From Eledone cirrhosa (Eukaryota), in contig OZ024741.1 of assembly GCA_964016885.1 (NCBI GenBank), positions 321,470,001-321,534,000 on the forward strand: 64,000 nt of DNA. Direction: 5' to 3'. Of this stretch, positions 1-64,000 are shown piece by piece (position 1 is the first letter of the stretch; every line of letters starts with the position of its first letter). A model generated the notes under the pieces. The model saw nothing but the letters and a program-made list of their open reading frames with translations. It had not been told where the DNA came from and did not search any database. A program made the position numbers and the translations under genes.

Positions 1-300
1 ATTTGAGAAAAGTTTAGACCCAGAAAACACAAAGACTGTCATTGTTGAAGAGTGTCAAAAATCATTTGATGAAAAGCCCCCACATTCAGCATTAATTAAG
101 GAAACAAGAAACGTATGTGATAACATACTTGGTTATGGATACTGAAAGGCTACATTTAGAAAGAAACGGAAGGATTTATTAGCAGCACAAGATCAAGCCA
201 TAAGAACAAGGTGGGTAATGAAAAACATAGACAAGAAAGATGTGCAAGCTGAATAGAGAAGTTGTTGGAAAAAAGCAAACAATTGCCCATATCATTTGAA
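1..300 (+). mobile_element. Decayed C-terminal fragment of an RLE-type (R2/R4/Dong-like) non-LTR retrotransposon
   Basis: Hand translation gives ...KETEGF/AAQDQAIRTRWVMKNIDKKD... with stops and frameshifts, resembling the ETEG-AAQDQ-RT motif that precedes the zinc knuckle in these LINEs. Confidence 0.55.
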
Positions 301-304
301 ATAG

Positions 305-2085
305 TCCAGAATGGTGAGCACGGTGGTGACGGTGATGTTGGTGAGAATGGTGGTGGTGTTGGTGAGAATGGTGGTGGTGATGGTAATGGTGGTGATGGTG
401 TTGGTGAGAATGGTGGTGGTGATGGTAATAGTGGTGGTGGTGTTGGTGACGGTAATAGTGGTGGTGGTGTTGGTGAGAATGGTGGTGGTGATGGTAATAG
501 TGGTGGTGGTGGTGCTGAGATGGTGGTGATGGTAATAGCGGTGGTGGTGTTGGTGAGAATGGTGGTGGTGTTGGTGAGAATGGTGGTGGTGATGGTAATG
601 GTGGTGATGGTGTTGGTGAGAATGGTGGTGGTGATGGTAATAGTGGTGGTGGTGTTGGTGACGGTAATAGTGGTGGTGGTGTTGGTGAGAATGGTGGTGG
701 TGATGGTAATAGTGGTGGTGGTGGTGCTGAGATGGTGGTGATGGTAATAGCGGTGGTGGCGTTGGTGAGAACGGTGGTGGTGGTGGGAAAGGTGGTGGTA
801 ACGGTAAAAGTGGTGGGGGTGGGGGTGAGAATGGTGGTGGTGATGGTAATAGTGGTGGTGGTGTTGGTGAGAATGGTGGTGGTGATGGTAATAGTGGTGG
901 TGGTGTTGGTGAGAATGGTGGTGGTGATGGTAATAGTGGTGGTGATGTTGGTGAGAATGGTGGTGGTAATAGTGGTGGTGGTGTTGGTGAGAATGGTGGT
1001 GGTGATGGTAATAGTGGTGGTGGTGGTGGTGATGGTAATAGTAGTGGTGATGTTGGTGAGAATGGTTGTGGAGATGGTAATAGTGATGGTGGTGGTGGTG
1101 AGAATGGTGGTGGTGATGGTAACAGTGGTGGTGGTGTTGGTGAGAATGGTTGTGGAGATGGTAATAGTGATGGTGGTGGTGGTGAGAATGGTGGTGGTGA
1201 TGGTAACAGTGGTGGTGGTGAGAATGGTGGTGGTGATGGTAATAGTGGTGGTGGTGGTGGTGAGAATGGTGGTGGTGATGGTAATAGTGGTGGTGATGTT
1301 GGTGAGAATGGTTGTGGAGATGGTAATAGTGATGGTGGTGGTGGTGAGAATGGTGGTGGTGATGGTAACAGTGGTGGTGGTGTTGGTGAGAATGGTGGTG
1401 GTGATGGTAACAGTGGTGGTGGTGTTGGTGAGAATGGTTGTGGAGATGGTAATAGTGGTGGTGATGTTGGTGAGAATGGTTGTGGAGATGGTAATAGTGA
1501 TGGTGGTGTTGGTGAGAATGGTGGTGGTGATGGTAACAGTGGTGGTGGTGTTGGTGAGAATGGTTGTGGAGATGGTAATAGTGGTGGTGATGTTGGTGAG
1601 AATGGTTGTGGTGATGGTAACAGTGGTGGTGGTGAGAATGGTGGTGGTGATGGTAATAGTGGTGGTGATGTTGGTGAGAATGGTTGTGGAGATGGTAATA
1701 GTGATGGTGGTGGTGGTGAGAATGGTGGTGGTGATGGTAACAGTGGTGGTGGTGTTGGTGAGAATGGTTGTGGAGATGGTAATAGTGGTGGTGATGTTGG
1801 TGAGAATGGTTGTGGAGATGGTAATAGTGGTGGTGGTGTTGGTGAGAATGGTGGTGGTGATGGTAACAGTGGTGGTGGTGTTGGTGAGAATGGTTGTGGA
1901 GATGGTAATAGTGGTGGTGATGTTGGTGAGAATGGTTGTGGTGATGGTAATAGTGGTGGTGGTGTTGGTGAGAATGGTGATGGTGACGGTAATAGCAGTG
2001 GTGATGTTGGTGAAAGCGGTGTTGGTGGTAGAGATGGTTAGACTGGTGTTGTTGATGGTGAGAGAGGTGATGTATTCGATTTTCG
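305..2085. repeat. GGT-rich minisatellite, unit about 33-39 bp (GAGAATGGTGGTGGTGATGGTAATAGTGGTGGTGGTGTTGGT)
   Basis: Directly visible tandem array; it generates the spurious Thr-rich and Val-rich ORFs. Confidence 0.95.
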
Positions 2086-2308
2086 GGGCCTTATGTGTGA
2101 TTAAACATAACGATGTTACCGCACTTCCCGGCGTCGAAGACGCTACTTTTTTCCTAAAATAAGTCTCCAAAATCTACAATCCGTCCTGGATGCCGAAGAT
2201 TGTTTATTATTTTTTTTTTTTTTTCAAGCTTTTGGATTTCAAAATTAGGGAGTGACTTCGAGGACGAAGCGTCGGGAAATTCGGTATATTGATACTTCGT
2301 TCCTGCTC

Positions 2309-2360
<52 letters not shown>

Positions 2361-2565
2361 AGTATGTACACGTACATACATATATGTATACAGACGTACA
2401 GTAGTATGTATATATATATATACATACATGCACACATATATATATGTACGTATGGATTCACCGAATATTTATTATAATGCTCGATGTGTTTGTAAACAAA
2501 CATCCCATATTAAGCCGTAGTGTCTAGCAACCATCGTTGCTCGTTTGCTCAACACTGACAAAGGA

Positions 2566-2606
2566 ACGCTGAACTAGTTTCAAGCTTATTAGCTATCGTC
2601 AGCAAC
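2566..2606 (-). ncRNA. Type I hammerhead ribozyme (GUU site)
   Basis: Reverse complement: GTTG-CTGACGA-T-AGCT aata AGCT-T-GAAA-CTAG-TT-CAGC. Confidence 0.85.
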
Positions 2607-2983
2607 CTATACCTTCCTGCCAGATTGTTGAACGTATATACTTACCTTATGCATATTAACGGCTGAGTAGCCCAATTTGCATATCGAGTGGGTTAATCGG
2701 CCGGGTGCACCGAAAACGATAAACGGAAAAAATGAAACGAAATTTCATTTCCCACTCTTAGTACGGCTGTTACTTAAATATAAGTATGTACACGTACATA
2801 CATATATGTATACAGACGTACAGTAGTATGTATATATATATATATACATACATGCACACATATATATATGTACGTATGGATTCACCGAACATTTATTATA
2901 ATGCTCGATATGCAAATTGGGCTACTCAGCCGTTAATATGCATAAGGTAAGTATATACGTTCAACAATCTGGCAGGAAGGTAT

Positions 2984-3026
2984 ACGTTGCTGACGATAGC
3001 TAATAAGCTTGAAACTAGTACAGCGT
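2984..3026 (+). ncRNA. Type I hammerhead ribozyme, minimal form with palindromic stem III (GUA site)
   Basis: ACGTTG-CTGACGA-T-AGCT aata AGCT-T-GAAA-CTAG-TA-CAGCGT; stems I and II pair and the core is intact. Confidence 0.9.
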
Positions 3027-3405
3027 TCCTTTGTCAGTGTTGAGCAAACGAGCAACAATGGTTGCTAGACACTACGGCTTAATACGGGATGTTTGTTTAC
3101 AAACACATCGAGCATTATAATAAATGTTCGGTGAATCCATACGTACATATATATATATGTGTGCATGTATGTATATATATATACATACTACTGTACGTCT
3201 GTATACATATATGTATGTACGTGTACATACTTATATTTAAGTAACAGCCGTACTAAGAGTGGGAAATGAAATTTCGTTTCATTTTTTCCGTTTATCGTTT
3301 TCGGTGCACCCGGCCGATTAACCCACTCGATATGCAAATTGGGCTACTCAGCCGTTAATATGCATAAGGTAAGTATATACGTTCAACAATCTGGCAGGAA
3401 GGTAT

Positions 3406-3448
3406 ACGTTGTTGACGATAGCTAATAAGCTTGAAACTAGTACAGCGT
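3406..3448 (+). ncRNA. Hammerhead copy with C3>U change (TTGACGA), probably impaired
   Basis: Same as 2984-3026 except the first core base. Confidence 0.75.
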
Positions 3449-3707
3449 TCCTTTGTCAGTGTTGAGCAAACGAGCAACGATGGTTGCTAGACACTACGGC
3501 TTAATACGGGATGTTTGTTTACAAACACATCGAGCATTATAATAAATGTTCGGTGAATCCATACGTACATATATATGTGTGCATGTATGTATATATATAT
3601 ACATACTACTGTACGTCTGTGTACATATATGTATGTACGTGTACATACTTATATTTAAGTAACAGCCGTACTAAGAGTGGGAAATGAAATTTCGTTTCAT
3701 TTTTTCC

Positions 3708-3766
<59 letters not shown>

Positions 3767-3845
3767 GAAGGAAGTGTGGTAAGGAACCAGATGGACCATA
3801 ACGCACCCGAATACTCAATACTTAGGATAGTAGAATGGGTAAAAT

Positions 3846-3951
3846 AAAATGTTTAACCCCGACGGCAGAGCTCAAGCCGTTTCGACGGCTATTTCTGGAC
3901 TTGAATAGCCGTCGAAATGGCTTGAGCTCTGCCGTCGGGGTTAAACATTTT
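3846..3951. repeat. Fold-back hairpin (about 48-bp arms) in a short insert between (TA)n tracts
   Basis: AAAATGTTTAACCCCGACGGCAGAGCTCAAGCC... followed by its near-perfect reverse complement. Confidence 0.9.
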
Positions 3952-3953
3952 CA

Positions 3954-4030
<77 letters not shown>

Positions 4031-4307
4031 GTAATTGCGTATATGATGGTGTGTATATGCACAGGTGCTTTGGAATGTGTATGTTTGTACGTGTATGTAT
4101 CGGTGCACCTAGGCATACGTATGTATTTCTATGGTCGGCCTATCCGTATGCAGATGTGTGTGCGCGTATGGGTTTATGTGTGTATCGGTTTGTGTGTGTG
4201 CATGTGCGTGGTGTGTGTGTTTGTGTGAGTATATGTATGTATTTGTGTGGGCGCGCAATTATATTTGAACGTGTTTGAGTTTGTGTGTGAGTGTGTGTGT
4301 TTTTGTG

Positions 4308-4545
4308 CATCATCATCATCATCATCACCGTTTTACGTCCATTCTTCCACGCTAGCATGGGTTAGACGGGTTGTCCGGTTGTGGGCAATGCCAGGTCGGG
4401 TGACCTTATCTTGCTCATACGGGAACTCATTTTGCCGCTATTTCTACAGCTGGATGCCCTTCCTAACACCAACATCATTTACCTTGAGTGCTGGGTGTGT
4501 TTTTACCGAGGCACCTACACGACCACTTTACAGTGTGGGCTGAGT
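4308..4545 (-). mobile_element. RTE-associated 3' end/SINE with (ATG)n tail
   Basis: (CAT)n plus CAGCTGGATGCCCTTCCTAACACCAAC core, shared with the copies at 47140, 52920, 53668 and 58435. Confidence 0.7.
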
Positions 4546-4549
4546 GCAG

Positions 4550-4676
<127 letters not shown>

Positions 4677-5604
4677 TCCCGTCCATTTAGCGTGATAAAA
4701 ATACCAAATGCCAGTGGTATACTGGCGGTGGAGTGATCAATGAAATAATGCGTTATAGTGAAACAATCCTAGCCACCCCTCTCACCACTAACAGCTAAGC
4801 AACCCTTTCTCTGCTCTTTTGTTCTCTCTACGTCAATAATCAACAACATTCAGTTTCCTTGGCTTTAATTTCCTGCTTTCTTAACAAGTATTTACTAAAT
4901 ATCCTCCTTATTTCATGTTCATTTAACCATCTACAGCAATTCACACATTTTATGTAGTCCTGGTGGTGGTGAGAACGGTAGTGGTGGTGATGGTTGTGGT
5001 GGTAGTAGTGGTATTGGTGAGGGTGGTGGTGGTGGTGTTAGTGGTGGTGGTATTGGTGAAAGCTGTATTGGTGATGGTTAGAGTGGTGTTGATGATGGTG
5101 GGAGGGCTGATGTGTTCAATATTTTGGTTTTCTTTTCTTTTCTTTTTCGTGGTTTTATGACTGCCATTTAACTAACTTTTATTACGACTGGTTGTTTTGT
5201 TTTTTCTTTTTTATACTTAGAAAAAATATTGAAAAATGTAATTTTGAGAGAAATGAAATAGTGAAAAAATAAATTTATTTATTTATTATGGATATTATCG
5301 TTCGTGTTTCTGTGTTCTTTTTTGGTTGTTTATTTTTTTTTGTTTTTTTATGGGGGTTTGCTTTTAAAAATAAAATAAAACCTAAAATCTACGCCCACAA
5401 AATATTTTGTAAAAATGGAGTTGACACCCTCCTCCATATCCAGCACTAGGAAGGTCATGTCACGTGACAGTGCCACGAACTGGAGTCTAAATGTTAACAA
5501 TAGTGTCACCACCACCACTGTAGTCATTACCAGGAAAGCCACCGTAAGCAACAACAACAACGACAACAGCAACAGGAACAACACCGACGACAATAATAAT
5601 TGTT

Positions 5605-5780
5605 GCTACTTTTGGAACAAGGCCAGCAACACTATCCCAGTGTATTACTGGTACTTTATTTCATCACATCTGTAAGGATGAAAGGCAAAGTTAACCTTGG
5701 CGGGATTTGAACTCAGAAAGGAAAGCGCAGTAACAATATGCCGCAAAGCATTTTGTCCGACGTTCTACTCATTCTGCCGA
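5605..5780 (-). mobile_element. tRNA-derived SINE (B-box GAGTTCAAATCC plus conserved TTTGCCTTTCATCC core)
   Basis: Reverse complement of the family at 35000-35185. Confidence 0.75.
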
Positions 5781-5799
5781 TGACAATAATAAATAATAA

Positions 5800-5831
<32 letters not shown>

Positions 5832-7216
5832 ATATTAACGGTAACTGCAACGACAACAACAGTAATAACAATGACAACAACTACAAGAAAAACAAAAGCA
5901 GATTTGAAGCAACTACTATGAAAGTTACTTAATTATTCTCTCTATTTATTCAAAAACAAGACCTGTTGACACAAACCACCAAATCAATTAAGTGCCAAAA
6001 CACAAAAGCGGAAATAACCGTTCCGCCGAGGTATTGGCGATAAAAGAGAAAAAAACACTGATATACAAAACTATAGCTATAAAATCGAGACGGTCTGAAG
6101 TGACACTACAAAGTGGGTGCAAAGGAGCACTGAAAGACATTATACCCGGTGTAGAGCATACTATTAGAGCAAAGCAATACACGGGCAGTCAAGGTTTCTT
6201 CAAAACCGAAGCACTTGATGTCAAGTATTCTGTGGGGGGACTTCGGTTCATACCTCGACGGCGTTCCACAACTTTCTGCAGCTGATGCAGAGTGATGCGA
6301 AAAGGTGGTGGTGAGGGTGGTGTTGCTGATGGTGAGGGGGTTGGTGGTATTGGTGAGACTGGTACAGCTGGTGGTGAGAGCGGTGGTGGTGTGACAAACA
6401 GACAGCATTGCTGCTGCTAGAAAGTTTTTGATCTTCAGAAATCCGCTAGAGCGAAGATGATTTTCAGAAACAAAACATTTCTAGCAGATCGTGTAGCGAA
6501 AGGCCAACAATGAAATTCTTTCTTTGGTAGCCTACTACAAAAACTATAGTTCTCACCGTCTAATCTTGTTCAAACCATCTCTTCAAGGCTGTAGGATGTT
6601 TAAATGAGTATTATGGCCGTCAACTTTTAAAAACCATACAGTAAAGTGATGCTTAATACTTTGCTTTAGTTTTCTATATAGCGATTTTATGATATTTAAC
6701 ATCCAAAGTCAAAATTTGATGATATTTAAAATGCAAAGTTAACATCGAGGGAAAGGGACAACAAACATTCATGAATAACGCAATATTTAATCAAATATTC
6801 GTTTTGCTACGTCGATATTTAAAACTGGTCATTATTTTTACGAACAATCCAATATACAACAGAATAAACAAAATCGACGAACAAAAGCAAACAGTAATAT
6901 GTATTGAAATTATAAATTGTATGTGAACGTTTTTGATTTTATCCCTTATAATTTTCCTCCGGAATGTAGGAGCACAACTCGCATGAAAATACGATATTCC
7001 TTTGTTAGATATTAGACAACAAAAACATCATCATTATCACCTGCAGCTTCAACGAAATTAAGTTTTTGTTTGACTGCGGGTCAGCTCTTATTAAGAACTA
7101 TTATATCGAAGTTGTTAAGTTGTTCCTGTACACACCATCTCGTCTTTTCTTTTCAAGAACTAGATTATATATATATATATATATATATATGTGTATGTGT
7201 GCGTGTGTGTGTGTGT

Positions 7217-7300
<84 letters not shown>

Positions 7301-7405
7301 GGTAATTCCGAAGGTAATTCCGAAGAAAAAGCAAAGGAAAAAAGAGTGCTCTATGTATAGAACAGAGCTATTTAATTAGAAAGTGAACAGCACAATATAT
7401 AACTA

Positions 7406-7479
7406 CTCCATTACCAAAGGTTTCAGGACACTAGACAATATTAATATACGTCTAGGTCTAGATCGTTCATCAGACAGAG
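7406..7479 (-). ncRNA. Type I hammerhead ribozyme
   Basis: Inverted copy of 7503-7570. Confidence 0.75.
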
Positions 7480-7502
7480 ATGTTATCAACATGTTATAAC
7501 AT

Positions 7503-7570
7503 CTCTGTCTGATGAACGATCTAGACGTGTATTAATATTGTCTAGGGTCCTGAAACCTTTGGTAATGGAG
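7503..7570 (+). ncRNA. Type I hammerhead ribozyme (GUA site)
   Basis: CTCTGT-CTGATGA-[gatctagac...gtctagggtc]-GAAA-CC ttt GG-TA-ATGGAG. Confidence 0.8.
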
Positions 7571-7664
7571 TAGTTATATATTGTAAAGGACTGTTTGAGT
7601 TTATAACTCTGAATATAATATAATATATATTTATATATATATATATATATATAATTAGAAAGAA

Positions 7665-7747
<83 letters not shown>

Positions 7748-7847
7748 AAAATGGAACGGGAACAAAACAGAGAAGCAGTACGAACAAAGGTTTATTAGTT
7801 TCACGCTCTTGAGAGTGGGGGGTGGGGAACATATATATATATATATA

Positions 7848-10408
7848 ACGATCACTTAACTACATACAAAAATTCTGCCTAAGAAAACTCATACAACACC
7901 TACACCGCACGCTACAACACATACGGACTATTTCCAGCCTTGTACCACAAGTCGCTGAAACCCCAGAACCTCTGCCCAGAGTTATCTCCGCCGCTATAGA
8001 CAGGTCATACCACCATCGCCGGGACTACGAGAAAATACGCCTAACGCAAAAATTTCTCAAACTCAGCACGGCTAACTGTCTTAACAACATCCCAACTCTA
8101 AACACCAACAGAGGCGAACAAGATGGTACCAACACCGGACCTAGCGGCGCCCCGACCAACAACACACCTGACGCAAAACACCTCGTCACAGACTTGACAG
8201 GATCCCTCTCCCGAGATGAACTAGACCTCCTCAGACTGGGTCCCAAGTTCATATTGAAACAGAGACTGACGACAAGTTATGGCTCGACATAGAAACGAAT
8301 TTCTGTCGGGCCGCCTACCAACTAAAATGGATATCGACTCTCGGCAACAACACCACGGAATCTAACAAACCCAGATTCCCGATATACCAACTGGATCGCC
8401 CACTCTGTCCACCGCCTGCCAACCGCAAGCTTGAAGAAAAACTCTCGAGGCTAAAACATTCCGTATTTAACATCTTACGGAAACAGAAGAAGACAGCCCC
8501 AAACCTCTCCAGGACACAACAACTCGCCCTGAAGAACCTGCGGAATAGGGAACTTATATACTTACCATCCGACAAAGGTAAAGAGTTTTGTGTCATCTCT
8601 CAAGCCACATACAACAACCTAGCCTTTGAACACCTAAGCGACAACAAACTATATACAGAGATCCCGGACATGACTGCAGCCCAGATCGAAAAACAGGCCA
8701 ACTCAATCTGGTTCGACATCTGAAGGAGAAGATAACTCCCAAATAAAATTAAGCTCAACTACACCACTAGAAATAGCAGACTGCCCACTTTCTATCACCT
8801 CATCAAGACCCACAAGAATAGTACTAGGACACAAATAAGACTCATCGTCTCTAGCATAGAAGGACCCCTATACAAAATCTCCTGGCTCCTCTCCCAGGTC
8901 CTCAAGCCTCTACTCTCCACCTTTCCCGGGCATGTCAGTAGCTCCGACGAAGTCATACGTAGACTACACGAACTCCAGCCAGAACAACTTAAACTAAATA
9001 GATATGCCTTTAGCCTCGACGTTGTCTCCCTTTACACTACAGTCCCCGCTCATCCAGCTGTCGATTTATTGACGGACTGCGTGGTCGCAGAGGACATCCA
9101 CTGCTACGGCCTCCATCCGACGGACATACACCAGCTTTTGTCCTTCACAGTGGACAATACGTACTTCACCTTCCACCACCACACATACAGACAGACAACA
9201 GGATTACCCATAAGATCCAGCCTATCGGGCCTACTGGCCATCACCTATATGAACCAGCTAGAATGCCGAGCCCTCAACACCTGCCATTCCCATACCTTCT
9301 TCACCCGATATGTAAATGACATACTCATCCTTACATCATCCCGTGAGGAGGCGGATAAAATATACACGACATTCTCCAGCATGGACGCCAGTATAAAGTT
9401 CAGCATGGAACACCCCGATGACCGCGGATCCCTATCTCTACTGGACTTCCAACTTAGGGTAACAGAGGAAGGCAACATCCACACCTGCTTCTATAGAAAA
9501 GCCGCCAGCGGGGACCTCTTCGTACATTTCAGATCGGCCCTCCCAGCCGGCGCTAAGTTCGGATACATAAGGAACGAACTAACAGGTATCCGGAACAAAA
9601 GCACCGACGCTAGAGACCGAGACACACACACCACACATTTCCTGGAAGTACTCAACTGAACGGATACCCGACGTCCACCACGAACCGTGCCAGAAAGAAC
9701 AGAGGACACCACACCCGAGGCACTAACACCTGCTTCCTGAAGCTCCCACACTTCAGTGACGAAACTACAACAGCCATCCGCAGGGCTATCAGACGAGAGG
9801 GACTAGATATCCAACTAGCCCACTCAGAACCTTCTCTACGCGGACAGCTAACCAAAAGACACTCCACCAGACATGACAGCCGCTGCAGGCTAGCCAACTG
9901 TCCCATCAACGACACAGACCTATGCCACCAGGCTTACGTCGTATACAGATTAGAGTGCGACAAATGCAGCAATTTCTACGTAGGTAGCACCACCAGACCA
10001 CTTCACATAAGAATAAAAGAACACCTCAATACTAACGCTTCCTCATTTAAGAAAGACCTAGTGAAATGCAAAAACACCGACAAAAACATAACAGTTAGGA
10101 TAGAAATTAAGGAAAGAAACCTCGGCAATCTTAGAATTAAGGAAGCACTGATTATAGACAAAACACAACCACCAATCAATAATAGACTAGAACTCACCAC
10201 CCAATTTATAACTTGATAGTGCACCTAGCCCCACACTTACACCCCCCACCCCTCTCACACACACGCACACACTCACACGCACACACACACACACGCGCGC
10301 GCTTAGACCTCCACTTATTCTCTCACACACACACATAGACACACAAAGACCAGTTTTAACATGATAGAGCTTAGCCCCCACATTTACGTATAGACATATC
10401 TTCTCACA

Positions 10409-10441
<33 letters not shown>

Positions 10442-10782
10442 GCATACTTACGCCTTCACGTATTCTCCCACACACTTAAACATACATGTACAAACCCCCT
10501 TTTAAAGGGAAACTACTCTTTATCCACCTAACCTTCACTCTCTGACATTAGAGATAGAATGATATCTCTATACCATTTCCTGTCAGCATGACTTGGCAAG
10601 CTAATTAGAACACTGGATTAACCACTTTACTTCCCTCCGAAGAAGAGATATTATCTCGAAAATTAAGGATATTTAAATAAATTTAAGGTAAAAGACTAAT
10701 TATCAACAATATATTTTGCATTTGCATTTATATTCTATATCCATACCTGCATTGTCTTGGCCTTACAACTACAAATACAAAC

Positions 10783-10787
<5 letters not shown>
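7848..10787 (+). mobile_element. Decayed Penelope-like retroelement (RT + GIY-YIG endonuclease)
   Basis: Motifs LLRLGPKF, PSDKGK, YHLIKTHK, SLDVVSLYT, YRQTTGLP..S.LSGLLA, RYVND and VVYRLECDKCSNFYVGSTTRPLHIRIKEH. Stops and frameshifts present. Degenerate HHR at 10634-10668 in the 3' tail; flanked by (TA)n. Confidence 0.92.
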
Positions 10788-10864
<77 letters not shown>

Positions 10865-11500
10865 GCTGCCTCCTCGTTATCGAGTATGGCCATTGCACGA
10901 TGTAATATTATTAATAATTATTAATTAATGTTATCGTGCAATGCCTGTGCGTGAAGATTTATTTTCAACTGAGGAAAGACTGTGTACTGAGCCAATCCCA
11001 CTCTCTGAGCGACAGTAGCTATAACCCGAAAAGGGGAGAAGATCAACATCATCGGTAACTACTGAGCCGCAGATTTTATGTCGGAGTTATCCCAGTTTCC
11101 TGAGTTGCCTTCTCCTAGAAGAATGCCCTTACAAAGGCTAGGAGTCCTTCACTCACAGTGGTTTAACCGCGCGATCGGGTATCCAGCCCGACTATTTCTA
11201 TGTCCCCATGCATATACATACATATGCATACATGTATCTACATATATACATATACATATATATATATACATATATATATATATGTATATGTATGGATAGC
11301 CGTTGACTCATGAGTTCTACCGCACTTTGTCAGGTTTTGTTTTTTGTCCTGCAGGGTATCCAAAATCACCCTCTTCACTAAGTAAACTTGGTGTGGTTGC
11401 CGGTTTTGTCGCTGACGACCCGACCATGAGACAGGTTGTATTGGGTTACATGTTACCAGTAGCACTCAGGAGTGATGTGTGTGTATATATATATATTATA

Positions 11501-11579
<79 letters not shown>

Positions 11580-11693
11580 ATATATAAGAACTTTTGTTCT
11601 TATATATTATGTATACTCCAGTCCTACAAACTGTAGAGTGCTTCTTATCCGATATCTGCATTGCTTTATTGTACTACAATAAAACTCACCTCC

Positions 11694-11772
<79 letters not shown>

Positions 11773-11833
11773 ATGAAATCAAAATGCAACTGGAGTCTTA
11801 TTTTTTTTTTAAATATATATATTTATTTGGTTC

Positions 11834-11869
11834 CTTTACCGGTTTCGCAGTTCTTCTGCTTTTCAAAAG
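11834..11869 (-). ncRNA. Minimal type I hammerhead, U3-A8 core variant
   Basis: Reverse complement: CTT-TTGAAAA-GCAG aagaa CTGC-GAAA-CCGG-TA-AAG. Confidence 0.75.
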
Positions 11870-11958
11870 TAGAGTTGAGATGGAGAGTCTGTGGTTTTTC
11901 TTTCACACGTGTAGGACACCTCGGTTTTTTTCATTTTGTAAAAAAACCTCACTGTCTA

Positions 11959-12088
<130 letters not shown>

Positions 12089-12115
12089 ACATATATATAT
12101 ATACATATGTATATA

Positions 12116-12151
<36 letters not shown>

Positions 12152-12180
12152 CATATATATATATACATATATATATATAC

Positions 12181-12241
<61 letters not shown>

Positions 12242-12316
12242 CACACATACATATGTACATGTATGTCTGTATATATATATATTGGAAAATCTGTGACATT
12301 CTTGGTACAGTTAGGT

Positions 12317-12453
12317 ATATTTGAAAAAAAGGAAAAGAATGACTTCACTTGTAGTGTTAAAAAATGTTATGATTTAATACTATATTATAATATTAAACCA
12401 TAAGAATTTTTAACACTACAAGTGAAGTCATTCTTTTCCTTTTTTTCAAATAT
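12317..12453. repeat. Fold-back hairpin (about 65-bp arms)
   Basis: ATATTTGAAAAAAAGGAAAAGAATGACTTCACTTGTAGTGTTAA... and its reverse complement. Confidence 0.9.
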
Positions 12454-12456
12454 ATA

Positions 12457-14966
12457 TCTATATATATAAAGGGAAGATGGACATTGTTTGGTGCTCCCAA
12501 CTTGCGTGCTACACCGTTCATCCAATTTTCATGAAACCTCACACATATATAAAACTCAACGCGTAGAGTGGAATAGGCTACTTGAAATTTTCGAAAAATC
12601 GATAATCGGGCCCTATGACAGAATGTTTTTCGATTCCAATGAAATTTTATGTGAATTCGAACACAAGAACTCTTAGTTTACATCTGGCGCAATAAAAATA
12701 AATTTCATATGCCCATATAAGGACGTGCGTTATTGATTGGACAGCCACCTGCATGTCTTCCCAGCTGTCTCATTAAACGACCGACCATTAAAGAGTTTAT
12801 CTTTTCATATTCCACCTTATTCAAGTGGAAATACAGTATTATCCCTATCTGAAAAGGGAACCAAATTTAATGGTGTCTTTTGTGATGCTAAAAGCTGTGA
12901 GTAAATTTTAAAACAGTCTTAAATAATCATGCTTTTTGAAAAAAAAAATTACTAAATAATACGTTGACCAAGTTGTATTGTACACATACAAAGTTGTAAA
13001 AAATGTTACTTCCGTACCAATGTTTTCCTTTTTTAAACAAAAGATTCTAAAAAATTACTTAATTTATAATAGTCTTTTGCACAGGAAGTGAGTAACTTTT
13101 CGGGTGTTTAAACGTAAGTTCACCAGGGTTTGTGTCTTCATTATTAGCCCACCTCTAATGGCATTTTTTGTTCTGCTTACGACTAAATGTTATGAGCGTA
13201 TTTGCAATTAATTGCGCACACGTGCACACCTGCATGCAGATAGACACTGACAGCCAATAAAAAATCGATAACTTGCTTATTAAGATATCGGTCAAAAAGA
13301 GAGATTGAATGTACTTTAGAACATTTTTTGAATATATTGTTCTTTTTGGCATGATATGTCAGAAATATAACTACTATACACTTTGGTTATTTTTTGTAAC
13401 TAAAAAACGGTTCCTTTTGGGTAGATACTTAACGAGAAAAATCCTAGGGTTTTGGACAAGTTTGTTTCAGGCGCTGTATAGACGCCTATTTTGTTACACC
13501 TCGTATTCTTTTCCAATAGATATTTTCCGCTCTATAAGGCTCACCAGGATATAATGCGTATCATTTAAAATCAGGTCCGCACAACGGCGTGTAAGGCCAA
13601 CCAGGAAAATGCTATCTTCTTTACTTTTAGTCTAGATCTATTACTTCTGTTAGAGCCGTGATTGATTACCATTGTATTATTTATACATAAGGCTCACCGG
13701 AGTATAAAGCGCAGAGCTGTTTTTTTATTAAATTTAATTATTTTAAGTGCAATTTATAGACCGGAAAATTCGGTAAGTTATTGTAATCATATTTCCAAAC
13801 CTTCCCATTCACCAGTAACCATGCTAACGAATCTGGTGTCATCTCTCTCTGTATTTAATCACCTCTCTCTAACCTAACAGCTTCGTTACACGTCGTTATG
13901 CCCACACGGAAACGTTCAAGACTTACCTCCAAAAAAGGTACAGCTACTGCTTTGAGACAACGAATTAGGCGTTCTCAGGTATGAGTTCATTCACAATTGA
14001 TTAATCCTTTATGCAATATTCTCCCTTAATGTTAGCAAGTACTGCGTTTATCCTAACTCTCACCACTTTTAAGCAACTACAACCTTCTAATCGTAGTTAT
14101 ATTAAATTTATTGTCTTACCTTGATTCCCTTTTGTTCATGTTAGACTTTTCTCATTTACTATTGACACTGCCATTGGCTTAGCTAACCAGTAGAATTAAT
14201 TAATTTTCTCTAGGAAACACCTGCTGAGCGGGAATCTCGACTCGCTGATAGACGTCTTTCCCGGCTGGTTGAGTCACCAACATCACGTACGACAAGGCTT
14301 GCTGATGTTCGCCTTCGTCGCCAACAAGCGCTGACGGAGGAATCACCAACATCCCGTCAGACGAGGCTTGAGGCTGTGGCAAAGGGCAATAACCCTAGAT
14401 ACAATTTTGATCAACTTTTTTTCACCTATAGTAAATTTACCGGGACAGATTTTTAGCTACTCAAATCTACTTCAGAGATCACGCATTGATGTAAAAAATC
14501 AATAAAACTGAAGCGGGGCTCGCTCAACTTTGCGCAAAAAAACAAGGCAAAGTTACACATGGGAAAACTTTTTACAGGAACGTCCTATATTCTTGAAAAC
14601 TGTCACAAAAGAGTCGCCATTATGCCGCGGTTAAGATAAAGGCCCTTTTAATTCTTCTTCTGCACATGTGAGCGCAAAAATTGTAAAAAAAAAAAAACCC
14701 TGAAAGTAATCGACATTTTCACCCTGCTTTAAATTAACTGAACATTCAATATCAAGCGATTTTGACTTCCGTCAGTCGTGCAGAGAACAATTTCAACGAT
14801 ACACTGTGTAACTACAATTAATAAATTACACACCTGTGTCTACTAACCTATTTTTTTTCATTGAAGTTCGAAGTTTTGAACCTGTGATGCGCGGGAAGTA
14901 ACTTTCACACATTCTAACAGACCAATGGTCGACTTACACCCGGGCAACGCCGGGTACTTCTGCTAG
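12457..14966 (+). mobile_element. Non-autonomous Helitron
   Basis: 5' A|TCTATATATATAAAG; 3' hairpin CCCGGGCAACGCCGGG then CTAG|T. The pairing of these two ends is inferred. Confidence 0.75.
13519..13773. mobile_element. Tc2/pogo-like MITE nested in the Helitron
   Basis: Imperfect TIRs ATTTTCCGCTCTATAA / TTATAGACCGGAAAAT and internal ATAAGGCTCACC repeats. Confidence 0.55.
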
Positions 14967-14975
14967 TATATATAT

Positions 14976-15368
14976 AAAATTAGAATTGGTGCTCTGAAAT
15001 AGCGATGTATATATGAATGTATATATAGTGTATTTTGCAATACACTCTATGCTTAATTAAAAGCATTTTGAAGACCATACGCTATTGTTTTAAAGTAGCG
15101 ACATTGTCGCTTACTTAAATTTTCGGCAGACAGGGGGAGATAAGTTGACAGCTCTGTTTCGTACTTTTTGGTACTTATCAAAACTCACTACTCTCCCTGT
15201 CTGCCGAAAATTATGTGTGTTGGATTCTTATAGAATTCCAGTAACAATCAGGAACTGATTTTACAGAGCGGTCGCCGGCCCAGCAGAAATTGAAAATTAA
15301 AATTGGTGCTCTGAAATAGCGATATATATATGAATGTATATATAGTGTATTTTGCAATACACTGTATG
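14976..15368 (-). mobile_element. Retrozyme-like insert, 317-nt monomer with about 75-bp terminal direct repeat
   Basis: AATTGGTGCTCTGAAATAGCGAT at 14984 and 15301; one internal HHR. Confidence 0.8.
15142..15186 (-). ncRNA. Type I hammerhead, U3-A8 core variant (GUC site)
   Basis: Reverse complement: GAGTT-TTGATAA-GTAC caaaaa GTAC-GAAA-CAG ag CTG-TC-AACTT, sitting on top of a further stem of about 20 bp. Confidence 0.85.
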
Positions 15369-15625
15369 GAGACGTTCCCTGGCAATGAACGGAAAAAAGC
15401 GAAGATAATGCGTCATTATGTGGAGCGATGAGAACAATTTCACGCAAAGACAAAACCACGTTTATGGTATAAATGAAGCCGTAGACTAATATTCTATTAA
15501 GGAAACCGAATGATTCTCCGCTTCAGAGTTAAGAATAATGTAAATAAACTACAGAGGTTATTGAAATCAACAATAATTAAATATAATTAAATATAAAATA
15601 TAATTAAATATAAATATAAATATAA

Positions 15626-16322
15626 TCTATATATATATATATAAAACTGAAGATGTCTGTCTGTATGTGTGTGTGAGAGAGTTTGAATCCCTAAAACTCG
15701 AGAAGCACCCAACCGACTGTTTTCAAACTTTACACATGTAATACTTATGTTTCAGTGAGTGTTCTGAGCAAAATAAATTTCAAATTTTCCCTAGGCGATC
15801 TCTCTCTATAATTCTTAGTCTTTCTCTTTTTAGATAGATACATACATATAACGTCGCGCCCTTAATTTTCTTGATCCACTAGGCCCGCATTAGGTGAAAA
15901 ACTGCGTTTTTCAGGTTTTTAGGGGTTTTTTGACCGATTTCCTTGAAATTATAACTATGTATTAGTCAGTCTCTTCTTCATACCGTGAGCAAAGAAAACT
16001 TTTTTATGGCCTAGCGCACGCATTAGCTGAAAAACCTCATTTTTTTTCAGGTTTTTAGTGCTTTTTCAGGCGTTACGCCTAGCCGATTTTCCAGAAATTT
16101 CAAGGCATATTATGCACATTAAAAAAATCATTTTCTTGATCCCCTAGGGCCCGCATTTTTCCTGCTTCATCGAGGAAAATCTTAAAGATTATCCAGCCAT
16201 CAGAGTATTCGGTTTATTTTCTTTACATATTGTCCAGGCATGCAGTTTTTCCACGATTAGGTCTGTTGGCAACCCGCGTTCCAAAATACCTTATGCCGTG
16301 CAACGCTGGGTACCACTGCTAG
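15626..16322 (+). mobile_element. Non-autonomous Helitron
   Basis: 5' TCTATATA...AAACTGAAGATGTCTGTCTG; 3' CCGTGCAACGCTGG...CTAG|T. Confidence 0.75.
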
Positions 16323-16450
16323 TTAAATATAAAAAGCGTGTAACACCGCTCCAAATAATGATGCATTATCTTCGCTTTTTTTCCGTTCATTGCCAGGGAA
16401 CGTCTCCACGAACCAAAGTATCGTCTTCCTGTTTTCCTTCGGTTGCAACG

Positions 16451-17130
16451 TGTTTTATTGATGGCGCACTATCTCTCTCTGGTGTGTTACCTTTTCAACA
16501 TATTGTATTTTAAAGAGCTCAGGATTCCTTCTCCTTTGAGCCCATTATTGACAGGGAATAACGAGAGTCTATGGTTCCGTTAATCTATCGTGATATTTCG
16601 CTCCTTATAACAGTCATTCCTCTCTCTCTGTTTGGTTGAGCACACTCCTCTGAGTGGTTTTGAGCTGCCCTTTCTAGCAGCTCGTCCCTCAGACACCACT
16701 GGTTCCCTGCCCTAAACACGCTGTGACTTCTCTCTCCCACGTGTAACTGGACAGTCGCTTTAAATTCTCTTAGTGTTGTCTGAAATGTATAGCCTTACAC
16801 ACGCTGATGAACCATGGGCTATTTATTTCTGTCAACAAATTATTGGCGAAACAGATCTCTTTGGATTTGTACGTGTGTTTTATATAGTTATAGAGGTTTG
16901 TATATACACTTTAATTTATATTTTTAATTACTGTGTCTAGCCTGCCTTTCATAGGTTATAGATTCCATACACTGGTGGTTTTTCCCTGTTTTATTGATGA
17001 CGCACTATCTCTCTCTAGTGTGTTACCTTTTCAACATATTGTATTTTAAAGATCTCAGGATTCCTTCTCCTTTGAGCACGTTATTAACAGGGAATAGCGA
17101 GAGTCTATGGCTCCGTTAATCTATCGTGAT
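16451..17130 (+). mobile_element. Retrozyme-like insert, 536-nt monomer with about 143-bp terminal direct repeat
   Basis: 16451-16594 is repeated at 16987-17130; central HHR; ends in (TA)n. Confidence 0.8.
16797..16878 (+). ncRNA. Type I hammerhead with full stem III (GUA site)
   Basis: ACACACG-CTGATGA-[cca...tgg]-GAAA-CAGATC tctttg GATTTG-TA-CGTGTGT; perfect 7-bp stem I. Confidence 0.9.
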
Positions 17131-17215
<85 letters not shown>

Positions 17216-17219
<4 letters not shown>

Positions 17220-17562
17220 TGATATTAAATAAATGGAAACTATATTTATAAAACCATATTTATTCTATTATATATATTTCAACGGTACCAAAATTTAGGT
17301 ACGCTATCATCAGATAAAATACAAAATGTTTTATAAATATTTGACATGACCAAAGATAATATACCTTAACGGTTCAAGTTATCACTTTCCAGGGATAACT
17401 TGAACCGTTAAGGTATATCATCCTTGGTCATTTCAAATATTTATAAAACATTTTGTATTTTATCTTATGATAGCGTACCAACATTTTTGGTACCGTTGAA
17501 ATTTATATAATAGAATAAATATGGTTTTATAAATATAGTTTCCATTTATTTAATATAAATTG
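17216..17562. repeat. Fold-back palindrome (about 165-bp arms) containing an HHR
   Basis: Inverted arms around an apex near 17388; the right-arm core is mutated (CTTATGA). Confidence 0.9.
17264..17318 (-). ncRNA. Type I hammerhead (AUA site)
   Basis: Reverse complement: TTTAT-CTGATGA-[gtacc...ggtac]-GAAA-TATATA-TA-ATAGA. Confidence 0.75.
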
Positions 17563-17647
17563 AATACTTACTCCAAAAACTGTCGAGTGCTTTGAATCAG
17601 TTGTAAACATCTATATTTGTTCGATTTCCAACAAATTAAATATCTCT

Positions 17648-17680
<33 letters not shown>

Positions 17681-17681
<1 letters not shown>

Positions 17682-18100
17682 GAATAGCTTTCACCGTATT
17701 TTTGACTAAAGGAAATTAGCCTGATAATGGGGTTTAGAACCCTCAGATAAATGGAAAAAGGTGAGTATTGACGTACATGGGAGTCGAACCCACATCTTTG
17801 GTTATCGCGACCACTGTGCTACCATTACACCAACACATCACCCATCTCTCTCCATTCAAATTAGAAGCTACATTCTTAGCGAGTTTAAATGGCAAGTAAG
17901 TATGTTTTGAAACAGTGAGCAGGTTTGAAATTAGAAAATAGAATAGCTTTCACCGTATTTTTGACTAAAGGAATTTTAGCCTGATAATGGGGGTTCTAAA
18001 GCCCATTATCAGGCTAAAATTCCTTTAGTCAAAAATACGGTGAAAGCTATTCTATTTTCTAATTTCAAACCTGCTCACTGTTTCAAAACATACTTACTTG
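17681..18100. mobile_element. 259-nt-period insert with internal tRNA-like segment (-, about 17772-17833) and a terminal 100-bp fold-back
   Basis: AGAATAGCTTTCACC at 17681 and 17940; A box TGGTGTAATGG and B box GGTTCGACTCC on -; hairpin 17893-18100; related copy at about 35755-35875. Confidence 0.7.
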
Positions 18101-18939
18101 ATATATATATATATATATATACGTACATGTATATATGTATGCGTGTGCATATATATATATATAATGTTATACTTTGGGAGGGTCATGTTGCCAATAAGAA
18201 ACACACGCACCAGTTGCTTTCACTCCAATTTATTATAAATTAAATTATAAATTTTAAAAAATTTATAAATTTCCGGTTGGTTGGTTCCACAACCAGATGG
18301 TTGTTCATATATTGTCAAAGTTCTTTCGTCACACATTCTGTGTCCTCTTCAGTGACTGGGGATTCTTTTCTTTGTTTTTATGCCTCTCCTTTGTTCTGTC
18401 CTACATCATCTTGTTTATATATATACATATATATATATGCACACACATACATATATACATGTATGTATATATATTTATTATTTTATTATTATTTTATTAT
18501 TATTTTTTTATCTTTATTATTTCCACTTTTATCCTCCTTTATATTTTACCTTATTCTTACTTTTATACCTTATTATATGCCTTATTATACACTATTAATT
18601 ATAGATTATTATTATTACTCTTTTTCCATTTCTAATTACCTCACGTACTTTCTCCTCCGCTATATATATATATATATATATATTGTACGCCCTTTGTGTT
18701 TGTGTAGCCTCTGCGCACCCTCTGCACCATACTATCGACGCCACCCCATCTATGGTTCAGCTAACCACCCGACTCCCGGGAATGAATATGACCGCAGCTA
18801 GTAAACAAGGACCCACACCCCACCCTCCCGCACCAAAATTAGACTTATCGTCCCCTACTTTTGCTCTTTACTCTCTTTACTCTTTGTTCTTGAATGTTTG
18901 GTTGGTAGAGTCCATAACACCAATCAAACCCCTTTTATA

Positions 18940-18984
18940 GCTCTGACGAATCCTACGGTTACGTAAGGAAGAAACATTGTAAGC
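18940..18984 (+). ncRNA. Minimal type I hammerhead (GUA site)
   Basis: GCT-CTGACGA-[tcctacg...cgtaagga]-GAAA-C att G-TA-AGC, followed by AATAAA. Confidence 0.8.
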
Positions 18985-19262
18985 CAATAAAAATATTTTG
19001 ATGTTGTAGACGCTCTTGTGTTCTTTTTCATATATATATATACATATATATATATATACATATATATATACATATATATACATACATATATATATACAAA
19101 CATGTATATATGTATGTGTGTGCATATATATATATGCATATATATATATATATGTATATATAAATATGTATATATATATATATGTATGTATATACTTATG
19201 TATGTATTTATATATGTATGTATATTATATGTATATATATATATATGTATGTATATTATATG

Positions 19263-19342
<80 letters not shown>

Positions 19343-20499
19343 AAGTGTGAAGAATAACATGGTCAACAGTACAAGAAGGGTTTTATTTACAGTATTAACA
19401 ATTGCTTCATTGGTTAAGTTGTCTAAAAAATTTTAATCACTTGAAGTTGTGTCACTCAATTTTAAATAAAATGCATGCTTAACCATATCATCAGAAAAAA
19501 CTGTTTGAAATTATACACGGCGTTTGTAATATACTAGGGAAATTCAAATTACAACATCAGTAATAAAGAAAGAAAAAGAAAAAAGAAAAAGACAGAGAAA
19601 AAGAAAGAAGAAAAAAGATAAAGAAAAAGAAAAAGAAAAAAAGGAAAGAATAATAAATAAATAATAATAAATAAGTTATAATGAAGATGATAAAAAATAA
19701 ATTTTAAAATGTATGTCTGTGAAGGAAAGTAAATATATGATTGTTGAAAATAGTTGGGGTGTTGGTGGTTAAAACATAAAGATGTGATGGTATAAACATG
19801 AAAATATTAAATATATACATATATGTATTGGTAAAATTAATCTACTATATAAATTGGAAGTGGTCGGACGTTGTATATTTAAGTAAGTAGGTGTAGTCGG
19901 ATAAACGTCTAAACGTCTTGGTGGAATGCAGCGAAAATTTACACAGTTATGCAGAATGACCCGAGGAGAGTCGACTTTTAGGGTACAAGCTTCCATGGTT
20001 ACGGAGAAAATCGATGAAACAGGAATTTCCCATTCAAATTGAACTAAGAGTAATCTGTGAACGCAGAAGTAAATATTTCGATAAACGTTCCAACCGAACG
20101 AAAACAGGAAGACGATATTTTGGTTCGTGAAGACGTTCCCTGGCAATGAACGAAAAAAAAAGCGAGGATAATACGTCGTTATTTGGAGCGAGAAGAACAA
20201 TTTCATGCAAAGGCAAAACCAAGTTTATGGTATAAATGGAGTCGTTAGACTAATATTCTATTTAACATAACAGAATGATTTCCAGCCCCGGAGTTTAAGA
20301 ATGATGTAAATAAAATTGAAAACGAAAATGACAGGTTATTAAAATAGTAAAAGTAAATAGTGAAGATTTAGGCCAGTACATACGTATGCCCCGACGAACA
20401 TGCACATATGCACATACATACGCACACACAAATACATACCCCCCCCCCACACACACACACACACAAACACACACACAAACACACACACACGAGCGCGCG

Positions 20500-20915
20500 C
20501 GTGTATAAACCTTATGCATTTCTACAGTATTTTCACCAAACTTAAGACATAGGTTACTTATGTACTCCGGATGGTCATGGGCACTTTCATTTTTCCAGAT
20601 ATTGATTATAGGGCCTCGCGGCAGATAACCCCTTTAACCACTTCCTTGGAGTCGACTGAAGAACTGCAGTGCAATGCAAAGAAACGTCATAACTTCTGGA
20701 GTTCGCAACCGATTTTCACAAAACTTGACACATGGGCTACGTTTGTCCTACAGATGAATGTGAACTCTCAGAATTGGCACATATTGAGCAGGGGGCCCCT
20801 GGGGGCAGAAACCGTCTTTTGGAAAAAGCCGATGATTTTGTAAAAGTATAGTTTTCGAAGTAGCACTGAAGTATTGACATAAATGGTATACACAACTGCT
20901 GGGTACTTCTGCTAG
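20500..20915 (+). mobile_element. Helitron-type fragment (3' end)
   Basis: Ends GGGTACTTCTGCTAG|T, like the element ending at 14966. Confidence 0.55.
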
Positions 20916-21067
20916 TAAATTAATAAATTGGAAGTTATGTTAGAAGTGAAGAGAATACGATAGAATATAATGTAAGAGGTTCACTATTATTACTCCAAGA
21001 TTAACTTGCATATATGCACACACATACATATATACATGTACGTATATATATATATATATATTGTATT

Positions 21068-21621
21068 CATGACTGAATACAATAAATGTAATCTGAGTTT
21101 TTCGAATAATAATAATAACATTCGATTCGTTTGCAATTATGCAAACAAGCCTCAATTTTATAGCCATGTCAGTAGAATGAACACTTCATTCTTGCTCTTG
21201 TGTTGGCATGTGAACAGAACTGCAGACACTAATGTTTCTGGGTATCACCCTTCATCAGTACAGCTCACTGTTCACCTGCCAAACTGTCAGAGCTAGTGAA
21301 AATATATGCTATTTTCAAAAATACACAGTGACTGATCAACCTGATTTGCATATTAGCAGACTGGCTGATCAGTCAGATCTGCATATTAGCAGATCCACTG
21401 ATCAGCTAGATTTGCATATCAGCAGACGAACGATAAATGGCCGGCTTTGCCAAATCCAATAACAAAGAAAACTTTTTTCGCTCTGCATGACTGAATACAA
21501 TAAATGTAATCTGAGTTTTTCGAATATTAATAATAACATGCGATTGGTTTGCAATTATGCAAACAAGCCTCAATTTTATAGCCATGTCAGTAGAATGAAC
21601 TCTTCATTCTTGCTCTTGTGT
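21068..21621 (-). mobile_element. Retrozyme-like insert, 418-nt monomer with about 135-bp terminal direct repeat
   Basis: CATGACTGAATACAAT at 21068 and 21486; one HHR; (TA)n on both sides. Confidence 0.85.
21220..21263 (-). ncRNA. Type I hammerhead (GUC site)
   Basis: Reverse complement: CTGTA-CTGATGA-A-GGGT gat ACCC-A-GAAA-CAT ta GTG-TC-TGCAG. Confidence 0.9.
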
Positions 21622-21641
21622 CTGCTAATATTCAAATTAGG

Positions 21642-21731
<90 letters not shown>

Positions 21732-21734
21732 CAG

Positions 21735-21799
<65 letters not shown>

Positions 21800-23812
21800 A
21801 TATTTGTGAATGAGAGAGAAAGAAAGACTAAATAGATAGATAATAGATGTGAGGTCTCTGTGGGGTTTGAACCCCTGTTTCTTCGTTGTAACACAATGTC
21901 GCGCGTTTTCCACAGAAATATACCAACACTTTGAATGGACATCCATTGGTTTCGTTAATAAGTGCTCCAATTGTACGATGAACGGAACAGCTTGCTCCTG
22001 AAATGTACGTGTAAGCATTCCAGAGGCACGTTTATCATTACATTAATTATCAGGGAGATTCCTCATAACACAGCGTGGGACAAGGCTTGCCCTTTAAATC
22101 AGAGGTGCAGTCTATCCGACGGGCCTTCAAACAGTTTTCCATCTAACCAATTCACAAGGTAAAGGTCGACCCAAAGCTATGGTAAGAGATACTTTCACAA
22201 GATGCCACGCAGTGGGATCGAACCTGGGATATGATGATTGCGAAGCAAACTCCTTAATTTTTTAGTGATGCCGCATCACCTACCTACACATACACCCACA
22301 TGAACATACGGGTAGTTCCATACCAATAAACATCGAGTCAACGATCTGAGTAGACATTGGGCTATACAATGGCAACACCAACACACAGAATATTGAGATC
22401 GTATTCAATGCGACCACATGTACAGCATGTGTCTCCACAGCCTGTGGAATTAGTGATACAAAATATTGGTTTATTACTGCATGGAAGAAAATACACATAC
22501 ATACTCACATACACACACATCTGCAGATGTAGATGTACGCCCACACAGACATATACACATATCCATAGAAATACAGTCTCTCATCTACACACACGAACAT
22601 TTACACACACACACGCACCTAAACACATGTACGCATCCATAGAAACAAAGTCACTCATCTACATACACAAATATTTACAAACACACACACACACGCAGAT
22701 TCGCATTATCACACTCAATTAAACACATATAGATTCACATAATTACACTCATTGAAACACTTACACACATGCACACATCCATAGAAACAAAGTCACTCAT
22801 CTATACACACGCACAAATACACACACACACTCTCTCTCTCTTTTACATACACACAAGCATTCAACGATAGTGATAAGACTAGATATAACAGAGTGTTATT
22901 GACGTATTGTGATTGATCGACCTGAACTCTGCTGAGCAACAATTAAGATTGTCAGGAAGTGAAGAATGCAGTCTTCTCCCGATCAACCGTGAATGGATAA
23001 GTGGAGAATAATAACTATTACTTCTAAAGAAAATTACTGTTATAACAGTGTGTAGAATTCACAGTCTGATGGACGTTTTAAATTACGACTTGTGTTCCGA
23101 GATAGAACTGTATGCATTTAATTACAGATATAACTTCTGGCATAACTTCATTTGTGAATCTAATATTTGGTTGAATTTAATAATGTGTGAATGTTGCGGT
23201 GGTGACGTTGGTGTATGTATGTATGTGCGTATATTTGAATATATGTATATGTGTGTGTGTGTGTTCCGAAAATAGATATTATTAAACATGCGGGTATTTA
23301 AGCCAAGCTCAAATTCAGCTTCACCCGCTTCTCAGCCATGTTCGTTCGCGCTCTGTCTATTGTCTCTCAGACACTGGACAAGAGAATCAGTTGCGCTAAT
23401 TAACGATAATCGATGCTTCAGTAGTCAAGTCAAGACGTGGTACAAGGCGCCATCTTATCTCGACCAACATCTCCGTACTCACACATTCACTCACAAATTC
23501 CAACATATCACAACAAACACTACATTTAGCAACCTGTTGATGAAACATTAACTGTTATATAAAACCTTTAACGTATTCCGCTGGCGTTATATTTTGCTAC
23601 ATGGTATCGTTGTGTACCATAATTCCAATACAAAATATCAAAAGTAGTAGTTTAGTTCCCTTATTGATCTGTTTCGAATCATTGTTGGTCCTGATCGTTT
23701 TTCAACCACACCAATCAACTCGTACAAGACACGCCAACTTATCGTCGACCAACAACCACTACCAACAACACTTCAGTTAGAATGGTAACATACCAACATA
23801 CTAACATAACTA

Positions 23813-23888
<76 letters not shown>

Positions 23889-24063
23889 ATCCCTTGCGTT
23901 ATCGTTATGGAAGTAATGAGTACCCGAAAATTTTGTCGTAAGATGAAACAATTTTCCCATTGATTTTCGAATATTTTTTATCGAGAAAAAAATAATAAAC
24001 AAGCAATACAAAGATATATATATGTGAAAAACCAATTTTTAAAGATGTATACATGAAAATATG

Positions 24064-24778
24064 TGTGGTTAGAAAAAGCTACGTTCACCGTTCCATCTAA
24101 TTCTTGCCAGCTTAGCAAAAGCGGCTAACGGTCCCTCCGCGAACGCTTCCATCATGCGCCTCTCGATATTTTGCGCATCCCTTTAGCTGTGTTCAACCAT
24201 TTCAAGGAAGAGTACCAACGCGCCCCCCTCGAGGTACAGTGCCATGAGGCCAGCCACATCTTCAATCTTCTGTAAGCTTGCGACCAGCCAGGCTTTTCGC
24301 AGCCAAGCGACAACATCGCCTTCACCGGTAAATGTCCTAATCGCTTCGCTCGTTCGTAGTCTCATCGCCATCCTAATTTGTCTTGCGGTACGTAATAAAA
24401 AAAAAAACAGACTCCTCTCTGTTTTTCCAGTAGCTTTCTTTTCGAGAAAGTTTTTTGTTTTTTTGTTTTTTTATCAGATCTCAGTTTCCAGTGCCGAAAT
24501 AGCTTGTGGTTAGAAAAACCTATCTCATTTACCACTGTTCATAGGCGCCGCTAAATCCCATGGCTGGTTTCTCCTCTTCCACGTGCGTATGACCCAACTC
24601 ATTAACACCGGGAGCTGCCAAACTCGCGTCCACCAAGTTCCTCATCACCGCTAGAGAGAGGCCGACCTGCTGGCCCTTCCGGTCGAGCACCCTTCCGGCC
24701 AAGCACTCTTCCGGTCAAGCACTCTTCCGGTCGAGCACTCCCTAGCTTCCGGCCACCGCACACCACACCATACCCACA
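24064..24778 (-). mobile_element. Internally deleted LTR retrotransposon (5' LTR 24505-24778, gag N-terminus, tip of 3' LTR)
   Basis: TG...CA LTR; TGTGGTTAGAAAAA at both 24064 and 24505; 5-bp TSD ATATG (24059-63 and 24779-83); gag-like FTGEGDVVAWL..LYLEGGAL. Confidence 0.8.
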
Positions 24779-24957
24779 ATATGTTAAGGAATAGTAAGAA
24801 TCGTAATACCGTTTTAGTTCAAAAGATGTTCACTGTTGTATGGGAGGGGTGAATGAGCGTTGCAAGGAGAATGACGGATACTATTTTTTATCCTACAGTT
24901 TATCATCATCATCTGCTTAGGGTAGGGAATGCTTGTTGTTTATGGGATGTCATCTCT

Positions 24958-25409
24958 TTGCATATCGAGTGAGTTAATCGGCCGGGCGCACCGAAAACGA
25001 TAAACAGAAAAAATGAAACGAAGTTTCATTTCTCACTCTTAGTACGGCTGTTACTTAAATATAATTATGTATACGTACATACATATATGTATACAGACGT
25101 ACAGTAGTATGTATATATATACATACATGCACACATATATATATGTACGTATGGATTTACCGAACAAAGGGGCAACGATGGTTGCTAAACACTGTACGGC
25201 TTAATTGGAGATGTTTGTTTACAAACACACCGAGCATTATAATAAATGTTCGGTAAATCCATACGTACATATATATATATGTGCATGTATGTATATATAT
25301 ACATACTACTACACGTCTGTATACATATATGTATGTACGTATACATACTTATATTTAAGTAACAGCCGTACTAAGAGTGAGAAATGAAACTTCGTTTCAT
25401 TATTTCCGT
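24958..25409. mobile_element. Second, diverged inverted insertion of the 422-nt family (HHR segment missing)
   Basis: - arm 24958-25166 and + arm 25176-25409 match 2676-2890 and 3474-3708. Confidence 0.85.
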
Positions 25410-25572
25410 ATATATATATATATTAATATGTGTAGAAGTAAACACAGTAAACTCGTGTCTAAAATTACGAGGGTAGATTACACCACAAATGTTATATATC
25501 ATTCAACCTGAATCATATGGGATTTTACAAGATTTCTCATACATACCATATCAATAACCATTTCATCTCCCG

Positions 25573-25653
25573 AACAGACTAAAGATTTAATCAGTTTCGC
25601 CCTGAATGAATCGTGCTTGTAACAAGTAATCCGTAGGCATTTCGTCAGTATTT
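25573..25653 (-). ncRNA. Type I hammerhead with extended stem II (GUC site)
   Basis: Reverse complement: AATA-CTGACGA-[gcct...gggc]-GAAA-CTGA ttaaatct TTAG-TC-TGTT, in a 300-bp insert between TA tracts. Confidence 0.7.
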
Positions 25654-25849
25654 ATACTTTGAGTTTGTTAATTGCAGGGTATCTATATGAGTTATTAACT
25701 CTATATTTTATTTGTATATATATATATAGGCTTTTAACATCTTGGGCAGAGTTTCGTCCTCTCCAGCGGCCTTGCCACATTTGACCTCTTTAATTACTCT
25801 TGTGACCTAGACCTCAGCCTCCAAGAAATTACTCATCGCTCCCAGAAAC

Positions 25850-27260
25850 ATCTCATGTACATCAGATGCTATTGTGACGGGTTATGCAAAATATTCTCTC
25901 CACTTCGCGAGGGTGCACCTCTCTGAAGAGAGAACCCCTGACGCGTTCCTGGTAGCAAGTGTGGAAGAGGAGATCTTATTACAAAGTCGACGAATGGCCT
26001 GGATCTCTGGCACCCAGTCAATGGCAATCGGCGGAGGGATAATCCCAGTTTTCAAAAAGGGAGACAAGAGAGATTGTTCCAATTATAAGGAAATCTCCTT
26101 TTAAGCCTCCCTGGTAAAAGATATAGAGAGATTGTCGAGTGCAAGCTAGTGTGGTTTTCGCCCCAAACACCGCACAACCGACCAAATATTCACACTACGG
26201 CAGGTCTTTGAAAAATCGTGGGAGTACTGCCACTAGATGTATTCTTGCTTCGTAGTTCCACGGGACCTGCTGTGGAATGTTCTACACGAGTAAGGGATCG
26301 ATGCCCAGCTTCTTGTTGCCCGGACGTCTATATACGAATGCCCTGTGTTTGGATAGATGGTGCTAAATCGAAACCATTCAATGTCAGTGTCTGACTCCGC
26401 CAAGGGTGCGTACTGTCACCTCACCTGTTCATAATCTTAATGAACTGGATTGTCATGTGCAGCCAGATTGAAAGTGATATCGCCACTGGCGGATGAAGGA
26501 TCAGTCGGCTGGAATTTGCAGATAACGGGGAATTACTTAACTCGTCAGAAGGTGATCTCCGACATCCATACAGAATGCTGCACGGCTAGAATGAAAATCA
26601 GTACTACAAAGATTGAGACACTCGTCCTCTCATGAAAGCCTACGCAGTGCACTCTCCAAAGCAGGTTGAGAAGTTGAAGTATCTCGGCGATGTGTTCACG
26701 ACTGATGGAATGTAAGAGGCTGAATTAAATGCACGAATAGCAGGAGTTTGTTCAATAATACGCCAGCTTCAGCATTCGGTAATCAGAAGGTGTAAAAGCC
26801 AAACTCGCAATCTTCAATTCAGTATTTGTGCCAACCTTTGCCTATGTTCATAAATTTTGGGTAATGCCAAAAGAATACGATCGCGAATTCAGGCGGCCCA
26901 AGTGGGGTTCCTCTGAAGGGTCTTTGGAGTAACGTTACTTGATAGAATGCATAGCTCTGAGAGCAGGGGGCCGCTCCAGGTAAAGCCGCTACTTCTCCAA
27001 ATTGAGAGATAACAGTTCCGACAATATGGACATGTGGTTAGAATGTCTCGGGAAAGACTCGCTGGACAGATTTTACGGGCGAAACCGGCAGGGAACCTAG
27101 AGGTAGACCCCCGAGCAAGATGGTTGGATAACATCGATGAGTTCAGCTAGTGTCACTTGGGGATCTAGCCGGATCATTTGGAAAGGGTTGCTTCTGACAG
27201 AACCCGCTGGAAGGAGTGTTTGAAGATTCTACCCCAACAACCCTCTTAAGAAAGAAGAAG
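25850..27260 (+). mobile_element. Decayed RTE-clade LINE (RT to 3' end)
   Basis: IPVFKKGDKRDCSNY..ISLLSLPGK, TTDQIFTLRQ, LRQGCVLSP, YGHVVRM, RGRPRARW; many stops. Confidence 0.85.
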
Positions 27261-27877
27261 ATATGCGTGTGTGTGTGTGTTTATGTCCCATAAACGTTCA
27301 AAGAGATCAATCTGTTAAAAACCAGACTTGTAAAATAATGTGTTCTAAGTTCGGTATGATCGACAAATCCCGATTAAGGCGTTACCCAGCAGGGCCCCTC
27401 TAATACCTGAAACAGTTTGGCAGACAGACTCGTCTTCCAAATTCGTTTAAAAAAAGATAATGGTGAGTTGCCTCCCTTGATTCTTCGCGAAGGAGGAAGA
27501 AGAGAGATAACTTTGTATTAATTTTTTTAACGACTCTTTACAAAATTAGCTGTCCCTGTAATTCAAAGGACTGGTAATTTTGTTTAGGGTGAACGTTTCT
27601 CTAGAATGCTCAGTCACTTGCACATTAATTTCATGATCAAGCTCCGTTGACCAAATAACTGTATCAGTCCTCGTCAGAACCGGCGGAGTCCCAACTGTGT
27701 GTGTGTATGTGTGTATGTGTTAGAAAGTTATAGATAATTGTGTATGTGTTAGAAAGTTATAGATAATAATTATACACATTCATATTCGTATGTGACAAAC
27801 ATAGGGAAGCTGTTACCTAGGGAAGCTTGTGTTTGTATGACTATCTATCTGTTTATCTCTCTGCATTACTCTATCCA

Positions 27878-28375
27878 AGCGGCAGAGTTTAGAACGTCAA
27901 ATAGAATGCTTTTGCAGTATTCATTCCGGCTCTATGCGCTCTGAGTTCAAATCCCGCCGAGGTCAACTTTGCATTTCATTCTTTCGAGGTGGATAAATAA
28001 AGTAACAGTCCAGTGCTGCGGTCAATTCTTCCTCTATAGAAGGCACAGCGGAGCTAGGGTGACACACTATGGAACTGAGGAGCTTCATTAATACAGTATA
28101 GAAATATGGAGTCAGGCTGACCCCCTGTGGCATGGGGAGATAGTGTGGGAAAATATGGCACTTTGAAGCTAGGGTGCCGCACTATGGATCTAGTATATAA
28201 TTCTACTTTTTGGCACAAGGCTAGCAATTATCCCTGTGCATTAAGGGTGCTTTATTTTTTCGATCCCTTAAGGATGAAAGGCAAAGTGAACCTCAACGGG
28301 ATTTGAACTCAGACCGTAAAGGGCCGTAACTTTATGCTGCAAAGCATGGCGTCCGACCCTCAACCGATACTGTCC
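27878..28375. mobile_element. Two tRNA-derived SINE copies in opposite orientation (+ about 27878-28025; - about 28205-28375)
   Basis: CTGAGTTCAAATCCCGCCGAGGTCAACTTTGC core and its reverse complement. Confidence 0.8.
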
Positions 28376-28599
28376 AGTCGTGAGTCATTCCATTTATGAG
28401 ATGAATGAGTTAAAAGAAATGAAGAGGATGGTGAAAAAACTGCAGCAAAAACAGTGAACGGAGTTCTAAACTTTTCTACCCCCTACGTGTGTGTATGTGT
28501 TTGCGTGAGAGTATGCGTTTGTGTGAATATATATATATACACACACGCGCAAACATACTTACGCGCACTCACAAATAGATGCACAAACACACACACTTG

Positions 28600-29425
28600 T
28601 AACGATCTTCTGCCAAGACAACACGAATACTTTTACCGGAATTTTACGAAGTTTCTGTTTTCATTTTACCTTTACTTCGTTATTTTTCCTTATCAATGTT
28701 TTATTATAAAGTTGTGATTGTAATTATGGCGAATACATTGATGTTTCATTGTCGTGTTTTATTTATTTTTACCTAGTAGAGCACCCAAGTAGGGACTTGG
28801 TGTCGTTCTGTATGTTTACAAATTTACTTCCCCTGGACTGTACAATTAATCTAATTTTGCACACCCGCAATTTTATTCGAGGAGAGAGAACGAAGAGGTG
28901 AGGTGAGTGTTTATGTTTGGTAGGTGAGAGAGAGAAAGAAGATAGTGTAGTGGTAGGGGGGGTCAGAGAAGGAGAGAAAGGCAGAGAAATACAGAGGAGT
29001 TGCTGAGAGAGAGAGACAGCTAGAGAGGGAGGGATGTGGAGTGAATAGGAAGGCAGAGAGGGAAGGGAGAAGGTACAGAGAGAAAACGGTGGGGGCAAAA
29101 TGAGAAAGAAGGATTTGAGAATGAGCGAGAGAAAGTGAAGGAAGTGGAAAGTGCAGAGTAAAAGAGGGGGGATAAAAAGAAAGAGAGAGTGACTATAGGA
29201 GGGAAACAGCTAAAGAGACAAAAAGACAAATAATGGAGGGGGAAAAGAGAGAGAAAGAAGAGGCTGTGTGAGAGGGGAAAGAAAGAGTGAGTGAGACAGT
29301 AAGAAAACGAAGGGGGGGGGGGGCGAGTTGAGAATTATGTCGTGATTAAATGAAAAAAACCAGACGACACAATATAAAGTATTAAACAATATTACAAAAA
29401 TATTTTTGTAAATAAGACAATAATG
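28600..29425. repeat. Dispersed GA-rich repeat; second copy at 33975-34830 with partial tandem continuation to 35405
   Basis: Shared CTGC(C/T)AAGACAACACGAATAC start and collinear sequence. Confidence 0.8.
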
Positions 29426-29467
29426 TATATGTACATACATGCATATATATATATATATATATATATT

Positions 29468-32400
29468 AATAAAAGGAATTTCAACTTTGATTTACTCGTT
29501 TTATTTACAATCCTTTAAAATTTTAATGATATTATAATGAAATAGTATGGTAGAATATTAAATGTTAATTGAACAAGTACTTTCATGCTTTCGCAATCTT
29601 CAGGTTCATATTCTGTGGTGACAGTCAAGTTTGCAATGTTCAACTGTAATGAGATGGCTAAAATATGTGCCTTATATACAGTAAAAAGGGGCTAGAGAAT
29701 GCTAAGTTTTGCAAACTGTATTTCGACCAATCAGTGTGTGGTTTCACTAGAACACTAAAGCTGATTGGTTTAGGCGTCACGGTTGGTTGAGCATGTCTAA
29801 CGACTTCTATTTGACCCTATCCAAAGCATCAATTGTTTTGCTATTTTTAGAAATGATGTAAATAGCATTTTCTAGGGTTTTTATAAAAAATCTTCAGTAA
29901 TCATCAACATAAACATCACTTTTATTATTATTATTGTTGTTGTTGTTGTTGTTAGTGGTGGTAGTCGACATGGTCGTAGTCATAGTCATAGTAGAAGTAA
30001 TACCCCTAACCATTATTATTGTTCATTTAGCTTGGGTTGGAATTTAACAATAAAATTCTTTTCTTTAATTTTTCTCTTGGGCTGTGTAATTTGTAGGATG
30101 GAAATATATAAATATTTTCTGACCACATGTTGCTAGATGGCTTCTCTGACGGACATTTGGATCTCTGATTTGCTGTCGGTGCACCCGTGAACGTTCCGAT
30201 AGTTCATTTCCAGTTTGACCGACATATAGTTTTACACAATTCGGGCATTTAATGCAGTAAATTAGATTTATGCTTTTGCAGTTCATATTTGCATTTGGGA
30301 ATATTTTTCCAGTTTTTGTGTTCATATACACCGTTGTGTATGGATTGATATGTGCCACATCGACTATCATTGCATTTAGATACAGTGAATGATTGGTCTT
30401 TGTTGTTAAGGTCAAACTTTGCCTTTGTTAGTAATTGCTTCAAATTTTTCGGCTGTCTTACTAAGAATCAAAGCTCGGTCTGTGATTAAGCTTTTTAATT
30501 CATTAATTCATTACTTTGAGCAATGATCGGTAGGTTTGCTTTGGCAGTGTTTAAGATATTCTGGTGACATGGGTTTTGTGTCATTATAAATGGTATGACC
30601 AGTTCTTGGTTTCTTCTTTCTTGGGTTGTCCTAAGTTGTTGTATAGATATTTTTATAGCCCGCTGTATGCCATTTTTTATAAGTTAAGATGGGTATGTTT
30701 GTTTGAGCAAAAATTCTCTCAGTTCTGTTAGGCGTTTGTTCCTGGTATTCGTATCTTCTACAATGGTACAAATTCTTCTGGCTAGGCAGTATGGGATATT
30801 GCGTTTTGTATGAGGTGGATGGCACAACTTAAAATTCAGATATTGATGGGTGTCTGTGTGGTTATAGTATATATCCGTGGTAATGGTGGTGTCGTTTTTG
30901 ATTACCATTATATCTAGGAATGGTAATTTGGTACTACTCATCTCTTTTGTAAATTAGAGAGATGGGTGTAGGTTATTCAGGAGGATATTGAACTCATCCA
31001 GAGTATCTAGAGATTCTGTCCAGATGATGAAACAGTTGTCAAGGTATCTTTTCCAAGATTTTTCAATGTACTTTCTAAATTCAGTGCTATATTTTCCTCT
31101 ATTTCTTGGTAGAGTTGTTGTTCTAAGTATCCCATTACAGAGTTTGCGTAAACGGGAGCAAACTTCATTCCCATTTGGATGTAGTTCTTTCCATTGAAGA
31201 AGAATGTGTTGTTTTCCAGAATAAGTCTGACTGCGTCTAATATAAATGGCACTGTGAATCTGGTGGGAATCACTTCTCTATGTTTTTCCACCTAGTATTT
31301 AACCGCCTTTATTCCTAAATCATGTGTAATGTTGGTGTAAAGGCTTACTACATCAAAACTAAGTAGAAGTGAATTCGTTTCCGTGGTTTTGGGAAGATGG
31401 GATAGGAAGTCGATACCATCCCGGATGAAACTGGGTATGTGAATACATAGTGGTTTCAAAATAATGTCAACAAAATTGCTTAGACGGTGGGTAGGGCATG
31501 TTGGACCAGCTATAATAGGTCTAAGTTTTAAGTCTTTTGTGTGTAGTAATTTAATGTACTCACTGTTTTGTTCTTTTACTGCCAGTTGGATTTCTTTTGA
31601 CTTATGAATTTTCGGTAGGCCATACAGGTTGCTGGGTTTCGGCTCAAAATTGGTGAGGTAGTCTATTTCATTATCAGTAAGTGAGTTGTAGTATTTTGAA
31701 GCCAGGTTGTTGATCTTCATGATGTGGTCTATATTTGACGGTATTTCATGGTAGAATGTTGTGTCTTTCAGTTGTTCCTCACCCAAATCTTTGTAGTATT
31801 CAGTATCCATTATAACAATTGCACCTCCTTTATCTGCTTGTTTAATTATTATTGTTTTATCATTTTGTATATGTTTAAGTGCTGACATTTCCGATTTGTT
31901 AATGTTTGGCCTAACATTAGTATTATGTCTATGAGGAAATTTAGACAGGATATCAATGTATTGGTCGAGATAGATATATCTTCCTTTTGGCGGTAAGAAA
32001 ATTTAATTTATTCTTTACTAATGATTCATCACTCTCATTACTTTTATCAGCGAAGAATTCTACAAGTCGTAATTTACGACAGAATTCTTGGGTATCCTCC
32101 TTAAGTTCTTGGTGGTTGACTGTTGGAGTCGGTGTGAATTTCAGTCCTTTTGACAGAATTTGCATTTCATCATTGTCAAGATCTCTTTTGGATAAGTTAA
32201 TTATTTTAGGATCTACGTGTACAGTTGTTTTGGGTATGTTTCCTCCTGGAGTTTCTTTTTCCGGTTTTTGTTGTCCCGACGTAAAAAAATGGATTTTTCT
32301 CTGTTCAGGATTTATATTCCTGTTGGTGTTTGCTTGATGAACTTTTGGTCGTGATATTATACTTAGTTTCGTTATGTTTTTTTTTTTGTCCTATTTTTGG

Positions 32401-33430
32401 TATTATGTATATTATTTTTCCATTTCTTGTTAGCATTATTTTTAACAATCTGGGAAAATGACCTAGGTTTGCTTTCAGGTTTAGATCGTTTTTTCGCCCA
32501 GTTTCTTATGGGTAATCTCTGTTGAGATCTTGAAAGTGATCTGGTTATTCTACGGTTTTTTCCCCCGTTCCTTGTGGGTAGTCTCTGTTGAGATCTTGAG
32601 AATGATCTGGTTTTTCTACTTCTCATGGTCTGGTCAAAGGAATATCTATCGTATTTGTGCTTTTTGTTCATGTTGTGTGCGTTAGGGTGTTTTTGTAGAA
32701 AAAGCGAAGAGTTCTTACCGTAGTTCTTTGATTCAAGGCGAGATGAGTGTGTCTTGCCACGTGTTCTGGCGTATTTTGTGTTGGCGAGATTGTCCACTTT
32801 TTATGCTTTTTCTCAGAGTTCCAGAGTCTTTACCGGAATTTGCAGCATATTCGTCGAGAAATAATTGTTTCTGCTGCCATAACTTTCTTGATTTGCTTTC
32901 TTCTTTTGAGATATCTCTGATCCATAGTTCTCGTAGTTTTTCAGCTATATTACCAGTGGTTAGCTTTGAAATTTCGACTTCAATTTGGCTTTGTAGCGGG
33001 ATTGTTTACATTGAGTAATGGAGATGTCGGTCCTGAATTTTGTCAATGTAAGTTCCCATCCGAGTTTTGTTTCTTCTTCAGGCTCTCCTGCAATTTCTTT
33101 AATTAGGTATTTACGAGGGGTATGGGTGCCGTTAGAGAAAGCCATTTTGAATGTGTTTCGACATTCCATGTCTTCCACATTTCTTTTCTTATTCGATGTG
33201 TTTCGTTTTCAAAATTTCTCTATATATTTACAAGTATATTTATATATACTTAGAGAATTGGTCACAGGGTTATTTACTTTGGTAAACGCCACTGCAGGCC
33301 AACCACTAATTAAATTCGATACCGATATAATAAGGTTAACAAACTTACTCGTGAGTGAACTGATGGAGAGCCGGTCGCCAAATAATCAGCATGGTAAATT
33401 AAATGTTATTGAGACACGAGTAACATAATA
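29468..33430 (-). mobile_element. Near-full-length decayed Penelope-like retroelement (RT + GIY-YIG)
   Basis: LSKGLKFTPTP, IIIKQADKGGAIV, LYGLPKIHK, LRPII, SFDVVSLYTNI, LPFLD, CHPPH, NCKSINLIYCIKCPNCVKLYVGQT; frameshifted; intact HHR at the 3' end, which abuts (TA)n. Confidence 0.95.
29571..29607 (-). ncRNA. Minimal type I hammerhead in the Penelope 3' pLTR
   Basis: Reverse complement: GAAC-CTGAAGA-T-TGC gaaa GCA-T-GAAA-GTAC-TT-GTTC. Confidence 0.88.
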
Positions 33431-33487
33431 ATGATGTCAACAGCAGAAAGAGATGAAATGTATGTTTATTTTTGTTGTAGCACAAAT

Positions 33488-33675
33488 AATTGTTTCTACT
33501 TTTGGCACAAGGCCATCAATTACCCAGTGCATTACAGGTACTTTATTTTATCGACCCCGTAAGGATGAAAGGCAAAGTCAACCTCGGCGGGATTTGAACT
33601 CAGATCGTAAAGGGACGCAACTATGCTGGAAAGCATAGTGTCTGACCCTCTACCGATACTGCCAATCCACCGCCC
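33488..33675 (-). mobile_element. tRNA-derived SINE with apparent TSD
   Basis: Family core present; TTGTTGTAGCACAAATAAT is repeated on both sides (about 33471 and 33676). Confidence 0.85.
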
Positions 33676-34830
33676 TTGTTGTAGCACAAATAATGTTGGT
33701 TAACTTGTATGGTTGAAGTTACACATAAAAATGAGGTTACAAAAGGGAATGTGTCATTGCGCCGGAAAGTTGGCAGGTTAAGGTGCAAAATCTCACCGTC
33801 ACATGTACGTGTTGCTGGTTCGAAGTCCCAGGGGCGAGAGAGAGATTTTCTTAAAATCTTCGCGGGTAATTTCTCTCTCAGGACGCGTAAGCTGATTGGC
33901 TGAGCTGAGCCAAATCACGCACAGAGAATGCATGTGAGCCCGCGGAATGTAGGTCACTACATATACAAATATAACTATCGTCTGCTAAGACAACACGAAT
34001 ACTTTTAACGGAATTTCACGAAGTTTAGGTTTTCATTTTACCTTTACTTCGTTATTTTTCCTTATCAATGTTTTATTATAAAGTTGTGGCTGTAATTATG
34101 GCGAATACATTGATGTTTCATAGTCGTGTTTTATTAATTAATTTATTTTGTTCGATATATTTTTACCTAGTAGAGCATCCAAGTAGGAACTTGGTGTCGT
34201 TCTGTTTGTTTACACATTTACTTCCCCTGGACTGTACAATTAATCTAATGTTGCACACTCGCAATTTTATTCCAGGAGAGAGAACGGAGAAGAGGTGAGA
34301 TGAGAGTGTTTGTGTTTGGTTGGTGAGGGAGAAAAAGATAGTGTGGTGGTAAGAGGGGGTCAGATGTGAAGACACAGAAAGGTGGTTGAGAGTGAGAGAA
34401 AGGCAGATAAATACAAGGGGGATGCAGAGAAAGGGGAGGTGTTGAGTAAATAGGAGGTAAGGCAGACGGGGGGGGGGGGAGAACAAGAGGGGCAAAAACA
34501 GAAAGGATTTGAGAATGAGAGCGAGAAAAAGAGTGAAGTAGAATGTGCAGAGTAAGAGGGGGGGGATAAAGAGCAATAGAGTGAAAGAGACAAAGAAGGA
34601 AGGGGAAAGGAGGGAGAGAGACAAAAAAGGCTGTGTGAAAGAAGGGGCTGGCAAAAAGAGAGAAAAAGAAGAGGCTGTGTGAGAGGGAAAGGAAGAGAGA
34701 GAGTGAGACAGTAAGTACATGAGGGGGAGTGAGTTGAGAATTAAGTCGTGATTGAATGGAAGAAAACCAGACGACACAACATAAAATATTAAACACTATA
34801 GTAGAAAAATATTTTTGTAAATAAGACAAT

Positions 34831-34861
<31 letters not shown>

Positions 34862-34999
34862 ACAAATATATACACATGTTTACAGCTATATTTATATACA
34901 CGCACGTGTAATTGTCGTCTGCCAAGACCATGAATACTTTTAACGGAATTTAAACGAAGTTTAGCTTTTCATTTTACTTCATTATTTTTTTTATTATCT

Positions 35000-35185
35000 G
35001 GCGGTGGATTGGCAGTATCGGTAGAGGGTCGGACGCCATGCTTTCCAGCATAGTTACGTCCCTTTACGGTCTGAGTTCAAATCCCGCCGAGTTTGACTTT
35101 GCCTTTCATCCTTACGGGATCGATAAAATAAAATACCAGTAATGCACTAGTAATTGCTGGCCTTGTGCCTAAAGTGGAAACAATT
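35000..35185 (+). mobile_element. tRNA-derived SINE, full length
   Basis: GGCGGTGGATTGGCAGTATCGG (A box)...GAGTTCAAATCC (B box)...TTTGCCTTTCATCC...GATAAAAT core. Confidence 0.85.
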
Positions 35186-35937
35186 ATTTTTTTTTTTATT
35201 ATTATTATCAAGTTGTGAATGTAATTATGGCGAATACATTCATGTGTCATTTTCGTGCTTTATTATTTTATTTATTTTGTTCAAGATATTTTTACCTGGT
35301 TGAGCGTCCAAGTAGGGACTTGGTGTCGTACTGTATGTTTACAAATTTACTTCCCCTTGACTGCAAAATTGATTTGATTTTGCACATCCGAGATTTTATT
35401 CCAGGAACCAGAGCAACGGTGCCATTAATGACAGCAATAATATTGAATGTATTTGATTTATGGAGACTAGGTTTGATAATTTACCAGGGTTACTGAATAC
35501 AGGAAGAATCATCTCAATTTAAAAATTAATTGTCATAAATTAGTTATTTACATATGAGAAACCCTATAGTTTATGTTGAGAAATGATTAAAGGTGAAAAT
35601 ATTTAAATATATTTCTAGAATATGATTACATAAATATTCAGCATATATGGACAGATGACATACAGGGATAAATGTATGAGCGACTTAGACGAATAGATTT
35701 TTTAGAGGGACAAATGTAGGATTAGTACCCAGGGCCTTCTGATTGGAAAGTAATACTCATCTTTTTCCGTTTCTTAGAGGGTTCTAAACAACACTATCAG
35801 GCTAAAATTTCTTTAGTCAAAAATACGGCGAAAGCTATTTCTAATTTCAAACTCGTTCGCCGTTTTAAAACAAACTTGATTAATACAAATATGTATTTAT
35901 GTGTATAAATATACATTATAGTGTAATGAATGCATGA

Positions 35938-36280
35938 GTGAATGGATTTCCACTGAAGCAGGTGGAGAAGTTCAAGTATCTCAGGGTCGTGTTCACAAGT
36001 GATGGAAAGCAGGTGGCTGAATTAATTGCAAGAATTGCAGGAGCTGGTGCAGTAATGCGCCAGCTTCAACATTCGGTAATCAGAAGGGAGGTAGACGTAA
36101 AAATCAAAACTTGCTATCTTCAATTCGGTATTAGTGCCACCTCTTACCTATGATCATGACCGAAAGAATACGATTGCGAATACAAGCAGCCGAAACGGGG
36201 TTCCGACGAAAGGTCTTTGGAGTAACGTTACTCCATAGAGTGTGTAGTTTGGAGATCCGTCATTCCAGGTAGAGCCACTA
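35938..36280 (+). mobile_element. RTE LINE fragment, same family as 25850-27260
   Basis: LKQVEKFKYL..VFTSDGK; matches 26660-26990. Confidence 0.8.
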
Positions 36281-36960
36281 GTTTCCTATTAAATTCCATT
36301 TATGTTAACGTAGAAAAAAATTATCTGGTTTTCTTTTTATTTGTATTTAAAAAAAAGTAAAAACAAACGTGCGCGTCTGAACGCAGAAATAATGGTTTTG
36401 TTTTGTTTTTAGAAAATGGTAGAGGGGAGGGGGAAATCCGATTTGTAAAACCGCTGGAAATCATTGTTTTGCAGTCAACCGTATACTTCAGGACAAAAGT
36501 TGGGGCGGCGAGGGAAGGAGTGCGAATATTGAAATATATAGGAAGTGTGGCTTTGTCACCATTTTAATTCATCCAAAGCGATGTTCCATCTCACCAAACC
36601 AAATCTGGCTCAAAACCCGACCTCATATTTGTGGCGTACTAATGTTTTATCAATTTCAACCTCTAGTAATTTCGAAAACCACTATTTTTAGTATAAGACC
36701 ACTTCGATGTCCACTTTTTACCTTTCACCCTGAACAGGCTGCTATTTCTGACACGTTTACAGACCACTACTTTTTTTTATCTTTCGAAAGGGAGACTGGT
36801 ATAAATCCATAAATTTATAAAGAGAAACCAATAACAAGACTTCATAGAAACGGATAACATTTGAAAATTAATAATATTCCCTCCTAGAGGAAGGAATATT
36901 CATTCCAACATTGGTAGCATAACTAATATTCCGGAGAGAAAACTTTAGAAAAATATTGCA

Positions 36961-36976
36961 GGCCCTTAAAAGGGCT
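36961..36976 (-). terminator. Histone 3' stem-loop of H2B (first stem G>A)
   Basis: Reverse complement AGCCCTTTTAAGGGCC versus consensus GGYYCTTTTNAGRRCC. Confidence 0.85.
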
Positions 36977-37002
36977 GTTTTGAAAATTATAGTAGTAACT
37001 TT

Positions 37003-37364
<362 letters not shown>

Positions 37365-37616
37365 AACAGATAGCAGTTATTATCAATTGATACTGGAACA
37401 TATACATTCAGTTATATTTATAGTTGACAGGTAGGCTCACCAGCGCAGTTTCTAAACAATTTAGCGCTTTGCAATTTCATTGGTAGAAATTGATGGTTCA
37501 GTAAATCACGTGATCCCGCCAATTCAGCGGCTGCTGATAGCCTATTGTGGTGTATTTAAGTCAGACAGCATCTTCCATCAGTTATTGTTTACATCGAACT
37601 ACTCGCATTAATAACT
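37365..37616. promoter_or_regulatory. Bidirectional H2A/H2B promoter
   Basis: TATAAATA on - (37415-22), CCAAT on - (37479-83) and + (37519-23), TCACGTGA (37506-13), TATTTAA (37553-59). Confidence 0.75.
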
Positions 37617-37994
37617 ATGTCAGGACGTGGTAAAGGAGGAAAAGTAAAGGGAAAGAGTAAGACTCGCTCTTCTCGTGCCGGACTTCAGTTCCCCGTTGGT
37701 CGTATCCATCGTCTTCTCCGTAAAGGAAACTATGCCCAACGTGTTGGTGCCGGCGCTCCAGTCTACTTAGCTGCTGTAATGGAATATTTGGCAGCTGAAG
37801 TTTTGGAGTTAGCAGGAAATGCTGCCAGAGATAACAAGAAATCCAGGATTATTCCCCGTCACTTGCAGTTGGCCATCCGTAATGACGAAGAATTGAACAA
37901 ACTTTTGTCTGGAGTAACCATCGCCCAGGGTGGTGTCCTTCCTAACATCCAGGCTGTACTTCTCCCCAAGAAGACCCAGAAAGCTGCCAAGTAA
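37617..37994 (+). CDS. H2A: Replication-dependent histone H2A
   Basis: Intact, intronless 125-aa canonical H2A ([14 protein letters not shown]...[18 protein letters not shown]). Confidence 0.97.
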
Positions 37995-38025
37995 ATAAAT
38001 AGAAATTGTTTATTTTATTACAAAC

Positions 38026-38041
38026 GGTCCTTTTCAGGACC
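38026..38041 (+). terminator. Histone 3' stem-loop of H2A
   Basis: AAAC-GGTCCTTTTCAGGACC, 31 nt after the stop codon. Confidence 0.95.
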
Positions 38042-39051
38042 CTAAACCCTTACGTTTTGTCTTATACTGATTTATTTATAGATTGCGATTTTTCAAAGCA
38101 TGATAAACATGCTACAACTAGCTTCGTGATGTCTTTCTGATCAAAATATATAATTTGTTGCGGGGCTGTGCCCCCATCACTCTTTCTGTTTCTTACATTT
38201 TCTTATTTTGCATTCCATCCTTGTTTTCTTTTTGTATTAAAATGATTTTAGACTATTTGTTTGGTTAGTGATATAGCGAAATTGTATGCATGGAATTTAT
38301 TAGTGGCAATGAAATAGAATGCAATCAGATAATTTAGCCGTGTCTTAAGCATTAGCATCAGTGTCGGTCTGCGAGGAACTTTAGCACAACTATCGTTAAT
38401 ATCTAATGAAAGATCTCTAATTTCTCGTCTCTTCAATTCTCATCATGATAGATATTTATTACGGCTATGATTTTGCTAATTTATCGAAACTAATTCCACA
38501 GCCCTCCGCTCAGTGCGACTAGCACCAAAGTGGCTCCCTAACTTAAGTATTTTTACTTAGAAAAATGTCTATACAGACCCCGGTTAAGAACCATTGATAC
38601 ATACGCTTTTTATCGCATATCGAGTTTGTTTTTTTATATCTAGTTTGATATTTGATAACGGCTAACCTAATCACTACAACTAAATTGACCAAATTTGCAC
38701 ATACCCCACCGCCCGTTTCATGATATATACACTAGAGTAATTATTTATTCAGGCAAAATAGGTTCTACAGCAATTTCAGTATTACAAAAAGTCACCGATT
38801 TACGTGGGAAAACATTTTTGATTTTGATGCAAAGGACTTTTTCGAGTGCTACCAGCTAATATACCTCCAACGATACTGCAAAAGAGTTTTTTCCGGAAAA
38901 CTACGAGTGGTGGGACCCTCAAACTTTCACCCTTCTTTCTTGATTAGGAAATAAAAGAAATAATTTATAAATAACGAGGTGGGTGTGAACACTTCGAGTC
39001 ATCACTTTTCCGGGTGAAAATCCTTTGCAACATAATAGGAGGTAAGTTTAA

Positions 39052-39235
39052 TCCTTTAGCATTTAATCCGGCCAGAATTCTCTCACCTCTTTTCCTTCAA
39101 ACTGGCTGTAACCGGCTGCTCATACTGATGTTTAAGTATTGTTCTCAAAATAAATATCAATCTCATTATTATGTAAGGTAAAGCCTTACCATGAAAATAT
39201 AATAGTAAATATAGAGTAATGTAAATGCTAAAGGG
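39052..39235. mobile_element. piggyBac-type MITE
   Basis: TTAA|TCCTTTAGCATTTA...TAAATGCTAAAGGG|TTAA. Confidence 0.8.
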
Positions 39236-39828
39236 TTAATTCAGTAATTCCCATCATATGGTGCACTCCCCACAAGGTGGTAATTTGAATATTTAATGGG
39301 GGGGGGGGGCTATATGAAAATGTTAATTAGTACAAACTTCAGGTTTTACCTTATTACTTTTACAAGGCAATTTTGATACACATTACTGTCGGAAACTCCT
39401 GTCTCAGCTCCCCTGCACATATTATTGGGCAGATGTAGTTTATCGCTGTTTTCATATCAATGGGGGAGTGTAGCAATTTTTGAAATGTTTAATTGATAGC
39501 ACGCGTAAAAAAAATTATTTCCCACGATAAATTTAGCACATTTTCTTAATCTTATCTCAAATACATAAGAGGTTAATACTTTTCTGTATATCAATACTAC
39601 GCTATTTTGACGTAACCCTTTCAACAACAAAAGAAGAAATAAAATAGATAGTTTTTAAATGAATATTAATTTTAAATAAAAGATATTAAATTTTCAATAG
39701 AAAAACATTTTAAAGCTTTATATATACATAAATACATAAATATATGTATATATAAATCTAAATATATGTATGTGCATGTGTGTGTGTGTATATATATATA
39801 TAGTAGGTCAGACGTGTCAAACTGAGGG

Positions 39829-39968
39829 TACCCCGAGGGCCACATGGGTCAAATGTGTTGTCTGAGGGTCACACATTACAACTAATATTTTTTATTACGC
39901 TCGCGCTGTAAAAACCTTTGTGCGGATCGCAGGTGTATTTATAAAGGGCCGCATGTTTATTGTGCCTG
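39829..39968. mobile_element. Possible hAT-like MITE remnant
   Basis: CAGACGTGTCAAAC start, GGGCC(A/G)CATG subterminal motifs and a degenerate ...GCCTG end. Confidence 0.4.
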
Positions 39969-39972
39969 GTGT

Positions 39973-40399
39973 TGATGGTACCAAATGAAGCATTCTATGC
40001 ACCGGTAGAGTGTATATATTTTTTAAAAAAACGGTGAAGTTTCGTTTACATGTATTGGATTTTTATTGTGTATCGACCTGTTTCGCAGCTGATTGGCTTA
40101 GTGTCACCCATAGAAGTTATGGACCCGGCTCCATTATCGATCTGCTCTTCAGACTGGTGATGCGACAAAAGATATATTTTAAACAAAAATATATCTTTTG
40201 TCGCGTCACCAGTTTGAGGAGCAGATCGATACTGGAGTCGGGTCCATAACTCCTATGGGTCACCTTGAGACAATCCACTGTGAAACACGTGTAACAGGTC
40301 GATACGCAATAAATATTTTTCATATCTAAACGAAATTTCCTCGTTTATTCTATTATATACACTCTACCTGTGCATAGAGTGCTTCATTTGGTACCATCA
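39973..40399. repeat. Diverged fold-back (about 210-bp arms) with an HHR-like core on each arm
   Basis: Arms are inverted. - arm 40072-40155: CTGAAGA-GCAG..60 nt..CTGC-GAAA-CAGG-TC, with weak stem I. Confidence 0.8.
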
Positions 40400-40403
40400 C
40401 TAA

Positions 40404-42066
40404 CACCATGTAACAAAAAAAAAATGTTTTTCTGTTCCTGGCTTGTAATCACTTTTTTGTGTTGCTTAGGTCCCAAATAAATAAATAAAAAAAAGTGCTA
40501 TTAAACAGTTAAAAGTTTGGGTTTGTAAAAATTCTAAGCTATTCACTAGAATTATTTGTATGCTGGATTTTACATTGTATGTAAGTTTAATTTGCTTATG
40601 TTAAATGATTTTTTTTAATATGTTTCAGGTTAAATTAAAATTATAAAAGTGCAATAAAGTATAAAATTGTTAAAAAGTGGATTAAAGAGATTTATTGATA
40701 CAGGATTTTCGCCCCCTGAATAAAGGGTAAGTTGTATTTTAAGCATTCGTCTCCAGGATGAAGCAGTGGAACTTGGTCAAGGAGGAAGTGCAGGTGACAA
40801 GTCAGAAGTCGACACAAACCTTTCTCAGGCTTTTACACTCTTAGGGATGGCTTCTGCCATGATGTGCCTGGACTGTTTGATGTTATTGGGGTGCCGTTTG
40901 TGCCCAAGGAGTGGCAGTTATTTATAGACAGCTCCACCACAAGTTTGAAGGCTGTCCTCCACAATGGAAACAAATTCCCGACACTGCCCCTTGCTCATTC
41001 AGTCTGCCTGAAGGAAGATTACTACAGTTTGAAAGTCCTCTTAGAAGCTCTGCAATACAACCAGTACAATTGGGAAATCATTGGAGACTTCAAGATGGTG
41101 GCTTTCCTGCTTGGACTCCAAGGAGGCTTTATCAAATTCCAATGCTTCCTCTGCCTTTGGGACAGCAGAGCCACCTCTGACCACTACAAAAGGAAGAACT
41201 GGGAGCAGCGAACAGAATTTGTAGTTGGGACCCGGAACGTCATGTGGGAGCCACTGGTTGATCCCAGGATTGTGCTCATTAAGTTGGGGTTGATGAAGCA
41301 GTTTGTGAAGGCTCTCAACCAAGAATCAGCCGCTTTTAAGTACCATCTCGAGTTCTTCCCCAAGTTATCTGAGGCCAAAATCAAAGGTGGAATTTTTGTT
41401 GGACCTCAGATAAAGAGTGTTTAAGTCTACCGAGTTCTCCAATAAGCTGAATAGGATTGAGAGAACAGCATGGAACTTTCAAGGCAGTTGTTAAGGGCTT
41501 CCTGGGCAACTACAGAGCTGAAAACTACCAGCAACTGGTGCAGGATCTGATAAAGGCTTTTGGCGCCATGGGATGCAGGATGTCGCTTAAACTCCATATG
41601 CTGGACGCTCACCTGGAAAAATTCAAGGACAATATGGGCGCCTACTCAGAAGAACAAGGCGAACGATTCCACCAAGATGTGAAAGAGATAGAGCGGAGGT
41701 ACCAGGGCCACTACAATGAAAAAATGATGGGGGACTATATCTGGGGGCTTGTGCGGGAATGCGACCTGGACTACAACCGCAAATCCAGGAAATCCAGTCA
41801 TTTCTGACGTGTATAAGTTGCTTTATAAGTGTTATTTGTTTTTACTTGTTTGCTTTTGATAAGCTTGTGTAATAAAATAAATATATACTCTGTTGATTTA
41901 AATATATGAACTGATAAATTTTTTTTAAATGTGTTTTTTCTTGAAAAATATGAAAATTTCGAAATATCAAACGCCTGAGCACAAACCCAAACTTCTGATT
42001 AAATAAGTGTTTTTTTATAATAATGGGATATAACAAACTGGGAAACAAAAAATATGTTACACGGTG
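40404..42066 (+). mobile_element. Internally deleted Chapaev3-type (CMC) DNA transposon with transposase pseudogene (about 40740-41807)
   Basis: TIR CACC(A/G)TGTAACA, TAA TSD on both sides; motifs LFIDSS..SLKAVL, GDFKM, CFLCLWDSRA, IKLGLMKQFVKAL, SLKLH..H, SEEQGERFHQD. Family assignment is from recall of motifs and ends. Confidence 0.8.
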
Positions 42067-42514
42067 TAATTCACTGAATCACCTACACATATATAATGTT
42101 TAATATAGAAATGGCTTCTACAAGACTAGAACTGTTTCATTCAAAAGAAATCATATGTGTGTAATATATTAGAGTAAAGGCCCACTTCGGTCAAGAAGAA
42201 CCATGGGATTTGCACCTAGAAAGTTCCCCTCTAAGGTACAAGTCTGGGCAAGGTTGTTTGTGGAAGACCAACAGTCGCCCATGCATACCAGTCTCCTCTT
42301 TCCACGCCATTGATGTCCAAGGCTGATACTGCTTGCCACCATTGACATCAAAACTCATTTCTACAACTGAGTAAACGTGAAATAAAGTGTCTTGCTCAAA
42401 AACACAACACATTGCCACCCTCTCCGGGAATGGAAATCACAACCTCACAATTGACGCTCTAACCAATTAGCTATGCGCCTTCACTTATATATATATATAT
42501 TATATAGATATATT

Positions 42515-43113
42515 GTGCTTTCCAGCAGAGTTACGTCCCTTTACGATCTGAGTTCAAATCCTGCCGAGGTTGACTTTGCCTTTCATCATTACAGGGTCGA
42601 TAAAATAAAGTACCAGTAATGTACTGGGTATTTGCTGGCCTTGTGCCTAAAGTAGAAACAATTATATATATATTTATTATATATATATATATATATATAT
42701 TTATTATATATATATATTATATATTTATTATATATATATATTATATATTTATTATATATATATATTATATATTTATTATATATATATATTATATATTTAT
42801 TATATATATATATTATATATTTATTATATATATATATTATATATTTATTATATATATATATTATATATTTATTATATATTTATATATTTATATATTATAT
42901 ATATTATATATATATTTATATATTATATATATATATATATATATTTATATATTATATATATATATATTGTTGACGCATAGAGTTACGGCCCTTTGCATTC
43001 TGAGTTCAAATCCCGCCGAGGTTAACTTTGCCTTTCATCCTTATGGGGTCGATAAAATAAAGTACCAGTAATGTACTGGGTAATTGCTGGCCTTGTGCCA
43101 AAAGTAGAAACAA
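42515..43113 (+). mobile_element. Two truncated tRNA-SINE copies separated by TA repeats
   Basis: Family core at about 42548 and 43000. Confidence 0.8.
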
Positions 43114-44267
43114 TTATATATATATATTGTATATATATATTGTATATATATATATATATTGTATATATATATATATATTGTATATATATATATATATTGT
43201 ATATATATATATATATATTGTATATATATATATTGTATATATATATATATATATTGTATATATATATATATATATTGTATATATATATATATATATTGTA
43301 TATATATATATATATATATTGTATATATATATATATATATTGTATATATATATATATATATTGTATATATATATATATATATTGTATATATATATATATA
43401 TATTGTATATATATATATATATATTGTATATATATATATATATATATTGTATATATATATATATATATTGTATATATATATATATATTATTGTATATATA
43501 TATATTTATTGTATATATATATATATATTTATTATATATATATTTATTGTATATATATATATATATTTATTATATATATATTTATTGTATATATATATAT
43601 ATTTATTATATATATATTTATTATATATATATATATTATATATATATATATTATATATATATATATATTATTATATATATATATTATATATATATTTATT
43701 ATATATATATTTATTATATATATATATTATTATAATATTATATTTATTATATATATATTTATTATATATATAATATATATTTATTATATATTATTAATAT
43801 ATATTATATATTATATATATAATATATATATAATATATATTTATATATATATATATATATATTTATTATATATATAATATATATATAATATATATTTATT
43901 ATATATATAATATATATATAATATATATATATTATATATATAATATATATATAATATATATATATTATTTATATAATATATATATAATATATATATATTA
44001 TTTATATATATATATATATTATATATTATATATATATTATATTATATATATATTATATATATATTATATATTATATATATATTATTTATATATTATATAT
44101 ATATATATATTATATATATATATTATATATATATATATATATTATATATATATATATATTATATATATATATATATTATATATATATATTATATATATTA
44201 TATATATATATATTATATATATTATATATATATATATTATATATATTATATATATTATATATATTAA

Positions 44268-44300
<33 letters not shown>

Positions 44301-44353
44301 ATATATTATATATATTAAATATATATATATATATTATATATATATATATATAT

Positions 44354-44385
<32 letters not shown>

Positions 44386-45182
44386 ATATATTAGATATAT
44401 ATATATATTTATATATAATATATATATAATATATATATATTATATATATATTTATATATATTATATATATATTTATATATATTATATATATATTATATAT
44501 ATATATATTATATATATATATATATATATTATTTATATATATATATATTATTTATATATATATATATTATTTATATATATTATATATATATATTATATAT
44601 ATTATATATTATATATATATATATTATATATATATATTATTTATATATATTATATATATATATATAATATATATATATGTATTATTTATATATATATATA
44701 TAAATATAATATATATTATATATATATATATAAATATAATATATATTATATATATATATATTATATATATAAATATAATATATATTATATATATATATAT
44801 AAATATAATATATATTATATATATATTATATATATATATATTATATATATAAATATAATATATATATATATATTATATATATAAATATAATATATATTAT
44901 ATATAAATATAATATATATATATATATTATATATATAAATATAATATAAATATAATATATATATATATATTATATATATAAATATAATATAAATATAATA
45001 TATATATATATATATTATATATATAAATATAATATATATTATATATATATATATATTATATATATAAATATATATATTATATATATAAATATATATATTA
45101 TATATATAAATATATATATTATATATATAAATATATATATTATATATATAAATATATATATTATATATATAAATATATATAT

Positions 45183-45214
<32 letters not shown>

Positions 45215-45492
45215 ATATATATATTTATATATATATTATATATATATTTATATATATATAATATATATATTTATATATATATAATATATATATTTATATA
45301 TATATAATATATATATTTATATAATATATATATTTATATTTATATAATATATATATTTATATATATATAATACATATATTTCTATACATATATATATAAA
45401 TATATATTTATATATTTATATTTATATAATATATATATTTATATATATATAATACATATATTTCTATACATATATATATAAATATATATTTA

Positions 45493-45532
<40 letters not shown>

Positions 45533-45536
45533 TATT

Positions 45537-45567
<31 letters not shown>

Positions 45568-45780
45568 AATATATATAATATATATATTTATATTTATATA
45601 TATATAATATATATATTTATATTTATATATATTTATATATATATAATATATATATATATATAAATATATATAATATATATATTTATATTTATATATATAT
45701 AATATATATATTTATATATATATATTTATATATATTTATATATATATAATATGTATATATAATATATATATATATATAAA
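43113..45780. repeat. Compound (TA)n satellite
   Basis: Directly visible; blocks of variant units. Confidence 0.97.
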
Positions 45781-46216
45781 GAATCTTGCTAAACAAATTC
45801 AGAAACGAAATATTATATATATAATTATATATATTTCAAAACAGCGAAGGACGCATTCCGGACCTGTCCGACAGACAGCCTTTTCCCCTACCCCGGAAAA
45901 AAACCCCAGTTGATGGATGTGAATTCGAAATATATAGGGACTATTAAATCTCTCCCAAGGTAACTCTCTCTCTTGTGTTGTTATTTTTATTCTATCCTTT
46001 TTACTCTTCATTCTACACATCTTATACACACCACGCATTTCAACGTACACCCACTCACATCTCTCTCTCCACCACCGGACCTTGTTACCCGGAGATTTAC
46101 CCATTTTCATTGTCGAGGCTTCCAAACGACTTAAAGTTATTTACTTATTGTTCCACAATGCTTCAAGCAAACTTCAATACTCTCTTAATTATATATATAT
46201 ATTATATATATATAAT

Positions 46217-46247
<31 letters not shown>

Positions 46248-46889
46248 ATATATATAATTATATATATTATATATATAATTATATATATAATTATATATAT
46301 AATTATATATATTATTATATATATAATTATATATATATATAATTATATATATATTATATATATATAATTATATATATATTATATATATATATTATATATA
46401 TAATTATATATATTATTATATATATATTATAATTATATATTATATTATATATATATATAATTATATATTATATTATATATATATATAATTATATATTATA
46501 TTATATATATATATTATATTATATATTATATTATATATATATATTATATTATATATTATATTATATATATATATTATATTATATATTATATTATATATAT
46601 ATATTATATTATATATTATATTATATATATATATTATATTATATATTATATATATATATTATATTATATATTATATATATATATATATATTATATATTAT
46701 ATATATATATATATATTATATTATATATATTATATATTATATTATATATATTATATATATATATATATTATATATATTATATATTATATTATATATATTA
46801 TATATATATATATTATATATATATATATCATATGAAAGACGTAAAATAAGAAAATTTTAAAAATTAAATATTAACTTACTAAAATTTTC

Positions 46890-46971
46890 ACTCCAACTAA
46901 TTAGTTTCTGTAATGGGATAAATATAGTTACACAATATAACTATCGAGAATTCATTACGTCATCAGGGAGT
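46890..46971 (-). ncRNA. Type I hammerhead with long stem II (GUU site)
   Basis: Reverse complement: ACTCC-CTGATGA-[gtaatg...cattac]-GAAA-CTAATTAG-TT-GGAGT; partial inverted copy at 47045-47099. Confidence 0.85.
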
Positions 46972-47139
46972 CTATTCTCAGCTAAGTTCCCAGGCAATGC
47001 GCGGACACTAGGAACCCATATAAAAATAATAATTCAGTGGATTGCCTGATGACGTAATGAATTCTCGATAGTTATATTGTGTAACTATATTTATCCCATA
47101 TTATATATATATATATATATATATATTATATTTATATAT

Positions 47140-47867
47140 ATCATCATCATCAACGTTTAACGTCCGTGTTCCGCGCTTGCATGGGTTTGGACGGGGGTTT
47201 TCCCACTTGAGGCAAGAGTGATTGTCTTGCTCGCATAGGATTGTCTGGCAGGTTTTCTACAGTTGGATGCCCTTCCTAACACCAACCACATTTACAGTGT
47301 AGGTCTGGGAGGTTTTTACCGTGTTGCTTACATGGCCACATTACAGCGTGGACTGTGTGTTTTTTTGTCGTGACACCTACACGATCTCATTTGTTTCGGC
47401 CTGGATGGTGTGGCACCAACATAACTTTACATAGAAGGGGGCGGTGTGGATGGGGTGGAGGTGGTGGGACGGGGGTGTATTTTGTTAGAGATGCCTACTG
47501 ACTGTAGTAGGTTTTACTTTGTATTTAGGTAAGGCGGGCCTTCTCTATTACTGAGTACCGCCAAAGGTCTCGGTCCAGTGACATTGTCTTGGAGAGGTGT
47601 AAGTGTGTGAGGTCGGAGTTTATCAGCTCATCCCAGGTTTTTCTAGGTCTGCCTATTCCGTGGCTACCGTCTATCTTTATTGCCCTGCACTTTGTTATAC
47701 AGCTATCGACTTTCATGCGCATCATGTGTCCATACCAACGTAGCCTTCTCTCGAGTAAACAACATCTGATCCCTCTTATTTCTAATTTTTTCCTTAGTTC
47801 GTTTATGCTTTGCCGTTCACGTATATTACTATTACACATCCAGCGGAGCATGCAAGCTTCGTTCCTC
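47140..47867 (-). mobile_element. RTE-clade LINE 3' end with (ATG)n tail
   Basis: MLRWMC...RLRWYGHMMRM...GRPRKTW followed by a 3' UTR. Confidence 0.85.
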
Positions 47868-50378
<2,511 letters not shown>

Positions 50379-50380
<2 letters not shown>

Positions 50381-51132
50381 TAGAAAGATCGAGTATCGAA
50401 AAATCGGCGCACGAGTTCACGATAAACAAAATTCGAAATGAGCGGCAGAGGGCTCAATAATTCAGATGAATCAGAGCTATAACTATCGTTAAAATACCGT
50501 CACATATAGAACAAGTCTACAATCAACCATACGATAAAAAATCGATAATAGAAGATTCGGGACAAACAGATAAAAAATATCAATAAAACAATACATCAAT
50601 AATTTAAATGAATGTAAAATCATACCCGGACCCACTAGAAAGGTGTTAAATCTAGCTTCATGGGTTTCTGTAAATCCTTAGACTGTACTCTATCAGCTCA
50701 CATATAAATATAAAAGCCTACTAGAGCAAGAGGAACGGAGTTTACTTTCTCAACGAGCTTTTTTCCTAGCGGAAAAGGGGCTAACTACCAGTGAAAAACG
50801 CACATGGCATTAGACAAGGGAGATAACCTCTATATCCGCGAAAACTATTCGAGGGAATGTGGAAATACACATATCGAATAAGAGTGCTCAATAGACATGT
50901 TAAAATAAAACAAAAGCTATTCATCACTCAATAGAATCGACAAAAAATGAGCAATAAAATTAACTGGTGGATAGCTATGTCCAGAGCTAAAAATATTAGA
51001 AAGATCGAGTATCGAAAAATCGGCGCACGAGTTCACGATAAACAAAATTCGAAATGAGCGGCAGAGGGCTCAATAATTCAGATGAATCAGAGCTATAACT
51101 ATCGTTAAAATACCGTCACATATAGAACAAGT
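50379..51132. mobile_element. 616-nt-period insert with about 138-bp terminal direct repeat between TA tracts
   Basis: TTAGAAAGATCGAGTATCG...GAACAAGT occurs twice; only a degenerate HHR-like motif on - (about 50650-50700). Confidence 0.7.
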
Positions 51133-51271
51133 ATATATATATTATATATTATATATATATATATCAATATATATATTATATATATATATCAATATATATA
51201 TATATATTTTATATATATATATATATTTTATATATATATATATATTATATATATATTATATATATATATCA

Positions 51272-51319
<48 letters not shown>

Positions 51320-51324
51320 ATATA

Positions 51325-52100
51325 GTATTTACGTATCGAGAAGGAGAGAAAAAAAGGAGGGATAGGTGATACATATAGTTATTTGCCAAGTAGCGTATGC
51401 CAAAGGTGCTCAATACTAGTGCCGGCAGTATTAAATATTCGAAGTGTTAATATTTAGTGGGCTAGAGAGTTAGCAGAGCATAAGCACGTGGGAAAGTGAA
51501 AAATCGGAGAATAGACCGTTAAAACATGTTTATTTAAAATATCACCTACGTACGTTTCGCCCAGTTGGGCTTCTCAAGGGCATAAACAATCACAAGTGTT
51601 CCTTATATAGTTCGGAAAGAGTTTGGGGTGTTAAATCCACATCAAGATTCATTGCTCGCAAAAATATCTTGTTTTGATTTTGCAGCAGGTCAAGGGAGGT
51701 AACTTTGGCCGGTGTTAGGGCAGTCTTTCCCGGATAATTTTTGGTATGCAGGGATTGTTTTCTGGGTGTTATTTTACTGCGCCTGCCCGCCGGGGTGTTA
51801 AGACTTGTTGCAGGGAGATCCAGTGTGCTATTTCACTCTTCATTCTTAACCCATCTAAAGAAGGATATTTTTAAGCGATGTGTACAACTTATCGCTGTTT
51901 CAGCTCTGCTGTTGATGAGCTCGTGGGGTGCAGTTATGATGTGGTAGAGCTCCATGAGGCAAAGATCGCATTTCCTCTTGAAGTTGTACGGTGCAGCCCT
52001 GTCGACAATCTCCCAGTGCGTGGAGAAGCTAATGTTTAAGTCCTTTAGTGATGTGATGTAGTCCGCGGACACTTTATTTCACGTTGCTCCTTCTACCTGG
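51325..52100 (-). mobile_element. Penelope-like 3' fragment (GIY-YIG C-terminus plus pLTR)
   Basis: WEIVDRAAPYN...CDLCLMELYHI...LINSRAE...C.H; U3-A8 HHR-like motif at 51545-51579 (TTGAGAA-GCCC aact GGGC-GAAA-CGTACG-TA). Confidence 0.8.
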
Positions 52101-52432
52101 AGTTGCGACCGATAGATAGTATTAGCAATTGGAAAGACCAACGGAAACATTGTTCCCTCGGTCGGATTAGACGAAAGTCGATCGTTCCTTTCTATATATA
52201 TATATATTATATATATATTATATATATATATATTATATTATATATATATATATATATTATATATATTATATATTTATATATATATATATTATATATAAAT
52301 ATATATTATATATATATAAATATATATATATATAAACAAATGAAGTAATTCCGTCGGAAAAGTCCAGGAAAAAAGAGTGCTCTATGTAAGGGTTTTTTAA
52401 GATCCAAATTCAATAAACAAACCAGGATTTTT

Positions 52433-52488
52433 TCATTCTGAGGATTGAAAGCAAAACCTTTTGCTTTTAAGAAACCACTGGTAAATGG
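52433..52488 (+). ncRNA. Type I hammerhead (GUA site)
   Basis: TCATT-CTGAGGA-[aaagcaaaa cc ttttgcttt]-GAAA-CC act GG-TA-AATGG, in a short insert between TA tracts. Confidence 0.88.
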
Positions 52489-52677
52489 ATTAATTGCCTT
52501 ATGTTGTTTATTACATAATAATAATTATATATATAAATATATAAATATATATATAAATATATAAATATATATATATATATATATAAATATATATATTATA
52601 TATATTATATATATATATTATATATTATATATATATTATATATATTATATATATATTATATATATATATATATATTA

Positions 52678-52721
<44 letters not shown>

Positions 52722-52755
52722 ATATATTATATATATATATTTATATATATATATT

Positions 52756-52788
<33 letters not shown>

Positions 52789-52866
52789 ATATATTTATAT
52801 ATTATATATATATATATATATATTTATATATTATATATATAATATATATATTTATATATATATATT

Positions 52867-52906
<40 letters not shown>

Positions 52907-52919
52907 TATATATATAAAC

Positions 52920-54300
52920 ACTGGCGGTACTCAGTAATAGAGAAGACCCGCCTTACCTAAATACAAAGTAAAAACCTACTACAGTCAGTAGGCATCTCTA
53001 TCAAAACACCCCCCCGTCCCACCACCTCCACCCCATCCACACCGCCCCTTTCAATGTACAGTTATGTTGGTCCCACAACATCCAGGCCGAAACAAATGAG
53101 ATCGTGTAGGTGTCACGACAAAAAAACACACAGTCCACGCTGTAAATGTGGCTGTGTAGGCAACACGGTAAAAACCTCCCAGCCCCACACTGTAAATGTG
53201 GTTGGTGTTAGGAAGGGCATCCAGCTGTAGAAAACCCGCCAGACAGGCCACGCTGTAATGTGGCCGTGTAGGCAACACGGTAAAAACCTCCCAGCCCCAC
53301 ACTGTAAATGTGGTTGGTGTTAGGAAGGGCATCCAACTGTAGAAAACCCGCCAGACAGTCCTATGCGAGCAAGACAACCACTCTTGCCTCAAGTGGGAAA
53401 ACCCCCGTCCAAACCCATGCAAGCGTGGAACACGGACGCTAAACCTGATGATGATGATGATGATGATGATATATAATATATATATTTATATATATGTATA
53501 TATATTATATATATATTTATATATTATATTATATGTATATATATTATATATATATTTATATATTATATTTATATATTATATGTATATATATTATATATAT
53601 ATTTATATATTATATTTATATATTATATGTATATATATTATATTTATATATTATATGTATATATATTATCATCATCATCATCATCAGGTTTAGCGTCCGT
53701 GTTCCACGCTTGCATGGGTTTGGACGGGGGTTTTCCCACTTGAGGCAAGAGTGGTTGTCTTGCTCGCATAGGACTGTCTGGCGGGTTTTCTACAGTTGGA
53801 TGCCCTTCCTAACACCAACCACATTTACAGTGTGGGGCTGGGAGGTTTTTACCGTGTTGCCTACACGGCCACATTACAGCGTGGACTGTCTGGCGGGTTT
53901 TCTACAGCTGGATGCCCTTCCTAACACCAACCACATTTACAGTGTGGGGCTGGGAGGTTTTTACCGTGTTGCCTACACGGCCACATTTACAGCGTGGACT
54001 GTGTGTTTTTTGTCGTGACACCTACACGATCTCATTTGTTTCGGCCTGGATGTTGTGGGACCAACATAACTTTACATTGAAAGGGGCGGTGTGGGTGGGG
54101 TGGAGGTGGTGGGACGGGGGTGTGTTTTGATAGAGGTGCCTACTGACTGTAGTAGGTTTTTACTTTGTATTTAGGTAAGGCGGGTCTTCTCTATTACTGA
54201 GTACCGCCAAAGGTCTCGGTCCAGTGACATTGTCTTGGAGAGGTGTAAGCGTGTGAGGTCGGAATTTATCAGCTCGTCCCATGTTTTTCTGGGTCTGCCT
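52920..54300. mobile_element. Tail-to-tail inverted pair of RTE 3' ends (+ 52920-53470; - 53668-54300)
   Basis: Near-identical arms, both carrying the same internal duplication of about 115 bp, with (ATG)n tails facing a TA spacer. Confidence 0.88.
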
Positions 54301-54443
54301 ACTATTATATATATATTTATATATTATATTTATATATTATATATTTATATATTATATATTTATATATTATATATATATATATTATATATATAATAATGAA
54401 ATGACAGGAGGCTGGATTTGTGTAAATCCTTGAAAGGTTTATT

Positions 54444-54501
54444 ATACTATGATCATTTCAATGACCGGGTTCCGTATGAATCCGGTGATATCATCAGGTA
54501 T
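54444..54501 (-). ncRNA. Type I hammerhead (inverted copy)
   Basis: Reverse complement of 55156-55213. Confidence 0.88.
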
Positions 54502-55155
54502 TCGAAATATAATACGTGAATGTAATAGGTAAAATCCATGGGGCTGAAAATCGAGACCCGAGGGCGACCGCTATTCTGTTCCTTCAACCTCAGCCGGTCG
54601 CCCTGGAGTGACGTGGCTAAATTTTATAGTATGCTACTACCGGTCAGATGAACGAAAACAGAAAGAGATGGGAGCATAGGTTAACGTCGATCCCATGACA
54701 CAAGGTAAAAGAAAGAAAGAAAGGAAGGAGAAGAAGGGGGAAGAAAGAAGAGAAGTCAGGGTTAATGTCAGCTAAAAGAGGAAGGCAACTACTACTGGTC
54801 AGATATAGGCAAGCAAGAGGGGGAAGGAAGATAAGTCTGCGGGAGGAGGGGAGGAGAGAAGGAAGGGAAGAGAGAAGTAGAAAAGTAAGGGTTGATGGCT
54901 ACAAGAAGGAAGATAGAAAGGAAGAGGAAGAAAGGTCGATATTAATGTCAGACCACAGTCAAGCCAGGAGTGGCGCGAGAAAATTTTCACAGGGACCCAC
55001 ATCTTAGCGGAGGTGAATATATTGGGAGTCAGGGTTTTAGCCACGTCACTCCAGGGCGACCGGCTGAGGTTGAAGGAACAGAATAGCGGTCGCCCTCGGG
55101 TCTCGATTTTCAGCCCCATGGATTTTACCTATTACATTCACGTATTATATTTCGA

Positions 55156-55213
55156 ATACCTGATGATATCACCGGATTCATACGGAACCCGGTCATTGAA
55201 ATGATCATAGTAT
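55156..55213 (+). ncRNA. Type I hammerhead (AUA site)
   Basis: ATAC-CTGATGA-[accgg...ccggt]-GAAA-TGATCA-TA-GTAT. Confidence 0.9.
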
Positions 55214-57953
55214 AATAAACCTTTCAAGGATTTACACAAATCCAGCCTCCTGTCATTTCATTATAATATTTAACTCCGTAATAGCACCACCAACTACAAA
55301 AACAAAGACGGTTGAACTGCTTTACGTTGAGTACTCTCTATATTATTGCATTACGATTGACCATACGGAATAGACCAGCTCTATACAGTGGTGAACCTCA
55401 AACCTGAATAAATAACGCTCCTGAAATGTTGAGCACTTCAAAATGTAATAATCAACAGCGGCATGGGACTGAATATATCTAACCACAATTCGAACTTTGG
55501 CTACCCGGTGCTTTCGCCTGGCCCTTTGCTACTCCCCTCACAGAATATCCGAACTTCGACGAAACTCCACGGACTGGACCATAACATGTATTGTACTGCA
55601 CTGAATTAACTAAATGGCTACCCTATACTTCTGGGCATGTATAACTCACACTGAACTCCCAGACTCGAACACGCACTGTTTCCACATCTATATGCATTAT
55701 CTGACTGCAACTTGAACTATATTGTATTCCTCCTGTGTCTTGAACTCCCCATTTAATAGACAACGACTCTTGTTTGTTTATTTATATCTTTACATCTTTA
55801 TTTGCTGTATTAATGCTCCTCCACGTATTCTACCTCTATACATCCATGTACTTTCTACTTCCCTTATTCGGACTTTTACTCGCGTGTACCCTCAGCACAC
55901 GTCACTGGAATATTTCCCCCTGGGAACATAAATACCGCAACCTGAACTATATTGTATTTCTCCTGTCTCTTGAACTCTACATTTACTAGACAACGACTAT
56001 TGTTTGTTTATCTATATCTTCACATCTTTGTTTGCTGTATTAATGTCCTGATTTCTCCATCTTACTCCAACACCACTCTTGTTGGTTTATTTACATGTTT
56101 ATACCTATATATTGATATGTTTATATATTTATACCTCTGCTGTACCAATGTGCTCTTCCACGTATTCCACTTCTATGTATCCATGTATTTCTACCCCTCA
56201 CATTGGGACCTGTACCCATTAGCTCTTCCACGTATTCCACTTCTATGTATCCATGTATTTCTACTCCTCACATTGGGACCTGTACCCATTAGCACACGAC
56301 ACTAGAATGTCTCCTCCTGAGAACAAAAATTAAACATTACACGACTATATCCCGTACTCTACATCCCACTAGGATAAATTACAGATCTACATAATACAAT
56401 TAACGTTTCTTCATAAAAGACTATTTAATTAAACCCCGCAACCCAAAACCTCATAGAAGTTATTTGAATGTCTAATCTTCAATTTTCTGTTTGTTCAATT
56501 CTCAATCCTCTTACACCTTAGTTTTATAATGTTATTCTGAATTCTTTCAACTTCATCCAATAGAGTTAAGCAAAATTCTAAAGTTCCAAATTTCTGTCGG
56601 ACCGTTGGGTGGGTTTTAGCGGCGGCGCGACCAGCTCCCTGGCGAACGGGCTCACCTGGAGTGCTTGGAAAAATAAATTCCCCTTCTTTCGGTAAATGAA
56701 AATACTCGGCGTGGCTTAATTAGCCATGGGGCCCGGGGCGCGGCCGGTGTTTTTACCGCCAAATAGTACCTTTAAATTACAGAACAATTCGGAAATATTA
56801 TATATATCAACCTGAAACTGTTGAGCTTTAAATTTTCTAACCTCTTTAATATGGAATATTGATTATTAATTTATTAATTTTTTAACTTCATCCTATAAGT
56901 CTAAACATTGTAACACACTGACCCCCAATATATTCACCTCTGCTAAGATGCGAGTCCCTGTGAAAATTTTGTCGTGCCACTCCTGGCCCAACTGTGGTGT
57001 GACATTAATATCGACCTTCCTTCCTCTCTCTTTCTATCTTCCTTCTTGTAGCTATCAACCATTACTCTTTTACTTCTCTAAGCTAAATTTTAAAGTTCCA
57101 ACTTTCTGTCGGACTGTTGGGTGGGTTTTAATGGCGGCGCGACCAGCTCCCTGGCGAACGAGCTCACCTGAAGTGCTTGGAAAAATAAATTTCCCCTTCT
57201 TTCAGTAAATGAAAATACTCGGCGCGGCTTAATTCGCCATGGGGCCCGGGGCGCGTTGTTTTAACCGCCAAATAGTACCTTTAAATTACAGAACAAATCG
57301 GAACTATTATATAATTAATTGTTAAACTGTTGAACTTTAAATTTTCTAACCTCTTTAATATTGAATATTGATTATTAATTTTTTTAACTTCATCCTAGAA
57401 GTCTAAACACTGTAAAACACTGACTCCCAATATATTCACCTCCGCTAAGATGCGGGTCCCTGTGAAAATTTTCTCGCGCCACTCCTGGCTTGACTGTGGT
57501 CTGACATTAATATCGACCTTTCTTCCTCTTCCTTTCTATCTTCCTTCTTGTAGCCATCAACCCTTACTTTTCTACTTCTCTCTTCCCTTCCTTCTCTCCT
57601 CCCCTCCTCCTGCAGACTTATCTTCCTTCCCCCTCTTGCTTGCCTATATCTGACCAGTAGTAGTTGCCTTCCTCTTTTAGCTGACATTAACCCTGACTTC
57701 TCTTCTTCTTTCTTCCCCCTTCTTCTCCTTCCTTTCTTTCTTTCTTTTACCTTGTGTCATGGGATCGACGTTAACCTATGCTCCCATCCCTTTCTGTTTT
57801 CGTTCATCTGACCGGTAGTAGCATACTATAAAATTTAGCCACATCACTCCAGGTCGACCGGCTGAGGTTGAAGGAACAGAATAGCGGTCGCCCTCGGGTC
57901 TCGATTTTCAGCCCCATGGATTTTACCTATTACATTCACGTATTATATTTCGA

Positions 57954-58011
57954 ATACCTGATGATATCACCGGATTCATACGGAACCCGGTCATTGAAAT
58001 GATCATAGTAT
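57954..58011 (+). ncRNA. Type I hammerhead (second tandem copy)
   Basis: Identical to 55156-55213. Confidence 0.9.
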
Positions 58012-58434
58012 AATAAACCTTTCAAGGATTTACACAAATCCAGCCTCCTGTCATTTCATTATAATATTTAACTCCGTAATAGCACCACCAACTACAAAAA
58101 CAAAGACGGTTGAACTGCTTTACGTTGAGTACTCTCTATATTATTGCATTACGATTGACCATACGGAATAGACCAGCTCTATACGGTGGTGAACCTCAAA
58201 CCTGAATATATTATATATATATATATATTATATATTTATATATTATATATATATATTATATGTATATATATTTATATATATTATATATATATTTATATAT
58301 ATATATATTATATATATTATATATATATATTATAGATATATATTATATATATATATATATATTATATATATATATATTATATATATATATTATATATATA
58401 TATATATTATATATATATATATTATATATATATA

Positions 58435-58665
58435 TCATCATCATCATCATCACCGTTTTACGTCCGTTCTTCCACGCTAGCATGGGTTAGACGGGTTTTC
58501 CTGTTGTGGGCAGTGTCTGGTCGGCTGACCATGCCTTGCTCATACAGGAACTGATCTGGCTTGATTTCTACAGCTGGATGCCCTTCCTAACACCAACCTC
58601 ATTTACAGTGAGTGCTGGGTGCTTTTTCGTGGCGCCTACACGTCCACTTTACAGTGTGGCCCAGG
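58435..58665 (-). mobile_element. RTE-associated 3' end/SINE with (ATG)n tail
   Basis: Matches 4308-4545. Confidence 0.75.
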
Positions 58666-58699
58666 AGCGTTTTTTATTGGGGGGATCAGGGTTTTTTTT

Positions 58700-60588
58700 T
58701 TTTGACCTTGAGGTATAACCAGTCAGTAGTTCCTTCAAAGGCTCTGGCAGTTCCGTAAGAGGGGGCAAGGTGACCTTACCGTTTAAGCAGCACATTGCAG
58801 GTGGCTCCCAGCCCACTTTGTAGCATTGCAGAATTGGCAATTGAAGCGCATCTCGCCTATATTTATGTCAGAGCGCATCGAGTAATTAACGTTTTGCTCA
58901 TACTTGAAAGCCCGTAGGTGCCAGTAAGGGCTGTTGGTGCTCGTCACACCGCGTGCAGCTTCTCGCCGTCGACTGTTACGCTTGAACGTAGAACATTGGT
59001 CGTGTGGTTGGTGGGAAGGTCTGGCAGCAATAGCAGAAGCAACATTTGCAATGCTAATGGACCACCCGTCTGCATCTTCAGAAGCCATGGAAGTAGTCAT
59101 AGCCGCAGCGTTCGTAGGAAGGCGAGCTGTCCGTTGTTTTAAACGTTCCAAAGACCTGGAAGCAGCATTAGTCGCATCGTTTCTAGCCAGGCGCTTCGAC
59201 CTTTGTTCACGGCTCTCTGAAGCCCTGGAAGAAGCCTGGTATGAAGCCATTTTGGCTAGGCGTGCGGTGCGCTGTTGGAAACTTTCAGCGGCTCGACATT
59301 CTGCTGAACGTAAGGCTGTCTGTGAAAGTCTTGAAGCATTTTCCTAAGAGGACTCGTTTGCTATAGTAGCCTTTTGCGCCACTGCTGACGCAGTATGTCG
59401 ACTGAGGCGACTTCTCTTTTTAGGTGGCATTTTATGTCCAAAAGAAAGGGTGAAAGTTACTTCTACATAAAAATTGACTTTGAAAGTCTACTGTCTGTTT
59501 ATGAATATTGTTATTGTTGTTGTGATACAAATGTTAGTAAGTAAATGGGTATCGAAAAATAAAGGGTGAAAGTTACTTCAACATAAAAATTGACTTTGAA
59601 AGTATAATGCTGATAATTGAATGTAAAAAGATTGATAAGAAAGGCCCCCCAAAAAAATTTACAGGTATTTGTATGTATGTGTGTATTTTTATGTCTAAAA
59701 GAAAGGGTTAAAGTTACTTCTACAGAAAAATTTAGTTTGAAAGTGTAAAGCCGATGTGTGTGTAAATTAAGTGACAGGTATTTGTATGTATGTGTGTATG
59801 AAAGTGTAAGGCCGATGTGTGTGTAAATTAAGTGACAGGTATTTGTATGTATGTGTGTATATGTATGTATGTATGTATGTATTAAAGGTTGAAAGTTACT
59901 TCAACATAAAAATTGACTTTGAAAGTATAAGGCTGATAATTGAATGTAAAAAGATTGATAAGAAAGGCCCCAAAAAAAACTTTACAGGTCTTTGTATGTA
60001 TGTGTGTATTTTTATGTCGAAAATAAAGGGTTAAAGTTACTTATACAGAAAAATATAGTTTGAAACTGTAAGGCCGATTGAAAAACTTACAGTTTAGTAA
60101 ATGAAAGTCAGCTTCGAAATGGAGTTTGAACGCGCTAATACAAACACACACATGCTATTGTTATTTCTAAAACAAACTGTGTATGCGTTGATTGATTGAA
60201 ATTCCCGCGTTCCTGTTTCTATGACGTCAATCGTAACCATACCAACATATATGTGTGTGTATGCACCCACATATATGTGTGTATATGTTTTTTTTCAATG
60301 TTTCTCTTTTTCACAAACACTTATAAGAGAAGGTAGAAATTTTAAGGGGAGGTGATGAAGGGAGTAGATATAGGAAACGTATATCATATGAGAGAGGAGA
60401 AATCATCGATTGTTGAAATAAATCGATTTTTCCGTAATTGTGGCATTTTTTACCCAATAAGTTAGCCCATGACCCAAGTTAATATATTTGTAAACATTCT
60501 GCTTAATTATTCATTCAATATTTTTGTAATTGTATAAATGTAAAAAATTGAAACATACATACAGACACAAAAATCTGCCTTTTATAGA
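58700..60588 (-). mobile_element. 5' part of an autonomous-type Helitron (RepHel N-terminus pseudogene, ATG at 59430)
   Basis: 5' TCTATAAAAGGC; MPPKKRSRLSR...IGEMRFNCQFCNATKW/EPPAMCCLNGKVTLPPL..LPEPLKELL; subterminal tandem repeats at 59445-60085. Confidence 0.8.
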
Positions 60589-60599
60589 TAATGATGATA

Positions 60600-63442
<2,843 letters not shown>

Positions 63443-63631
63443 AACTCCCAATTTTTTATATGATGTCTATGACACTGACAACAGTTATGTATCTACCTAA
63501 ATGTTTTGAAGACTATGATTTTAATCACCTGTTTAAACATTCTCTATGCTCCGATGATTCGAGACAGCCCTCTGATAGAAACAAATAAATGTATTAAACT
63601 AAGATTTCATTGTTTTAATATTTTGTATATA

Positions 63632-64000
63632 TCTATATATATAAAGTTGTAGTTCCTGTATGTCTGTTTGTTTGTTTGTTTGTTCACGAACTCCTCCTAT
63701 GGTTTTGGAGATAGTCCCCCATAACCATATATATTCTGAAACTACATTGCCCAGGGTACTTGGATAAGTATATTTCATTTTAATCAAAGGGTTCCCCGGG
63801 GCACAAATCCCCGCTGAAAATGTTTTCCCTTCCATTTATATGAAATTTAAACCATAGGTAAACGATAAGTTATGATGCCTATTCACAAAATTTCAGCAAA
63901 TTTCAATAATATTAAGACACCCTAATGGGGGTTAAACCCCCCTATAAGGGTTCCCCGGGAGCACAAACCCCCACTGAAAATTGTTTCCCTTCCATTTATA
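63632..64000 (+). mobile_element. 5' end of a Helitron-type element, running off the window
   Basis: A|TCTATATATATAAAG..TGTCTGTTTG start, like 12457 and 15626; internal repeat at 63788 and 63947. Confidence 0.55.

Follow-up and report, generated by a model that had tools for sequence, protein, structure and literature searches.

What RNA serves as the template for an insert that consists of one repeat unit plus part of a second? The stretch of the Eledone cirrhosa genome analysed here (64,000 nucleotides, hereafter the window) contains several such inserts, most of them with a predicted hammerhead ribozyme motif, and a preliminary description regarded them as footprints of reverse transcription around circular RNAs. 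On sequence grounds, we assign them to new families of the non-autonomous Penelope-like element (PLE)/non-LTR retrozyme type; as elements, they are ordinary representatives of known kinds. They were probably copied by PLE proteins from RNA longer than one unit, most likely with the hammerhead uncut (probability about 0.55). DNA alone does not tell a circle from an uncut longer strand as the RNA template.

Inserts with partial direct repeats

Direct repeats were searched for by self-BLAST of the window, which confirmed all seven periods of the preliminary description (317, 536, 259, 418, 422, 616 and 2798). The inserts and their further relatives are:

2353–3713: 422-family insert, an inverted arm (2353–2912) plus a 1.92-unit tandem (2904–3713); repeat 2904–3295/3326–3713, 392 bp
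14976–15368, minus strand: 317-family insert, 1.24 units; repeat 14976–15051/15293–15368, 76 bp, 96%, E 2e-28
16451–17131, plus strand: 536-family insert, 1.27 units; repeat 16451–16595/16987–17131, 145 bp, 94.5%
17679–17995, probably minus strand (from the arrangement and the tRNA-like segment): 259-family insert, about 1.22 units, 3' end into (TA)n; repeat 17679–17735/17938–17995, 58 bp
21068–21621, minus strand: 418-family insert, 1.33 units; repeat 21068–21203/21486–21621, 136 bp, 97%
50377–51135: 616-period insert, 1.23 units, between (TA)n runs; repeat 50377–50519/50993–51135
54385–58211: 2798-period insert, 1.14 units (55036–58211) plus an inverted arm (54385–55039); repeat 55036–55413/57834–58211
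24957–25413: second 422-family insertion, main 3' end as in the first, 5' end different
35752–35882, plus strand: second 259-family fragment, ending at about the tail end, without the tRNA-like part
17212–17647: two-armed inverted insert of another family, without direct repeat
18685–19030, plus strand: insert between (TA)n runs, one hammerhead fold, no repeat

A partial tandem (pseudo-LTR) is present in 7/7 named inserts; variable 5' truncation of the upstream unit is seen in the 422 and 536 families. The arrangement of one monomer plus a partial repeat, as first described, thus holds throughout, but the tandem of the 422 insert reaches 1.92 units, holds two hammerheads and is joined to an inverted arm, and the inserts of periods 259 and 2798 also carry inverted arms that had gone unmentioned. 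The inserts are unrelated, as had been stated: the 317, 536, 259, 418, 422 and 616 monomers showed no family-level similarity to one another, only short low-complexity matches, and the 2798 unit was compared with the others by whole-window self-BLAST only. Monomers are short and low in GC (0.37–0.40). The ATG ORFs in or across the 536 and 418 inserts are all below 90 aa in the ORF listing, which involved no protein-library comparison, and no ATG ORF of at least 50 aa was found in the 317 or 259 inserts. The latter contains a tRNA-like segment at 17768–17840. The 317 and 418 families have one copy each in the window.

Hammerhead folds and their position

With a type I hammerhead descriptor, the window yielded 7 cores; block-wise dinucleotide shuffles (40) yielded 0.025 per window on average. 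The 317, 536 and 418 inserts hold one each, the 422 insert two, and two lie elsewhere.

15140–15188, minus strand: type I hammerhead fold of the 317 insert, predicted cut after 15147, 171 nt before the 3' end
16797–16878, plus strand: type I hammerhead fold of the 536 insert, predicted cut after 16871, 260 nt before the 3' end
21217–21266, minus strand: type I hammerhead fold of the 418 insert, predicted cut after 21225, 157 nt before the 3' end

The tandem hammerheads of the 422 insert have predicted cuts after 3020 and 3442, the second with a C3U change, and its inverted arm holds another. In the insert at 18685–19030, the core lies at 18943 and the predicted cut after 18981. The central observation of the preliminary description, a hammerhead in the middle of the insert and outside the terminal repeat, with sequence continuous across the predicted cut site, is borne out for 317, 536 and 418. 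The motif falls outside the repeat wherever the overlap does not reach back to the cut (overlap against cut-to-end distance: 76<171, 145<260 and 136<157); in the 422 insert, with its longer overlap (388>271), the motif falls inside. Over these four inserts, cut-to-end distances span 157–271 nt.

The 317 motif is a U3-A8 core variant with G10.1-C11.1 present, and a long hairpin (15120–15210) extends its helix I. Helices I and III of the 536 motif have 7 pairs each. The base of helix II is mismatched in the 536 (A.C), 418 (A.A) and 422 motifs, and a stricter descriptor, demanding at this base, gave only 1 motif in the window. No hammerhead reached the Rfam gathering score; the HH9 match on 317 was sub-threshold (23.4 bits vs 52 required), and the 536 and 418 inserts gave no hammerhead match even below threshold. 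Rfam microRNA matches in the window were rejected as inverted-repeat or microsatellite noise.

In the 259, 616 and 2798 inserts, no hammerhead passed the descriptor or relaxed scans. A CTGATGA motif in the 2798 repeat failed these scans, and a type III candidate from a plus-strand CTGATAA motif in 259 was rejected by hand, having no helix I pairing. The relaxed scan had no shuffle control, so its matches at 7.4k, 17.2k and the PLE ends are weaker; at 17212–17647 it gave one hammerhead-like fold per arm (cuts 17269 minus and 17509 plus). Predicted circular folding is highly self-paired in 317, 536, 418 and 422 (MFE z of -9.0, -7.8, -7.5 and -6.4 against 25 shuffles) and weaker in 259 (-1.0) and 616 (-2.1, -3.2).

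Recurrent 3' ends, inverted arms and tails

Copies could be compared in three families (422, 259 and 536). In 3/3 of them, the 3' ends fall repeatedly on one or two positions, for the most part leading into (AT)n; the 5' ends vary in the 422 and 536 families. Both 422 insertions share the main 3' base (3713 = 25413), and a tail-site end is common to both 259 copies (18100 = about 35880). The 536 insert runs into (TA)n at 17131, the recurrent end of its family (monomer position 16596), and its 5' end is a mid-monomer point. An (AT)5 run adjoins the 3' end of the 317 insert at 14976. The 418 insert has an 8-nt fold-back followed by (AT)n at its 3' end, and its 5' end is 21 nt short of the previous cut site. 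One other repeat family, repeat X, supplies the pieces that adjoin the 5' ends of both the 317 and 536 inserts. The preliminary description had expected arbitrary overlaps and had named termini fixed in all copies as evidence against its reading; one half of each holds, the 5' ends being variable but the 3' ends recurrent.

Inverted arms occur in both 422 insertions (2/2), in the 259 and 2798 inserts and in the insert at 17.2k; the window copies of 317, 536, 418 and 616 are without one.

17988–18100, plus strand: inverted 5' arm of the 259 insert, ending 45 nt past the main 3' end, into (AT)n

Two-armed inserts share 4–9 bases at the head-to-head join (a 9-bp overlap in the first 422 insert), and their outer ends differ by a short tail. 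The inverted arm of the second 422 insertion ends 43 nt past the main end, and the right arm at 17.2k is ~80 nt longer. The published PLE tail is 30–40 bp (PMC8557442; PMC2377424): the offsets of 43 nt (422) and 45 nt (259) are near this size, whereas those of ~80 (17.2k), 88 (536 family) and 141 nt (2798) exceed it. One 422 inverted arm ends in non-AT sequence, while the other 3' flanks are (TA)n or AT-rich; target duplications are unreadable within (TA)n.

Relation to Penelope-like elements and retrozymes

The PLE assignment rests on the recurrent 3' ends and inverted arms, which match PLE features (PMC8557442, PMC2377424), and on the tails, which come close to the published length in 422 and 259. 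From this anatomy, the short families were likely pasted in by Penelope-type proteins acting in trans. Two broken PLEs lie in the window:

7849–10785, plus strand: broken autonomous PLE with DKG motif, RT (PF00078) and C-terminal GIY-YIG (PF01541), ending in (TA)n
29467–32390, minus strand: second broken PLE with DKG motif and GIY-YIG (PF01541) at 30068–30427

The PF00078 and PF01541 matches of the first are at 8736–10213. In the relaxed scan, this remnant has a degenerate hammerhead-like motif at 10637 and the second one a hammerhead-like motif with its cut ~110 nt before the (TA)n end, an end geometry similar to that of the short inserts. The 3' regions of these two remnants showed no homology to the short families, no autonomous partner with matching ends was found in the window, and tblastn with PLE ORF pieces detected no remains of PLE coding sequence within the short families or 2798.

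Compared with described PLEs (PMC8557442; PMC2377424; PMC11167929), whose units bear ORFs, the units here are 259–616 bp, with one of 2.8 kb, and the cut-to-end distances are longer than in an anole PLE (about 85–92 nt, computed from PMC11167929). The 317 motif shares its U3-A8 core with Schistosoma Cercyon PLEs, for which this covariation was reported, and the one-pair helix III and palindromic loop of 422 follow the dimer-type design of PLE hammerheads (PMC4209133). In contrast to the variants in that study, 317, 418 and 536 have 3–7 helix III pairs, and the usual G10.1-C11.1 pair is absent from 536, 418 and 422.

Like animal non-LTR retrozymes (PMC7229834; bioRxiv 10.64898/2026.07.22.740005), the inserts are short low-GC repeats in which a type I hammerhead and strong self-pairing are predicted, and PLEs occur in the same genome. 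The preprint takes two units as the criterion for an active retrozyme; the 317, 536 and 418 window copies, with one hammerhead each, fall below it. Two tandem hammerheads as in active retrozymes are found here in 422 only, with one core C3U, and 259, 616 and 2798 differ from animal retrozymes in having no detected hammerhead. Plant LTR retrozymes, as summarised in PMC7761336, are likewise non-autonomous, hammerhead-bearing and terminally redundant; they are described there with type III hammerheads in both LTRs, PBS, PPT and 4-bp target duplications. The inserts depart from that description in their type I topology, in the single hammerhead of three inserts, in the position of the motif outside the repeat in 3/4 hammerhead inserts, and in their variable 5' ends.

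Template of reverse transcription

We propose the following pathway. A locus with more than one unit would be transcribed, and a PLE RT-endonuclease would nick a (TA)n target, with reverse transcription beginning inside the RNA, past the hammerhead, at either of two fixed positions, as the insertion data of PMC11167929 suggest. The copy, as seen in the DNA, reads through the intact cleavage site and halts at a variable point. A copy of more than one unit therefore carries a partial repeat, and a shorter one does not. Priming on both target strands would yield the two arms that are seen head to head.

The earlier conclusion that the inserts were retroposed from a template of more than one unit, its hammerhead junction intact, is retained. 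It had left the choice between a ligated circle and an uncut multimer; by analogy with PLE insertion in vitro, the multimer has the better direct experimental support, since that insertion is unaffected by hammerhead mutants and unprocessed RNA is the main substrate (PMC11167929, 2024). The 1.x-mers without a detected hammerhead (259, 616 and 2798) and the helix II mismatches of 536, 418 and 422 also favour an uncut template. As 259 and 616 make 1.x-mers too, a cut-and-ligated circle is not required, and 1.x-mers lose their value as a circle footprint. Similarly, Naiad and most Chlamys PLEs are without canonical hammerheads and nonetheless form partial tandems (PMC8557442), and Xenopus retrozyme dimers showed no cleavage in 8/9 (bioRxiv 10.64898/2026.07.22.740005). 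Read-through proved no more diagnostic: it is also seen in the inserts without direct repeat (17212–17647 and 18685–19030) and, in the relaxed scan, at the PLE-remnant ends.

The origin of PLE partial tandems was left open in 2008 (PMC2377424). A circular template was then put forward to explain how reverse transcription of PLEs exceeds one unit (PMC4209133, 2014), and later for animal retrozymes (PMC7229834, 2020); this model now competes with internal priming on uncut tandem RNA (PMC11167929). A genome that holds short high-copy families of both sorts, with a hammerhead and without, lends itself to a decision between the two models by counting insert ends. In addition, the recurrent 3' end, inverted arm and tail connect animal retrozymes with the marks of PLE insertion. 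This anatomical link adds to the evidence from co-occurrence and homology in the preprint (bioRxiv 10.64898/2026.07.22.740005).

The strongest alternative, which we consider possible but distinctly less probable, is a hammerhead-cut, ligated monomer circle, copied by the same PLE enzymes from a fixed start, over more than one turn, to a random stop; it equals the preliminary reading with its 3' end corrected. If true, the inserts would be a genomic footprint of circular RNA as a true transposition intermediate, which would also explain pseudo-LTR regeneration. Circular RNAs were shown for related repeats in coral, mussel and axolotl (PMC7229834), the monomers are predicted to be strongly self-paired, the long helices of 536 could allow cutting as a monomer, and two cut sites are passed in the 422 insert. 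The folding, the possible monomer cutting of 536 and the circles of related repeats fit a circular template equally well; yet every point in favour of the circle also fits an uncut homogeneous multimer. Against the circle, the same pattern is seen in families without a detected hammerhead and in a 2.8-kb unit, and cleavage is not needed for PLE insertion in vitro (PMC11167929). Moreover, the 317, 536 and 418 window copies hold one hammerhead and are unable to release a monomer; any circles would therefore come from other loci.

The 536 family in sequencing runs

Ends and joints of the 536 family were read from contigs of runs X1 and X2 (one sample), X5 (a second organism) and the RAD run X8; 2531 contigs aligned in one run. 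Among the 20 loose ends listed of 469, 4 run into (AT)n: at 16596 in X1 (11 contigs), X2 (18) and X5 (1), and at 16508 in X8 (133 reads, maybe from few loci); the remaining 449 may include further (AT)n ends. The 5' point of the window copy is read through by many records (9 of the 15 joints listed go back), and 4 opposite-strand joints are scattered in X1 contigs.

At the predicted cut of 536 there is no depth step (X1: 75k and 50k just upstream vs 57k and 64k at and after it), and no 5' loose end at 16872 is present among the 20 listed. Both repeats of the window copy share a minority C at 16585, a position with T in ~95% of the X1 and X2 depth. Over 145 bases, the two repeats differ at 8 sites, which is compatible with decay since insertion. 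These observations agree with copying from a circle as well as from an uncut multimer, and contig depth is not a copy number.

They also bear on a linear cut monomer, on which the reverse transcriptase would start internally and, on reaching the 5' end at the cut site, switch to the 3' terminus of a second monomer, so that the junction would be restored. Some non-LTR reverse transcriptases are known to jump between templates, which would give read-through without ligation, and the 5' ends next to repeat X hint that cDNAs can join unrelated sequence. However, the cut-site junctions are clean in 4/4 families (317, 536, 418 and 422), no insertion or deletion falls at 16871–16872 among the 12 listed of 27, and the depth is unbroken, which makes such jumps improbable.

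A DNA-level origin (local duplication, decayed satellite arrays, true LTR-type termini or assembly errors) is the least credible of all, even in a window rich in microsatellites and with satellite-like growth of such repeats discussed in the preprint (bioRxiv 10.64898/2026.07.22.740005): each repeat stops at the ends of its own insert, the repeat copies differ by 0.7–5.5% (self-BLAST) and are therefore not collapsed duplicates, 5' ends vary, unlike those of LTRs, and recurrent 3' ends into (AT)n, inverted arms and tails are found in independent copies and a second organism.

Read-end pile-ups in X8 at 16582/16584, 16763 and 16916 were rejected as likely restriction ends at AATT sites; the AATT at 16582/16584 requires the T of the family at 16585. 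An X8 opposite-strand joint (16483/16588, one start) and a loose end before 16582 were dropped as likely restriction artefacts. No RNA run matched the 536 insert among the matches listed, and an exact 25-base motif of the family had 0 matches in metagenome contigs. From the cut to the 3' end, the summed contig depth of the family (which is not a copy number) is ~3x that of the part upstream. The 536 insert also takes small shares in runs from organisms C and D.

Repeat structure of the inserts

Self-comparison of the window bore out all seven periods reported in the preliminary description; the repeats span 58-392 bp and are 94.5-99.3% identical. Families are named by repeat period (nt), and the six short monomers (317, 536, 259, 418, 422 and 616) are unrelated to one another. 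The arrangement and ends of the inserts are seen directly in the DNA, which also holds two remnants of Penelope-like elements (PLEs):

2353..3713 and 24957..25413, 422 inserts
7849..10785, plus strand, PLE remnant
14976..15368, 317 insert
16451..17131, 536 insert
17679..18100, 259 insert
21068..21621, 418 insert
29467..32390, minus strand, PLE remnant
50377..51135, 616 insert
54385..58211, 2798 insert

In the hammerhead sense, the 317, 536, 418 and 422 inserts measure 1.24, 1.27, 1.33 and 1.92 units, and their 3' ends lie 171, 260, 157 and 271 nt downstream of the cut site, respectively. The 5' ends stop short of the previous cut site by 95 nt (317), 115 nt (536) and 21 nt (418), and that of 422 lies 117 nt past it. 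Mapped coordinates confirm that the hammerhead falls outside the terminal repeat in 317, 536 and 418, because the overlap is shorter than the distance from the cut to the 3' end. In 422 the overlap exceeds this distance, and two hammerhead motifs are read through.

Hammerhead motifs

A type I hammerhead descriptor found 7 cores in the window versus 0.025 per shuffled window (40 shuffles), and a looser one 10 candidates versus 0.05 (20 shuffles); one of the latter, at 16498 (minus), looks spurious. The 317 core carries U3-A8, a covariation shared with Schistosoma PLEs as reported in PMC4209133. Helix II starts with a mismatch at its base in the motifs of 536, 418 and 422. Among the variants listed for 536, T is a minority reading at 16847 (about 5-10% of depth) against C, which suggests that the mismatch is the majority state of that family. 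Rfam gave one sub-threshold HH9 match (317) and no hammerhead match for 536 or 418. Compared with 200 shuffles, single-strand folds of the 317 and 418 regions beat all 200 and that of 536 beat 194, while those of 422 and of the 18.9k motif did not stand out; minimum-energy structures retain helix I together with either II or III, never the full core. Hammerhead cleavage in these families is a prediction.

Motif and repeat do not always occur together. Two inserts inside the interval 14976..21621 of the preliminary description lack a direct repeat: that at 17212-17647 has two arms, each with a hammerhead-like fold, and that at 18685-19030 carries a single motif. The 259, 616 and 2798 inserts are 1.x-mers in which no hammerhead passed the scans. 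Therefore, read-through and redundancy are separable. Both PLE remnants end in (TA)n, and in each a hammerhead-like motif (relaxed scan, without shuffle control) precedes that end by about 100-115 nt. Further short hammerhead-bearing inserts lie at 7392-7584, 46850-47099 and 52335-52520, two of them with inverted arms; the right arm ending at 47099 stops within the helix II region.

Insert ends

The overlap had been described as arbitrary. This holds for the 5' ends, which vary (422, 536), and not for the 3' ends, which recur (422, 259, 536). Both 422 insertions end at the identical 3' base and run into (AT)n from different start points. Each has an inverted 5' arm, which in the second extends 43 nt beyond the main end; the inverted arm of the 259 insert reaches 45 nt past the main end of that insert, and a second 259 fragment terminates at about this outer (tail) site. 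Where the orientation flips, the two arms share 4-9 bases.

The 536 family was compared across four sequencing runs using one monomer (16451-16986) as reference. X1 and X2 derive from the same sample, X5 from another organism, and X8 consists of RAD reads. Matches numbered 2531 of 17.1 million contigs (X1), 2470 of 16.3 million (X2), 5 of 8.3 million (X5) and 2946 of 12.5 million reads (X8). Four of the 20 loose ends listed, from 469, run into (AT)n. Such ends fall at 16596 in X1 (11 contigs), X2 (18) and X5 (1), and at 16508 in X8 (133 reads); the other 16 lead into diverged family sequence or stem from a likely ligation chimera. Records ending at 16596 likely come from loci other than the window copy, since they match through T there and the window's own end has G. 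Nine of the 15 joints listed, from 31, return from monomer end to monomer start; the 5' end of the window's 536 insert is therefore a truncation point. There is no fall in depth across 16596, and of the 22 pieces listed 2 span it with at least 31 bases to either side; many copies are therefore likely to exceed one unit. Four X1 contigs contain inversions at scattered places.

Over their 145 bases the 536 repeats show 8 differences. The X1 majority (>90% of depth) reads another letter at 10 of the 40 variants listed, from 194. The divergence of the window copy from the family majority is therefore 1.9% or more, and two repeats decaying independently would be expected to differ at about 5 or more positions. 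Both share a minority C at 16585. These figures fit units identical at insertion, with a circle and a homogeneous multimer equally compatible as template.

Origin and template

We infer transcription, cleavage, the identity of the enzyme and the form of the template. A PLE-type origin of the inserts is highly probable (about 0.9). A PLE protein acting in trans would nick a (TA)n target; reverse transcription would begin at a fixed internal site on the RNA, pass the intact hammerhead junction and end at a variable point, and priming on both strands would produce inverted arms and tails. The inverted arms and (AT)n ends of 422 and 259 match the inverted 5' copies and microsatellite targets that PMC8557442 attributes to PLEs, alongside partial tandems and tails of 30-40 bp, to which the 43 and 45 nt seen here come close; the same features are described there for clades without canonical hammerheads. 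PLEs are reported as a full downstream and a variably truncated upstream copy, of origin left open (PMC2377424); their reverse transcription starts internally, both strands being cleaved and extended, and hammerhead cleavage is dispensable for insertion (PMC11167929). Short 5'-truncated non-autonomous PLE insertions are reported in bioRxiv 2022.05.23.493040. Recently active PLE families are catalogued in Octopus vulgaris (PMC13282606, ribozymes unmentioned in the available text).

As template, an uncut longer RNA is slightly favoured. A circle, proposed in the preliminary description, is a tentative second choice, and the model is already published. Circular templates were proposed for more-than-unit copying in PMC4209133; PMC7229834 demonstrated them in three animals (coral, mussel, axolotl) as circular RNAs and proposed PLE-made tandem cDNAs, a model restated in PMC7761336. 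bioRxiv 10.64898/2026.07.22.740005 links animal retrozymes to PLE pseudo-LTRs, with cleavage in 1/9 dimers. Depth shows no step at the 536 cut site, which fails to separate a circle from uncut RNA and argues against cut linear monomers as main template; jumping between cut monomers is improbable. A DNA-level origin of the repeats is more improbable still. The literature searched (few subscription texts, without supplements) yielded no insert-end statistics for separating circle from multimer. The observation is real and accounted for by known biology, the inserts being new members of a known element type. Through these families pseudo-LTR formation, an open question, becomes countable.

Other features of the window

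Within the 418 monomer, a 33-bp unit is repeated 2.9 times (21331-21427), with predicted hairpins and ATTTGCAT-like octamers in each unit. The 2798 unit carries along an older 512-bp dimer (56567-57581, 89% identity). The 259 unit contains a tRNA-like segment (17768-17840; ARAGORN tRNA-Ser, Rfam 41 bits), and a second 259 copy at 35752 begins about where this segment stops. Pieces of a separate repeat family, X, lie at 15367-15548, 16344-16451 and 20085-20314; inverted relative to each other, they adjoin the 5' ends of the 317 and 536 inserts, and on X their outer ends are separated by 43 nt. They could represent an insert of PLE type with two arms, or else a joining of cDNAs from different families. 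Three related ends that combine a short hairpin with CTAGT (14953-14967, 16309-16323, 20902-20917) resemble Helitron 3' ends; the 317 insert sits in an (AT) run directly after the first.

The window is of animal, possibly cephalopod, origin and abounds in (TA)n. The two broken PLEs share a DKG motif and encode reverse transcriptase with C-terminal GIY-YIG (8736-10213) and GIY-YIG (30068-30427). Histone genes H2B (minus) and H2A (plus) are divergent at 36987-37994, the H2B frame apparently shifting near its end, with weak matches to the histone 3' stem-loop beside them (36937-36981, 38021-38062). Decayed LINE-like reverse transcriptase sequence, judged by eye, occupies 25880-27200 and 35956-36283 (related pieces, 74% identity). 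A 208-aa open stretch (40798-41424) without Pfam match, near an inverted repeat (39967-40408), is possibly a transposase remnant, and an ORF with STPR repeats (PF21107; 58783-59343) possibly belongs to a Helitron-like element. At 52922-54209 lies an inverted repeat of 1.3 kb (95%) that contains a 112-bp doublet; the family of this inverted repeat recurs at 4308-4546, 47073-47655 and 58380-58659.
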